In this document: one piece after another, positions 1-64,000 of the stretch
Layout: the number at the start of each line of letters is the position of its first letter
How positions within the stretch are numbered: the first letter of the stretch is position 1
Assembly: GCA_030248215.1 (NCBI GenBank)
Contig: JASANG010003910.1
Coordinates: forward strand, 124,001-188,000
DNA length: 64,000 bases
Origin: Enoplolaimus lenunculus
Taxonomy: Eukaryota
Direction of reading: 5' to 3'
The notes under the pieces: model-generated
What the model was told of the DNA's origin: nothing
The model's database searches: none
The model's input: only the letters and a program-made list of their open reading frames with translations
Position numbers and translations under genes: made by a program

Positions 1-1345
1 ATGATATTATTCAGTAGCAAATATGTTAAAAAGCACACAAGAAACTTGTTTCAAAACAAAATACAAATCAGGTACGCGGAGGAAATGACATTCGAAAACC
101 CAGCATGCTATCATTCTGTCGGGTTATTGTTCCGAGAACCGTAAAAAACATTCTTCTTTTAGATACAGCTTAAGTTTGCACAAATTTCTATAAACATTTT
201 CCTGAAAAACATCAACTACACAGACATTTTCATTGTTAAACTCGAGTTTACATCGAGCACGCCATATTGTGAATTGTGCATGTTGGACGATGAAGAAAAG
301 CTATTCTCTTTAATGGATCGTGAATATTTCGTCCCAAAATTAAATCCGAAATCGTTATTTTATTTACTCCAGCTACCTGTTGCAAAACGGGAGTAATGAA
401 AAACTAATTTCTTGTGCCCGCAAACAATAAATAAACACATGAACATTATCCTCCCGCCCTTCAATTCCATCCAAATAACAAAACGAACATATATTTGTCC
501 CATAAGACTGACTAGTGCTGTGATTAGTATACAATGACTTATGTCTTAACCTAAAATGGACGTCTCGCGCAGAGACGTCAACATATTTCGCTTTTGCCCA
601 TATCCATGATCGCTCGACTAAATAGGTTCTACTCCTAGCTCGTCTCGCCGAAAAACATGTTTTGGATGGATGAGCCTTACACACAGCGTGTATCCACATT
701 TTATACAATTTATTTGCCGACACCGCTTTTAAAGAACTTTTCACCAAAAAACCAACAAAAATTCCATCCATGCTAAAAGATGACTCAATCATTGCAATCC
801 GTATCTCAAATCTGGTACATCAATACGTCTCTAGTCGAAAACTGAACTTGCCGAAAGAAATGTTCAAAACATCTCTTCCAACTCACAACTTCGGTACCTC
901 TTAATATTCTAATATAAAACATTAAACGATTCACTTTCAGTCTAACAAAAATATTTGGGAAATTTATCCCGCCGTGACTAGGTTGTAAAAACAGGATATC
1001 CCTTCTAATAATACTAGCGGTAGACGGATACCACAACCACTTATAAACCACATTGATAGTTTTCTTCACTAGTTGATCAGGGGGTGTTACTAATTTTATC
1101 AAATAATTAAACATACGCAAAAAATAAATGTGAACAAGGCGGATTTTTCCAAAAACAGATACCTCAGGGCGCTATTCGCTGTCCAAGACTTGCAATTGCT
1201 TCATAGCACTTTATCCAATTTTCAGGAACATCGATTCCCTTCGAATCAAACCAAAGGCCATAAATTTTCACTCTTTCAACAATAAAACGTGCATATTGAT
1301 GGGGTACAAGTGCGTTCCTTAGATCGCCCAATAACAGTATCTGTG
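1..1345 (-). pseudogene. LINE ORF2 C-terminal part (RT end/thumb, zf-RVT, CCHC), frameshifted
   Basis: ORF 806..1120 (LFLQPSHGGINFPN) and ORF 373..792 (RDVHFRLRHKSLYTN...CSFCYLDGIEGREDNVHVFIYC). Reading down from 1345 gives ILLLGDLRNALVPHQYARFIVERVKIYGLWF. Confidence 0.88.
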
Positions 1346-1426
1346 AATACTTATAGCCCCGCCATGGGACCCTACACGAATGAGGGTCCCATGGGTGGGT
1401 CTTTTGTGTGACTAATAGTCATCAGA
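1346..1426 (+). repeat. Left TIR of the Polinton, with an internal 12-bp-stem hairpin (1362-1394)
   Basis: Matches the reverse complement of 17162-17243 (ccatgg-accctac-cgaatg-gggtcccatgggtgggtctttt-tgtgactaatagtcatcaga). CCATGGGACCCT / AGGGTCCCATGG stem with a 9-nt loop. Confidence 0.9.
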
Positions 1427-1487
1427 GTGACTTTAGGTAGCAATAATATATACGATGAAGTGTTAATACAAACAGAACTTACAACAA

Positions 1488-1812
1488 GGTAAAGCACGCC
1501 TTCCATGTTTAAATTGGTAAAGCACGCCTGCCATGTAGGAATTGATAAATTAAACTGGTAAATCACGCCCTCCATTTTAAATTGGTAAAGCACGCCCTCC
1601 ATGTTTGAACTGGTAAATCACGCGTCCAATTGAACACCTCGACGATTTTAACCCCACCCTCCCTTTCTAACCATCCCTTGGTGTACTATAAATTCGATAT
1701 AAAATTCTTTTCTCGTTCAGTGTGTAATAAACCGAATCGAGATTAATTTTCTCGTCCAGTGTGTAAAAAGCTGAACAAAGAACGTTCTCGTTCAGTGTGT
1801 AATAAACTGAAA
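1488..1812. repeat. Subterminal tandem repeats of the Polinton (~28-bp GGTAAAGCACGCC..CCATG units, then TTCTCGTTCAGTGTGTAA units)
   Basis: About five ggtaaa(g/t)cacgc copies at 1488-1625 and three tctcgt(t/c)cagtgtgtaa copies at 1710-1812. Confidence 0.8.
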
Positions 1813-2124
1813 CGAGACTTTAAACACGAATAATATTTATCATAACCTAACAAATCGTTTATGTACTAAAGTTCCGTCTAAGCATTTGAAATAATGAATG
1901 AGTGTTTTACAAATGAAAAACACGGGAATTGTTACAGTTTTGATAAATGGTATTATTTTTGAAACTGAGGCTAAGACTTTAAGGTAACACCATACGTTTG
2001 TATTCTTAAGTCTGCAGTAACTTTTGTGGTTCAGCATCTTCAAATAACGAATAGGTAAAACGTATGTTATCACCTTAAAGAGGGAAGAGGGAGGGTGTGA
2101 ATTACTTCCAAACACCAAAATATT

Positions 2125-2952
2125 TCATACCAATACCATTGTACCTAGTTTTTTCTTGAACTTTAATTCCAAAGATATTTTACCGCTACCATACTGCACA
2201 TGTTTTCCGAAAGCATCTAAGATTTCCAACCTCAATTTACTAGAATACAGCAGTTTACAGTCTAAAAATTTTATGTTTACTGGTTCGTAAAATAGAATTG
2301 GTTCTTTAATGTTCGTATTGGGAATTATAGTAAGGGTTTTTTCTGAATTATCCTCAATAAATGTAGTGTGTCAGCAGACTGCTACGGTATCGAGTGCAAA
2401 AATTTTGCTGGCTATGAGGCCTTCCTGTGTGATAATCACAGCAGCTTCCAAGAAAATTGCATTGCAAAAATCGGAACGACGGAAAACCCATATTTGCCAG
2501 TTCTTCAACGCGCACATTTTGATACCCACTCAACTCAGCAACTCTTCTGATGAAAGCAGTTTGCTGTGATACTTTAGTGTAAACGAGAGGCTCTTCCAAG
2601 TGATGAAACACCAACACCAGGGCAGCTTCAGGATGGCGAAATCCGTTAGTTGTAATATCGAAAGTGTCGTTGACACGTAGAACCGAACTAGAAGGAAAGG
2701 GCATGCTTTCAAATAAATTGGAAAGCAGACAAATCTTGAGAAAACAAGGTTTCGATGAGTTGAAACTGAAAATTTAGATGAAGCAAGATCAACTTTCTTT
2801 AAACTGATTTCCTGTCGCCGCGTAAGTCCTCGGTAGTGAGGTTCGAATCTAAAGTGATAAATTGGTCCATGAAGTTGGAACTTGACCGTCATTTCCGTTG
2901 TAGCATATAATCCTTCACCTATATGACACGTGTTGAGCAACAGTGACGCCAT
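2125..2952 (-). pseudogene. Polinton minor capsid (penton-like) protein, disrupted
   Basis: Manual translation of the 3' part gives TLTIIPNTNIKEPILFYEPVNIKFLDCKLLYSSKLRLEILDAFGKHVQYGSGKISLELKFKK, matching the Polinton mCP C-terminal pattern (I.I.D..G..V.F..G...L.L.F). Candidate start MASLLLNT at 2952; internal stops. Confidence 0.7.
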
Positions 2953-4038
2953 ATTGATGATGTATATAATAGTTGATTCCTTGAAAACCTTAACTGCGCA
3001 CGCCAACAAAACTGCTTGTGAATAGCAAGATGACGACTAATTCGACCACAGTAAATGCAACAAATAAGATAACGTGACATTCACAAATGATCTTCTAAAA
3101 ATCAAAGCGAAGGTTTTTATAGTCTAGAATGATGTTTATTTTCACGAAAAATTTATTGTCTCCAAGGAAATGCATCTCAGCATTAATCAGATTACAATTG
3201 GGAACAACAAATGGTACTGCCAAGATATGCTAGGTACTCTGGGAAATAGTACTTGGCAGTTGCTTGAAGTGACAGGTACAGACTAGCTCTATGTGCTGAT
3301 TTGAGATATCTAGGTTTTCGTACCGATGAGTACCAGTCAGTTACAGTCACTACAAAGGTCACAGATCTGTTAAATCAATTTTAGACAATTGGTGAAGCCT
3401 AATATTAGTTTATCGGACAATCAGAAAATGAAAGATATATAAGCAGAAGAGCAATAGAGAAATGATGGTTCATTTGCTGATACAGTGAATCTCTGTTCGA
3501 CAAAGAGTCGCTTATGCCACTGATTTGCCTAAAGTAAGTTGCGCAATTTATTGTATTGTGATCATTGCTAAGGTCTTTCAAATTTTAAATTTTCATAACA
3601 AATGGCAGTCATAGCCCCTATGGGCTATAACTAATGCATTTTTTCGAAAAACAAGACACTACTGCCTCTAGAATCTTCCCAAAATATCTAATGTCAGGCC
3701 TATCACATAATACATATCTGCATTGGGTGTCACATCATCCAACATTTCGCAGGTATAAGCAGCAGGCACAAGCAACTTATCCTTAAAAAATTAACTATCC
3801 GCCGGTATAAGCAGCAAGCAGAGCAACTTATCCCTAAAAATTAGATAAACTAATCTTAAAACCAGCAGAAAGGCTGTCATAGAAGGCCTACTTCAGCAGC
3901 GATATTAAAAATAGAACTTAAAACACTCCCAATTGCAGAAGAGGATAGCAATATTGTGTGGTAAAATTAAAAAAACAGCTGGTAGTTATAGACTAAAATT
4001 CACAAAATTCTGAACATAACAGCGCGGTGAAAAACTAT

Positions 4039-4527
4039 TCAAAAAACAAGGCCACAATGGTCACATCCAATTTCAAGAATAACATCTGCCGAGTCATCTG
4101 CAAGATGCAGAGGAACAGCGTCAACTAAGTTATGACAATTTGGGCGTCGTTCAAAACCTATGAATTCTTGTTCCGGTTCCACATCTGAATTTTCAGCGTT
4201 CGCTCCAACGTTATCCGGTACAGCATTCCTAAAATCGAGCACGATTTTTGAAAATTTAAGCTTCAAATATCTAACTTGCATTGCTCTTAATTGCAAGCAG
4301 GGGTTCTGAATCGCACAACCACAGCCAGGGTTGCAACAAAAGTTTGATTTGGCAAAAAATTACAGTTTGGCCTTGGATTTGGTCGTGAAAAGCTTAATAC
4401 CGCAATGTCTTAAAATATATGTTTTTATCAGGTCACAAAGCTCAGAACTGAAGCTTGGAAGGGTACGAAATAACTGCGTTTGCGAAACACATAGATTTGC
4501 TAGAATAATAAATTTTACTAATTTCAT
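4039..4527 (-). pseudogene. Unknown accessory ORF, ~162 codons with one internal TAA; possible signal peptide and Cys cluster
   Basis: MKLVKFIILANLCVSQTQLFRTLPSFSSELC...KAKL*FFAKSNFCCNPGCGCAIQNPC runs in frame into ORF 4039..4296; TAA at 4360-4362. Confidence 0.35.
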
Positions 4528-4696
4528 AATTCAGTTCTCCAAATTACGAGTGAATTGATGTAGTATTGCTTGCTACACTTTCATATATATTATTTTGGGA
4601 TACATTCCTACAGGCAGAAAACACTAACATCTCAACATCATTTGGATTTGGCATTGGTTGCAGCCTTCTTTGCAATCACCTTCTAGTTCGTTGACG

Positions 4697-7269
4697 ATGG
4701 ACAGCGTACCAGAAGTCAAAAGTCTTGCCATAAGAGGGGTATCTGGTAAAACTTATCTGTTGTGCAAAACGTCATTAACAGACAAAGGAAATAATGGTCA
4801 AATTTATGTTGCGAAATGTTTGAACACCAACACTGATGTACTCGTTAAGAAAATTCTGTCAGGTTCGCTGGATTATGCTAATGGAAAATCGCTCGAATTA
4901 CTTGTTTTGGAACATGTAACAGGTGTAAGTACTTGGTTAATTAGAGATAACTTGTCACCAGGTTATAACTTCAAAAGTAGCACATGAAGATAAAAAATGC
5001 AACTGTCTTAATTAGTAGAACTTTTATGCTCTTACATAGTTCCCATTGTCATTATAAAACCTGCCGCAAAAGCAGTTGTCACTCCGCCCGAAAGTGCACC
5101 ACTGCAATAAATGAATTCAAAGTTAGTTTTCAAACAATTTCATTAAGCTTCGCCAGTCTGAAAAACAAAGACACATTTTTAACATAAATTATACAGTTTA
5201 GCAGGCATGCGAACTAAATATTCATCTCAGAGGGAGTGAGTTCGAGAAATACAAATTATAGCATTATTACAGTTAGGTTTCACGGTTTATAACGTTCCCA
5301 AAACAGCAGACATCACAACACTACACCAACAAAGGAAAGGAAGTAGCATATCATGCAAACACAAACACATCTTGGCTCCTAATTACTAGGTCACAACTGT
5401 TTTTAACGCTTTCCCTAAATAGGTATTAATTCAAGTTTGTCCGAACGTTGCAGTGCCATACTCTCTCTTAACATAGCTTAACTTACACTTGGCTATCAAA
5501 ACAGGAGATGCTGCTACAGTTTTGATCACTACGCGGAGTGCTCAATGAGGAAACGTACGGTTGTTCAGTAGAAGATGTAGCCGAGCTAACATAATGAATT
5601 GTGGTAGTCCAAGGACTGACCGTAGCGGACCTAAATTCACCAAAGTATATAGATTATCCTAAAAATCTGCACCTCAAACTACGCACCTGAAGGTAATTTA
5701 GCAATTATGAGGTGTGTGATGTGTTAGTATATAGCAGTATTAAGCGCTACATTCGCAAACTAAAACGTAAGTCTAAAAACTTAGGTATCGCGGAACATTT
5801 TCTAAAGATTTGAATATTTGCGAAATTGATTTTTTTCAAAACAATTTTCAAATGCAAAATCCTATCTTGCTGTCGTAGTAAGACAAATTGAGTTGTCCAA
5901 AATTAAGGGATGTTAGAGTTAGGGTAACGTAAAATAGGCAACTAAGTCCAAAACTATCAAGCAACTAAAAGCAAATAAATATTGCTAAAACAAAACGCAG
6001 ATAGTACAAAGCACACCACACATACGAACTAGTTGGATGAACAAAAAATATTAAATAAGGAAGTTTTCTTAGAATTACGTGTGAAAAGACGTTATTTGCG
6101 AGCTGTGTACTTCACTCGATGATTGTGTTTGATCACTCGATTGCAAAACATTAGTTACAGTGCTTGAGGTTTTGCAAAATGATGTAGCGCTAATTGATGT
6201 TGTGCCAGTTATAGTTGAAGTTGACAGCGTAGTAATAAAACAAACTTCAAAGTCAAATTACTCAAAAACTTAAAATCTCACGTTTTAACGGCTTTTTCAC
6301 CAAATGATGCTGTAGTACGGTGTGAATCTGTGGTTGAATCAGTGCGTGGGTAAACATGTCCCCAAATTTTCACGACAGGATGTTTTGTTGTATATCGCTG
6401 AACGTATCCACGTACAATGATGTTCCGGTAGATGAAAAGCTTAGCTGTTACTCTTTGAACTACTTCAATATTTTGATGTGTTGGAAATATGTAGCGAACC
6501 TTATAATTTTCCACTATTGGAGATACCTTAAAAACTACGGCTGGCGTTGTTGGAGAACTATGCGAAATATCAAAATATGTGAACATCGGACGACAGACAT
6601 TATTTGGTGGCTTGCATAGACAATTTGCCGAATACTGAAATTTTTCAGGAACCAAATGTTGTTTTGCTTGAAGATTACGCTATCATAAAAGCAAACAATG
6701 GTTCGGTATGCTCCAATTTGATATTTCCGTGGTCACCACAAGCCTGTGATTTTGAAAAGTACTGAACACTAAATGGTCCTCTCTGCTATGAAGACGTGAA
6801 AATTGTAATGTATCAAATTTATAGTTGCGCAAAGCGTTTAGGCGAGAATGGAATAATACACAGAGATTTAACAGCTGCTAATGTGGTTTATCATTCTTGG
6901 TACCGATATCCAATTTTGATTGATTTTGATGGGGCATTTCCAGCATACCAAGGAGAACTAATCGAACTGGGGCCAAGACCACTCGAGTGTACAATGCCCG
7001 AAGTCCGAGGACAAAACTTCTACGCTACATGCTCGTCTTCTGTGCTAAATACGGTCCAGATAGGTCAACTAACTCATTTCTTACTCTGTGGGACGTATCG
7101 ACGGCACAATTTTTATTCAAAAAGTATTCCTCTAACAGCTTTCGATTTTATTCAGAAATACACTGATGAAAATAAATATCGACGTTTAAGGTTTTCAAAT
7201 ATTGAAAAACATCAGTTTTTCAAAGAAATGAAATGTGCTTACGAAGGATTCCTTGAAACTATGTTGTAA
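4697..7269 (+). pseudogene. Two-exon Ser/Thr protein kinase (exons 4697-4924 and 6649-7269; ~282 aa; one in-frame TGA at 6763-6765)
   Basis: Exon 1 has KGNNGQIYVAK...VLVKKI (Gly loop and VAIK lysine) and ends at ggt|GTAAGT. Exon 2 starts TTTTTCAG|gaa cca aat, giving a phase-0 join EHVTG|EPNVVLLEDY, and contains IIHRDLTAAN, LIDFD and MPE. Confidence 0.88.
5290..6655 (-). pseudogene. Putative multi-exon type I membrane protein gene (ectodomain, Ser/Thr-rich stalk, TM), antisense inside the kinase intron
   Basis: 125-aa ORF 6278..6655. An S/T-rich frame ends at cac ac|GTAATT (6079/6078). An open S/T-rich exon 5630-5487 (TTTAG|...|GTAAGT, 144 nt, phase 2-2) follows. Acceptor TTTAG|g gaa at 5414 (phase 2) leads into a hydrophobic stretch (DVFVF../CMICYFLSFVGVVL*CLLFWERYK, with a frameshift and stops). 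Confidence 0.5.
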
Positions 7270-7361
7270 TGTTTTTCCTATATTTTTTATATTTTTTCAA
7301 ACAAAATGAAATTTCAGATTTTGTATAAAAATATAATACGTAAATATAAGAATAACTAACC

Positions 7362-8539
7362 ATGGCAGCAAGCGAAAGGACGAGCAATAACATAATAATC
7401 GGAGCAAATGGTCCTTTTCCGCAAACTGAAATAAACGGCTATGAATGCCACGATCTTGCTGAGTATGCACAGGTCACCGATGCTCAAATGTTTATAAGCA
7501 CCATCCCAGAAATTCAGAACCATAATTTTAATGGTATCGTATCAAATCCGTTTCAACAAGTTCCTGAATTCACCTTGGATAGCAACGTAACACAAGGCAG
7601 AACACCTATAACGTCAAGTCATTGCATAGAAGCTAATATCGTAAACACTACATCATGTTTGTTTAATTGGAGTGAAGCTGCTGACTATCTTAAATAAGTG
7701 TTAGCAGCTCAAATGTCTAATCATGTTTCGGAGGTCGCTCAAAAGTATTGGACCGTTGATATCACAAAACATCATGAAATCGATAAACAAATTACAAACA
7801 ATATCTTGAATGCAACTATGGAACAGCCAGCATCAACGGCTAAAAAGAGTTTTGTAACGTCTGTTTGTACCGAAAACCATGCGAAGAGAATTGTCACTAT
7901 TACTCTAAAGGAAATTTATGTGGACATTCGTCTAATCATAATTATTGCCAAGTGTGCGAAGGTTACCACTCATACCGTACTATACAGAAATTTCTCCATC
8001 GAGGAGGATCGTTTTGCTGCAGGTAAGTTTTTCGCCTTAAACATAAAGCTTAAAGTTAAATTTTTCATTTCTTACGCTAGAAAACGTATGTTAGCTTCTC
8101 ATAAAAATAAATATGCCACGGATATCTGTTGAGAGATACCTAACAGGAGGGCCCACAAAGGTTGTCACACCTTTATATGGCTAAACTTCGTTTCTATACT
8201 AGCTGCTATAAGTTTTCTTTACTGGTGTGGTTGCTTCGACCACAGCTACCTGAACCCTCATATAACTCTAATTGGAAATGTTAATTTTTGTTGTGCAGTT
8301 GGCATAAACCAGAAAACAGGGATGCGAGCATTCGCACTACAACAGTAAGCTGTTGCAGCAACAATCAGCTTAATCCCTGCATACACGTTCGCCTGATAGG
8401 AACATCATGTTGCAATCATCGTACCAACTGTCCATTCTACTGTAACTTGTATCCACTGCTATCGTTAAACAAACCACTGCAAGATACTGAAGTTTGTTTT
8501 CCATCACAAAAAAAGAAAATGGACAAAATATCAGAATAA
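7362..8539 (+). pseudogene. Two-exon accessory gene with a Cys/His-rich C-terminal region (exon 1 7362-8022, intron 8023-8298, exon 2 8299-8539); one stop and one frameshift
   Basis: ORFs 7362..7697 and 7698.. are one frame split by TAA. A shift in the A-run at ~7842-7846 opens CNVCLYRKPCEENCHYYSKGNLCGHSSNHNYCQVCEGYH...FCC. Donor ag|GTAAGT and acceptor TTGTGCAG|t are both phase 2, joining to SWHKPEN...CCSNN...CCNHRTNCPFYC. Confidence 0.62.
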
Positions 8540-9012
8540 TTTTATCCATGATGGTTGTTCTACTGAACTGTTTGTTAAGAAATTCTTTTTACAATATACA
8601 GCATTAGGAACATTTATAGACTTAAGGTAGTCAATGAACTGCTGAGTGTCGGTAGGTACATTTTTCTCGTATGGTAGGACTATATAGCGTATCAAATCTA
8701 TTATTGATGAAAAATTGTGGCCTTGAATTGATAACCTACCATTGTCATTGATGTTACCTTTTCGTAAAGAATGTAAAGTATTTTTGCCTTGTTGCCGTAT
8801 GCTTTAGGAAATAAATTTAAAACTTGTTCAAAAGTCGTCTGCTTTTCGCTCACCAGTTCAGGATTCACAAGGTCATAAAGTTTTTCATACTTCTCTTGAA
8901 CACTGGAGTTCGAATTCAAAATTTCAAAAGCCTTTTCTTCAAAACCAGAAGGGTTTTCTGGTAATTTTGGCAAAGGCTTTCCTTCATCAAATAATACTTT
9001 GACATTAGGCAA
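8531..9012 (-). pseudogene. Conserved uncharacterised Polinton protein, frameshifted near 8760
   Basis: VLNLFPKAYGNKAKIL, then after a frameshift NDNGRLSIQGHNFSSIIDLIRYIV...QQFIDYLKSINVPNAV...W. This resembles the conserved Polinton ORF usually found near the ATPase (P....KA..L / G.l...g...S.I.DL / F...L...NVP). Confidence 0.68.
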
Positions 9013-9325
9013 AAGCTTTTAGCAAAGGTAGTGCAATTTTAACGATATTTTTGACGAATTTTATATTATTGAAAATTAAGCGATTACGAGAAATAAGAGA
9101 CAAACTTCGTTCAGACAATTTTTGCAATAAGTTACGATTTTTCCTTAAATAATTTTTATTTACCTTTGATAATTCCAGATTCGAATATGCTAGATTGTAC
9201 GCTATTTCAGTTAAGCGCTTAACAATGGCAGGATGTGCCGAAATAATTTTTTTGGCTTTCTGCTGGTTAGAAATGTGTGACAATATTTCTAAATTGCCAA
9301 TGTTTGATAAAACAATATTCGACAT
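9005..9325 (-). CDS. Small basic conserved Polinton protein (~106 aa) downstream of the ATPase
   Basis: MSNIVLSNIGNLEILSH...LTEIAYNLAYSNLELSKVNKNYLRKNRNLLQKLSERSLSL matches the L.E.A.N.L.gn..Ls......L pattern of the small Maverick ORF. It overlaps the start of the next gene. Confidence 0.65.
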   Translation of the reverse strand: MSNIVLSNIGNLEILSHISNQQKAKKIISAHPAIVKRLTEIAYNLAYSNLELSKVNKNYLRKNRNLLQKLSERSLSLISRNRLIFNNIKFVKNIVKIALPLLKAFA

Positions 9326-9390
9326 ACCGTCAGATTGATAGATTTTGCGCAATGTACATCTATATATAGAAAATTTCTAATATTAAATTA

Positions 9391-10055
9391 TTACAAAATA
9401 AAAATCTCTTGCACCGTATCTGAAGGAAGTGATGACCGAAATTTCAGTAAACAGTGATTATAGGGACATAAGTTAATCCACAAAAACCCAAAAGTTGTTC
9501 CTGTAAAACCTGCTCATAAATTTCCAGAAACTTTTTAGTTTTGTTTGGTGCAATACTTTGCCCTAGAGTATTCACCTGTCGTAAATCTCTACGACAGGCC
9601 ATTAGAAATATGTGGGTCATTTGTCTGTTTATAAGCACGCTAAATTTTCCTTTTATAAACAGTCCTTGAAAAAGACAAATCACGGAAATATTTCGGTGAT
9701 GACTATAAACAGTGAAAAGTCTCATGCACTCAGCGGAATTTATAAATTCATGTTGCAGGTCATCGAAAACAAGAGCTGTATTGTTATTTGCCCAGTATTC
9801 ACTGTCATCAATAACTTCCTTTGGTAATCCTTTGTGAAAGGTGATATTGCGAATTTTCAATTTCAGTTTGTCATACGCAGGCTGGTAAACTTCATAGCAA
9901 AACAATATTTTGTCAAAATTTGTCAAAAAGAAATTTTCCGTCAGCAGACAAAAGCACAAATCCGTTTTACCGGACATTGACTCGCCCGCTAACAGTATTC
10001 TGCTGTTAGGTCTGATCCGAAGATCTGTTAATATTTCTTTTCTAAAAAAGGTCAT
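9391..10055 (-). pseudogene. Polinton genome-packaging ATPase (A32/FtsK-HerA type), with a C-terminal frameshift
   Basis: Walker A AGESMSGKT, Walker B LVFDDL, LFTVYSHHRNISVICLFQ. After a frameshift near 9485 the frame reads FLWINLCPYNHCLLKFRSSLP...IFIL* (stop 9391-9393). Confidence 0.93.
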
Positions 10056-10516
10056 AACTAATAGGATTTTTGGTTTACTAAACTTATTTGTATATAGTCT
10101 CTAAAACTGAAACGTTAATTATTTATGAAACAGCGCAAGCGCTGCTCCACCCGAGCACTGTAACCCCCCTTCCGCCCTTCTTCCTGCCCACCCTCTCCCT
10201 AGCACCAGCCAGGGAGAGCGGACAGAGAGGCATGGAAGGGAAGGACGAAAGGGGTAAAGAGGAAGGCGGTACAGCCTGCAGAAACCCTAACTCAAAAAGC
10301 TGTTGTACCAGACCCTTGTGATGATAAGGTGCACCGAGAACTGATGCTTAGGTCATAAGGCTTTCGCCGAGACCCGTCGCGTACCACAGCAAATAATGCA
10401 CCAAAATCATCAGGTCTGTACATAGCTCATCGAACCTACTTAATACACACATGAAGAACAACACTCGGTCCCCATATACATGCACTCACAAACACACTCA
10501 TTAATACAAATTTAAT

Positions 10517-11045
10517 CTAATTATTATAGTATGGAGTTCTGTTCGACTTGAAAACAAGATTTGTTGACTCCTCGCACAAAGCATACAACACAGTATCTTG
10601 TGCAATCGGAGTTTCAAACGTAAGCTTTATCTTTAAGTAGCCCACTGTTGACTTCTCCACGAACGACGAACAACCAATTGAATTGGAAGCCGTCAGATCC
10701 GCAATCCAAATTGTATAACCGCCAGGGAAATCATTATAGCCAATATCTATATTACGATTAATAAATCCTAAACCGTTGAAAATTAGGTAATAATCAAACG
10801 CAAAGTCATATTCTGAAAACTTAGAAGATAATCCTTCTGATGTGAAAACAGGTGTTTCGTTTTTGTAAAGTGAAAAATTAGTTAGACTATTGTGAATAAA
10901 CTCGAAGGGATTGAGTGTGATATCAGTGCCATCCGTGGCTCCTTTTTAACCATAAATACATACAATCGTTTAGTCATACTCCCTGCAGGAATTAGGGACC
11001 ACTGATGACTAGTATCATTCTTGCGAATAATATGTTCGTACAAGG
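10517..11045 (-). pseudogene. Polinton major capsid protein (double jelly-roll), 3' half only; not in the ORF track
   Basis: Manual translation: IPAGSMTKRLYVFMVK / GTDITLNPFEFIHNSLTNFSLYKNE...DFPGGYTIWIADLTAS...GYLKIKLTFETPIAQDTVLYALCEESTNLVFKSNR. This matches the Polinton MCP C-terminal motifs (NPF.F.H, GYT....DLT, G.L.....F). Similarity is lost above ~11045. Confidence 0.88.
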
Positions 11046-12355
11046 GTTACCGAAGAGGCGTTTAAAAGCCTCATCAGCAACCCTTACAATGAACTAAATT
11101 TCAGCAGCTTCACTATTTCACGAAACAAATATAATGCCGAAGTGTTCAGCTTAACTTCTACTAAACGATTTAAATTTACCTTGAATAAGAGACTTCTATG
11201 CAATGACTTGACGACTCGTTGCATTGGTGACAAGTCTGTTAAACGCAACGAACTTGCTTAATTCGTACCCACATTTTGATTCTGCGAAATGCTGATTACG
11301 TTGGTTGAATGTGCTACTATTTTTTATATTACTACTTTATGAAGGTTATAACTCTTATCGATGGCTATAACTTCTTGTTTGTACTTAGTTATATCTACTT
11401 GGAGTTAATTGTAACTACTTGCAGCTGATTACAACTACATGCATGGAGTTATAATCACTTGCAGGTAGTTATAACTACTTCCTGATGGTGATTATCTCTT
11501 TCCTTTATGTTTGTGCAGTAGTGTCTTGCACAACAAAATATACGCATGTGCAAAATATTGAGGGGGAGGTATATTTCAATATTAGGTCAAAGGTGTGGTA
11601 AAATTACGTTTTATATGACAAAATTGAAAAATGCACTGTTTTTTGTATAATTTTGAAACCAGATATTAACCTGCTGCAAGTAAGAAAATGCTGAAATTTA
11701 GCCATGCATGGTTGTATGAACCAGTGCAAATTTTCGAAGTACCCCTTCTCTTGTCATTATATAATTCATTTTTGAACTGAATTCTTCAAAATTAAAGTTA
11801 ACTCCATGACTTTGTTTTTTTGAGCGTTTTGCTTTCTTTTTTTCAATTTTCTACGGTAGTTATCAACATTTGATTTCATACCTAAATTTGGAATACGATT
11901 AATTGATCCAACAATCTTGGCATCATCATGTTTCTCAATTTGGTCCACAACTACGACACTATCATTCCTGTCAGTTTGTTCCAAAATCATGACATCATCA
12001 TCATCATCATCTGTATCCGTAACAATTATAACATCATCATCAACTGTGTCGGTTTGCGACGAAACAGTTTCATTGTCAGCAGAATATTCATTTGAAACAA
12101 TAGGTAAGTCATTCGCGTTTGTCACAACTGAAATCAGGCATACCTTGCCTAGACAATGGCTGATATGCTTTGGATCGATAGCCTAAATAGACATATTAGT
12201 TAAAGGAAATGTGATGACCAATATTTAGATCAAGAGGCATTCATGGATATGTAATGGTGCTTTCGCTATCGAACCATTAAATTTATTAGTACTTTTCGCG
12301 TAACCTAATACCTGTTAGACAGCTATTGCAAAAATATCTCTGTAAATATGTATAT

Positions 12356-12477
12356 CAGGGTGCAACCGGAGGTGAAAAACACCGGAGCTGAAGCCAAACG
12401 TCAACGAAACTTGCCGAAGCCGGAGGCCGATTTTCTGCTGGAGCTGGATACGAAGGCAGACGTCCGGTTGTACCCTG
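12356..12477. mobile_element. hAT-type MITE (family A, short copy)
   Basis: TIR CAGGGTGCAACCGG / CCGGTTGTACCCTG; 8-bp TSD ATGTATAT at 12348-12355 and 12478-12485. Confidence 0.85.
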
Positions 12478-12679
12478 ATGTATATGTCGACTTACTATTA
12501 CTTTCCATAAGTGAATTAATGTTGAGGTCCATTTGGTAATATCACTGTTGCTTCGTATGATAATTTCTTTGGGCTCCGTATAACTGTTGCACTAAGTGCC
12601 ACTATGAATTTTGTCCCATTACGTGCATCAACAACAAAATGATTTCTGCATAACATACAATCGCTCTGGTTTGGTTCAC

Positions 12680-12775
12680 TGATGATGATGATGTTGTTGT
12701 TGTTATTGTAGTTGTTATTGATGTTGTTGTCGTTGTTGTTGGGTGTTGTTTTTGTTGTTGTTGTTATTGTTGTTT

Positions 12776-12810
<35 letters not shown>

Positions 12811-13560
12811 GATGATGATGAGGTCATTGCTAATGATCGGGCTTCCATCGTAGCATTCACTTGTGTTTACATCGCTGTAGAATTGGTGATTGTCAATCAT
12901 TAGTTCGTTAAAAGCAAAGGAGCCATTACAGTCCTCACTATTGCTGTTGTTGTTGCTATTGTTGTTGCTGACGTTATTGTTGTTGTTATTTCTGAAGCTG
13001 TAGCTATTGTTGCTAATGTTGCTGTTGCTGCTGTGGCTGAAGTTGCAGCTATTGTTGCTAACGTTGCTGTTGCTGCTGTGGCTGAGGTTGCAGCTATTGT
13101 TGCTAACGTTGCTGTTGCTTCTGTGGCCGAGGTAGCTGTTGCTGAGGTTGCTGACGTTGATGTAGCCATGGTTGAAGTTGCTACTATTGTTGTCGACGTT
13201 TTTGTGGCTGAAGTTGTTGCTATTGTTGTCGTCGTTGTTGTTGTTGTTGATGATTTCGTCATTGCTAACGATCGGGCTTCCACCGTTGCATTCACTTGCG
13301 TTTACATCGCTATAGAATTGGTGAGTTAATCATTATAGTTCATTAAAAGCAAAGGAGCCATTACAGTCCTCACTATTGCTGTTGTTGTTGCTATTGTTAT
13401 TGCTGACGTTATTGTTGTTGTTTCTGAAGTTGTAGCTATTGTTACTAATGTTGTTGTTGCTGCTGTGGCTGAAGTTGCAGCTATTGTTGCTAACGCTGCT
13501 GTTGCTGCTGTGGCTGAGGTTGCTGTTGCTGAGGTCGCTGTTGCTGCTGCCATGGTTGAA
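12680..13560. repeat. GTT/GCT trinucleotide-rich minisatellite with a duplicated ~420-bp unit
   Basis: (gtt)n at ~12780-12810. The blocks cattgctaa-gatcgggcttcca and aaaagcaaaggagccattacagtcctcactattgct each occur twice, ~435 bp apart. Confidence 0.85.
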
Positions 13561-15867
13561 ATTTATACTATTGTTACGGGGCGTCATTTCAGGCCACCCA
13601 CTTCAAAAAGTTTCTGCTTCTGTTTCTTAGTTACTGTCGCCCCTTGTGCAAACTCCAAAGTGTGTGGTCGTCATAGTTTCATTGAACGACAATTTTGGTT
13701 GCAATTAAGACACCGTTTTCAAAGTTTTGTTGTCGATAGTATACTTTTCGTTTAATTATACTTTTCGTTTAAAGTTTGAATATTTTTACAAACAGAAACG
13801 GACGCATGCGCAATATTGTGGTGTTGATATCAAGGTGACATTCTGCTCGCCTGCGGGTGTCAAAGTTTGATAAATATTACTCGCAACTTTAAGTTTTAAA
13901 AGATTTTATTGCAAAAATGTTATCGTTCACGCAGAAAAAAGGAGATATTTCGTTTAAAATACAAAAGTTCGACCACTAATGAGTCTATTAATTACTTTAT
14001 AAAAATGGGTGCAGTACAACTATAAAAGAAGATGTAGCACCAGCTTTTAGCTTCAGTTTGAAAAAGTGAAATTTTCCGAGAGTGCAAGTCAATAGTGTTT
14101 GTAAGCGTTTGTTTTTCTGTTTTTTGTATACATCAATTGATTTTAACTGAAAGTTCATGCGGTGGTTATCCTATACTTACTGGTAAGTCAAGTTTAATGT
14201 TTCAAAATACAGATTAATTTATTAAAGAAGCCTAGATGGGCGCTTCACTACTTATCAATTGGTTCTGAAAATAATTTTAGAAACTTTATTATCATAGAAA
14301 AATTGAACATTGACTACAGACTTTTGGGTGCTTTACGATTTTATCTTGTGATGTTAATTCGAAATTAGGATTTTGATTTCGCCATTAAAACAATTGCCAT
14401 AGTAACCGAAACGTAACACTATTGTTGTTGACGTTGTTGTGGCTGAAGTTGCTGCTATTGTTGTGGCCGAAGTTGCCACTATTGTTGTTGCTGACGTCGT
14501 TTTGGCTAAAGTTGTAGTTATTGTTGTTGCTGACGTTAATGTTACCATGGTTGAAGTTGCTACTATTGTTGCCGACGTTGTTGTGGCTGAAGTTGCTGCT
14601 ATTGTTGTTGTTGATGATGCTGTTGCTGTGGTTGAAGTTGTTGTTGTTATTATTGTTGTTGTTGATGTTGTAGCCATGGTTGAAGTTGTTGTTGCTGCAG
14701 ATGTGGCTGCTGCTGCTGCTGACGAGGTCATTACCTTCATCATCACTTTCGATGTTAATTAAAGGTACTATATTATTCATATTTTTAAAATAGCTAAAAA
14801 GTTGTAACTTTCCAACATATAATCCGTGTGTTCAGAGCTAATGCATATTATCATCTATACCTAACCAGCAGCATTGTCGACTTTTGCCAAACCTGGAACT
14901 GGATATCCGTCACCTAACGACATATGCTGTTTTTACAAATTGTGTGGTAGCCTGTAATAACTTTGTTTATAAATTTTTCATGGCAGTTCTTAAATTTCTG
15001 ATTGCCAAGATTTATGCAACAATAATCCTGAAACCTAACTTTTAGAGCTCCAAAATTTTTAAGAAATTATTATATTCAATAACTTCAACAAAAATATTTA
15101 CTTAAAAGTTTGAAAACGCCTTTTTAATCCAAATCACGAGTTATTGTTATGGCGTCTTTGTCAATGTTTTTGTAAAATTATTGATTAAAATATTTATCAA
15201 AAATATTTACAAAAGACGGATAATAAAAACTCGTGATTTGGATCTAAAAGGCGTTTTCAAGCTTTTAACTAAATATTTTTGTAAAATGTTTCCAAAATTA
15301 GAAAATATAATAGCTTGAATATAAATTTTGTGCTTTAGAAACTAAATATATTAAGTATTAAGAAAAGCTTCATAACGGTAGGACAAAGCTTGCAAGCTAG
15401 CAATACATACAGATAAAAACATGGGCGGTACTGTTGAAGAATCAAAAAAGTTTTGCCTTTTAATAGTGCAAGAAAGGTATACGTCACTACCTATAGATGA
15501 CAGAACCTATACTAAAACATAAATATAGACTTATCATACAGTACGTGTAGTAAAATTTGAAGTTTGGCATAGAATTTTATGTAGTACGGCAAGGCAACAC
15601 CTCACTAAACTTTTATGTTAAACCGGAAATAACCATATTTGTTTTTCCAGAATTGCTAGAGTTCAACTGATAAGTAGGATGCAACAGGAACTAAAATTGC
15701 TGGAGCCGCAGATCAGCATCATTAACAAAGTTGTGTTTATCACAAAACTCTTTGGCAATATCAATTAGACACGTAAACTTGGTTGGCTGTAACGTTTTTG
15801 CGTACATATTGAAAGGCGAAGGTTAAAAACTAAACGCAATTGCTGGCAGCTGAACTATACAAATGAG

Positions 15868-16588
15868 TAAATTCCCAGAAAATTATAGACGTTTTAGTAA
15901 AACGTTTTTGTAACTGTTATCACTACGTAAGCGACGCTACTAAGATTGACGATTAAAATGTCAATTAATGCCAAGAAATATCCTTCATAGAAAATTAATC
16001 AAACAAAGGTTTAAGGTTTGATAGCAATGTACGCGACGCCACGTAACCGTGTACTAACAAGACTGACGGTGGTCCGTACATAGAACTGGAACTTAACAGT
16101 AGTATAAGCATATTTCTAAGCGTAAGCCTAAACCTAAGCCTAAGCGAAAATATGAGCCTATACCTAAGCCAAAGCAAAAAATTAGTCTATAGCTTACTCT
16201 ATCACAGTCCCTCGGGAAAGGTTACAAAAAATTAAATTCCTAGAAAACTATACACGTTTTAGTAAACAAGACGTTTTTCTAGCTGTTATCACTAGGTAAG
16301 CGATGCTACTAGGATTGGAAATTAAAATGTCAATAAATGCCAAGAAATATACTTCATAGAAAATTAATCAAGCAAAGGTTTAAGGTTTGATGTCAATGTA
16401 CGGGCGCCACATAGCCGGGTACTAACAAGACTGACGGTGGTCCCTACATAGAACAGGGTCGTAACAGTATAAGCATATTTCTAAACGTAAGCCTAAACCT
16501 AAGCCTAAGCGGAAAGATGAGCCTATACCTAAGGCAAAGCAAAAAAAATGGTCTAAAGCTTATACTATTACAGTCCTCGGGAAAGGTT
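15868..16588. repeat. Tandem duplication of a ~365-bp unit containing a CCTAAG/CCTAAA-rich interspersed repeat
   Basis: 15868-16222 and 16234-16588 align throughout. A related reverse-oriented copy lies at ~28965-29097 (cagggtcgtaacag...aagcatat...gtctaaagctta). Confidence 0.85.
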
Positions 16589-17161
16589 CCAATCCTGTTC
16601 TATACATGGGCCGATTCGATTGTTGAAATCTTCCCGGCCCTCTAACACCTCATTTTTCTCTATTTGCACAAACACACAAACACTTCAGAAATAAATTTAC
16701 TTTTATTTTTACATAAGTGTTATTCAAATACATTCAATTTTATAGATGATGGTATAACAGTAAGGTTTCTTACGCTAAACCAATGCTTAAGCATGCTCAA
16801 TAGTACCTGTCAATGGTTGAGTCCAATGTTATGTTTTAAGACAACAGTTCTAGTTCACGCATATTCCTAAACGTAAGCGTAAAAATAAGTGTTAATATCT
16901 ATGCCCCCAACCAAAAGATTCGACAAGCATCATTGTTTCTTCATTCAAATTGGTTGAAAATTGAGCCTGAAAGCAAATTTTGAAATTAAATATTAGGTTC
17001 AGTGGTTAAAATACAGTGGGCATAAATATAACTAGTGTATATGCAACAGTTTTTTGTGTATTAACATAAGTATGAGTAGTTATAGCCCCGTCATGGAACC
17101 CTACGCGAATGCATTTACCATATTCCTTTAAAACGTTAGCCATCAATGATTATTGTTTCTG

Positions 17162-17243
17162 TCTGATGACTATTAGTCACATAAAAGACCCACCCATGGG
17201 ACCCGCATTCGCGTAGGGTTCCATGGCGAGAATTATAACTACT
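17162..17243 (-). repeat. Right TIR of the Polinton
   Basis: Reverse complement of the left TIR; ends in ACTACT, followed directly by the TSD TCTGTG. Confidence 0.9.
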
Positions 17244-17890
17244 TCTGTGTTTTAGTTTCCTTTAGTCGGCTGCCAGAGGCCTTTTGAAATTATTCAAAAA
17301 CATCAAAAACCACACTAACATCCGAAATCCTGCTTAGAAATATATTAGTGTGGTCGGCAAACTTAGTTTCTCGGGGTTAATGCCGTATAGTGGTATCCCC
17401 GAAATTCTTGAAGATATTCGAAGATAATGAGCTACCACTTCCGCTGTTATGATATATAATAACGGCGATAAGGGACACCCTTGTCGAATTCCGTGGAAAA
17501 CATGAAGAAATTCTGACTTAAAACCATTAACTATGATAGATGATCTTTTGATCATGTTTAAAAAGTTTTCACCAAAAATTCATGACCCTAAGTGTCTCGA
17601 AAATAATCGACCACTCCACCAAATCAAAAGCGGCTTTGTGATCAACGGATAGCAGCAACGCCTTTGCGTTGCTTTCATTGGCATAATGAATAACAGACAT
17701 GACATGTACAACACTGTCTTGGATAATTCTGTCGGGAACCGAGCTTGTCTGATCCGGGTGGTCTAAAGTTTTCATGGCAGATTCTAATCTTTTTGCCAAA
17801 ACTTTCGTAAAAATCTTATAATCTATATTCAGCAACGTAACTGGCCGCCAATTATCGCGACACGTTTTCGCTCCATTCCCTTTATATAAT
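17244..17890 (-). pseudogene. LINE ORF2 reverse transcriptase core, frameshifted
   Basis: NWRPVTLLNIDYKIFTKVLAKRL, HPDQTSSVPDRIIQD, LLSVDHKAAFDLVEW, GIRQGCPLSPLLY, degenerate catalytic motif KFADHTNIF. Confidence 0.93.
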
Positions 17891-18276
17891 GTGTCATCCA
17901 CGTTAAAATGTGCGCACTAATGTAAGAAATTGTCCAACCACCCGGTAGGGATCTGTGTACATATCGAAGCTGCAACTAGGGTGTAGGTACAATTTTGTGC
18001 GGTACGTAGACACTGTTAATTGTCCCGACACTGTCCGAAGGTCAGAACAAAAGGTTAAAAATTAAGAAAAATAATTAAGTGTATATATGTGTTTGTGTTG
18101 TTGTTATGTATGTTTGCGATGCTATATGAACACAGTGCAATATGTCTTTACGTCCTCCTTAGGGACTACCGGACTTTATAGTGGTCTCAGAATAGAGTGT
18201 GTTAAAACGACATGGGGCCTTACTCAGACCAGGACAAATTCTTATAATAGCGCACGCATTATACCGTAGATGACCC
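17891..18276. mobile_element. 386-bp non-autonomous TIR element (GRG-like termini, Sola2-like), 5-bp TSD
   Basis: Termini GTGTCATCCACGTTAAAATG and (reverse complement) GGGTCATCTACGGTATAATG. ATAAT is duplicated at 17886-17890 and 18277-18281. Removal restores the LINE frame ITLLYKGNG...DNWRPV. The superfamily is tentative. Confidence 0.82.
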
Positions 18277-18921
18277 ATAATAGGGTAATAACACCATCAT
18301 ATGCAGAGGAATTAAGCTTAAGATCATGCAAGAAAGCTTTGTACATTTTACACAAAAATTCAGATAATATTCCACAAAACAGCCAATAGAATTCAACAGG
18401 AATACCATCGTACACCGGCGTCTTTTTACCCTGCATGGATTTAATAGCGCTCGCTATTTCAACTGACGTAATGGGTCCCTCTAAAGTATTTTTCCACCTC
18501 ACTCAACTTGGAAAGACCATTTTGTGCCAGAAAAAATGTGAGATCTTCTCCGCTTGTCCCTTCCGATCTGAATACGTTGGAATACTGCTCAGTAATTTCA
18601 CCTAGAACTGCATCTGAGTCTGTTACTAACGTGCCATCAGACCTTTCGATCGAGCTTATATGCCTGGCTTCCCAGTTCTTACGTTGAAGAGACTTGGCTG
18701 TTGCTAACGAGGCATTGTCATTTACCTCACTGCTGTAATAAGTATTATGCCTGCAAGAAGCAATATAAAATGCGTTCAATAATTCGATTTCATTTTTTAG
18801 CTTTTGCTTTTTAAGAACCGATCTGAGATTCGGATATTTGGATACTGCCATATCAGCATTTGTACATTAATAACTTGGCTCTCTACTGATTTCCTCAACA
18901 TGTCGTGTTCTTTAGCTTTAT
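18277..18921 (-). pseudogene. LINE ORF2 EN-RT linker and RT domain 0
   Basis: ISSIERSDGTLVTD...EITEQYSNVF; LEGPITSVEIASAIKSMQGKKTPVYDGIPVEFY (the KSPGPDG motif). Confidence 0.9.
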
Positions 18922-20259
18922 GAGTCGTCCACTTTATCTTGCGCCCGCGTTGAGGAAAATGAATCGGTGTAAACCCGCATGGAAAATTGCAAAAGTTAAA
19001 TTTTTAATAGAATAGGAAATTGAAAAATTGTTTTAAAATTTAACATTTCAGTTTCCCACTACGGTTCTAAAGTTGTCCCGTACTAGTAAATTGTAGTTCA
19101 AGATTCTTATCAAATTACTAGTACGGTCACTGTAAATTGACCTCAGAGGTCAATTAAAATCACAAAATTTTAAACACATGAGTTGATTTATTTAATTATA
19201 ATAATAATCGACGGCAGTGGTAAATTGAAATTTTAGACGCAGATGATTATATTTACCCGATTTTCGAATAAATTTTCAATAAATTAAAAGTACATAAGTA
19301 TATTTTCCCCACTTAGATTTCTAAAATTTTAAGGCAAAATTAAAAATTTCTACAAATCAGAAAGGTTAAGAGTTCAACAGCAATGTGTTCGTCATGTGTG
19401 GCCTCGTGGGTGGTCGTGCAGGTGTAGGTAAGTATGAAGTTTAAAGTATATGTCATTATTGATGGCACTACCGAAAAGGTAACCAAGGATCCAACACGCC
19501 TAAACACATCTTTGCTTAAAGCCTAAGCGTTAAACATTTCTTTGCTTAAAGCCTAAGCGTTCTATATTTTAATTGATGCGGCCAATGTTACTTGAAGCAG
19601 AAGGCCAATGTTACTTTTAGTTGTTTTAGAAAAACAAACATAAGTTTTTTAATTACGGCAACATGATTAATCCGGAACCCGGCTGTTCTGCTGAGATTGG
19701 AACACTGCGCTTTAATATGCGACACTATGAACTTTTACTTGATACATATTACATTTGACAACATGCAGTTGTTAAATGTATATAAACTTCCGGAATATGG
19801 CTTAGGTAAATAATTCTTGAAGCAGAATGCCAATGTTACTTTTAGTTGCATAAACAGTAGATTAAGCGTATTCCTAAACCTAAGCGTTGCAAAATGTGTA
19901 CCAAAGCCTAAGCCTAAGGAAAAAACTGTAATTTAGAATCAAATCCTACTTTTACAGAGCCATCAAAACCTTGACGTCCCTACAAGTAACATGGGCTTTG
20001 AAAGTAATACATTCACTATGAACTTTTCCTTGATTACATATTCCATTTAACAACATGCAATTGTTAAATGCATATAAAACTTCCGGAAAATGGCTTACGT
20101 AAATAATTCTTGGAGCAGAAGGCCAATGTTACTTTTAATTGTTTTAGAAAAAACAAAGTTTTTTAATTACGGCAACATGTTTACTCCGGAACCCGGCGGT
20201 TCTGTTGAGATTGGAACACTGCACTTTAATATGCAACACTATGAACTTTTACTTGATAG

Positions 20260-21923
20260 AAACGGAATAATCGTGAAGCTAATGGGGGAAGTGGTAAATG
20301 GCTGAACCGAAAATTGCGGTCGAATTCAATTTATAATTTGCCGAATAACAGCAGAACTCCAGGATTCAGATTTGAAAATGGAACATCACAAACGCCTGAC
20401 CTTATTCGTGGATGTGAAGACCAGTTCGATAGGAGATTGTTGGATACATTGACTAATGCAAATGCAACTAACCTGGACACCGGATTGGTCACTGGGCTAG
20501 CAGCGGCCGTACTTCCTTGCTGTCGACGAAATCTAAGAGTAAGCGAATGTTATAAATGTTTATAAGCACCCGTGTCAAAAAATGAATTTTGCCTGTATAA
20601 AAACCACAACACTAAAAATACAGAGTTGGCAAAGCTGCTAATTCTAGTGCTTGTAAAAGCATATATAAACTATTTTACAGATTGAGTGATGCGTATTATA
20701 AGAATGGACAGCCTTAAATAGTCTACCTTAAATTTGAACAGTTAATATCCTCTCTGACAACCAAAAAACAGCCTTAAATAGTCTACCTTAAATTTGAACG
20801 GTTTATTCTGAAAATTCAGATAAACAATGGTTTTTGAGTGAAGCGAAACTCCGAGCGAAGCTCGGAGTCTCGCGAAGCGTTTTATGTTTTGTACTTGGGG
20901 GTCGAAAGGTGGATGTCCGTCCGTCCGTCTGTCCGTCCGAAAAGAATCTCAGGAACGGCTAAACCGATTTTGATAAAATTTTTTTGTTTGAAAGCCAATT
21001 ATCCTGGGGTGTTAACCTCGCATTGAGGTTTTAAAATTTTGAGCCGTTTATTAGCTACAGGCTAATTTGCATAATTAATTAAGCATAAATTAGGACTTTC
21101 CACAATATTTCACTAATTATTACAGTTAGAAGCAATCTAATTTTAGCATTAAAGGGTTTTTGGTGCAAGAAATCTGCGTAGACTGTTTACAAACCTCCAA
21201 AACCGATAATTGAGCAGTTAGCTAATAGATAATTTGCATATTAACATAGTTTATAAGCCTAAATTAGGACATTTTACAATATTTCACTAATTATTAAGGT
21301 TAAAAACAATATAATTCCAGCATTAAAGGGTTTTTTGGTGCGAGGAATTTGAATAAATAGTTTACAAACCTCCAAAACCGATAATTGAATAGTTGGCTAA
21401 TAACAAATTTGCATATTAGCTTAATTCAAAAAACAAAATTAGGACTTTTTAAATTATTCCAAAAATTATTAGAGTGGCTGAAGGGTTTTGGGTGCGGGGA
21501 ATCCGAGGAAATTGCTTACAAACCTCCAAAACCGATAAATGAATAGTTAGCTAACAAGTAATTTGCATATTACCTTAATTGCTTACGTGCGTTCGAGCTT
21601 CGCTCAATAAATGTAGTCCCACTACGACTGGTTAGGTTAATTTTCAACAAATAGGTGGGCATGCCTGGGTGATTGAGCCACAGGAGTTTAGCTCGTCTTG
21701 CTGTATTGGACGGTGCATGGGACATGGAGGGTTTTATTCACTGGCGCATTCGTTGTACGCCTAAATAATGATGTCCACAGATGAAGTACGTAAAACTGGC
21801 AAAATGCCATGTTGTGTGCCAGTGGCTTTCGGTCCACTACTGGTAACAATCCGAGAGAACGCTGATGAAGAAGTGTTGAAATACCTTGAAAGTATCGTTG
21901 TTCGACAGTGTGGCTGCCTCTGA
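20260..21923 (+). pseudogene. TGF-beta superfamily ligand (cystine knot), two exons 20260-20538 and 21636-21923; one in-frame TAA at 21762-21764
   Basis: Joining aga|GTAAGC to TTAG|gtt (phase 0) gives ...RKLRSNS...RGCED...LPCCRRNLR|VNFQQIGGHAWVIEPQEFSSSCCIGRC...YA*IMM...MPCCVPVAFGPLLV...LESIVVRQCGCL*. All TGF-beta hallmarks are present (CC, W.I.P, CxGxC, PCCVP, CGC), plus an RxxR furin-type site. The 5' exon boundary is uncertain. Confidence 0.9.
20831..21633 (+). mobile_element. Helentron-associated interspersed element (HINE/DINE-1-like)
   Basis: Inserted in a T-run. Subterminal IR GAGCGAAGCTCG (~20853) / CGAGCTTCGCTC (~21594-21605); (GTCC)n microsatellite at 20915-20939; core ATCTCAGGAACGGCTAAACCGATTTTGA; three ~170-bp tandem units at 21085-21570; 3' hairpin GTAGTCCCACTAC then CTGGTT. 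Confidence 0.82.
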
Positions 21924-22187
21924 GAGGTTTTTTGTTCTTGTTTCGTTTTTTATTAAATTGCCGTTTTACATCATTTTTTGTTAATTTTACAACGAGTAGA
22001 ATTGTTATGATTTAAAAGACCACACACGTTTATTGTTAATATTGCAAGGAATAGAATTTTGGGTCAATTTTACTTCCTTTGAGGTCATATTTAAAAGACT
22101 ACAAAATTGTTAATCTTTCACCAGGTGAAGTGGGAAATTGAGAGTTTCATTTTCCACAACGCGGGCGCAAGATAAAGTGGACGACGC

Positions 22188-23102
22188 ATTATTTTACCCA
22201 ACTTTACAAAGAAGGTGTTAACATCAGCCTTAAATACTTCCCACATCACAGAAAACCCAGTGGAAATGTTCGTTAAATGGTAGAGCCGCGTTAAAACAAA
22301 GGTCTGCACGCCGACTACACTCAAAAGCAATGTATTCATCTTATAGTATCCTTTACCTCTCTTTAAATTAGGTAAGCGAATCTTAACTCTAAACAACCTA
22401 TGTCTGTCTTGTTCACTGCGCGAGCAGTACACAAACCGCCTGGTTGTAAAAAGCCGGCATATAAATCCGATCTATACGAGACTGACTTCCATGAATGTCT
22501 GAAAGAAAAGTAAAGAAATCGTTATTTGGATGAGCCTCCCTAAAAACGTCAGATATCACCAACAGTTCCTTCAAACAATAAAGCTCTCTCAGGCCTTTCT
22601 GCTGATCATATGACGGGCGTGATCGGTCCAAAACCGGGTCCTCAACTAAGTTAAAATTACCCAACATAATAACACATTTATAATCAAACCAAAACGAATT
22701 TTGCACTTGTTGCATCAGCTGGTTGAAAAAAACTACTCGCTGCTCGCCGTTCGTGGGAGCATACATACCAATTAAGAAAAAAGAGAGCCAATACTAAAAG
22801 CAATCGTGATCGCCCTACCCTGAATATTAAAAATGTTTTCAATTTGACCAACAGGTGCTATCCTATTTATAAGGACCGTTACCCCTGTTTTACTATTCTG
22901 CTCGCTTGCTAAGCTGTGAACTATTTTAAAATTGCGTGAGAAAATTCTATCAAAATTCTCTGCGTCCCAATTGTTTTCAAATTGTCTCTTGCAAACAAAT
23001 CTCCAAATCTTTTAACCTTTCAAAAACTATCGACACTTTTCGAAAATGCTTAATGGATCTGCAATTTAAAGTGGAAAAAGAAAAGAAATTTGACAGATGC
23101 AT
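22188..23102 (-). pseudogene. LINE ORF2 N-terminal APE-like endonuclease, frameshifted
   Basis: ATG at 23102: MHLSNFFSFSTLNCRSIK...EICLQET; MYAPTNGEQR; VIMLGNFN; FFTF...SRIDRIY; RGKGYYKMN. Confidence 0.9.
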
Positions 23103-23114
23103 ATTGACTCTCTT

Positions 23115-24053
23115 TCACATCAATCTAAGGCATTTATAACAAAAATGCACGTTCACATTGCAATGTGGCTTTTTGCCACTAATCACACCTGACTCTTCAT
23201 ACAACCGCTTAGCAGCTGTGACACGAGAGGATATATCAGACAATGTGCTTATTGTTCTCACCTTTCGTAACATAATGTGTTCTCGTACAAGAGTCTGACA
23301 GTCACCATTTAAGTTTAAACTGCCAGGACGCCAGGTAACTCTATTTTGAGCTCGATTATCAGAATATACACGGCCGCAACTCCAAGGCCCCGGCCCAGGT
23401 ACAGTCTCAACCAATAGACCCTCTGTTGACAATAGTGTGCGCCCAATCACATCGCATTGTTGCGCTCGTGCAAAACAAATTGTGTAAATTAGTTCGAAAA
23501 CAATACACAAGTAATGTATTACGTTGCACCCGACCAAACTATCTATGTAAAAATTTTATTGATTTAGGACCGTCTGTACCCCAAACCTTCTCTTCGATAT
23601 CTTTGCGACCACTGAATCTCGCCTTCCATACTGCGACAAATTTTTCAGAAGATAAGAAAGACTCGCCCCAAACAGATACTGGATTGTCAACATGGAATTC
23701 GAGAGACGATAATTGCTCGGATGTTTCGAATCAAAAAATGTTTTAACGTCTTCTCACTCAGGATGAAATGGCGGAGACATCGATCGCTTCAAATGCAAAT
23801 AGCTATACCAAGCAGAAAAATTGAGAAAAGATTTCCCGGATTTTGGCAGTTTGGTCAAATCCAGCTTTCCATTGATGACTAAAGCTAGAGGTTCTCTCAC
23901 AATAATATCATTGTTAATGCTGGCGGCTTTCACTTGTTGCCGTTGTTGTTGTGGTTGTTGTTGTATTTGTTGTTTCTGTTGTTTTGACTGTTGTTTGGGT
24001 TCTTGCTCTTGTTGTTGTTTTGCTGAGTTCGCGTCCCCCTCAGTGTTGCTCAA
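23115..24053 (-). pseudogene. Probable LINE ORF1, disrupted, with a Gln-rich N-terminus
   Basis: ORFs 23754..24053 and 23115..23537 lie on the same strand and end 13 bp before the ORF2 ATG. The assignment is positional only. Confidence 0.55.
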
Positions 24054-25094
24054 AGCAGGAATATCAATACAATCTAATTGTTCATGTCCAAATTAATAAC
24101 ATGATTTGCAATACCGACCCATACCCGAATTATAATATATCCGCGCCTAATGAGAATCGCACCATTCGAGCCGAGGAGGTATTTTATAGTCGCGTCGGAT
24201 CTGGACTAAGAAGCTTCGACCACTTGAGATCCTTGGATGGGAAAATAATTTTAACACTATTACTAAACATATTACAGCCCTGGACAGTGAAAACTTTATT
24301 TTTTTACGAGTGAGTTTTGTACTACTGAGACTTAGAAAAATGCCAGCTATTTGCAACACTAAAACCTCTTGTTGCTAAACTCACGGTTGCAGTATTGCAG
24401 AATATGATTAATTTATTGCACTCAGCACAACTTAAAGCACAATGCACGTCAAATATCAAAAGTTATATAATATGCCAATCATGAGTTTCTCTACTGAAGT
24501 AGTAATCGCAATTGAGCTTTAGTTTTCTCTCTAAAATAATGCAAAATGAAATATAACAAATGATTAGTTGTACTAATTTTTGCGATAAAATTAACAGTAT
24601 TTCCGGTATGTTTACAATCGAAACGGGCGATCCGGTTACACTGCGGTAGTAATACTATCGCGTTTGTCATCTGTGATTTTTCGCCGTTTAACGATTTATT
24701 TTACCTTCACACCAGCGAATGGAACGCCAATAATATCCGAATACCGATATGGGAATCTTGAACATTATTTTTCCGATCTGCATCGATAGCTGCAGTTTAA
24801 AAATAATCTTCAGCGCTATAAAACATAACCCTCAGCGTCCTCAATTTAGTCACACGCGGCTCTGGCCGTGATTGCACGTGCTTTGGACGCAATCGCTCGT
24901 AAACGAGTATTGCTCACGGTTACTGCAATCATAAACACATTTGCCTAGTATTAAATTTTAGTCGCTTATAAATGAAGTTAGAAACACGATTTGAAACGCG
25001 ATTGCAACAGCATTTGCAGACGAGACTGTTAGCGAGCAAAGAAATCTCAAACGCTGTACATAGCATTATCTGAAGTAGTATCATGTTCACGTAC

Positions 25095-28000
25095 TCTTTA
25101 ATACGCCGTTTCGTTTCGCGATTATGCCTTGATGTTGCAAACACGTCGTATCCGAGATCGTCAGAATATGATAAGTAAACGTTTGACACATTATCCATGT
25201 CATCTAACTTAAATCAACACCATATATTAACAAAGTTCGTTAGAAAAAACGAACAGACATAGATATTGACAATAATAAGGTTCATAGAGTGTACAGCTAG
25301 AGGTCCATTACTCTGCAGGCATGCAGTCATAATGTATTTGGTTGAATTCTGCTAGAAAACCAATACATTTTCCGAACAGATAACTGCGAGACCCTGTTGT
25401 GTGCTTGATACCGGCCTTGTGTGGATTGCATATATCTCCAGAGAACATTGAAAATCCGCAAGTAGGGCACATGTGGATGTGACTGCTAATTTGCATTGCC
25501 CAAGAACTGTTGAATAGTGCCAAATTTTATCACGGAGGTTAATATAATATTTTTACGGTTACTATGCAAACCATGCCTATTCTGCAATCAAAGAACTCAC
25601 TTTATGGTAACTATGCATCTTTTTGATATTATTATGAATAAAAATAGCAGATACAGTATTTGAGGTAAAACTGCGACTATACAGCTGTAACTGTACGCTT
25701 ACTTTATACCATTGGTCGCTTTTATCTGGTGTTAGAGGGTTGTCAGAGCATCCAGATGGATCGTCAAGAGCTGTAGCGTCTATAGCATGCTGTTTGATAT
25801 TGTTGCCTGCGTACGCAACACATTTTAATTGCCAGTCGCCAATTTCGTCGTTCCATTGACAGTTTTGTTCAATGAGGTCCTGGTAAATAATTTTTACATC
25901 TTAAGGCGTACAATACCCTAACTGAAACGTTTAAATACTATTGCGAAAACTAAAATGAGCTATTTTTCGATTCGAAATTTTTTATGCGTTTCGAGACTTA
26001 ATGCACAATTCTGAAACCGTCGAGACTCCGATAGTCAAGTTGAACTATTGTGCAGTTATTCAGAGGGACTTTTCAATGTCAGATTGTCAGTCGTCAGTTT
26101 TAATACAACGTCACTAAATAACATAACGCTGAACCAGGTCGTATACATGTGGGATGAGGAAATACATCCCCCAGGCGTTTTTAGAGACTGAAAACGGCAC
26201 TTTCAGGTTGTAAACTAACCTACAAAGATAAAACATTTTCCCACTCCTTACACTCGCTCGCAAAAAAGTAAAACGTGGTTATCTCCTCTCGAAATCAAAT
26301 CGTGGTGTGTGCCCCTGCACTGAACATTACATAACAATATAGTAAAATTGTTTGAAATACTTTTACTGCCAAGTGGGAGCATTCACGTTACAGCCGCATG
26401 TACCTGATATTGCTTTGGAATGTATTCGTCGATAATAAGTTGATGTAGAGCAAGTTCCCGACTCAGCTCACGAACGTTGTCAAGCAGTTCTTCGGTTTCA
26501 CGTTGCTGTTCATTTTGAATGTCGGTAAGCTGAAAATAGAAAAAATGAACGGTATTATGCTGACTCAAAAAAACCAATGCAGAGTCCACAATATCATTAT
26601 GTCGTCGGCCACAGAACTGTCCGGGTGCTGGAGGAAGCCAGTGTATATTTTGCAAACTCAAAATGGGTTAACTATGAAGAAAAATAAATTGGAAATTTTG
26701 ACGTTATGGCCATAATGAAGATGGTGATTTTTAATGGTATTTTTTTAAAAAGTAACTCAAATAGAATTTGTTTCTAAACACACCTTTAAGTAAAATAGCA
26801 ATAATATTATGTCAAATTCTTGACGAATGAAAAAATAAATATTGTAGTAATAAAACTAGAACACGAAACCATAATTACAATATCATAAATATACCAATTT
26901 GATTTTAACTTAAAAGAAATACCTCTGCTTTTGCCTCTTGCAACATTGTCCAAACTTTTTTCAATTTCTTAGATTTGCCAGCAGCCTCTTCTTGTAAACT
27001 CGAGTATATTTCTTCCATATCAATTCTTTCAGCCTAAATTACGATATACGCACGTCACGGTACCGTTTACACATGCAAGAGTTTTAAAATATTCAAGGTG
27101 AAGTTTCACACGTACCGTGCTTCCCATGTTACTTAACCAGTTAACCATAAGTACCTGTTTCTGCTCAAGCGCAAGACGCAACGCAGTTTCTTTTGCATGC
27201 CTTTCTTCAAGTTCAACTTTCGATTCTTCCAATAACCGCGCTTGCAGTTCAGCTTTTTCCAACAAATTTTCGCCACCAACAATAACTTTTCGTTCAAGTT
27301 GTTCTAGCTTGCGAACCAGTTCAGTGTGCTGCTCACTAAAATCATAGTGATGCTTACAATCAATCGCTTCAATCAGAGATAAAATAACCAGATGGATACT
27401 TTCCAGTTACGAATCGGTGATTGATTAAAAATTTGTTAAAGACGTTAATAATCAATGGTTGAGTTTCTGAAATCTTATTTATGTCTCCGATTTAGCTAAT
27501 GACGTAGCTTTTTAGACAAGGAAAGAAAATGTTATTTTTATGGCAGTGCGAGATAAAGGAAGATATAATTTTATTTAATATATACGAGGTACCTTGGCTG
27601 CAGTCTTAAATTAGTCCAAGGATAGGTGAAATACTTTCGCTGGCTCAACTATTTACTTCACTTAAATGCGCTTTTTGAAATTCAACCAATGTCTTCTGCA
27701 CTTTAGTGTTGCCACAACTGGCACGTCTAACTCTTATGTATTACTGAAGTAACAAATTTTAAAATTTGCTAACTTGGTTTATGTGAACTACAAAGTTAAA
27801 AAATTATCACTTACTGTGCTTTTGCAAGCAACGCTTCTCGCGCACAAAGTGCTTCAGTAATAGCTGCTCTTTCGCTATCAGCCAAATCTTCCTCAAGCCT
27901 TGCGCGTTGCGCAGCGATTTCTGCTTCAAGTTCCTTCAAACGTTGTTGATCGTCGTTGTCATCTGTAAAAACTTTTACAAAGTGTTTAGCCCTACTTTTT

Positions 28001-31000
28001 AAAGCTTAATGAAAATACAAATATCACTAAACCCGACCTTAATGCAGTATACCATTGATAAATTTTTCTTACACCAAGAGTGAATAAATCATACGTTTCT
28101 TGGGCTTCCGCGGTTCAGTATTTCCACATGAATTATAATTGTCATTCTCAATTTGTGAGCTACAACCGTCAGACTCATATTCTTCACCTGAAACAATCAA
28201 TGATTACAAATAGGTATATAACAAAGGATTTTTTAAAAAATTTGTAATTCAACATGTAGACAACAAAGCCTGTTGCTAAGATAGTTTTATTTTAGTGCTA
28301 CAACAAATCGTTCCAATGAAATAAAATAAACCGTTAATCACATGCTTATAGCTCATTTCAAGAGTGTATTTGAAAAGCGCTTCGCCGTACAAACAAGCAT
28401 GCATCGTGTATCTAGTGTACTTTGCTTTCCCAAAACATTCTAGTTATAAAAAAATGGACAGAAAGATTGATCATCTTCTGCCACAAGCTGTTTACAGTTA
28501 TTACAGAAGAATACAGTTAACCTGTTACAAGGAGCGCCATGCTTTTTTAAAAATTTAGTGCCATTCACCGCTGTACGTTAACTTTTGGTTTGTTGCGCGG
28601 CACCGTACAAGTATAACGTCACCCTAAACGTACATGTGATGACCTCTAAGATTCTTTACACTGACTTGTTTAATCCACCAACTTTGATGAATAGACGGCT
28701 TTTTAATCTTACCTTCTTCAGCGGCAAGTTGCTTGCGCAGTTCGTCAATTTCTTGCTGAAATTTGCGTAGCAACGCGTCTTTCGGATCTTCATTAATTCT
28801 AGCGCTATTTTTGATATTTTTAGCCCGATTTGCATATCGCAATGTTGAGACAGTTTCGTCGTAATTATAATCAGTTGGACCAATGTTTGCAATCTGTTTA
28901 ATGTAATGCGCACACGATTACCCATGTATAGATGAAGTGCGGACCATTTTTTGCGGGGATGCAATAAGGTAAGCTTAAGCTTTAGACTATTTTTGCTCAG
29001 GTTTACGCTTAGTTATAGGATTATCCTTACGCTGAGGCTTTTTGGTTACGAATATATGCTTATACGACTGTTACGACCCTGCTGAATTCATGGACCCGAA
29101 GATCTACAATTACGGAGAGAATTTAGTAAAAGTGCAATTTGTATTTTGAACGCGGAACACCACATTTGTTAGGAAACGTGCTTCCGTTCACAATTAATAC
29201 GATAACGATCATGATGACTAGTACTCATATTTTCAATCGCAAATAAGCTTGATAGTAATTTACACACATATTGCTGTTTGTGACTGTATAACATTTGCTC
29301 CGTGTTATTGCACAAGTGCTCAGAATATTTACTATATCACAATACCACGTTTGATTAATTAATGGACAGCGAAATTTATACCGAAACTATTAATGATAAA
29401 TATTTACATTGGTAACATGGACGTTTGCCAAGGAATCGGGCGTTAGGTTTGCACGCAAAATTTTCTCAACGTGTAAATACTTTAGTTAATTTCTCCCAAC
29501 CTACGTAATAAATTAAGTCAATTTCACCCAACCCTCCAAAAGAAACCCAAAATGCCAAGCGCTACACAATGTGACCCGTGAAACAAGATCCTGCATACGC
29601 TCTGATGAATAAAGTGCAAGTACCATAACAGTTTTCGAATTTCCGCCTAATGAATCCTGCAGCAAGCGTGTTAGCTTTGAATTACGGTAGGGAATATGCG
29701 TGGCTTTAGAATCAACCAAAGCCGAAATAACGTTTCCCAAAGTTGATAACGACAAATTGATTTTTGTAGCTTCTTTCAAAGTTTGACCCGTTGCTCCGGA
29801 TTTGCTTTGCCTCTCTGAGCCCTAAAATTATAACAGAACATCAATGATCACCACTGCCAACTTCTACTGTTACAAGAAGCTTAACATATGAGGATTGACC
29901 TGTTTGTGTTGATTTAGAATTATTTTGCAAACAACCCGTAAATGCAAAAGATGATGCAAAACCGGTGTTACAATAGCAATATTTCAAAATAGGAAAGTTT
30001 TTGCACATTCGCGGACAGATAGCGCATACAACCAAAAACAAAATGTTAATATCATTCACACTTACCGCCAGATCAACTAAATGTAGCTTTCCAACCCGCA
30101 CATGCTCTTGTCCGTCAGCGCCGCGCTCGCTGCATTCAACTGTGACGGTGAATATTGCATGTGACCGAGAACTGTGGGCGTTCATCAAAGTTGCTCCAAC
30201 AGATCCTGTAGTTTTTTACGCAATCATATCAATTAGTCACCATCACATTTCGTTCTTATAATTTAGGGCTTTCGTTTTGCAACAAGCGTTCTTACACCTG
30301 CGTAATATGTGCATAAGTGACAAGCTTAAACTCATACATAAGTATGGCACAAAACGTGGCGATACAAGAATCGGTGTTGAAAATTTAACAGCTAGACGTT
30401 TATAGACGTTTACATTGGTCTAAAGATTAAGTTGCATAGTATCAATGACACATTGTATGAATGCGTTGTGTTCTGTGTTCGTATCTGTTCTTAACTAAAA
30501 TTTAAGCCAGTTTTAATTAAAGTGTTTTATTAAAACTTGAACTTATTTTTCGCTATCATCCAAAACTACGATTGATTGTTGGTGTTAACCGGCAACGGTA
30601 TGTTTAAATAAATTATCAGTCGAATCAGCCTACTTGTATTTCTAATAGAAAAGCTACTTCTATTTCCGTGTTTCTGGCCGTTGGTTTTCAGTGGTATGCC
30701 GTAACAGCCAACTACGAAACCATCCACTTTTTGAGAATTTTACTTAACCATTTACGATCAGATTAAACTTTTAATATTTTCAGCTGTTAGCTTAACTTAC
30801 TATTTCTATTACCAACAGTCATTATGCTATCCATTTCATCAGCGCTACCAACGGTAACATTTGTAAGGTCCTTTACGTAAACACCGATATCTGATCGTTC
30901 TTTTAACTTAAATGCAAACTCATACGTTAATACATTACTATTGCAATATTTGATCTGATAATTGTCAGAAAACATGATTCAAAAGCGGACGTATTATTCA

Positions 31001-33390
31001 CCAGGCCAAATAACCGTTTCCACTCTGATGACAAACGTATAATCTACATACAAACGCATTTCGACCAAAACTGAATTAAAAAGTCGATGTATATATGATT
31101 AAACACGGAATTGAATTCAATTCATAATCTGACGTAAACCAAGGTTCAATTGGATACCAAAAATATCAAAGCCGGATATTTAAACGCATATTTGCAGAAA
31201 AGGTTAAACTTAATGACGCTGAGCTAATTCTTGATATATGTTATTGTTTTTCAATAGTCCTGGAATTAAAGTTTCTTGGGGTACATATTTTGGTTTCCTC
31301 TAAAAACGTATAGCGAAATAGTGTGATTCTGATCATGAATAATAGTATATATAATATAGACAGAGTGCGACCGGATATTAATTTACCGGATACGGATATT
31401 AAATTTTTCAGCGGAACAGGAACCGATACCGGATATTGCATATATTGAAATAATTTATTTTTCACTGTATTTTTAGCGTGCTCAAGGTTTTCGTCTGTTA
31501 TAAACTTTTTAATATCTGCTGATATACAGGAATAATACAAAAGTGCGATTAACTCCCGCTCACTTAAGTTCAAAATAACTCAAACGTATCGAAACTTGAA
31601 CTTCTTGAATTGCTTAAAAATGTAATCGCAGCCAGATATTAAAGACGCTTACTTGTAAAAAGCATTTTATGGTATTCTGCACCACAACCGTAAATATCCG
31701 GTATCCGGCAGGTTTTTACCGGATACCGGAACCGGATATGAATATCAGTTTTTGGAAGATAAAAAAAAGGAACCGGATATCCGGTCGCACCCTAAATATA
31801 GAGATATACCATACTTTTCAGCAACTAATATCCTTGCGGGAACAGATATACGGCTATATACTGCAAACATATCCTTCATATAGTGCATATAAAAATTTTA
31901 ACCTCCAATTTCAATGACTGATCTTTTGCAAGCAAATCACGAATCTCTTCGTTGTAAATTTCTAAATATGCAACGCGGACTAAAAACCTAAATAAATCAT
32001 AATAATATTACGAGCTGTTTGAAATCGACACTACCAAAAGTCCGTGGTTCAAATTAGTGTACAATAATTAGCTTTTGAAACAAACTTATTAAGTACATAA
32101 AGCTGCTTTGAACGTAAACTATGGCAACTTGAGTATTTTGCGTGCGTGCTCATGCTTCCAAACAATAATCTGGTTTTTTAAAAATATACGATTCAGATCC
32201 TAGCACAGTTTCTAAAGTATTAATGAAAAAGTAATTAAAGAATATTAAGAATGCCGCTGAACTCACAAGTTCTTAGTTTTAAATTTTTCAAAAAAATTTA
32301 AAATCATTACGTATAATTTACATCGTCATAATAGTAAAAAATATATTTATATACTTCAACTGTTCGCCCGAATGCGCTATGTGGCCAAATATGTGAGCAA
32401 ATGAATTAGGAATAATTCCTTTCAATTCTGGTATATCGCGGTTGCCTTCCATTGTGTAAGTCTTTCCAGTTCCAGTTTGACCATACGCAAATATAGTTCC
32501 TGCAAAACGAGAAAGCACAACATGTGATACGAACAAAACATTTCAACGAAACATTTGACCACTTCGCTGGCCATTTTTGAAATAACATGAATTATGAACA
32601 AAAACCTTTGATAGACGAACACGTATAATGACCACACTTGAAATAAATTGCAACTTAACATGATAAAGTTATGTTTATACTTTACCCATATAAACTATTG
32701 TGTATATTTCATTGAATTACCGATGTTTGGAATTTATTCATTCATAGCATTCCTTACCGTTGTACCCTTCCAGAACATTGTCCACAATTGGCCGAGCGGC
32801 TTGGGTGTAAACAACAAGTTGTTTTGAATCGGGTCCAAAGACAGAATCGAAAGTAAATTCCTTAGCAACATCATTTGTAGATCTTTCTGTCTGACGACTA
32901 TGAACAACAACGGACCGTGATCCCTCGACAACCTGAAAAGGAAAATGTCAGTACATCTACCGCGATATTAGGGCCAAAAACGATTTAAACATTCATCTAC
33001 TACTCATACCTACACCTTAGCCCAGATTTGTTTGTTAACCTCACCTTAACACGTCTAAAACAATGTATAGTTTTTGTTTCAAGACAACACTTAAGGTGTG
33101 GCGGCGTTAAATTGTCATAAAATAATGTTCGAGTATAGTACGGTTTTAAAATTTTACACTCGTTAACCCCAATACTCGTACAAATTTGAGGCAGACCTTC
33201 AAAATGTAAATACGTTAGAAAAACGCGCATTGAAAAATTTCAAATAATTGCAAAACAACATTAATTATCTGCATACTTCAACAACGGATAAGCATCCTTG
33301 GGCAATTTCCGTCTGGCTGATCGGCCGACATCTAACAACTACCCGAACATTATCATCTTCACAGCCAATTTGACTATCACTACGACGCAT
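25095..33390 (-). CDS. KIF3A: Kinesin-2 motor subunit, KIF3A-like. Exons (minus strand): 33390-33277, 32932-32758, 32499-32355, 31987-31903, 30906-30801, 30205-30066, 29821-29624, 28893-28713, 28187-28095, 27962-27815, 27335-27155, 27033-26923, 26529-26404, 25879-25703, 25207-25095; the terminal exon (possibly ~24923-24850) is uncertain
   Basis: GT-AG introns with compatible phases. Motor motifs [88 protein letters not shown]3A-type stalk/tail [55 protein letters not shown]. Confidence 0.93.
31361..31794. mobile_element. hAT-type MITE (family B) in a KIF3A intron
   Basis: TIR CAGAGTGCGACCGGATAT / ATATCCGGTCGCACCCTA; 8-bp TSD AATATAGA on both sides. Confidence 0.85.
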
Positions 33391-33574
33391 TTTACAAACA
33401 CATGATTTAAAACACGTGTTCGTCAGTTATGGAATGAACTTTCAGCATGACTGCGCACTTCAAATGTTTTAAATATTGCAATTGCACATATTTCCTGAAA
33501 ATTACTGACAGAACATCGTCGATAGATTTTGTCAGTGTAGGTAACTTCAAACATTTTAACTAAGCAGCTCACAT

Positions 33575-33652
33575 ACAAGGGTGGTTTGAGCTAGCGGCCT
33601 TGGGATTACGAGACAAGCGCTCTACCACTGCAGCACGAGGCCACCTCTCCAA
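33575..33652 (-). mobile_element. tRNA-derived SINE head fragment
   Basis: Similar to 55915-55992 (ctctaccactgc...cacg...cc.cctctcc); the reverse complement has an A-box-like GCAGTGGTAGAG. Confidence 0.45.
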
Positions 33653-34959
33653 AAACTTTTATAGTCCACAAAGTATGGACCAACTTTATGGTAACACTGT
33701 GACAAGTATTATTCAGGTTTCGACTCACCGAATAGGAAGGTTTTCGAGAGTTTTCAACTTAAGCGAATTAAAGGTTGAAAACAAAATGCAGGCAAATGTA
33801 AGGTGAAAATAAGATTAAAAACAGAACTTCATTCATGCAAGCAGATTCTGTCGAGTGACATAAAATTCTGAATTCGCTAGTGAATTCTCACTAGCTACGT
33901 TATTTAAATACAATTATTAAAATTTGCTATCATTTTGCAAGTTGAAAAGATTTCCATAGACCTCTGGTTTATTATATTACAGTTTAGCTTGATCACGAAT
34001 AAATTACCTTGGAACAAAGTCATTGCTTTAATTTTTTACCGCAGGCATACAGCGAAAAAGACTGGTTTTTAGACCTGAGAAGAATCATTCATTCAAATTG
34101 CGCAAACTTCTTGTTCGACCGTGCAATAAGTAATTGGACTTACTATGTGCAACTTAAAGGTGACCAACTTTAATAAGTTTTCACTTTTGTGTTTTCTTAA
34201 CTCCAGCTCCGTCTCTGACACCTTTCCTGCTCGATGTTTCACATATTTAAAAACATCGACTAGCTTCCAACAAAGATGGAAACTTCTGAAATTTAACATA
34301 ATATAATATATGGGTTGGTTTTGAATTTGCCTACAACCTCTACCAAAAATTATGATTAATATATTGGATTCAATGAAAAATATATTATTTACGCTTAGCT
34401 AGTAGGGCTAAGTCCATGTAGCTAGGGTATGTGAAATGCTTCTGATGACCAAAAATTGAAGTTTTTTACTAAACAAAAACTCTGGTTGAATCATATGAGT
34501 TTCTTGTGTGATATATAGTAAATTGGAACAGAGGCGGATCTAGAAAATTCAGATGAGGAAGGGCGGGCAAGTGTTATGAAACGCAAAAATTGCAAGGTAG
34601 GAGGGACCTTATTATTTATCACCAACAAATTCCTCACCCTTTCTGAATCAGCTAGTGATGGGAAACATTATTGGCGAGGTCGTAACGATTCCTATTTAGT
34701 AACTTTGTAACTTAAAATTTGATAATTTTATTTTATATCATCGTTAAGCAGTGCCGCGAACCTGTGAGATGGCGTCCTCGTCAGGTTCATCTTGAGTGAA
34801 AAAATATGTAAACGTTGATAATGTGATGTTTGTTGCTATGCATACTGCAGCATTGGTATATGTACAAGGTAAAATTAAATTTTACCGTAATAGTTATGTT
34901 TAACTATCTGGTTCTGATAAGGTTTAGTAAGTAAATTCGTGTTTTGAAAGATTAACATT

Positions 34960-35166
34960 ATGGAAGATGGTGCCGGCGTACACTGTAGAACTAGCGATAT
35001 AGTTGGGTTGAACAACGATGTTTATTTGTCACAACTAGAGAATTACGATACTTGTGGTGATTCGGGTGGCTACATTGCACGTGGTGACATGATGGCATTT
35101 GAAGATCAAGTTGATGCTGGTACGTATGGAGAACGAGGTGGCGATCTATGGCAACAAACGCTTCAG
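34960..35166 (+). CDS. Possible first coding exon of an unidentified gene divergent from KIF3A
   Basis: ATG-initiated, coding-like composition (MEDGAGVHCRT...DLWQQTLQ), ending at cag|GTAACA. No downstream exon or domain could be assigned. Confidence 0.33.
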
Positions 35167-35418
35167 GTAACAGTGTTTTGCGTAGTGAGCTGTGTCTTTC
35201 AAGGAAACTGAATTCTGGTCCAGGTAGAAACAGTGGTGGTTTTTCGCGAATGTCATAAAACTATGGATGTACCGATACCGAAATTTTTGCCGATGTCGAT
35301 TGCCGATACCGATGCCGTTTTTTATTTTGAAAATATATCGATGTCGATACTAATTTCAATGCTCTATGCTTAAAGAGAAGATGATAGGATGCAACATTGC
35401 ACCATGATAAATAGGGAT

Positions 35419-35766
35419 CAGGGTGCAACCGCAATTCCGGTTCCGGCATATTTTCACCTTCCGGTTCCGGTAAATTTTTACCGGATTTAAAAATTCCGGT
35501 GTTATAATTTGGCCGTTTTCTTAACTTTGCTAATTTTTAAGAATCTCTTTTGAAAGCCACTTGTACTCCGAATATAAGCCATTGATGGTGGATTTCACTT
35601 CAGTCGATGATGAAAATCTAAAATACAACAAATAAAATAAATACCTATGTTCGACTAAGGTTATTTCACAAATAATAGAGCAAAAAATAAGATTAAAATG
35701 AAATTTTTGGTGGAATGCATTTTTCACTTTCCGCTTCCGGTAAATTGTAATTCCGGTTGCACCCTG
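35419..35766. mobile_element. hAT-type MITE (family A)
   Basis: CAGGGTGCAACC...GGTTGCACCCTG; TSD ATAGGGAT at 35411-35418 and 35767-35774. Confidence 0.9.
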
Positions 35767-35767
35767 A

Positions 35768-36172
35768 TAGGGATGTACCTATTAATCGGCATCGGCAATG
35801 ATCGGATTCGTGTGGCATGGATATCGGCACTGCAAAAAAAATTGCCGATTCTTTGCCGATACTTTTTGTATGTAACAGTCAGTTGGAATGCTGTCAATTT
35901 TGTTTCTGGGCGTATATCAATGTGTGCGGCCCGGAAAACTGATATCTTTGGCGTTTGAGTAAAAAATTTAATTGAAATGAGCCGTTCTTACAGAATTATA
36001 ATTGTTTATGATGGTTATGGTTTAGGTCTGTATGTAATGATGTAATGTAGTAGTATCCTATCTGTTTATTAAGCATGGTCTGCTAAAGTTGGATTCGGCA
36101 TCGGCAAAATTTCAAAATAAGAATCGACATCAGTATCGGCACTGGCAATAATTTTGATATCGGCACATCCGT
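35768..36172. mobile_element. hAT-type MITE (family C, ATCGGC-rich subtermini)
   Basis: TAGGGATGTACC...GGCACATCCGTA; homologous to 41858-42223 and ~44987-45336 in reverse orientation. Confidence 0.7.
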
Positions 36173-37722
36173 AATTATAAATGCGAAGATTTAAACCATA
36201 ACAACAACCATAACTTCATGAGAACGGTTCTTTTCAATTAGTTTTTCAAACACAACCGTGAGAGACATAACAGTTTCCCTGACCCAACGCACTGAAATAT
36301 ACGCCAACAAGTAAAATTGATACATTTTACCCCGCTGTTGTGTGCAAAAATGATCGGCAAAAAATCGGCAATGTTTTGCAGTGCCAATTAATAGGCAGAT
36401 CCTATTATAAAACGGATTTTTAAAAGTGGGTAATGTGGATATATTAAATATGTTGGTGTGTTGATTACGTTCCCAGGCAAGTCAAAATCCAGCTGTACCC
36501 TGTTCACAATCCAACCTTTTCGGTTTTCAGTTCGGTTAAAAGCTGTAAAATGTTGATAAAACTTTTAGTTTATAAATTTTGTATACCAACAAACCTGATT
36601 CAGCATATCAAAAGTTACCGGAAGATGTGAAAAAGAGATTTAATGAATACAAGTACCGCATAGTTAAGAAATCAGATTCTCATAACGTAACCGAAATTGT
36701 GAATCCACACTGCTACCTATAGCTTTGAAACCGTATCTATCTATACGCTTGCTATGGCTAAACACAATATCACACACTAGATTAGCTCTTTAGAGTTTCT
36801 TTTTCGATTCATATTTCTTGGACACCGTTATCATGGAATAATCAGTTGTTAAGCAGTTGAGCCCAGGCCAAATTGCTAAGAGTTTAAAATGATAATATTT
36901 CTTACCGCTTTCTGCGTTTTTGCCGTTAAGAACACAAGTTGCATTTTGACAAATATATATTTTGCTAAATATTACTGTAAATACCATGGTGTGACCGTAC
37001 GTATATCCGGTTCTCGAGAAACACCAACATATGGCTCCGGTATTATACTTTAAGGGATATTTAACGCTGAAAAGTATAACAACTATGTATTATGCTGTAG
37101 TTTGTCACCAAAATAGCAGTATTTGATATCAAGCGCCTTTTTCCGCAATGGCAAACCTAAGTGTGTGTATACTACGAAACACAGTTAATACTAAAACTCT
37201 TGAGCAACAAAGTTATCGTATCCCAGCGCAAAAATGCGCTTAATCCTGATCCGACAGGACATTTTCGGATTAATCTTAGCGATGGGAGCGAACAATGTCT
37301 ACCTCACATTCATGGCATGTAGTGTTTATTCGTTTCGTATTTTGTACATCTGTTTACATATGGGTATATGAGCCCGCGCATAATAGTTTGATTGACATGT
37401 TTGCTTTTCTCAGGAATTCTTTATTTGAGCTACCGACCTGGAATGGCATATGTTTGATTTGACATAGCCACGGATGTTTAATTTCTGAGATGCTTGCTTA
37501 ATACAATATGCAAATACGTAATCAATGATAAGGTAAAATTTTGATCCATTACTTAAATAACTACTGAGTTGATGTTTGAAAACCTTAATAACTTTGCATA
37601 AGTTGCACTATTTCCAAAGAATCACCTTTAACATAACGCTGCGCACTTTGTGCAAGAAGTTAAGAAAATTTGAGCACAACAAGCACGGTACTAAGCGGAA
37701 CAGAATCATGTCAGGATCGTAA

Positions 37723-38578
37723 GGGTTGCGCTATACTTGACGTCCGGCGCCATCCGTCACCCGTCCGGCGCCATTCGTCACCCGTCCGGGTCACCCGTCC
37801 GGCGCCATCCGTCACCCGTCCGGCGCCATCCGTCACCCGTCCGGCGCCATCCGTCACCCGTCCGGCGCCATCCGTCACCCGTCCGGCGCCATCCATCACC
37901 CGTCCGGCGCCATCCGTCACCCGTCCGGCGCCATCCGTCACCCGTCCGGCGCCCTCCGTCACCCGTCCGGCGCCCTCCGTCACCCGTCCGGCGCCCTCCG
38001 TCACCCGTCCGGCGCCCTCCGTCACCCGTCCGGCGCCCTCAGTCACCATCCGGCGCCCTCCGTCACCCGTCCGGCGCCCTCCGTCACCCGTCCGGCGTTT
38101 GCACTATTTTTAAAACCACTATACTTGATGTCTGTCACCGTGCGTCACCCGTCCGGGTCACCCGTCCGGCGCCATCCGTCACCCGTCCGGCGCCGTCCGG
38201 CGCCATCCGTCACCCGTCCGGCGCCATCCGTCACCCGTCCGGCGCCATCCGTCACCCGTCCGGCGCCATCCGTCACCCGTCCGGCGCCATCCATCACCCG
38301 TCCGGCGCCATCCGTCACCCGTCCGGCGCCATCCGTCACCCGTCCGGCGCCCTCCGTCACCCGTCCGGCGCCCTCCGTCACCCGTCCGGCGTTTGCACTA
38401 TTTTTAAAACCACTATACTTGATGTCTGTCACCGTGCGTCACCCGTCCAGCGCAGTACGTCGCCGTCCGTCGCCCGTCTGGCTCTGTTGGTCACCCGTCC
38501 GGCGCCGTGGTTCACCCGTACAGCACCGTCCGTCACCGTGGGACGGCGCTGGACGTCAACAAAGGTGTAGCGCAACGC
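37723..38578. mobile_element. PIF/Harbinger-type MITE filled with a 21-bp GC-rich minisatellite
   Basis: TIR GGGTTGCGCTATAC / GTGTAGCGCAACGC; TAA on both flanks (37720-37722, 38579-38581); internal CCGTCCGGCGCC(A/C)TCCGTCAC tandem units. Confidence 0.82.
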
Positions 38579-41500
38579 TAACCCGAAAAAATTGCATGTG
38601 CGTGAAACAGCTTAAGGGGAAGTACATACGTATATTAGCAAGGGCTCATTGTGCACAAGCAGTATAACGATTAGTATAAGGATTACGTTTCTGATATTTT
38701 TGGTGACTTAATTTAGTTTGTAGTGGACGACTACACAGCCATTGTTACTTTCAAAAATGTACATGAATATTTGTACGAAGTGTGAACATGGATATCAGAA
38801 AAAGTTTCAGTTTTTAAAACTTTGAATCAGAATTCAAAAACGTAATAAATTGCATATGCTTATCTTGAAGAACGTAAAACCGGGCGATATATGTTTTTGG
38901 TTGTTGTTCTTTAGATTACAAATATCACGCTGAAGGTTATGTTTTTGTGAGATATGTAAATATGCATGTGATATCGGGCTCCGCCTGGTTGTTGTAATAT
39001 CCGGCTTCACAGGTAGCTGCAGTATATTATCGGGCGCCGCAGGAAGCTGCCGTATATTCTCCGACTCCACAGAAAGCTATCAGAGTTGGACATTACCCGT
39101 TGCTAATCGCGGATCGGGTAAACAATTTCAGGCGTGGATATACCCGCGGGTAAAAATATGCAGTTCTTACTCGCGCCAAATTTTTATGTGTTGACGTGCA
39201 AAACATACGTTAGGAACTATTGTAGTGACCCGAATAAGAGGGGGCAGAGATATTTATTTTGCCTCTCCAAAGAGTACGTACCCCTCTGTTATTCGGTTAC
39301 GGACTGTGATTTATTTTTAACCCGCCCTCCGCCTCCCTTCGTTACTGATATAATGGTCATCTGATATTCATACTAGCCAAATATTGCTCAGAACAACGCA
39401 TGTCGGTGCATTATATAAAGCGGGGTTGTGATGCCATCATTCAATAATGAGGTTACGTGAACTACTTTGAGTAAGCTTCCAGATGTTACGTAACGTGATA
39501 TGGTCTGGTTTACTTCTTGTCAGGGCCCATATTCTCAAATGCATATAGCACCTATCATTAGTTATTGATAGGTTTTCAAACTGACGAAGTGCTGCAATTG
39601 CAGATCTCAAAATTGGTACAACAGTAAGACAAATCAAACGCAAACAATACGCTGAACTTCGAACCTCACTATGCGCTGGTACCAAAGTTACAGGACCTAT
39701 CGCCAACAGGTGATAGGTGCTACACACATTTGAGAATACGGGCTCAGATGCTGTGCAATGTTATACCGGTGCTTCATTTAGTTGGGTTTCAAATTTTGTT
39801 GTTTCTAGTACACTTTCATGTGTAAAATTCATTGGAGCTATAAACGTAAAACTTCATTAAATTGCGAATCACCAGCAATCAAAATTCTGGTTTAACTTCC
39901 GTCGCGGGCAAAAGGTGGGTCGCTGGTCGATCTTTTTGGTGTGCGTATACCCGCGGGCAACAAATTCATATTTGCGTCGGTAAAGCTCGGGTCGGGTAAA
40001 AAAAATCCTTGCCCGCTTCCAACTCTGGTATATATCCAGTGCTTGTTTAACATCAGGCGACAAAATGGCCGTTTCTGTAGTTGAGTATACCTATATACCT
40101 ACCAAGTACTGCTTGTCTACGGTCAACAGAATATTTATGAACGTTTTATAGGGAATATGCTGTTGCTCTTCATCACCGACACCTGTTCAATTTAGTATGG
40201 GACGGTTGACGTTTTATTGTATTGAAGTTGTCACACAAATAGTTATGCTTTTCCAGTTGTGCAAACACCGGAACATTACATTGGGTCATTGACAATTGGC
40301 TGAAAATTAGTAATTTTATGCTATCAGGTTGATAACTTTGTAATCTCCCAGGGTTGAACTAAATTGTGCTTGAACAGGAACAGGAACGGGAATTTGAAGT
40401 GGTTTTCATCATCGAATATTACTACTGAACTTTTTTGAAAACTTGCCAAAAAGTGGCTCAAGCGAATTTTCAGCTATTTCATCATCAAGTTTTGTAAGAA
40501 CACATCGGAAACAGATTATGTAACAAAATTGAACTAATTGCAAAAACATTTTCTAAGACAAATTCAATAGTCAGATGATTATTAATAATTTGCCACAAAA
40601 CAGTAAAAATTCCGGTTCCTGCATTTTTATGTCAATTCTGGTTTGAACAGCAGTTCCGGTTTCGGTTGAAGCCGGCAATCTCCATAAACAGACTTATATG
40701 GCGCTTGCTTCAGCGAAATCTGGCTGCTGAAACAGCAGTTTTTATTTAGATGCTGGAATTCAGCCTATTAAATTTTGGTCAGTGGAAATTAACCCTTTAT
40801 CACATGAATATTTTCTATTTCCCCTGAGACCTACATTTATGCTAGGATTCGAACTCCAGTGACTGGAGTGGGAGGCCTTTTCCATCACCACTCAGCTATA
40901 GGAGCTTGACGCTCGAGCCCGAGGGGCTTTCACGTCTTGTGGTGATTTAGTACTATGTATATGTGTTGCAATTGTTAAACACTGTGCTTTATATATTATT
41001 TAACGTATATACACTGCACTGAGTTGCCTGTAGGCAACTCTATGTGAAAAGGGTTTAAGCATTTTACTAAAGAATACGGCAAAAATGCAATAGATTTTAT
41101 TAATATAGTATATAAACCTTGACAATCACCGAAAATAAACCATCGAATGCAGATTTCGCGTCCGTGGATAATGAAAATCTAAAATACAACAGATTAAGTA
41201 AATACTGTCTGTAACTAAGGTTATTCCACCAACAGTATATATAAAGATTAAAAAAATTTTCCGTAGCTTGTATTTTTCGCTTTCCGGTTCTGTTTCCGGT
41301 AACTTTTTTCAACTTTGGTTCCCGTAAATTGTTATTCTGGTTGCACCCTGGCACCGGCACATTTTTTCGGATAATTATTGTAATAGTTGGATATCCGACA
41401 GGGTTCCACCGTACGTAATTTCTGTTACAGCCGGATATCCTGCAAAAATTCAGTTCCTGTTTTTGCATTTAATGATGCAGGAACCGGAATTTTTACGGTT

Positions 41501-41857
41501 TTATACCATTATTCATCATCATTTAAATATTGGAAACGTTGTTTTTGAAAAATTATATCGAAACGATTATTTTTGCAGTTAGTTCAGTTTTTGTAATAAA
41601 CTGTTTCTGATATTATGTTTTCAGAAAACTTGATGATGAAATGCTGAAAATTCGCTTTAGCCATTTTTTAGCAAGTTTTCAAAAATGTCTAACAGAAATT
41701 CGGTGATGAAAATTATTTGCAATTTCGGTTCCTGCAAACGAATTCAGTTCCTGTTCCGGTAAAACTTTGTTCCGTTTAGAGCCTTGATATCCGGATAATT
41801 TTGAGCATATATATGAATTTTTATATGCTGATAATTTTAAAAAAATTCATATAAAGC

Positions 41858-42223
41858 AAGGGACGTGCCGATACCAAAATGTTTACCGATGCCGATTCCA
41901 ACTTTAGTGCACCATGCTAAATAAACATAGGATACTCCATTACATCATTATATGAAGACGTAAACCTTAACCATCATAAACGATTAAAATTTTATAAGAA
42001 CGGTTCATTTCAATTAATTTTTTCAAACACAAACGCAAAAGAGATAACAGTTTTCTTGACCAGACACCCAGATATGCGCCCAAAATGAAACTGATCGCGT
42101 TCCAAGCGACTGTTATATGTGCAAAAAGTATCGGCAAAGAATCGGCAGTTTTTTGCAATGCCGATGCCGGTACTCGCGAAAAATGCCGATTACTGCCGAT
42201 GCCGATTAATCTGCACATCCCTA
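41858..42223. mobile_element. hAT-type MITE (family C)
   Basis: AAGGGACGTGCCGAT...TGCACATCCCTA; TSD TATAAAGC at 41850-41857 and 42224-42231. Confidence 0.85.
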
Positions 42224-44345
42224 TATAAAGCATGTAATATATAGTGTGCAAAGAGAAGCATACATTCCTTCTCTGTACTAATGTTTGAAGGTATGTTTGC
42301 AGTTTCATCATTGTTCGAAATCCGGATAATATATAGTTTTTGATCGTTTCTAGTAAAACGGGTGTACTTTGTTAATTGCGAGAAATGCTGAAGCATGAAG
42401 CTAAAACACCATTACAAATGTATGCACATATTTTAATTTTATGAACATAATCGTTAACTTTTGGACAATGGTTCCACGGGAATTCCTTTTCCGACCGTAA
42501 TTCCTCAACAATTGACTAATGTTCTTGTTTCGACTCTCAACGACGCGGCAACCGGCATTTTTTACGACGATTTTATGCAAATTACGTATACAAACACGCT
42601 TGGGTTTTTGTATTAAAGCTTAATGATGAAATCATAAAAAAGTTCGCTTCAACTACCTTTAGATTTGTTTTCTAAATAGTAAAACAGTAATTCCTGGCAG
42701 ATATATAATTTGTTTCAAGTTGCTGTTCCTGTTTTTTGTTTCGGCAAAACATAGGTCCCATTGGAATCCTGGTTTCAATTATACGTATATACTCTTTCTT
42801 TCCAGGTAAAAATACCTGGCTGGCATTTTACTACTTAATATATAGCTGTATAATCAGCGGGTTCAAATTAGTGTCGTACTAGCTACAAGAATGCGTTAAC
42901 TAAAGCCACATGCGCATAATTTAACCTTTGTTAATTTTTCCATGACTTCTGAGAGTTCTATGCAGCTTTGGTGCATATGCGTACGTAATGGGTTGCGACA
43001 GTTTATTATTGCTTGAATTATTACTGTCTTGAGTTCAAGTTTATGTGTATACGTATGCAATAGTTATGCTTCATAGGACGTGTCTTCTGCCTTGTTTGCT
43101 AATGATTTCTATTTTAGTTTGTTTCTTATTTTTACCGGTTTTGTAATCTTAGTATTTTGTAATCGAATCACGCTATAATTCATAGACATACGTATATATA
43201 GTATGTAACATTAACTTCGTATGTTTTAAAGTTGGAAATTTACTCGGCGTGTACGTACCAGATATGATTCGTTTATATGTTATACATATTTCACATTGTC
43301 GACAAAATTTTAGTTCCGATCTCTATTTGGATTCCGGTATCAATTGCTATTTGGCTTAGGTCACACTGCTATTTGCTCAGAATAGGAGATTAGCCTACGG
43401 CATACACGTAGTTCCACTTTGCACACCAGGTAAACGGTGTTGGTTCACTGTATTTAATGCACAGAGATACCTTATGCTTTATATAGACATTTGTTGTTTT
43501 AACAAACATACGTGCACGTTAGATGTGACGCTCCCTGGCGTTTTTGCCAAATGGTTGAAAAAACGTATTTACTCTGCTTTTGGCCATTATTTAAAATTTT
43601 GCAGTTTAAATATAAGCTGTGTTTCGTTGTATGCCTAGTTATTTGTTTAATGGTGCAACTTCTGTCTGTGAAACTTGCAGGGTTTCAACAGGAATTGAAA
43701 TTGACCGGAGGGACCAAACAAACCAAGAACAGAAATTGAGTGTCTACCGGAACAGGACCAGAAACCGGAATTTGAAGCAGTTTTTAATAAAGCTGCTGTT
43801 TTATTTTTCGAAAACTGCCAAAATCCTAATTTGAGCAATTTGGCAACGATTTAAACATCATGTTTTTGTTAATTTAACGAAGTCACGCCATCACTTATAT
43901 TAATATTATAATCTATTCATAAAATTGAACTAGGTGCGAAAAAAACATGGATTTGGGAACCTGAATAGTATTTAACACGAATTCTTGCCGGAACTAGAAT
44001 TCCAGTGGAGTGGAAATCTAAACGTATTATTTGACTCTCTCATTGTTGTTTCTTAACAGAACGTTTGGATGCAGGCTGTACCCAGCAACTGAAAGTTACT
44101 TTAAAATTTCCAGCTCCAGTGAACGTTTTTTGATTCATATTCTCTGGCAAGTCCGGTAGCACAGACACATCAAATTATGCAAAAGGAGCGAAAATGAATT
44201 TGGAGGATGCACTTGAGTGCATATATTACGTTGACCTTCTTTTGCTGTGCGAATAGCCTGTAGCTTACGTATATTTCGCAAGTCCTCGTTGTGTAAATAA
44301 AATGGACAAAATGGAAGGGTTCGTTCCTGTAAAATAGTTTTATAC

Positions 44346-44772
44346 CAGGGTGCAACCGGAATTCCGGTTCCGGCAATTTTTTGCCTTCTGGTTCCGAATC
44401 GGGTAATTTTTTACAGGAATTAAAAATTCCGGTATTAAATTTTAGTTGGTGGTAATTAAGATGTTTTACTAAAAATGACGATAAAAATTAAGTTTATATT
44501 TCATTCGTATAGTATATTATAAAAATTGACAATCGCCGAAAATCAACCATCCAAGGTAGGTTGCGCTTCCGTGGATTATGAAAATCGAAAATACAGCAGA
44601 TAAAGTGAATACCTATCTCGAACTAAGGGTTATTTCACCAATAATATTGCAAAAAAGAAAATTAAAATGAATTTTTCGGTGGCTTGTATTTTTCATTTTC
44701 CGGTTCCGTTTTCGGTAATTTTTTCAAATCCTGGTTCTGGTTCCGGTGAATTATAATTCCGGTTGCTCCCTG
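44346..44772. mobile_element. hAT-type MITE (family A, diverged subfamily)
   Basis: CAGGGTGCAACCGG...CCGGTTGCTCCCTG; TSD TTTTATAC on both sides. Confidence 0.88.
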
Positions 44773-46005
44773 TTTTATACACATCTTAGAAACTACGCGG
44801 CGCTTCGGCGTCACATTCTTGGAATTGCGTATGTATGTGCCGCTGTCAGAGATTTTTGGTTCCGCCACTTTTTACCTTTATCGTAAACATATGACAAGAT
44901 TATACTCAATGTAGATTTTTCGCCCGATGTTTAACTGGAGTGGAATATCTGGTGGTTTATTGAGCTGTGTACATCTATGTAATTACAAGGTGGTGCCGAT
45001 ACCAAAATTTATGCCGATGACAATTTTTATTTTGAAATTTTGCCGATTCCGAGCCGATGCCAATTCTAATTTTAGTACACCATGCTAAATAAACGGATAG
45101 GATACTACATTGACGGTTCATTTCGATTAGTTTTTCAAACACAAACGCATGAGAGAACAGTTTTCCTGACCAGACACACTGATATGCACCTAAAAATGAA
45201 ATTGATGGCATTCCAACTGACTGTTATGTGCAAAAAGTATCGTCAAAGAATCGACATTTTTTCCAGTGACGATGTTGATGCCGATACTCAAGAAAAGTGC
45301 CGATTATTACCGATGCCGATTAATTGGCACATCCCTATGAAAATACCACTATCGAGTTCCGGTTCTTGTATACGGTATAAAATTGCCAATTTTTTTCCAG
45401 TGTCGATGCCGATACTCACGAAAAATACGAATTATTACCGATGCCTATGCCGATTAATCGGGGCAGTTCTTAATCATTCGTAAACAACGATGATGTAGTG
45501 TGACACTAATCTTTTGTGCGGTGCAGCAAATATTATCTGCACGCGTGTGAGTTCGTTGGTATACATACGTAATATATATACATACCTATTCATATTTGAT
45601 AGAACACCGAACGTACCATTTTTGCTGTTTTTCCATCGTTTTCAAACCACTTTGCTGTGGGACACCGAAGAAGCCACTCCTGAATACAGAGAGAGAGAGC
45701 AATTGCAATATCTCTTGGCAGCACTGTACGCGTGCGTACCTTAAATACAACACTGCGGTATGCAGTTCACGTTGTGCGCAGTCGAGAAGCCGGTATATGA
45801 GCAACTGTTGTGCGTTTTATAGTGGCTTTAAAATATATTGTTTTTTTTTTAAATTTAAGGTGCAGGTTTATTTTTTGCGCGGCGAAGATCGTTGATGAGA
45901 CTGTCAAGGCTAAATTTTCGTTGTGCTAAACGGCAAAGTGCTACCGGATTTAAAACTAAAGCTGTGAACGGAGCCAGAACTGAATAGTAAACAATAACTA
46001 TATAC

Positions 46006-46396
46006 CAGGGTGCAACCGGAATTACAATTTACCGGAACCGGAACCGGAATTTGAAAATTTTACCGGAACCGGAACCGGAAAATGAAAAGTGCATTTCATT
46101 AAAAATTTCATTTTAATGTTATTTTTTGCTCTATTATTTGTGAAATAACCTTAGTCGAACGTAGGTATTTATTTTATTTGCTGTATTTTAGATTTTCATC
46201 ATCGACTGAAGTGAAATCCACCATCAATGACTTATATTCGGAGTACAAGTGGCTGTCAAAAGAGATTCTTAAAAATTAGCAAAGTTAAGAAAACGGCCAA
46301 ATTATAATACCGGAATTTTTAAATCCGGTAAAAATTTACCGGAACCGGAACCGGAAGGTGAAAAATTGCCGGAACCGGAATTCCGGTTGCACCCTG
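46006..46396. mobile_element. hAT-type MITE (family A)
   Basis: Perfect TIRs, (ACCGGA)n subterminal repeats, TSD CTATATAC on both sides. Confidence 0.92.
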
Positions 46397-49300
46397 CTAT
46401 ATACTATTGAAAACGTAATTTTCTGCATTAATTTGAGTTAAACTATGTATAATCTTAATTTTTAAAGCACGCTTTTGGCTGAAGCAGTTATATATTATAG
46501 TGTGTGATGGTGCTTCGATATTAGGTTTCAGCATCACATAAGCTACTGAACGACTTCGGAAGCAAAAATAATTGATGGGCAGTTTTGGAATGCGTTACGA
46601 AACAAGCCGGAGCGACCGTATTTTAATTCCACGATACCGGACCTGGACAGTAACTTTTTTATCTTAAGCGGATACTGAATTTTTTACCAGAACCTGACAT
46701 AGCACAAGGTTCCAAAAGGAACTACGTTTCACTGGAACAGTAATTCGTTTTTCACCCCAAGAAGAACAGGAACTAGAACAGGAATTGCAAGTATACTGTA
46801 CCACCGAATTACGACTAATTGACTATAATTTCAAATAAATTATGCTGTTCGTTGACTGTTTTACGTGTTCATGTCTATTAGCCAGTTTTCCAAATTCTAC
46901 AAAATATTGGTCGAACAATTTAAAATATGGGAAATGTGCAGACGAAACACAGTTCCGAACGAAGATATCTATGTTTACGTGTAAACAGCAGTTTTATAAA
47001 ATTTTAGCACCATAACCGCAAATATTCGGTATCCGGTATATTTATCCCAAGTCGGATACAGATATCAGTTTTTTGCCTGATGTTAAACCGGAACCGATTA
47101 TCCGGTTGCGTCTTGCCGCCCACGGTATATGTAGAACACTGAACGTACTTTTGTCGAATTACTTTTAAAATGTAAACAATTACAATTTTGGTGTTTTTCG
47201 GACCCATTTAGTGCTCGCTGTGGCTGATGATTTGAAAAATTGATGTCAGTATAAGAAAAACTTTTATTTGTTTTTGTGGAAAAGTTTTTTTGTTGTTGAG
47301 TTGTGCGGTTGTGATAGCTTTTTCTATATTGGCACCCCCTTGTGTGACGACTTGTTTTCGCTATTGCTAGACTTGAAATGAATCGAATATGTGTTAGTCT
47401 AGATTTTTTCTGCGCAAAACACACAGTAATTTTATGCCACTTACTGCATGGAAAAATTTAGAAGTTAATCCGTTGATACGCTCAAATCTTATACCAGCGC
47501 CGAAACTACGACTGTAACAGATTTTTGCAGTTTTATAATTTTGGGACACTTTTTAAATTGAATACGTAATTCTATCTTGTGGTTGAAATTACAAATTGTT
47601 TTAAATTAGAATGTATGCGAAGCTGACTTTATCTTTTGGCTAACTAGATATCCAGATTTGTTTAAACTGTGTGGATATTGTTTTTGTTAGCGAATCAAGT
47701 CTACTTGTCTTTCGAATATGACCCGTCGAAAATGCTCGTCTTCACTGCCGGAACAGAAGGATTGGCTTTAATAAAAAGTCTCTTATTAAAAGTATAAATA
47801 TATTTTTAAATGACCAAAAACCTATGTTTAGCTGAATCAATCTTCATCTGAGCTCTACTCAATGCGTTCTATTATGACTTCTTTCTGGCTATCAGTGAAC
47901 GGCGATTCGTACGTAGGTAATTTTTATAATATACACGTATACCAGCATGTTTCTTTTGCCGTCTGTATTTGACACCTTTCAACAGTGGCACCGTCATTGA
48001 AATGGGTATTTCTCATTAAACGAGCTTTACAAAGGGTCGGTATACATATGATTAACAGCATATAATGGAATTGCCGAACATAGAAGCGCTTTTACTTAAT
48101 CCAGTTTTTAAAGCTGTAAGATTTACAATGAGTTGTTTTGACTTAGATACAGCTTTTTACGGTGTTGCCACCGTTTTATTGCGGTAGGATATAGCCAATA
48201 TAAACGTTTTTCGACCGTTGAGCGAGGAAAATTTTGTCGGACTTTAAAAGTACGTACGTTTTTTTCTCGTTTCTCCAGAAGTTTTGGCTACGTCTTTGCG
48301 ATGTCTGAAAATTATTGCAGATTTAGTTTTTGAAAGATGTGATCAAGAAGTTGTGAGATATATGGGCCATGCATTGAAGTTGTGTCAGTGTGCGTTAGTT
48401 ATTACAGATAATGGCCTTGTATCATGATTGTACAGCCACAATTTCTATTCCGGTGTGGAAATCCGATGTTTTACTCACAGGTTCCGGTGCTTAATTCGGT
48501 AATCTCAGACGTAAAAATTGAGAATCTTGAAGGTATTTTTTTGTTTTCGACGGTAAGAACACGACGCTGGCGAATCACGTATACAGTAGTGTTTTAAGTT
48601 AAACTATTGCGTTAGGAAAGTATTTTTTGCGAACAAGGCTTACTGTCAAATTTCATTCGCCGGGTTTGGTTAAAAATCCGGTTACCGTTCAAAAGTCTGA
48701 TGTGGTTCGGTTCGTTTCCAATGTTTCTTAATTCCGGTTACACTCTGAGATTTATATATTCGGCCAATTTGCAGGATAATCTTACCAAATCGGTTTGTGC
48801 GTTTAAGACATTAAATATGAAATAATTTCCGTTATATGTTGTTTACTGCGACCGATCAACTTGTCTATTTCCCCTGGCTACGCTGTCTAAGTACGAATTT
48901 ATATGTTCTTCTCCATTAATCCATTATTGCATTTAAAACAATCGTACGAAACGAACAGACGATTATTCAACCATATTGGATGCGGTGGTACGTATATATT
49001 TTCAATCAAATGTTAAGTGCCTTGTTTCAAAAAAGTTAGCTTCCAATTTGTTGAAATTGAAGCATCGTGTAGTACGTGTTTATCGTCTGATGATACATTA
49101 TGCAAAGTTAACACGCACTCTTTCGTATGATATTTAACTTTCAATGGATTCCGAACCGGCAACGCATGTTGATGTCCAAACGCATGGTGTCGATGGGCAT
49201 TCTGTAAGTTGTTTTTGTTGTGTCAAATATGAAACGTGTATACAACCAATAATGGGATGGGATAGAATCCCCAATTTGCAACAAAAAACCGGAGCTGTAG

Positions 49301-51764
49301 CTTGGTTCATTTGAATGTAATCGGTTTCAACGTTTAATGCTGCTTTTACGGCGTTTTAGGACCTGGTATTTATTGTTTTAATACCTTTTGTAAATTTAAA
49401 CTTTTAGTAGTGACGAGCATTCATACTGTATCGACCGTATATATGTATATATATTTTGAACACATTACATGGATTTTAATGGGTGCGCGAAACAATTTCG
49501 TATGGTGATTGGTCACTTTGTATTTATTATTTTCTATTTGGTTACTGAAATTGAGGCGTGTTACAGTTTGCACAAAATGAGTACATACCTTTATATTCGG
49601 TTTCGATTAATCACCTTCTGTACGTATGGGCGTAGTGAAGATTTTGGTGTCGGAAGACGACAAGTTTTATATGTAGTTTTATATCTAAATAAAATGATTT
49701 TTCCAGTGGATTTTTTTATTCAGAATAACTTCTGCGAATGCACCGGAGGGAGGGGCCACTACGTCCTTGGCCCTCGTATGGTTACGCCAGTGTGATGTAC
49801 GTATATACGTATATATAGGTTTGCAGTATCGCCAACAAGTTATCACACGTGATCAAAAGTAATAGAATGGCTTGGAACCTAAGCATGCATTTTGTTCAGA
49901 GCTAATGTCTTGTGCTATTAAAGCCTAAAGGTGTTGTGTAATAATTCCATTTTTTTCTACGATTAAAGCCTTAACTCGCAGGATTTTCAAATTAAACTGC
50001 ATTATTTACAAAAATAATGTTTATATGTGATTTTATGTAGGCTCACCAAATGCGGTCACGTTGTAGAAGTGAGATTTTTTGTTGACAGTAAATTTAAATC
50101 GCAACCAGTATTTTTATTTTGTTCGGCATTGCTTGTTAAAATCATAGTGCAATGTGCAATAAGCACGAAATGACATGCGGTAGTGAGTGCAGTTTCACAT
50201 ACAAGATTAGTTTGTAGAAAAAGGCGAGAAGATTTCAGGGGTGAGCAAGAAAAAGCTTCCTAACATGAAATCTGCGAATGGTGTTGAAAAAAGTTCCGAC
50301 CAGGTGGCGAAGCTTTCCGGCGTTGGATCGGCGCCCCCTCGCCCCCCATAGTTAATATCGGGATTGAGTGAGTTGAAAATATGCCGGAAGTAAACGAATA
50401 AATTCCTTTGACAAGAGCTGACATTTTACTTTGTTTATTTTTGGAGTATACGACTATTTATACTAGCTTAAGCGCATAGTTTAACTCGGAAAATGAGGTT
50501 ATGCACCGAATCTGTTTTTTTGTTTTTATGCAGCGTTTAATGTCAGTCGTCATAGCAACATTTCGTTATGAAAATTGTTTCCATTTTGAGGAACTATATA
50601 TATAGACACCCAAAATTCGTGAGAGTTTGAGAAATTTCGCAGATGATATGATTTTTGAATTTTAAAACATTTAACACTGCATGCCGACGTGTCGCACGAT
50701 ATATACTTGAGAATAGCGAGCGAGTGAAGCTAAACTAAAGCTGGAAGCAAAACACAATTTTAGTATATGCTAAGTGTTAACAAAAATTTTGTCTTTAAAC
50801 TTTAACCCTGTTGTGGTTGCTAGGCCTGGCTGGCCCGCCTTGGATCAACCAGCGAGGGGCCGTTGCACGAAGCTGTTTGGTTTTTAATGGTAGCCATTTA
50901 TTCTGTTATCTAACTCCCGATATAAACCTATGTTTCCTCCAAATTACATTGTGTAAAAAGCGTATTACACGTTTATATACGTACTCCCATTAACCCTTTA
51001 GATGAGGTTTGAAAATCTGATTTGATTATATCGTTATATTTTGCGCGGGGCAAAGTTCACTGTTTATTGTTCCGCTTTCCTGTGTTTTTAAAACATTTTT
51101 GTATTTCGATCGACGATGTTGTTGTCTCGTAATGAAGTGCGCAAACACAGTAGACTAATTGGAATTTTGGTACTTTTTAATGAAATTATGTCATTATAAT
51201 TAGTTGGCGTGAAGATTAAGCTTTTACCAAAGTCTTTTATTTGTCTTCACGAGTCAAGGTTTCAACGTGTCCACGCCGCGTCAAGGTTGGGTGCAATGTT
51301 GAGTAGGGCCCTTATTCACAAATGTGTATAGCACTTATCACCAGTTAATGATTACGTTTTTCGTACTTACTAGCAGCTCGTGCAGTTGCGAAGCTCAAGT
51401 TGTGCATATAAGTAGATCAATTTAAATCTGAAAAATGTGTTCAATTTCTGGTGACAGGTGCTGCATACATTTGAGAATAAAGACATAGTTTATAAGTTAA
51501 TGTTCGGAAATATAAGCGAGTTTGAATTATAATTTAAAGTCTTCAATAAAACGTTTGAAAAATGGTCAATATTGACAGTTTCTGTTGTCCATTATTTAGA
51601 TCTTATTTTTTGGAATAGTCATGTGAATGAAAATGAATGAAATTTACGTTTGAGGTTGGAGACTTCGACCACATTCAAATTACCAATTACGTATACGAAT
51701 ACTGTTGTCTTTAGTTTGTGCGAGAACGTGCACATTTGCTAAGTCTCGTAACACACATGTGTTG

Positions 51765-52140
51765 CAGGGTGCAACCGGAATTACAATTTACCGGAACCGG
51801 AACCGGAATTTGAAAATTTTACCGGAACCGGAAAGTGAAAAATGCATTTCACCAAAAATTTCATTTTATTCTTATTTTTTGCTCTATTATTTGTGAAATA
51901 ACCTTAGTCGAACATAGGTATTTGTTGTATTTTAGATTTTCGTCGTCGACTGAAGTGAAATCCACCATCATTGGCATATATTTGGAGTACAAGTGGCTTT
52001 CAAAAGAGATTCTTAAAAATTAGCAAAGTTAAGAAAACGGCCAAATTGTAACACCGGAATTTTTAAATCCGGTAAAAATTTACCGGAACCGGAACCGGAA
52101 GGTGAAAAAATGCCGGAACCGGAATTCCGGTTGCACCCTG
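51765..52140. mobile_element. hAT-type MITE (family A)
   Basis: Perfect TIRs; TSD ATGTGTTG on both sides. Confidence 0.92.
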
Positions 52141-54626
52141 ATGTGTTGGCTAGTTTAAAGAGTTCATGTCAGTAGAGTAAACAACATCAATGAGCGTTTT
52201 GATCACTGATGACGTTTTACTTAAAGTAAGCCGGATTTCTGTTGATTCCAAGTATGATTTACAAATGACCGACTTTATTGGGTTTAATATATATAATGTT
52301 TGATAATCTTATATCGGACTAGAGTCGAAGCCGGTGAATTAATTCAAATGTAATACTAGATGGAGATGGCATTTTCATTCCGAAACGTAGCTAGCAATTC
52401 TTTCTTCCGTAGCCTAAAGTATCCCGACTGTTTACGTGAAAAAGCTTAACATCTCACGCCGAAGCATTTTTAACAACACTTTAACCCTGTTCTTTTATTC
52501 TACGTTTGTAGTGTTGCGTTCAGTTGCAATATTTGTTTTGCCCATGTTACTTCTAAGTGCGTCCTGCTTTCTCAAGGTACTATAAAACAGATGTGACTTA
52601 CGATTAAGGCTATTATTTTAGCTTCGGATTAGACGTACATAGATTTATTGTTACGCGGACGTTTCGACTCAGTGTTAGGAATATGATTTTGCTGCGATAC
52701 ATACTGTTCTGTTATAGCCCTAAAATAACACTGGTCATTGTTATCAGGTTTGCCAGTGTATTGTAACCAATAAACATTGTGACCGTACACGGGCGCATGC
52801 AAACATTTACATTACCTATATATGACAGAAAAAATATGTAAAAGTAAGTTAATCAGTTCCGCGTTAAGTTGTGCCCGTGCACCGTTCACAATCTTTGGAA
52901 TTAATGATCCGGCTCCGGCCGGATACTAGATTATCCGGGCATTTTTTTTTTTTTGGTTTTCGGTCGCACCCTGACATCATATGTTGTGCCCCAAGAACCT
53001 GTTTGTCGTCGTCAAAACGTGGGACGTCTCAAATTCGCAGCTTTTATAAATCAAACGTTGAATTCGATTTCTGCGAGCAGTATTACATGTCTGCTTAAAT
53101 TACAACGCACTTTGTTTGTTTTAGGCGGCCGTTGCAGCCACAAATCAATCGAATTCAGCCGGCAAACGTCGAGCAGCACCCCGCAAGACGGCTTTAGTGA
53201 AAGAGCGCGCCCCTCGAACGCTGTACTGTTGTACTCAGAAAAATCCATTTCGTAAATTTTGCATTACGGTTTGCGAATGGAGGTACGCAAGTATGCAACA
53301 CGGAAACAGCAGCAATTTTGGCTGTTGCAGCCTTTCACTACATATATATATTAAATTAAATTTTAGGTTTAGACAAAGGCTTATCTTAGGTACAGGTGAC
53401 CCTTTCAAAAAGCCTTAGCGTTAACGTGCGAAAAGTGTACAAAAGCCGAATTTTACAAAGATTTTTTTTGTTTTTATTCACTTTGTGAACGGAGTTAATT
53501 TTCGTGACACTAATAGTCGCGATTGGAATGAAAAACAGACGATACAAACGTTTTACCTTTAACTACAGATCGTGAATGGTTTGTCAAAATGGCACACACT
53601 CACTAACTGACTGTTATAAATATCAAAACTGTTTGTTCCTAGTAATGATGTTTCAGACCTTTCGAGTGGCTTATATTGGCAACGATTTTTGCGAATTGCT
53701 TCGCGTTGGCAGTGTATACGCCGTTTCCGAAGGGCGACTCCAATGCGTCAAACGCTGTTTTGGTAAGTGAGTAATTTTTGTCGTGTATGGCGAGAATGTT
53801 CAAGTTTTTTGGTTGTGTTTTTTTTGTTCAGTGGTAAAAAAACTCGCGAAGGTCAAGCCAAACGCCATTCTAGCAGTAAACTACCAAATTTTAGTTTTTA
53901 ATCCTTTGGGCTTCAAGTCTTGCTGGCGAAAAATTTGTGATGCAGGTTTAGTAACAAACGTTGTTTCAGAGCCAGATTAACGTAATTACGTACTTATTTG
54001 GTTCAGCGTTATATTGTATGTATTTCATTGTTAACTGACATTTTACGCTCTGTCATAAATATTGTATTAAATTTTTAATTTGTTGTTTGTGATACGAATG
54101 TTACGTATGTTAAACGAGGTACGTACGAAATGTGAGGATTCAGCAAGGTTCGTTGTTTTTTATTATTTCATAAGCTATATTTTATGTATATATTTTAACG
54201 GGAAGACTAGTTCGCTGTTACACATGTTTATGTATTTATGTTAGATGTTCATGTACGTATATATACACATATATCGTAAATCATTAGTTTCGGTTAGCCG
54301 AACACCGAGATTGCCATAGGGTTGATAAACGGCTATATTTCGTTTACTGTCAAAGAGCTCAAGCTTGTTTCGCAGAGAAAATGTTATTCGTACGTATGTG
54401 TATACCTACCCTTAGTTTTTAGTGAACAAAGTGTTGTGTAGGGATTCAGTTATGCTTGATATGATGTGATATTGGCTACTAAGGCGAGGGTTGCACTCTT
54501 ATACACTTCCCGCACTTTTTGAAATTGTCTGATTTTGGCACAACTTAGACTGAGGATTGGGTTAGGTTTAGGTGTTATCTCACGCTTAGGTCTAGGCGTA
54601 AGCATATGTGGGGAGATTAATACAAG

Positions 54627-54888
54627 CAAGGTGCGACAGGGTATCCGGTTCCGGTTAAATAGCCGGAAAAACTGATATCCCAATCCGGTTTCGGTATCCG
54701 GTATAAACTTACTGGATACCGGCTATTTACGGTTGTAGTGCCGAATATCATAAAATTCTTATCTTGTTGCGATTAAATTTCTAGGCAAGTCAGGAAGTTC
54801 AAGTTTTAAGGCGAAGAGTATATACAGCGAAAAAGGAATTATTTTAACATATGCAATATCCGGTAAATTAATATCCGGTCGCTTCCTG
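54627..54888. mobile_element. hAT-type MITE (family B, decayed)
   Basis: CAAGGTGCGAC...ATATCCGGTCGCTTCCTG; flanks AATACAAG / ATTACAGG (6 of 8 match). Confidence 0.6.
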
Positions 54889-55699
54889 ATTACAGGTATA
54901 TATCTGAGTTATATACGTAATGGATAACCAGGCGCCAAAATACATAATGGGTTGTGTTCAGGCTGCAAAAGAATCTCTTTTGAAAGCCACTTGTACTCCG
55001 AATATAAGCCATTGATGGTGGATTTTACTTCACCCGAATTATGAAAATCTAAAATACAACAAATAAAATAAATACCTACGTTCGACTAAGGTTATTTCAC
55101 AAATAATAGAGCAAACGATAGGATTAAAATGAAATTTTTGGTGAAATGCATTTTTCACTTTCCGGTTCCGGTAAAATTTTTCTTGGTTGTGTCAGTAACG
55201 AATTTACATAATTTACCTAGTGATATCTTGGTTCACAACGTGATAAAATTAAGTTATACATTTGGGACAACTTTAGAATTCCAGTTTCAACTGCGTCTGA
55301 TTAATATATACCAAAACATGCTAGCAAAACAGAAGCAGAAGTACTGTCAAGTTTATTATTTGGTTTGAATCTCTTGCTATCTCTGCTAAAACCCTAAAAA
55401 ATGTAGCTAATTTTTAATTTTTTCCATCTATGTCTAGTCTATATATTGCTAGTTTAATCATAAGTTGAAGACATACCAATTGATTATACACGTGTAGCAT
55501 TCTATGCGAAAACAGTTAAAATGAAGTGTTCAACTTGATATTTTTCTGTTTCAGCTTAAATATAGAATATTCAAAACGGAACACAATGCATCACAATTCA
55601 TATTATATATACATTGCATTTGCCCGTAAAGATGCCCCCAGGGCCGAAAAAGTTTACAGTTGCTTAAATATTACATAAATATGTGTACATTGACAAAGG

Positions 55700-55992
55700 C
55701 TGCAAGTCGAAATTGTCAGTATAGGTAGGAACCGGGACTTCAGAACTTTCGATTTTCAACAAGGTCGTCCCTTGACTGTCCATCCTATTTTCGACTGGAT
55801 ACCGTGCTCATAGCGCGGCAGTTTACCATTGCGATCTCGGCGTAGCCCCCATGTCAGTCTAGGTAGGAACCGGGACTTCAGACCTTTCTACTATAAGCAG
55901 TTGGAAAAGCGGGCTGGAGCGGGGATCGAACTCTCAGCCTATGGATCCTTAAGCGAGCACTCTACCACTGCGACACGTAGTCCGCCTCTCCA
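55700..55992 (-). mobile_element. tRNA-derived SINE-like repeat
   Basis: The reverse complement begins GGAGAGGCGGACTACGTGTCGCAGTGGTAGAGTGCTCGC...GAGAGTTCGATCCCCGC (A and B boxes) and has no clear acceptor stem. Internal repeat tgtcagt.taggtaggaaccgggacttcaga occurs twice. The 3' limit is approximate. Confidence 0.55.
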
Positions 55993-57257
55993 ACTGCATT
56001 TTTTGCCGAGTATATGTGTCGACCGTATGCTCCCAGCTAGCATACATACAGTGCACTGCACTCTATTGCATGTGCGCATAACAGACAAGCATTTCTCACA
56101 TGCTGACAGAAATCATCTTACCTAATTTGCTAAATCTAGAAATTAATACATAAGCCAATCAAAATGTTCTGGCCATGGCTAAACTATTGGTTGATAAATT
56201 CAAATTCTCCAGTATGTATGTATGTATACCTCGTGCATCAAGTACGTATATTATCTTTTGAGTTGACATTTTGTTGAATTTGTTTACGGTTTATGTTTGG
56301 CACGAAGTAGCGTGATTAGCCGTTGTAACTCATATATACTGTATAATCAGTTCATCACAATGATAAGTATTGCGGCTGAAAAGTTAATAATTTTATTATT
56401 CAATATTTATGATCTTCTGTAGTACATGTTGTAGTGCCATAGTATCGTGTCTCTATGTTGCCCTGTTTTGTGCTGTATCTATGCTTTTTTTACGTTTTGG
56501 TGTATCGCGCGACCAGGGACGCATAGAATGGCTTATTAAAGGGAAATATCTCGTCTGTAAGTTTCTGGTGACAGGATAAACACGGCAGTTTTATAAGTTA
56601 TTGCAATTTATTTGGCTAGATTGTAGAGTCCGCAAAAATGAGGTCTACCCGATCGAAATGAAGTCAACCGCTGGCTACACCCCTGTACGTGACAGTGGCG
56701 GCTGATAGTTCGTGTTTTCTTTTTGCTGATCAACTTCTTGAGCAAGCACGAGAGGAAAGAGATCTTTGCACACGTGCACGCAAAGAAGCAACACTAAAGC
56801 GTATAGTTGCCGCATTGGCGGACGCGTTTTGGTTTATAGCGTTTCGCAACAAGTTTTATCTGTGAGCAGTTAGTCAGGACCAGGGACTGTATATCTTGGC
56901 ATCAGATGAATTTTGATTAGAACTTGGGTGGATGTGATAAGTTTTCAAGTACACTGGATGAGTATAAATGGGTAAAACGAGGTAAAAAATAATAAATTAA
57001 TTGTAAGAGGTTATTGTTTTTGTTTCGAAATTATTTCTCGTATGGTGCTGTTGCTGTTGTGCACTTTGTCCTCACAGGCTTAGGCCCTTAGGCATCTACC
57101 GATGTTTCGGAAAAGATTTATTGAAGCCTAAATCTATGCCTAAGACTTATTTTGGCCAGATTTCTGCCCAATACGGGGCTTTCTGTCACGTGGTGGTTAA
57201 TTTCCCTCCGAATCCTGAGGCCCCACGTCTCACTTTCATCTCTTCAGATGCGACACA

Positions 57258-57669
57258 CAGAGTGCGACCGGATCCCAAAAAACCGGATACCGGAACCGGA
57301 ACCGGATGTTAACCGGATAGTGTTTTTAAAATAAACAATTTTTAGCACGTTAATGCGGCAGTAAATGTTAATTTATTTCTCTTTAGTAAACGGAATTTGC
57401 GTTTATATTTAGGAGAGTGCCCTAATACTTGAACATAATTGTGTGAAGCTGCAAATTATTGGTTTGTTTCGATAATAAAATCCGAATCGCTGCCTTAACC
57501 ATATGCAAAAAATACTGCTTTAATCCAATACTGTATACTTACATGTAATGGGTCTGATAACATAACATCTCACAACATAATTTGCAATAATTTGACATTT
57601 ACGAAAACATCACCGAAGTGGGTTTTTTGTCGGATAGTAAACAGGAGCCGGATATCCGGTCGCACCCTG
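57258..57669. mobile_element. hAT-type MITE (family B)
   Basis: CAGAGTGCGACCGGAT / ATATCCGGTCGCACCCTG; TSD GCGACACA on both sides. Confidence 0.88.
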
Positions 57670-59228
57670 GCGACACATATATGTAAATATTTTAATTTGT
57701 GCATACTTTTATAAGTACTTAGAATGACTACAATTGGATAAAACGAAATAGAGAATAAATGCACGAGAAATTTTTTATTTTAGGACCTTGGCTTTGGTCA
57801 GTGGCGCGGCGGATCTAAAAAATCATGGTGGGGGGATGCACAAATGGAAAATGTTAAGTTTTGGCACATGTTTACACATATTTTTACGCATATAAAACAG
57901 CCACAAGTCACACATAAACTCATACGTAAACGAGAAGAACCTCAAAGTAGAGGTGATGCACTCATTAATGATGATTTTGCATAAATTTCTAGCCTATGAT
58001 ATCTTGGTTGTTACTAAGACGAAGATGTTTTATGTTCTTTTTCCCGTATTTTCAACAATCATTATAAGTGCCATTAGAGCTTACGTTGGTTTTCACCGTG
58101 AAAAAAATTTACACGCGGCAGCCGGTGGGAGATGCATCCCTCCCATACCGCCTGGATCAGCCCTGACTTTGGTCAATCTTCAAAAACCGCTGTATATCCT
58201 AACCATTATATACTCTATACATTTCTTATGTGGTTAAAAATAACTGAAAGACAATGGCTTAAACTGTAAAAATTAGCGTACGCTAGTGATTGATGCAATT
58301 GAACGGTAAACGGTATACTGAACAGTGGAACGGTATTATACATTCGATTTCGAGTGTTATATGTCATCTTAAATGTACATTGCTTTGCTGAGCTTTTAAA
58401 ATTTGGTTTTGTTCTTGTTTCTTAGTTTATTTACCAAACTGCACCATCGAACACAGTGTCGTAGCCAAAGCCATAATTTAGCCCAATCCTTAATTGGGCT
58501 GTGGACCAAAATGGAATTACGACTTGTATTAGTTCTCGTTCTCCTGCGTAACTAAAACGAAAACCTGTTTGGTATTCGCATCCGGTTCCGGTAGCGAAGG
58601 AGCGTAATACTATATTACATGCCGAAATAGTGTGCCTAGAACACAGTATGGATACGTAGTGTGAAGAGGTGGGGTAGTATGAATTAGGTTAAATACATAT
58701 GCGTGGTCTAGATTTATTATATACTATATAAAGTGTGTTTGTGCACTAGCTATACGCTTATTTAATACCGCCGTTTAGCTTTTATTGGATAGCGGCGCCG
58801 CTGCATTGTAAATATAGTCTTGATTAAATTTCCGCCACCGTTTTAGGCTGTCAGTGAAAACAGTAATCACTGACATTACATTAAGTTGGCATAAAATACA
58901 GGCTCGGGCTGTCCGCCGCTGATTGAAAATGAATAAAACGTTACAGTGTAGTTGGATTTTTGCCTATTGTCACTTTCCACATGGGCTCACGCTTAACTTT
59001 TGGGAACGGTTGATCTGAGCCTAAGCCTACATCACTTTTACCTAAGCCTGACCGGAGCGTCGTAAGCCAAAATCTACGTCTCAGCCGTTAATATAAGCGG
59101 AGAAGTGTACCAAAGCCGAATGGAACCGAATATCTGATTACTCGGTACATATCTAATATTTGTATACGTACTTGCCTGAGAATGATTTGGTATGAAAAGT
59201 AAAGCTTGGAAGTTTTATATCCGTTCAC

Positions 59229-59607
59229 CAGGGTTCAACCGGAATTCCTATTCCGACCGGAATTCCTGCAAAAATTCAATTCCTGCTCCTGTTCCTACAG
59301 TCCACGATGCAGGAACCGGAATTTTTAAGGTTGTGTGGGAAATTGTGTCTAATGGTTTAAACATTGGAAACTTTGTTTTTAAAAAATTGTTATTTCGACA
59401 TGAGTGTTTTCCAATTGCTTTAATTTTGTTAATAAACTGTTTCTTTTGTGTTTTCGCAAAACTTGATGATGAAACAGCTGAAAATTCGTTCAGGCCATTT
59501 TTTGGCTTTGTTTCTAAAACGTCCGACAGTAATTCGGTAATGAAAAATATTTCAAATTCCTGTACCAGTTCCTGTTCCTGTAAAAGTAAGTTCCTGTTGG
59601 AACGCTG
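59229..59607. mobile_element. MITE family D (CAGGGTTC.ACC termini); related decayed copies near 40329-40680, 41400-41785 and 60940-61304
   Basis: CAGGGTTCAACCGGAATTCC...GTTCCTGTTGGAACGCTG, with a shared core aaacttgatgatgaaa..gctgaaaattcg. No clear TSD. Confidence 0.65.
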
Positions 59608-62154
59608 TCGTCCGCTCAGCTGGCGTTTGCTCAGATGTGGTCTGATTTTGAAAAACTTTTGAGGTACTGATGACCGATGGTTAGATGATGTGTTGTCAAC
59701 TCTTAAATATATATGCCTTTCAGTTACCGCCGGAATGCCGGATGTGGTCTTTAACACGTAGCTGCATTAAATTCATTGCTTCGCTTGTAGTTACCCTTCA
59801 ACGTTTTTATCGTTCACATACATATATATGATCTACGCAATGGTTGTCCCACCACATTAAGCTGGTCCTACTTTTTGAAGACAGTGTTATGTACGTACAA
59901 TTTTTTAAAATGTATATATATATATATGTATTATATATATAAGATAACACACAATTCGAATGAGTGAAGCTGTTCTGTAAACTGATGTTCCGTAAAAAGG
60001 CAGTTTTTCGCTTCGTTGCAAATTGTAAAATAACTGCAAAGTCACTTGTGTATTGTGTGTAATTTTTTGGTAAACTGGCTACAGATGATGACTTAACCCA
60101 CTCTCAGAGGAGAGCCTTGACCCAGATAGCGCATAATTGTGCTCCGGATTCTCTTTTATTGTCTGTCTGTGAACGCGGTGCAAAGTAAAAATGTTAAGTT
60201 GTCATATTTTTGTCACTGTGTTTTTTGTATAGAACGCACACACGCATATATATGTATACGTATTTATTTCAAAATGCAAAATTTATATATTTGAAGCTAA
60301 AATGTGCTGTTTGAAGCCTCTGTTTCTAAGTAGCAGAAACACTCGTACCTCAAAGAGTGTAACTTTTTTGTAAAATGAAGGGCTGATTGAAAATCTTAAC
60401 AGGAACAAGGGACAGGTGAAAACATATTTATACTAAAAACATTCGTTTATATATGTGTCAGCGTAATCCCGTATATATGCTTTCATTGTCAGTGTCAGGT
60501 ATATATATACAGAGTAATCAGGCGGTGTACATGGGCATTGGGTTTAGCCAGGATTATTTTATTGGTTCGCACTCCAATTTATATATATATATATACATAT
60601 CTATATATAAATATATATATAATTACTGAAAAACAATTAGTTGAAAAACCGTTAAGGGAATTGCCCCTTGTTTTTGACCTAAGTTCATAAATTTTTAGTA
60701 GCTCTTATATTTTGGGAGTTGGCGGTAATGAAAGGTTGCCACATTCTTTCGACGCTTCCCCAGGCTGCTGGTGAGTGGAAGCAAGCATCTCCCACTATCA
60801 GGAGGAGAAACTGGGGACATGAAATATGATGAAGAAAAGTAAATTCTTTTCTAGTTGAAAATTCATGTTTCTGCTCTTCGCAACCTTTCTAGATACCACA
60901 AGGATTTTGTACAGAAACAAAAATTTCTGTTGCAAATGCTAGGGTTCCACCGAAATTGCTGCAAAATTTTTGATGCGTGTTTCTTGTGTCAAATGATTTA
61001 AACATTAAAAAATTTTGTACGTAATTGCAAGATTATTAGTCAAATTTTAAGCGTTTCATCTTGTTCAGTTTAGTTCCGTATAAGTTATTAAATAGAAATA
61101 TTTTGATGAATGATTATGTGGAATTTATGAAAACACAAAAAGAAATCGCGGAAAGCTCGCTTAAGACACATTTTTGACAAATATACTAGAAGGTAAAACA
61201 GTAATTCTGTGTTAAAAATTATGTTAAATTCCGGTTCCTGTCCCTGTTTCGTCAAAAAAGTTCAATTTCCATTCCGGCAAAATTTAGTTCCTGTTGGAAA
61301 CCTGTCAGATTCTCTACATTGAAGTACACTATTAAAATTATGTAAATTAGGCATACTTAAAATCTGCGGCTCGTAAATATTTTTTATATTTGCACGGGGT
61401 TGAAAAAAGTGAAAGGATGTGGGTCGTAGTGGAGACGACAGTTCGGATGGGATGGGACCTGGGCATCTACTCCCTCTTCGAAACCACGCAGTTTTGGATA
61501 CGCACAGATTCTACACTAATAGTAATGTCTCAAACGCTCAAAGTTATTATTTACATTTTTGACGTACAACACTTATTTTGATATACCGATTTTCAGAAAT
61601 TCTTTAATCCTAGTTGCTGGTTTTTGTTGATTTAAGGTTTGTTGCCTTAAGTACTCTTTTCCCCAGGTGTATAGGCTTAGGCTCTCAGTTCATCCTTATT
61701 ATGGGGAAAGTGCTAAAAAGACCTTTTATACTGATAATTATTGAGCAGAATTGGTCGTGAATTTCCAGAAATATCATACTTTTTTAATTTAAACTACAAC
61801 ACTTGGTTTTCCGCCTCTTTTGCTATGTATAAATTTCAGCCGCCGTTAATCCCAGACAGATTTAATTAATCAAGTCTTTCTTGAGCCACCAATGGATTAA
61901 CTCAGTGATCAAACTGCACGTAGTGCGAAATTAGCGAACTGATTTAAAACAAAGTTAGGGAGAATATGTTGTTTGTATATGGTTTTTGAGCTAAGAGGTA
62001 TGAATACTGTCTGTATACGTATGTATGTAGCTGTTCCTGTTGCATGTTTCTAGTCATTGAATAGGTCGGGTTAGTAAAGTTTGCATCAGGTGACTTTCCA
62101 CGTATTAAAGGTAACGCTCGTATTCTTAAATGCGTAAATATATATAATATATAT

Positions 62155-62508
62155 CAGGGTACAACCGGAATTCCGATTCCGGCATTTTTTCACCTTCCGG
62201 TTCCGGTTCCGGTAAATTTTTACCGGATTTAAAAATTCCGGTATTATAATTTGGCCGTTTTCTTAACTTTGCTAATTTTTAAGAATCTCTTTTGAAAGCC
62301 ACTTGTACTCCGAATATAAGCCATTGATGGTGGATTTCACTTCAGTCGATGATGAAAATCTAAAATACAACAAATAAAATAAATACCTATGTTCGACTAA
62401 GGTTATTTCACAAATAATAGAGCAAAAAATAAGATTAAAATGAAATTTTTGGTGAAATGCATTTTTTACTTTCAGGTTCCGGTAAATTGTAATTCCGGTT
62501 GCACCCTG
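62155..62508. mobile_element. hAT-type MITE (family A), first of an inverted pair
   Basis: CAGGGTACAACCGG...GGTTGCACCCTG inside an (AT)n tract. Confidence 0.9.
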
Positions 62509-62520
62509 AAATATATATAT

Positions 62521-62909
62521 CAGGGTGCAACCGGAATTACAATTTACCGGAACCGGAACCGGAACCGGAATTTGAAAATTTTACCGGAACCGGAACCGGA
62601 ACCGGAAAATGAAAAATGCATTTCACCAAAAATTTCATTTTAATCGTATTTTTTGCTCTATTATTCGTGAAACAACCTTAGTCGAACACAGGTATTTATT
62701 TTATTTGTTGTATTTTAGATTTTCGTCGTCGACTGAAGTGAAATCCACCATCAACGGCTTATATTCTGAGTACAAGTGGCTTTCAAAAGAGATTCTTAAA
62801 CGGCCAAATTATAACACCGGAATTTTTAAATCCGGTAAAAATTTACCGGAACCGGAACCGGAAGGTGAAAAAATGCCGGAACCGGAACCGGAATTCCGGT
62901 TGCACCCTG
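62521..62909. mobile_element. hAT-type MITE (family A), second of an inverted pair
   Basis: CAGGGTGCAACCGG...GGTTGCACCCTG; opposite orientation to 62155-62508, separated by a 12-bp AT spacer. Confidence 0.9.
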
Positions 62910-64000
62910 GTATATATATGTATATATATATATATCAGTTGCGGATGTCAAAATTTGAACCGAGGTTGGCTGAGTTTCAAAGCTCACCCTTCGCTTATTC
63001 GAATGTTTATGAAATATCAGCCACTGGTGATAGGTGTTACACTAATTTTATAATACGAATGTATGTAGATGTTTGGTCTGGGGTAAAATGGAATACGTTG
63101 GCTGTGCTTACAGAATAAATGTGCTTTTTCGGAAGCAACAGCATGGTTAGTATATATGACGGGCGGCAACTTGAAATGTTCGCATGCGCAATAAAATTTT
63201 GTTTAATTTTGTTTCAATTTTAGCTTTTTTATATTCAATTTTTAATTAAAGCATGTCAAGTTTTGTGTGATACCGACGTGTAGTCGAAGAGTAATTTCGG
63301 AATTTACAGCGGTCGCCCGGTGTGCGCGAATTGAACATATTCGCATGTTTTTCATCTTACAGGGTGATATTCATGGGCGTTATACAAAGCGCTCATAGGA
63401 GGATACATATACATCCCCCGGAAATTTCTGGGAAACTCTAAAAACGCACTTTTACAGGCGGCAGTACAGCCTTCAGAGGTCAGAAAGTTCGCTTGCAAAA
63501 ACTTTTTTAGATGTGGGTTTTCTCCTCATGAAATGAAAGTCTGGCTGCGCTCCTGGTAACACTGTAGTGATCCGAATAAGAGGGGGAGGGTGATAAGAGG
63601 AGGTAGCCATTTAGAGTCCCAATCAATAAGAGTCTGTCAGTCTGCATCCCTAATTTGAGTCCATATGAGAGACCAAAGAAGGAAAATTGCAAACACGCTC
63701 AATATGTAGCATACACTCAGACAACCAGCACAAATTGTTATTAAATGTGGAACAAAAATTAACGGACACGGCAGTCAAGAAAACCGCTCCGAGTCAACAA
63801 GTCAGATTTGCTCAAAAGAAAATTATTAAAAACAAGGGCAGTGGGTCCTACTAAAACGGGTGAACTAAAAGCAAATAGTCCGTCACCGAATAGCAGGACG
63901 GGTACTGTTGGGAGAGGCAGAATAAATATCTGTCCGTTTCCTCGTATTCGGTTCACTACAGTAGTGTGATTGTTTTTGTCTGGGTAGCGGTTAAAAATAG

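Follow-up and report, generated by a model that had tools for sequence, protein, structure and literature searches.

A dead Maverick/Polinton, probably a deletion derivative, with a kinase cargo gene in Enoplolaimus lenunculus

A 15.9-kb element in the genome of Enoplolaimus lenunculus raises the question of whether a Maverick/Polinton can spread with capsid genes and spliced cargo but no replication or integration genes of its own, or whether such genes were deleted from the copy seen here. The element occupies positions 1346–17243 of the window, the whole stretch of 64,000 nucleotides that was analyzed, and is confirmed as a dead copy of a Maverick/Polinton nested in a LINE retrotransposon, whose reverse transcriptase flanks it (RVT_1 match). 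The exact boundaries given in an earlier note on this DNA, terminal inverted repeats (TIRs) and a 6-bp target site duplication (TSD), were borne out: TCTGTG stands on both sides, the TIR cores (1360–1426 and 17162–17228) are identical at 63 of 67 positions (94%), and the empty-site joint 1339->17244 is present in all three DNA runs (X1–X3), with six letters compatible with both sides. Joints in which either side measured no more than 30 nt were left out. Read on the minus strand, the right end carries the terminal motif AGTAGT, four of whose six letters are matched at the left end; both the 6-bp TSD and the TIRs with an AG-type terminal motif of Mavericks/Polintons are present. The decay of the copy amounts to about 3–6% (four differences in 67 TIR positions; contigs about 96% identical). 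Scans of viral contigs with the element's ATPase and MCP, alignment A1, the protease of L001, and a TIR 20-mer as queries gave no match.

Table 1. Features of the element and its insertion site (positions in the window).
Feature	Position	Strand	Remarks
Left TSD, TCTGTG	1340..1345	.	Sequence and empty-site joint; 6 letters fit both sides, 3/3 runs
Left TIR	1346..1426	+	67-nt core 94% identical to right TIR; outermost 15 nt degenerate
Subterminal short direct repeats	1488..1817	+	Two small families
Candidate mCP C-terminal remnant	2125..2360	-	Weak pairwise score; ends at 2361 breakpoint
Orphan ORF, stop-broken	2361..2952	-	Ends at 2361 breakpoint
Kinase exon 1, predicted	4697..4924	+	N-lobe (Gly-rich loop, Lys strand); kinase N-lobe alignment, E=1.1
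Kinase intron, predicted, phase-0 GT-AG	4925..6648	+	1724 nt; donor rank 24/1008, acceptor rank 41/844
Kinase exon 2	6649..7269	+	C-lobe with HRD and DFD motifs; this copy has a single in-frame stop
Orphan accessory ORF	7362..8129	+	One in-frame stop; element's strongest donor at 8023, frame also open to 8129
PZ-like conserved Maverick ORF	8531..9018	-	Frameshifted; C-part z=6.2 vs L001 orf243 (300 shuffles); tblastn E 0.015
PM-like small conserved Maverick ORF	9005..9325	-	Two-sequence profile iE 4e-6; z 6.7-7.4 (300 shuffles)
A32/FtsK-type packaging ATPase	9400..10055	-	Frameshift near C-terminus
MCP gene, 3' 40%	10517..11055	-	One frameshift; ends at 11046-11055 breakpoint
Broken low-complexity accessory gene	11766..14780	-	Asn/Ser-rich frame, CxxC segment, acidic part and basic tail
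Tandem duplication	15858..16592	+	About 370 nt x2, 87%; contains high-copy host repeat
Right TIR	17162..17243	-	Plus strand ends ACTACT
Right TSD, TCTGTG	17244..17249	.	Sequence and empty-site joint

Several core genes are still recognizable. The decayed ATPase reported earlier matches those of two canonical Polintons (E 2.6e-17 and 2.3e-18), and the two small conserved ORFs reported with it were upheld as PM-like and PZ-like by shuffle tests, although PZ is confirmed in part, the C-part of the gene being borne out and the rest of the ORF not. What had been described as the 3' half of the MCP gene proved to be its last 40%, corresponding to residues 263–439 of the 440-aa relative P0003 at about 50% identity, and the homology ends at 11055. 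The remnant matches the MCPs of two canonical Polintons (E 1e-8) and one relative matches Pfam DJR-like; the putative double jelly-roll MCP is represented here by its 3' 40% alone. A decayed mCP had also been claimed, which goes further than the comparisons do: the candidate shows a 78-aa C-terminal resemblance with a z of about 2.7 (best test, 18 of 2000 shuffles; second test, 77 of 2000), neither BLASTP nor a two-sequence profile gave a match, and its identity as mCP is only suggestive. The core gene order, MCP-ATPase-PM-PZ without a protease gene (PRO) behind MCP, is unlike that of either L001 or L003, two adintovirus/animal polintovirus references.

The genes for replication and integration were not recognizable, as had been noted. 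No pPolB was found in the element by Pfam on 178 of 185 ORFs or by tblastn with two pPolBs, and a whole pPolB hidden in the element is excluded because the longest stop-free stretch is 218 aa. No rve integrase (INT) was found in the element by Pfam, tblastn, or profile, and Pfam does detect it in the control L001. For an adenain-type protease, the best profile iE was 0.24 and the tblastn E was 0.29, in weak searches where Pfam missed the control protease too. This copy can no longer copy itself or make a capsid.

One cargo gene was identified. It is a divergent eukaryotic-type kinase, predicted to be split by a GT-AG intron of 1.7 kb. Its exon 2 matches Pkinase with an E of 3e-6, below the Pfam cut-off, as well as CaMK1G (E 1e-6) and CDC7 (E 4e-6) in the PDB, and none of 44 candidates from a homologue search was related. 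Exon 1, in which about 20 residues precede the N-lobe, has no Pfam match, and a relaxed motif composed after inspection of the sequence finds one site in the six frames of the 64 kb. Both intron borders are bridged by DNA-run contigs, neither a TIR nor a TSD was seen at the intron ends, and the predicted intron contains an antisense orphan ORF (about 6281–6550) and a breakpoint at 6561. Splice sites as strong as those of the kinase occurred in 0.1% of 20000 trials, a post hoc figure from a generic matrix, and on these sequence grounds the kinase intron is reasonably supported. Among the several phase-compatible introns proposed in the earlier note, this one and the top-ranked donor at 8023 (rank 1 of 1008) stand out, while the others do not surpass chance expectation: around arbitrary points (±15 nt), 47% of 20000 trials yielded a phase-compatible GT/AG pair.

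The same note had counted three to five accessory genes, of which the kinase stands and the other cargo ORFs have no family match. The ORF at 2361 has no match in Pfam, NCBIfam, PHROG, or the Atlas, and that at 7362 found no homologue among 107 candidates and was negative in a profile test against the accessory ORFs of L001 and L003. The Atlas gave no usable match for two orphans, each falling short of its recognition level. Single-sequence folds were unusable, with a pLDDT of 30 for the ORF at 2361 and of 41 in a second case. Equating the 2952 or 7698 ORF with the PC4-like-looking accessory ORFs of L001 and L003 was rejected at a profile probability of 0.3%. A 21-nt exact inverted match suggested the 7362 ORF and 11050–11330 as paralogues, an idea rejected at a local score of 235 vs. 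a shuffle maximum of 236. The low-complexity gene, likewise without a family match, is disrupted by a host MITE (12348–12485), the 12595 breakpoint, and an indel of 851 nt (13567–14417). The indel lies between 9-nt direct repeats, and its ends have no GT-AG reading. A Thr-rich mucin reading of 12741–14780 is disfavored by nine stops in the Thr frame vs. two in the Asn frame. A reading by SUMO-interacting motifs was dropped as not significant, with one of six pattern matches lying in the gene, and two Rfam matches, both in the low-complexity region, are due to chance.

Conspecific DNA runs bear on how the element came to its present form. Their contigs hold at least 4.1 kb of extra sequence at five points of the element. 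At 11046, contigs arriving from the opposite side diverge from the window and continue in unlike sequence for 1869 nt in X2 and for 818 nt in X3, of which the missing MCP part needs about 790 nt and no more. At 2361, an X2 contig overhangs by 1118 nt exactly where the mCP-like remnant begins, and INT lies immediately upstream of mCP in both L001 and L003. Further extra sequence was found at 4556 (267 nt), 6561 (at least 398–415 nt), and 12595 (431–444 nt), and an X3 contig spans 6562–10036, which joins the kinase C-lobe with the ATPase. Instead of sister insertions, the matching contigs may represent allelic versions of this locus. A young multi-copy family, suggested by the high X2 depth, was dropped because host repeats scale likewise between runs.

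The copy looks internally deleted, and it is most likely a deletion derivative of a new, divergent, cargo-rich Maverick. We consider it probable that a longer cargo-rich element lost pPolB, INT, and PRO by internal deletions, leaving in the LINE a dead Maverick that keeps a kinase gene predicted to be intron-split. This reading is favored because two breakpoints cut the MCP and the capsid-like remnant and related contigs are longer exactly there; of the two possibilities that the earlier note had raised, deletion after insertion is thereby preferred to mobilization in trans. The 6-bp TSD and AGTAGT end suggest insertion by a Maverick-type DDE integrase. The host machinery would have transcribed and spliced the accessory genes that lie among and next to the core genes, as it does for nematode cargo, and the kinase would most likely have acted on host signaling. 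Deletions after or around insertion would then have taken out blocks at 2361 and 11046, the canonical sites of INT (upstream of mCP) and of other core genes (upstream of MCP), before point mutations and host MITEs built up. Against this, the lower bounds of the overhangs leave about 2.8 kb unexplained vs. about 5 kb needed, and the positional arguments are soft because the gene order differs from that of both references. An X1 contig unbroken at 11046, the weakness of the protease searches, and the only suggestive identity of the mCP also weigh against it.

An alternative is a helper-dependent Maverick lineage, whose full-length form lacks pPolB and INT (or whose deleted form spread), carrying capsid and packaging genes with spliced cargo and moved in trans by an autonomous relative. 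Consistent with this, no trace of pPolB or INT was found across 15.9 kb, nor of PRO in the weak protease searches, and the ends are short and intact. An X1 contig crosses 11046 unbroken (10742–12151, about 3% divergence), so the deletion there is old and shared between samples, as expected of a helper-dependent subfamily, and a divergent MCP-like X2 contig that departs from the window at 10726 hints at a related subfamily and a possible helper. However, related contigs are kilobases longer at the breakpoints that cut the capsid genes, and a frameshifted, truncated MCP would be useless to a spreading satellite, which makes this lineage unlikely. There is an equally small chance that the locus represents an animal Maverick satellite without polymerase or integrase, its genome consisting mostly of host-spliced accessory genes that include a eukaryotic-type kinase and an antisense gene nested in an intron.

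Slightly less probable still is that the cargo came from the host or from other mobile DNA and entered this one locus, the contigs being alleles in a very polymorphic species and the "introns" ordinary nested insertions or GT/AG pairs that arose by chance. In its favor, the depth of the element changes between runs as that of LINE and MITE repeats does (about 5–11x from X1 to X2) and unrelated short matches are similarly deep, so the element may be low-copy (depth is only a hint), host MITEs and repeats lie inside it, the X1 contig depth of the ATPase-PM-PZ block is about 10x that of the cargo, and chance pairs are frequent. Against it, neither TIR nor TSD was seen at the kinase intron ends, its splice sites are rarely equaled, no close relative of the kinase stands in the protein collection, as would be expected had a conserved host gene been captured recently, and alleles have diverged about as much as the insertion has aged, so that several large captures would have had to happen quickly.

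The deletion derivative can be compared with known Mavericks. Nematode Mavericks have intronless core genes and, inside the TIRs, intron-containing wasp/krma cargo that includes a kinase family (Widen et al., bioRxiv 10.1101/2022.07.12.499685). The present element resembles them in this, its own intron being predicted. Nematode cargo occupies 2–5 kb from the left TIR to the integrase, whereas accessory DNA here flanks and separates the core genes. The KRMA kinases are CtkA/HipA/MavQ-like with an N-terminal ubiquitin-like domain, whereas the matches found here are eukaryotic protein kinases of the Pkinase type (CaMK/CDC7-like), and this copy, unlike the nematode elements, lacks pPolB and INT. 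With intron-bearing kinase cargo published there and one cargo gene identified here, the undescribed lineage of spliced cargo proposed in the earlier note was overstated.

Vertebrate Mavericks (Barreat and Katzourakis, 2021; PMC8097293) share the 6-bp TSD, the (AGT)2 end, the ATPase-PM-PZ block, and accessory regions. Their TIRs of 46–1447 bp include the length found here, and they too are mostly degraded (96% of copies). An intact vertebrate element comprises two modules with eight ORFs in all, none of them interrupted by introns. In the present element, MCP lies ahead of the ATPase on their shared strand, splicing is predicted for one accessory gene, and no protease follows MCP. Compared with L001 and L003, the ATPase is 32–34% and the MCP 31–32% identical over the aligned parts, and the closest MCP found, that of P0003, is only 50% identical. 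Host-acting accessory genes are common in adintoviruses and animal polintoviruses (Starrett et al., 2021; PMC8502044). Section 3.2 of that paper does not name a eukaryotic-type kinase, in contrast to the kinase present here, and PLA2X, gasdermin, Bcl2, and IAP had no match among the ORFs scanned.

At present, the locus is a decayed fragment with the kinase as its sole identified cargo gene, and intron-bearing kinase cargo in Mavericks is already known from nematodes. If the fuller copies are autonomous, the known range of intron-bearing Maverick cargo would grow from the wasp/krma families of nematodes to include a eukaryotic-type kinase, carried by a divergent lineage whose gene order is its own. 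That would support the view that Mavericks generally serve as vehicles for spliced genes in animals. If pPolB and INT are missing from the fuller copies as well, the element would be a satellite Maverick that retains its capsid, a result of greater weight.

The element is bounded exactly, as the earlier note had claimed. TCTGTG flanks both ends, the cores of the terminal inverted repeats (TIRs) agree closely, and and the minus strand ends in AGTAGT at the right terminus, from which the left terminus differs at two of the six letters. A minus-strand LINE reverse transcriptase flanks the element on both sides (RVT_1, E 2e-15 and 2e-3), and contigs from all three conspecific DNA runs (X1–X3; at most two samples, one study) join 1339 to 17244, with six letters matching either side, so that other copies of this LINE are empty at the insertion site. 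The hairpin at the right end is possibly a template-switch product. A spliced kinesin-2 gene (best matches KIF3B/KIF3C) lies downstream in the window and suggests that the host is an animal.

Core genes occupy about 2.2 of the element's 15.9 kb. L001 is a complete canonical Polinton from a metagenome scan, in which rve, Chromo, and DNA_pol_B_2 were verified; its 13 proteins, searched by tblastn, matched the window for ATPase (E 2.6e-17), MCP (1e-8), PM (0.003), and PZ (0.015), at a noise level where one unrelated ORF also scored 0.003. The 13 ORFs of L003, a second reference from a viral-contig scan, matched only for ATPase and MCP. PM and the C-terminal part of PZ, named by position behind the ATPase after the accessible text of PMC8097293, were backed by shuffle tests and two-sequence profiles. 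The MCP is reduced to residues 263–439 of its closest relative among 58 matches, P0003 (440 aa, 50%), and homology ends at 11055. The decayed core described earlier is thus borne out for these genes, while the mCP is an unconfirmed candidate, whose resemblance covers 78 aa at the C-terminus (in the best test, 18 of 2000 shuffles) and was not supported by shuffle tests and profiles.

This copy lacks pPolB and INT, since tblastn with L001 gave no pPolB match up to E 1 and INT only at 0.97, shuffle tests and two-sequence profiles supported neither these nor PW or the protease (tblastn E 0.29), the kinase was the sole Pfam match in 178 of 185 stop-free stretches of at least 38 aa (seven low-complexity ones omitted), and the longest such stretch in the element is 218 aa. 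The first reading by eye of these three genes as unrecognisable therefore stands, the protease being the weaker test because Pfam missed a control protease too.

Of the several accessory genes thought to contain introns, the kinase retains a likely, predicted GT-AG intron. Its C-lobe matches Pkinase from profile position 85 onward (E 3e-6, short of the curated threshold), CaMK1G (E 1e-6), and CDC7 (E 4e-6), and carries HRD and DFD motifs and one in-frame stop in this copy; the upstream piece matches a kinase N-lobe at E 1.1 only. The pieces are complementary, with a phase-0 junction (GT donor rank 24/1008, AG acceptor rank 41/844). Near arbitrary points, phase-compatible pairs of any strength arose in 47% of 20000 trials and pairs this strong in 0.1%, a post hoc figure using a generic splice matrix. 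An antisense orphan ORF lies within the predicted intron. The intron claim fared less well elsewhere: the strongest donor in the element (8023) lies in the 7362 ORF, for which no homologue was found among 107 candidates, and splice candidates of the low-complexity gene, best read in an Asn-rich frame, rank 105–124 of about 900, its 851-nt gap being an indel between 9-nt repeats. The piece ending at the 8023 donor may mark an exon boundary conserved among paralogues, or it may belong to a small repeat. The X1 depth of the ATPase-PM-PZ block hints at an amplified related element. L001 carries, upstream of its ATPase (382–4108), three related accessory ORFs with one common domain.

Coordinates of features in the window (overhangs of unlike sequence in related contigs are lower bounds among the matches listed)
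Feature	Position	Observation
Element	1346–17243	15,898 nt
TIR cores	1360–1426 / 17162–17228	63/67 identical, local alignment of ends
Terminal motif, forward copy	17075–17112	about 130 nt inside right end
Imperfect terminal hairpin	17075–17243	ends AGTAGT...ACTACT; no TSD of its own
Short head-to-head palindrome	3606–3630	mid-element; similar to first ~14 nt of TIR
Kinase, upstream piece	4697–4924	predicted exon 1
Kinase C-lobe	6649–7269	predicted exon 2
Exact inverted match	7612–7632 / 11193–11213	21 nt; no wider homology found around it
Shared piece	7934–8024	90 nt, all that several contigs share; divergence starts exactly at donor
ATPase-PM-PZ block	~8100–10480	X1: ~10x contig depth of rest; includes 676-nt piece, 1 difference from window
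Low-complexity gene	11766–14780 (minus)	
Host MITE	12348–12485	many family copies at 31–63 kb; shorter form in related contigs
Tandem array	37695–38667	21-nt unit, GC-rich, several frames open
Breakpoint	2361	overhang at least 1118 nt (X2)
Breakpoint	4556	267 additional letters in related contigs
Breakpoint	6561/6562	overhangs at least 237 and 415 nt (X1), at least 398 nt (X3)
Breakpoint	11046	overhang at least 1869 nt (X2), at least 818 nt (X3)
Breakpoint	12595	overhangs at least 444 and 431 nt

Spliced Maverick cargo is not new, and a proposed undescribed lineage defined by it is overstated: the accessible text of Widen et al. (bioRxiv 10.1101/2022.07.12.499685) describes core genes that lack introns beside protease and kinase cargo that has them. 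In vertebrates, 96% of Maverick copies are degraded and intact elements are intronless (PMC8097293, accessible text), and Polinton remnants that keep pPolB and miss INT are described in the text available of bioRxiv 10.1101/2024.01.15.575659. The literature surveyed, which also included parts of PMC11957031, PMC11131425, PMC8502044, PMC6431247, and bioRxiv 10.64898/2026.10.13.758929, yielded no account of a kinase of the eukaryotic type carried by a Maverick; supplements and subscription papers, outside this scope, may bear on the point.

Insertion of a full-length Maverick with host-spliced cargo, followed by death through deletions, mutations, and MITEs, is the moderately probable history. 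Between deletion and mobilisation in trans, both raised earlier, the truncated MCP and the contig overhangs favour deletion. Related contigs, which share about 96% identity with the window and were compared in two mappings, carry extra sequence with summed lower bounds of about 4.1 kb, and two breakpoints cut a capsid gene or capsid-like remnant, which makes chance insertions in the other sample an unlikely explanation. In both reference Polintons INT lies directly upstream of mCP. Against deletion, the extra sequence may not encode the missing genes, at least one X1 contig crosses 11046 unbroken, and the gene order is unlike that of the references. A helper-dependent Maverick lineage is unlikely rather than negligible; non-autonomous Polintons were reportedly described in the original Repbase work. 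Locus-specific accumulation is marginally less likely again. Contig depth is not copy number, and element depth scales between runs much as host repeats do, so that the matching contigs may represent alleles of this one locus and not sister insertions. At least one X3 contig spans 6562–10036, and the kinase C-lobe and ATPase are therefore linked in another sample.

The Maverick at this locus is thus real, divergent, and rich in cargo, and is most likely a dead copy with internal deletions. The full-length element would have inserted via a Maverick-type DDE integrase, and deletions, point mutations, and host MITEs would later have killed it. Its accessory genes would have depended on host transcription and splicing, and the kinase would most likely have targeted host signalling.

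Follow-up and report, generated by a model that had tools for sequence, protein, structure and literature searches.

A decayed Polinton of Enoplolaimus lenunculus with a putative spliced gene for a classical protein kinase

The window (the whole 64,000-nucleotide stretch of DNA that was analysed) contains a 15.9-kb Polinton/Maverick element spanning positions 1346 to 17243, with a protein kinase gene inside it. The element is flanked by identical 6-bp target-site duplications (TCTGTG, 1340..1345 and 17244..17249). It is bounded by terminal inverted repeats at 1346..1426 (+ strand), a decayed AGTAGT-type end with two mismatches from AGTAGT, and at 17162..17243 (- strand), ending in ACTACT. The inverted ends exhibit 94% identity over 67 nt (left end versus 17162-17228). 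Mavericks are defined by (AGT)2//(ACT)2 ends and 6-bp duplications in the accessible text of PMC8097293. The element had inserted into a decayed LINE (1-1345 and 17244-23000, - strand), within its reverse-transcriptase region, whose frame continues across the duplication. With the inverted ends, the duplication and an A32 ATPase all present, the original prediction that the kinase is carried by a Maverick is borne out. The end sequence of the Polinton recurs at 17073-17111, and a unit of about 170 bp with AGTAGT...ACTACT ends (17076-17243) at the right terminus resembles a miniature non-autonomous derivative.

The ORF at 9444..10055 (- strand) corresponds to a truncated A32-like DNA packaging ATPase. 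Pfam, PDB and word searches by themselves gave no match for this ORF; it was recognized in the Atlas (score 0.98, recognition 2899), where Pox_A32 is found on 28-43% of the members of its top clusters. Frameshifted ORF pieces at 2128..3584 (- strand) and an ORF at 10517..10945 (- strand) were picked out by eye. By their motifs, the former is likely a minor capsid (penton) gene, and the latter likely comes from the major capsid gene and represents its C-terminal part; neither had a family match (2128-3584 was searched against Pfam and PHROG). A basic ORF at 9005..9325 (- strand), likewise without a family match, is presumably, by eye, a core/PM-type Polinton gene. A scan of 69 segments of at least 52 aa (repeat region 12650-14850 excluded) gave no pPolB, integrase or protease, an absence that is soft because the ATPase escaped that scan as well. 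The element is likely an internally deleted copy. Its structural genes are read from the minus strand, and the kinase and the gene adjoining it from the plus strand. Long Thr/Ala-rich mucin-like repeats, arranged in three related blocks, occupy 12519-14831 (- strand). At 4042-4527 (- strand), a pair of Cys-rich acidic ORFs split by one stop is possibly a further zinc-binding regulator. An insulin-like reading of these ORFs was rejected, with no Pfam match and three single-base gaps relative to a 97% identical copy of the element described below.

The kinase gene consists of two pieces. The first (4697..4924, + strand) comprises 76 codons from the ATG at 4697 and exhibits what we take, partly by alignment, to be the Gly loop (its first Gly replaced), the beta3 Lys and the helix-C Glu. 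The second (6649..7269, + strand) comprises 206 codons followed by the stop TAA (7267-7269), and contains the hinge, an HRDLTAAN loop, the DF motif, a TMPE sequence and the C-lobe. Between them lies a predicted phase 0 intron of 1724 nt (4925..6648, + strand), with the donor GTAAGT at 4925 and the acceptor TTTTTCAG ending at 6648. With 4924 joined to 6649 the reading frame is maintained, for 282 codons plus the stop. The original prediction of a compact kinase in two pieces about 1.7 kb apart, with canonical splice words, HRD and a divergent Gly loop, thus agrees with what we find. An acceptor-like CCTTCTAG (4679-4686) lies 10 nt upstream of the ATG at 4697; for this reason the 5' end of the gene is not fixed, and there may be an additional upstream exon. 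An AT-rich imperfect palindrome (74%) at 7271-7356, with a TATA-like stretch, separates the stop of the kinase from the ATG that follows, and AATAAA is absent downstream of the stop as far as 7430.

Piece 2 matches CaMK1G and CDC7 (E-value = 1e-6 for each), and the Pfam Pkinase family with an E-value of 3e-6 and a score of 27.2 bits, which is below the cut-off of 31.7. Piece 1 alone has no match in Pfam and no significant match in PDB. Its frame heads the 1188 stop-free segments of the window when these are scored with an N-lobe profile made from 11 unrelated kinase domains, with a weak E-value of 0.056. When piece 1 and piece 2 are joined by a spacer of X, the score against a generic full-domain kinase profile rises from 48.8 to 64.9 bits and the start of the match moves from profile position 67 to 18. 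None of 131 other window segments (maximum 55.4) and none of 200 shuffles (maximum 54.7) reaches 64.9 bits. The N-lobe features are therefore weak in piece 1 alone and significant in place. Among eight donor/acceptor offsets tried, 4924/6649 is the sole in-frame pair with a GT donor. The chance of finding both splice words in phase, within three codons of the junction fixed by homology, is about 1e-5 at the rates within the element. On these grounds the stretch 4925-6648 is very probably removed by splicing.

The gene adjoining the kinase (7362..8023, + strand) exhibits a YECHD sequence and two CxxC motifs, with a donor at 8024, and is broken by one stop and one frameshift. The similarity of several far contigs to 7933-8024 ends at 8024/8026, at the donor. 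Oncoid is a class of adintovirus accessory genes described in the accessible part of PMC8502044; 7362-8023 fits that description and is likely another regulatory gene of the Oncoid-like kind that undergoes splicing. The predicted intron of the kinase contains a candidate antisense gene (6078..6586, - strand), a 102-aa ORF followed by an S/T-rich stretch in another frame. A hydrophobic stretch near 6050-5990, also out of the frame of the ORF, follows, and the region 6586-5990 is possibly a decayed nested membrane-protein gene. Pfam, PHROGs and pairwise comparison gave this ORF no support, and its best Atlas score (0.84, recognition 1478) is at chance level.

Other copies of the element were compared in contigs from three DNA runs (two samples of one study). 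A near copy, about 96-97% alike, spans 3300-10300 including the 1.7-kb gap in all three runs, and no contig joint in them skips the 4925-6648 gap of this copy. Its piece 2 has no indels, and it is damaged elsewhere by extra letters at 4556 and 6561. At the latter position, inside the intron, it diverges into unlike letters in what looks like an insertion. Contigs in all three runs skip 4380-4912, most of piece 1, and are deletion derivatives of the element. The depth of the near copy (about 210 in run X2, against 10-25 for minor contigs) is not read as copy number.

The window copy carries a premature TGA at 6763..6765 that is private to it, being absent from the 97% copy in all three runs. 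The original prediction took this TGA as the only lesion and the DFD sequence as a variant of DFG. Neither view stands: at the third residue of the DF motif (6928..6930), where the window copy has Asp, all contigs covering the site differ in all three runs (1, 2 and 2 contigs) and the two relatives described below have the usual motif, so that DFD is a second private lesion of the window copy. Between the window and the near copy, piece 2 exhibits 23 differences, 6 silent and 17 not (pN/pS = 0.77; neutrality not rejected, p = 0.36), and 9 of the 23 are at third positions (p = 0.35). The window copy is thus a fossil, its pN/pS being not different from neutral, and as read it would make no working enzyme. 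The reach of conclusions from it is limited.

More diverged copies exhibit a different pattern. Two far contigs (records 9 and 10) are similar to the window over 6838-6935 and continue in frame. In the far paralog, 22 of the 32 visible differences fall at third positions (p = 5e-5), a hand count that omits unlisted differences (9/16 for record 10, 5/5 for record 9 and 7/7 for record 8). Such a bias shows apparent purifying selection on the diverged paralog. The catalytic loop lacking the usual Lys, discussed below, is retained in the far contigs, where the changes are silent. A further far contig (record 8) is about 85% identical to the window over 47 nt (6637-6683) spanning the acceptor. Upstream of the acceptor its sequence departs from that of the window and contains, by eye, a nearby in-frame stop; its C-part would therefore also need a splice. 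Piece 1 was found in none of the far paralogs and relatives examined.

One contig, with the depth of record 8 (159.7), connects 6683 with 9604 in the ATPase; a second connects 7221, at the kinase end, with 7933 in the zinc-finger gene. Since the matches concerned are only 22 and 30 letters long at 80% likeness, a class often spurious, the linkage of the kinase with Polinton genes in diverged copies is suggestive rather than proven. The original prediction depended on such linkage and on a junction supported in a paralog; a far contig with the acceptor region, a stop upstream of it and the 22-letter ATPase match speaks for both. Taken with the third-position bias, these observations make it likely, with good confidence, that the kinase was a resident gene under selection.

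A search among 1.84 billion representative proteins returned 12 proteins at an E-value of 0.001. One of them, P0001, stands apart (36% identity, E-value = 2e-28), the next best having an E-value of 5e-8. A profile search added P0016, one of 2 matches among 527 candidates, which is 35% identical over 97% of piece 2. Both are unannotated single-contig Logan proteins and are the sole family members found (35-37%). They score above the Pfam Pkinase cut-off (56.9 and 54.5 versus 31.7 bits). Both lack the N-lobe; their first Met lies inside piece 2, after 6 residues in one case and 30 in the other. A gene caller that ran into the same intron would give such starts; truncated contigs would also be an explanation. 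In a tree of 21 rows the three family members form one clade (support 100/99) with long branches and no resolved sister. They have in common HRDL[ST]xxN, xTMPE in place of the usual APE, and NTxQ[IL]G. The catalytic-loop Lys of Ser/Thr kinases is absent from all three and is replaced by Ser or Thr, for which reason the substrate class can only be inferred. The subdomain-IX Asp is also absent from all three, with Asn in its place.

Other searches added no member to this family. A word-based search with piece 2 alone gave none among 44 candidates. Viral contigs were scanned with the capsid piece and the ATPase as well as with piece 2, P0001 and the two-member alignment, in each case without a relative, and a metagenome scan with the three-member alignment likewise gave none. 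One metagenome match to P0016 (L001) lies in a bacterial locus and was discarded as due to chance. A tblastn search against phages gave 10 generic kinase matches at 27-32% identity.

By sequence profile, the best solved relatives are AMPK (E-value = 1e-10), SNF1, CaMK1 and MELK (to 4e-9), all of the CAMK group. A fold model from the 12-sequence alignment reached a pLDDT of 80 (34 for a single-sequence model), and the C-terminal part is accordingly modelled with a eukaryotic protein kinase fold. Compared with PDB, the model is closest to Pim1 and AMPK (TM = 0.72, 15-18% identity); over the cellular CAMK-group kinases the fold alignments give 14-19% identity. The rank of Pim is partly circular, because the alignment behind the model held fish kinases that we take to be Pim-like, and Pim is not among the best 60 of 80 sequence-profile matches. 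Profile and fold together point to cellular Pim1/2, AMPK/SNF1, CaMK1 and MELK as the nearest kinases. The family shares an xxQ[IL]G motif and a long hinge with the Pim-like fish kinases. It differs from the cellular CAMK-group kinases in lacking the catalytic-loop Lys and a regulatory tail and in forming its own clade.

Among viral models (BFVD), ranks 1-3 (E-values from 7e-10 to 4e-9) go to the kinases of African swine fever virus (ASFV) and of baculoviruses (PK1). With 299 aa for the Ser/Thr kinase of ASFV and 273 aa for PK1, both are bare catalytic domains of a size similar to the 282-residue Polinton kinase. However, they come from much larger viruses, and their identity to it (21-23%) is no better than generic; a common origin would be no more than a possibility. 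The original prediction called the kinase probably host-derived. The comparisons do not show this: the nearest cellular kinases match in short stretches of 25-40%, the sole full-length relatives are unannotated, and the fold matches include viral kinases. The gene looks like an old resident of the Polinton lineage rather than fresh host cargo.

A kinase gene bearing an intron inside a Maverick has a parallel in nematodes. KRMA, according to the accessible text of 10.1101/2022.07.12.499685, is about 430 aa long, carries a ubiquitin-like domain at its N-terminus, gave no InterPro kinase match, and resembles CtkA/HipA/MavQ; introns are reported for nematode Maverick cargo in the same source. The Polinton kinase, in contrast, is a bare domain of 282 aa with a Pfam Pkinase match and a Pim/AMPK-like fold. 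It is surrounded by capsid and ATPase genes and does not lie in a high-GC block. No ubiquitin-like domain of the KRMA type exists in the gene as read, in which about 25 residues precede the Gly loop and upstream of which a further exon is possible. The best 49 PDB matches listed are all classical kinases, with no fold of the CtkA/HipA/MavQ kind among them, and no nematode-named protein occurs among 10 looked up of the 12 database matches. These features support setting the kinase apart from KRMA, which is described as a different fold class. The suggestion in the original prediction that the kinase was acquired independently of KRMA gains strength from the same two features, the classical eukaryotic kinase fold and the lack of a ubiquitin-like domain.

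A literature search that covered few subscription papers and no supplementary gene tables did not turn up any account of a Polinton from an animal with a classical kinase gene. The kinase statements in the accessible portions of PMC8502044, PMC11071296, PMC11131425, PMC3671162 and 10.64898/2026.07.28.741278 describe no such Polinton gene. The nearest report is a "receptor tyrosine kinase" in a figure key on Polinton-like viruses, in the accessible part of 10.64898/2026.06.19.733378.

The gene might instead be a passive passenger: a host gene of the CAMK/Pim group, taken up with its intron, that hitch-hikes or moves between species and has no role in the element. The nematode wasp/krma cargo is reportedly a comparison case for such movement. 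Host-type intron signals fit a passenger, since the host kinesin gene of the window also uses, by eye, GTAAGT at one donor and TTTCAG at one of six acceptors; so do the nearest named sequences, which are cellular CAMK-group kinases, and the intron-bearing cargo of nematode Mavericks (10.1101/2022.07.12.499685, as far as accessible). No cellular kinase is near, however, the best generic match having an E-value of 5e-8 against 2e-28 for the orphan relative. The GC content of the two pieces (0.37-0.38) is near that of the ATPase (0.355) and is not that of a high-GC block, and a mere passenger would sit poorly with the third-position bias of diverged copies and with the synteny that they show between the kinase, the ATPase and the zinc-finger gene. 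We consider this account improbable.

It also seems unlikely that the product is a pseudokinase or decoy, kept for binding as a substrate trap or scaffold with little or no phosphate transfer. The family-wide loss of the catalytic-loop Lys, the change of the subdomain-IX Asp to Asn, xTMPE instead of APE and the altered Gly loop could all be read in this way. On the other hand, the beta3 Lys, the helix-C Glu, the HRD Asp and the loop Asn are all kept, the relatives have the usual DF motif, and an unrelated fish kinase (P0012) also lacks the loop Lys. Catalytic activity in the lineage is quite probable. The odd catalytic loop offers a clean test of the motifs that kinases require.

That there is no intron, a continuous viral kinase having been split by a 1.7-kb insertion or piece 1 being unrelated, with splice words present by chance, is very unlikely. 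In its favour, introns are absent from the core genes of intact vertebrate Mavericks (PMC8097293, in its accessible text), and the gap 4925-6648 contains an antisense ORF. Against it, the two splice words stand in phase where homology places the junction (about 1e-5), the gap is common to the 97% copy, a far contig retains the acceptor region beside different upstream DNA, and both orphan relatives are cut at a compatible place.

The reading that we favour, and hold to be reasonably probable, is that of a decayed Polinton with a spliced gene for a classical kinase of 282 residues, a long-resident regulatory gene whose product likely phosphorylated host proteins in favour of the replication of the element. 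Host Pol II would transcribe the plus strand, opposite the capsid and ATPase genes, and the spliceosome would take out 4925-6648. The product would be a bare catalytic domain without regulatory tail and so likely always on. Pim is such a constitutively active bare catalytic domain. The kinase likely acts with the adjacent Oncoid-like zinc-finger gene, pushing the cell towards DNA synthesis or survival, and the two would form a likely early module.

The role in steering the host is argued by analogy, large DNA viruses using kinases of their own, and we regard it as somewhat better than an even proposition. The pim-like and CDK-like genes of Teratorn provide a parallel: in the accessible text of PMC5601938, an integrated virus-transposon retains proliferation kinases of host type. 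Teratorn differs in being a 180-kb herpesvirus-piggyBac fusion with recognisable cellular homologues, and is likened here by description only (PMC5601938, same text). More tentatively, the Polinton lineage may own an old family of spliced, Lys-less Pim/CAMK-like kinases, possibly from a large DNA virus, which would form an early module with a spliced Oncoid-like gene opposite the capsid strand, a further gene lying antisense in the intron.

On this more tentative reading, a polintovirus of 16-20 kb would steer host signalling with a type of kinase known from large DNA viruses. A second, independent Maverick kinase of the classical kind, selected and dependent on host splicing, would indicate that small virus-like elements run spliced regulators of host signalling. 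Spliced regulatory genes would also bear on whether Polintons have a real infectious cycle.

Outside the element, the host kinesin gene, which we take to be KIF3A-like, lies at 26300-30215 (- strand) with GT-AG introns (Pfam Kinesin, E-value = 2e-12). With TTTCAG, the nematode consensus, at one of its six acceptors read by eye, a rhabditid nematode seems an unlikely host. An abundant CCGGAA-rich inverted-repeat family of MITE-like appearance occurs within 35400-62900, and a GC-rich tandem array with a 21-bp unit occupies 37741-38537.

What the first reader, a model, noticed from the sequence alone, without database searches (positions are those of the whole stretch)
18922..22187. TGF-beta-family ligand gene packaged inside a DNA transposon
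Seen: between near-perfect 42-bp TIRs, themselves inserted in a LINE ORF2, lies a spliced gene for a complete cystine-knot domain (CCRRNLR|VNFQQIG..WVIEP..CIGRC...PCCVP...IVVRQCGC). It has an upstream extra Cys and an RKLR furin-type site, and the only lesion seen is one TAA. A possible short 5' exon ends at g|GTAAGT near 19428. There is little room for the usual long prodomain and no transposase. Established: the CC plus extra N-terminal Cys pattern is that of the TGF-beta/activin/myostatin branch. Inference: a Pack-type element that captured and may be amplifying a divergent signalling ligand; the intron indicates DNA-level capture, not retroposition. A mobile growth-factor gene would be unusual in animals.
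Basis: partly seen in the sequence, partly recalled or inferred. Interest (0 to 1): 0.9.

Follow-up and report, generated by a model that had tools for sequence, protein, structure and literature searches.

The report
Transposon carrying broken nematode TGF-beta gene
A 3.3-kb cut-and-paste transposon, in what is likely a nematode genome, carries the back part of a TGF-beta growth-factor gene with its intron; this copy has a stop codon, two related versions are broken too, and unbroken relatives likely lie outside the transposon, so it is likely a decaying passenger and not a working mobile signalling gene.

Summary
43-nt TIRs (41/43) with a TTA duplication bound 18921-22188 inside an old LINE whose empty site exists in other copies. 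The cargo matches PF00019 (61 bits) and groups with clade I nematode TGH-2 (Trichinella, Trichuris, Romanomermis; support 99). The extra Cys is homologous. No transposase, signal peptide or prodomain was found, and a HINE-like repeat splits the splice acceptor, so the stop is not the only defect. Contigs of two samples show five versions of exon 3. The three tied to the element's 3' end are each broken (stop; 1-bp deletion; 10-bp deletion). Two gap-free versions (82%, 86%) read a sense codon, leave the element at the stop codon and differ mostly at silent sites (12 of 18), while this copy's own changes look neutral (3 of 9). Best reading: a low-copy Pack-TIR that captured part of a host tgh-2-type gene at DNA level, probably moved afterwards, and is decaying. 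Separate loci are not shown; amplification of a working ligand is not supported. New member of a known kind. Interest 0.4.

The parts
18918..18920 (.). left target-site duplication TTA
   Evidence: same triplet at 22189-22191
18921..18963 (+). 5' terminal inverted repeat, 43 nt, starts TG
18964..19346 (.). 5' subterminal DNA shared with several related elements (inner boundary approximate)
   Evidence: 3-11 contigs per run differ at 18964 and 18977; depth falls to about two units after about 19386; contigs branch at 19347
19370..19427 (+). possible upstream exon piece ending at a strong donor (intron from 19428); unproven, no homology, poor signal peptide
19591..20257 (+). tandem partial copies of a unit of about 225 nt that spans an intron/exon-like junction, interrupted by a high-copy repeat at about 19829-20013
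20260..20538 (+). exon 2 in the mature-ligand frame: RKLR at 20308-20319, extra Cys, CCRR. It starts at 20260, or at 20148 in another frame that would need a frameshift near 20260
20539..21635 (+). phase-0 GT-AG intron, 1097 nt (about 300 nt without the later insertion)
20836..21632 (.). HINE/DINE-1-like insertion: 12-nt subterminal inverted repeats, 5' hairpin, GTCY array, 175-nt tandem repeats, 3' stem-loop; lies inside the T-tract of the acceptor
21636..21923 (+). exon 3, most of the TGF-beta domain (PF00019), with a premature TAA at 21762-21764
21924..22032 (+). 3'-UTR-like stretch, held by about two versions only
   Evidence: depth and pieces
22033..22145 (.). 3' subterminal DNA shared with several related elements
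   Evidence: depth rises; joint 21928-22033
22146..22188 (-). 3' terminal inverted repeat of a high-copy family, ends CA
22189..22191 (.). right target-site duplication TTA
17572..18917 (-). host LINE ORF2, 3' part with reverse transcriptase, degraded
22192..22793 (-). host LINE ORF2, 5' part (endonuclease-like), degraded

Best explanation
A transposase-free DNA transposon holds the intron-containing back part of a tgh-2-type TGF-beta gene that it likely copied from a host gene and likely carried to at least one further place, and the cargo is now likely a decaying pseudogene. Inferred sequence of events: a member of a high-copy TIR family with TWA targets took up a host segment (from about 19350 to 22032) by template switching or gap repair at DNA level; a HINE-like repeat entered the intron acceptor; the loaded element was copied in trans by a transposase encoded elsewhere and one copy landed in a LINE; each version then gained its own lesion. 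Shown: TIRs, TTA duplication, empty site, domain identity, the stop, several versions of exon 3. Inferred: which versions are host genes, separate loci, the order of events, the capture mechanism.
For: TIRs and TTA on both sides; empty LINE site in X1 and X3. TIR family is abundant, with many unrelated flanks starting TTA (12 and 16 contigs) or T+AA (7 and 19 contigs). Five exon-3 versions in both runs laid: this one; A (89%, 1-bp deletion at 21710, continues into the same 3' stretch); D (10-bp deletion at 21876, joined to 22033); B (46 differences in 250 nt, no gap); C (27 in 197 nt, no gap). A, B and C read a sense codon at 21762. B and C stop aligning at 21921/21925 and run on 411 and 632 nt (X1) with no piece or joint to the TIR listed. 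Of 27 assignable exon-3 differences, those on the B/C side are 12 silent to 6 replacement (p 8e-5 against 22.6% expected; 0.006 against 35%), those of this copy's line 3 to 6 (p 0.33). No prodomain or signal match; five TGH-2 relatives have 127-357 aa before the furin site. Intron position shared with another version.
Against: No contig links the cargo to a second insertion site: contigs break at the TIR, so A may be an allele, and about 100 nt identical between A and this copy (21831-21932) point to allelic exchange or gene conversion. Depth is not a copy number and disagrees between the samples. Only 40 of 78 difference rows were shown, 28 in exon 3; 1 was dropped as unassignable; carriers were inferred from depth sums; polarity is unsure for 5 of the 9 rows of this copy's line; the two ratios do not differ significantly (Fisher p 0.13). 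Tables of pieces and loose ends were cut (227 and 65 rows hidden). The empty-site joint is one base longer than a TTA duplication predicts. The 5' ends of B and C were not seen. All data come from one study, which may include the source of the window.
Confidence: 0.55

Rival explanations
1. One-off capture: a resident non-autonomous element in the LINE was gap-filled with the tgh-2 segment and never moved again; A is a divergent allele and D a fragment.
For: In X3 this copy and A each have about half to three quarters of the depth of B and C (45-71 against 84-90); they form bubbles with shared stretches; A's 3' stretch differs between the samples. Tan et al. (PMC8277862, section 7) find all but four animal Pack-TIRs single-copy.
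Against: 11% divergence in exon 3 is high for alleles; both samples hold this copy, A and D together; D has its own junction to the subterminal DNA. The LINE empty site lacks any element, though it comes from other LINE copies.
Confidence: 0.27
2. The element once carried, or somewhere still carries, a working short-prodomain ligand and is a route by which tgh-2 paralogues multiply; B and C could be older transposed copies that lost their TIRs.
For: The three element-type versions have three different lesions, so exon 3 was open when they split. The whole mature region, an R-X-X-R site and a donor/acceptor pair in matching phase are present. The host holds at least two gap-free relatives.
Against: No gap-free version continues into the element's 3' end; no Met, signal or prodomain match; the acceptor is split by a repeat that A appears to share; neutral-looking changes; daf-7-type paralogues are common in nematodes without any reported transposon (PMC9733428, passages; 'transpos' 0 occurrences).
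Confidence: 0.1
3. Two independent small elements of the abundant TIR family happen to flank a host pseudogene.
For: The TIR family is high-copy (depth 8749 in X3).
Against: The same TTA on the outer sides, one LINE continuous across the block with an empty site, and no inner TIR at up to 6 mismatches in the window.
Confidence: 0.05

Closest known systems
Animal Pack-TIRs (Tan et al. 2021, PMC8277862; passages and section 7 read, supplements not read)
   Same: Host sequence between the TIRs of a non-autonomous element, with a target duplication; DNA-level capture; low copy number.
   Different: Cargo is nearly the whole mature domain of a signalling ligand over two exons. 87% of their cases are hAT or TcMariner; this one has a 3-bp TWA target. 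'nematode' does not occur in their main text, but the species list is in the unread supplement. Only four of their cases are multicopy. Unlike Drosophila Ssk-FB4 there is no sign of a protein.
Trichinella spiralis TGH-2 and clade I nematode relatives (PMC11682454; abstract, passages, section 13 read)
   Same: Nine-Cys mature domain, long N-terminal extension with the C-E-x-x-[WF]-D motif, CIGRC; 35-41% identity over exon 3 to the named members, 49% to an unnamed one.
   Different: TsTGH2 has a signal peptide, a prodomain of about 250 aa and RPKR; none is found here. Extra tenth Cys, premature stop, long branch (0.84).
PIF/Harbinger and Zator non-autonomous elements (bioRxiv 10.64898/2026.05.26.728016, PMC12905397, PMC10045372; passages read)
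   Same: 3-bp TTA/TAA target duplication; TIRs of a few tens of bases.
   Different: Termini are TG..CA; G-starting ends for these groups and YR..YR ends with 3-4-bp duplications for Academ are recalled, not checked. No transposase was found to place it.
Transposon-flanked mobile developmental genes: tesD between Zator-1 arms in amphioxus (PMC12905397) and the GsdfY supergene between CACTA elements in Takifugu (PMC9191631); passages read
   Same: A regulatory gene relocated with flanking DNA transposons; Gsdf is a TGF-beta ligand (recalled), so a mobile TGF-beta gene has a precedent.
   Different: Those units are tied to sex determination and are composite or about 100 kb; this is a single 3.3-kb element with a truncated, broken cargo.
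HINE/DINE-1 non-autonomous Helentrons (PMC4067079; passages read)
   Same: The intron insert has 12-nt subterminal inverted repeats, a 5' hairpin, a microsatellite, central tandem repeats, a 3' stem-loop and a T-rich target.
   Different: Its autonomous partner was not identified; the 5' subterminal repeat lies 17 nt from the end, not 2-4.

Membership tests
TGF-beta superfamily ligand | PF00019 domain with seven-Cys cystine knot | tested here: met
   61.2 bits, cut-off 27; Cys aligned
TGF-beta/activin/inhibin branch | two further Cys (N-terminal Cys and CC) | tested here: met
   criterion from PMC11682454 section 13
TGF-beta superfamily ligand | furin-type site before the mature domain | tested here: inconclusive
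   RKLR fits R-X-X-R only; spacing 31 aa against 16-60 in five relatives
TGF-beta superfamily ligand (working gene) | signal peptide and prodomain in one open frame with the mature domain | tested here: not met
   no Met in frame, no profile or pairwise match upstream, premature stop; no signal-peptide predictor was run
clade I nematode TGH-2 group | clade with named TGH-2 proteins and shared N-terminal motif | tested here: met
   18-row clade, SH-aLRT 99, quick tree of 154 rows and 138 columns; motif; names
DAF-7 orthologues | groups with C. elegans DAF-7 and not with TIG-3 | not tested
   no named DAF-7 or TIG-3 was in the tree; PMC4924289 reports clade I members in both groups
Pack-TIR | TIRs at both ends with target duplication, no transposase | tested here: met
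Pack-TIR | parental copy of the cargo not linked to the transposon | tested here: inconclusive
   B and C run 411 and 632 nt past the stop without a listed TIR match; their 5' sides and loci are unseen
multicopy Pack-TIR | same cargo at several loci with distinct target duplications | not testable with these tools
   no genome held; contigs break at the TIR
PIF/Harbinger | 3-bp TWA target duplication | tested here: met
   criterion; Zator shares it
PIF/Harbinger | partner element with DDE transposase and MADF/Myb gene sharing the TIR | not testable with these tools
   TIR scan of metagenome contigs found nothing
HINE/DINE-1 (intron insert) | subterminal inverted repeats, 3' stem-loop, T-rich target, high copy number | tested here: met

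The most novel reading that the evidence does not exclude
A TWA-target DNA transposon in a clade I nematode moved a still-open TGF-beta ligand gene with a very short or missing prodomain, and this route produced working tgh-2 paralogues (B, C or an unseen intact copy): a growth-factor family expanded by cut-and-paste transposition, possibly bearing on host manipulation if the worm is a parasite.
Probability: 0.1. Interest if true: 0.8.

Novelty: new member of a known kind. Interest (0 to 1): 0.4.

Why it matters
It is a clear case of an animal DNA transposon picking up a multi-exon piece of a signalling gene, in a lineage and (probably) a transposon group for which I found no such report (searches; listings only). 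If A and D prove to be separate loci it joins a short list of multicopy animal Pack-TIRs. It also shows at least two fast-evolving tgh-2 paralogues in one clade I nematode and offers a testable mechanism for the frequent duplication of daf-7-type genes in nematodes. As it stands the cargo looks dead, which limits its weight.

Tried and rejected
Whole-genome search: no genome held. RNA junction: no RNA holder listed. My early idea that the extra Cys and RKLR were out of frame and that 20306-20449 was prodomain: rejected, the Cys motif aligns with TGH-2 and that frame has no match. A second TGF-beta prodomain at 6281-6679: rejected, it is antisense to a kinase frame and no mature domain lies near. 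A no-duplication insertion (18920-22189) would keep the LINE frame, but the joint 18921-22192 and the TTA/TAA flanks favour a 3-bp duplication plus a one-base loss in a T run. The apparent stop in version B at 21720 comes from scoring sites singly; a second change in the same codon makes it a replacement. Word-index protein searches with exon 3 found nothing; the TGH-2 profile found 6 proteins of 261-442 aa, none closer. Metagenome scans for the TIR and for TGH-2 loci were empty. The protein atlas gave no result. The careful tree did not finish; the quick tree is reported. No structure was predicted. Earlier findings by place, sequence and the first word search were empty.

Full report
1. The element. 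The arms 18921-18963 and 22146-22188 match at 41 of 43 bases; extends them to 44 nt. The longest exact inverted match is 29 nt; 200 base shuffles gave at most 20. TTA stands directly outside both ends, so the element is 18921-22188 (3268 nt), TG..CA, with a 3-bp duplication. No other copy of the TIR lies in the window at up to 6 mismatches in 25 nt. The flanks are two halves of one degraded minus-strand LINE ORF2: reverse transcriptase on the left (57.5 bits), an endonuclease-like frame on the right (E 0.071, below cut-off). Contigs of runs X1 and X3 join 18921 to 22192 at high depth, which is the empty site in other LINE copies. That joint is one base longer than a TTA duplication predicts; a one-base loss in the adjacent T run explains it and the frame offset seen. 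None of 16 stop-free frames scanned matches a transposase.

2. The TIR family. No genome is held. Three DNA runs of one study, two samples, hold 61-65% of the sampled words; no RNA holder is listed. The 3' TIR is covered at summed depth 1779 (X1) and 8749 (X3) against 10-100 over the stretch after the stop codon. Contigs leave the window behind 22191 (12 and 16 contigs, so their flank begins TTA) or behind 22189 with a consensus starting AA (7 and 19 contigs, so TAA), and many enter at 22135-22153 from unrelated interiors. This is an abundant family with TWA targets and varied insides. TWA duplications are typical of PIF/Harbinger (passages) and seen for Zator (passages). The TG..CA ends do not fit what I recall for these groups, and without a transposase I do not assign a superfamily.

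3. The cargo. Exon 3 (21636-21920, X at the stop) matches PF00019 at 61.2 bits and 61 solved TGF-beta family sequences. Among 1.84 billion representatives, 370 score E 0.001 or better; the best is unnamed (49%), and the best named ones are from Trichuris suis (41%), Soboliphyme (39%), Romanomermis (39%) and Trichinella (35%; cluster includes Tgh-2a). In a quick tree of 154 of 155 domains the window copy falls in an 18-row clade with all seven named TGH-2 rows (SH-aLRT 99; 138 columns, long branch). The host is therefore likely a clade I nematode (inference). Whether TGH-2 is DAF-7 or TIG-3 was not tested (PMC4924289, passages).

4. More than one defect. The mature frame has no Met and starts behind TGA TAG. 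Five relatives have 127-357 aa before the furin site; here no upstream piece matches a TGH-2 profile or any of 13 prodomains (15 pieces, best z 3.1 of 195). Prodomains in this group diverge fast, so this is weak on its own, but the space is small and mostly repeats. A donor at 19428 and an acceptor at 20147 match in phase and give about 60 open codons, but in a frame that needs a shift near 20260; an acceptor at 20259 is in frame but meets a stop at that donor. The 5' structure stays open. A 797-nt HINE-like repeat lies between TTTTT and TAG of the exon-3 acceptor (features from PMC4067079, passages), which likely weakens splicing. A tenth Cys stands where relatives have Tyr.

5. Other versions. 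One search shows five exon-3 versions in both runs laid. This copy (X3 depth 64.5). A: 21 differences and a 1-bp deletion at 21710 in 190 nt (71.2), continuing into the same 3' stretch. D: a 10-bp deletion at 21876 and a joint from 21928 to the subterminal DNA at 22033 (65.1). B: 46 differences in 250 nt, no gap (83.7). C: 27 in 197 nt, no gap (84.8). Three contigs per run, A, B and C by their depth sum, read a sense codon at 21762. B and C stop aligning at 21921 and 21925, and their X1 contigs run on 411 and 632 nt with no piece or joint to the TIR listed, though 227 pieces were hidden. A contig of 719 nt links the end of exon 2 to the start of exon 3 across an unlike intron interior (joint 20550-21632 in all three runs): the intron position is ancestral, which supports capture as DNA. 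A second version of 19347-19639 (17-18 differences, 4 gaps) is seen in X2 and X3.

6. Selection. Of 78 differences 40 were shown, 28 in exon 3; one could not be assigned and was dropped. With carriers inferred from depth sums, differences shared by B and C or private to B are 12 silent to 6 replacement (expected silent share 22.6%; p 8e-5, or 0.006 at 35%). Differences where A sides with B or C against this copy are 3 silent to 6 replacement, the stop included (p 0.33). The two ratios do not differ significantly (Fisher p 0.13). So purifying selection on the versions outside the element is shown on a partial table; neutrality of this copy is compatible with the data, not proven.

7. Alleles or loci. 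Unresolved. In X3 this copy and A each have 45-71 against 84-90 for B and C, which fits two alleles or two hemizygous insertions. In X1 the depths (18-25, 10-19, 10.5, 26, 8.6) fit neither neatly. The tool states that depth is no copy number. About 100 identical bases between A and this copy amid 6-11% divergence suggest exchange. Three versions together in both samples, with D's separate junction, make at least two places more likely than one (inference).

8. Mechanism and comparison. The anatomy is that of an animal Pack-TIR. Tan et al. found 370, all but four single-copy, and propose gap filling for single and template switching plus transposition for multicopy cases (PMC8277862, passages and section 7; the supplement with the species list was not read). 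Relocation of developmental genes by flanking DNA transposons is reported for amphioxus tesD and Takifugu GsdfY, so a mobile TGF-beta gene has a precedent. Duplication of daf-7-type genes is common in nematodes (PMC9733428, passages). Three searches (20 of 59, 0, and 12 of 33 listings seen) showed no TGF-beta ligand inside a single TIR element. Earlier notes of this scan describe similar dead captures in other genomes (unchecked).

9. Verdict. Observation largely right, with more lesions than noted. Best explanation: a low-copy Pack-TIR with a truncated, decaying tgh-2-type cargo that likely moved after capture (0.55). Rivals: one-off capture with alleles (0.27); a route for working ligand copies (0.10); chance flanking (0.05). 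New member of a known kind; interest 0.4.

Noticed in passing
window 4600-12200: A cluster that looks like a Maverick/Polinton-type element: a Walker-A ATPase frame (9447-10100, minus), a capsid-like frame (10520-10945, minus) and a broken kinase (4628-7266, plus; Pkinase E 5e-6, below cut-off). The Maverick label is recalled resemblance; Pfam and PDB searches gave no support.
   Followed up: partly
window 12500-14830: Long low-complexity TGT/GTT-rich arrays with open frames on both strands.
   Followed up: no
window 27030-30215 (minus): Exons of a host kinesin gene (Kinesin 107 and 47 bits); resemblance to kinesin-II is recalled.
   Followed up: partly
window 20836-21632: HINE/DINE-1-like Helentron derivative, extremely abundant in the runs (summed depth in the hundreds of thousands).
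   Followed up: yes
window 19829-20013 and 16117-16181: A second very high-copy repeat family built on CCTAAGC-like units, inside the element and again upstream.
   Followed up: partly
window 35459-35744, 46068-46407, 51813-52142, 55038-55180, 62144-62887: At least five 93-98% alike copies, in both orientations, of a dispersed repeat with CCGGAA arrays.
   Followed up: no
window 37741-38537: GC-rich 21-nt minisatellite of about 29 copies.
   Followed up: no
window 376-1171 (minus): LINE-like C-terminal frames, perhaps a second old LINE; no Pfam hit for 809-1171.
   Followed up: no
protein P0004 (unnamed): Closest relative (49%), 313 aa with two basic sites and a short, unusual N-terminal part; it and the window copy branch at the base of the TGH-2 clade, which may be a long-branch effect.
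   Followed up: partly
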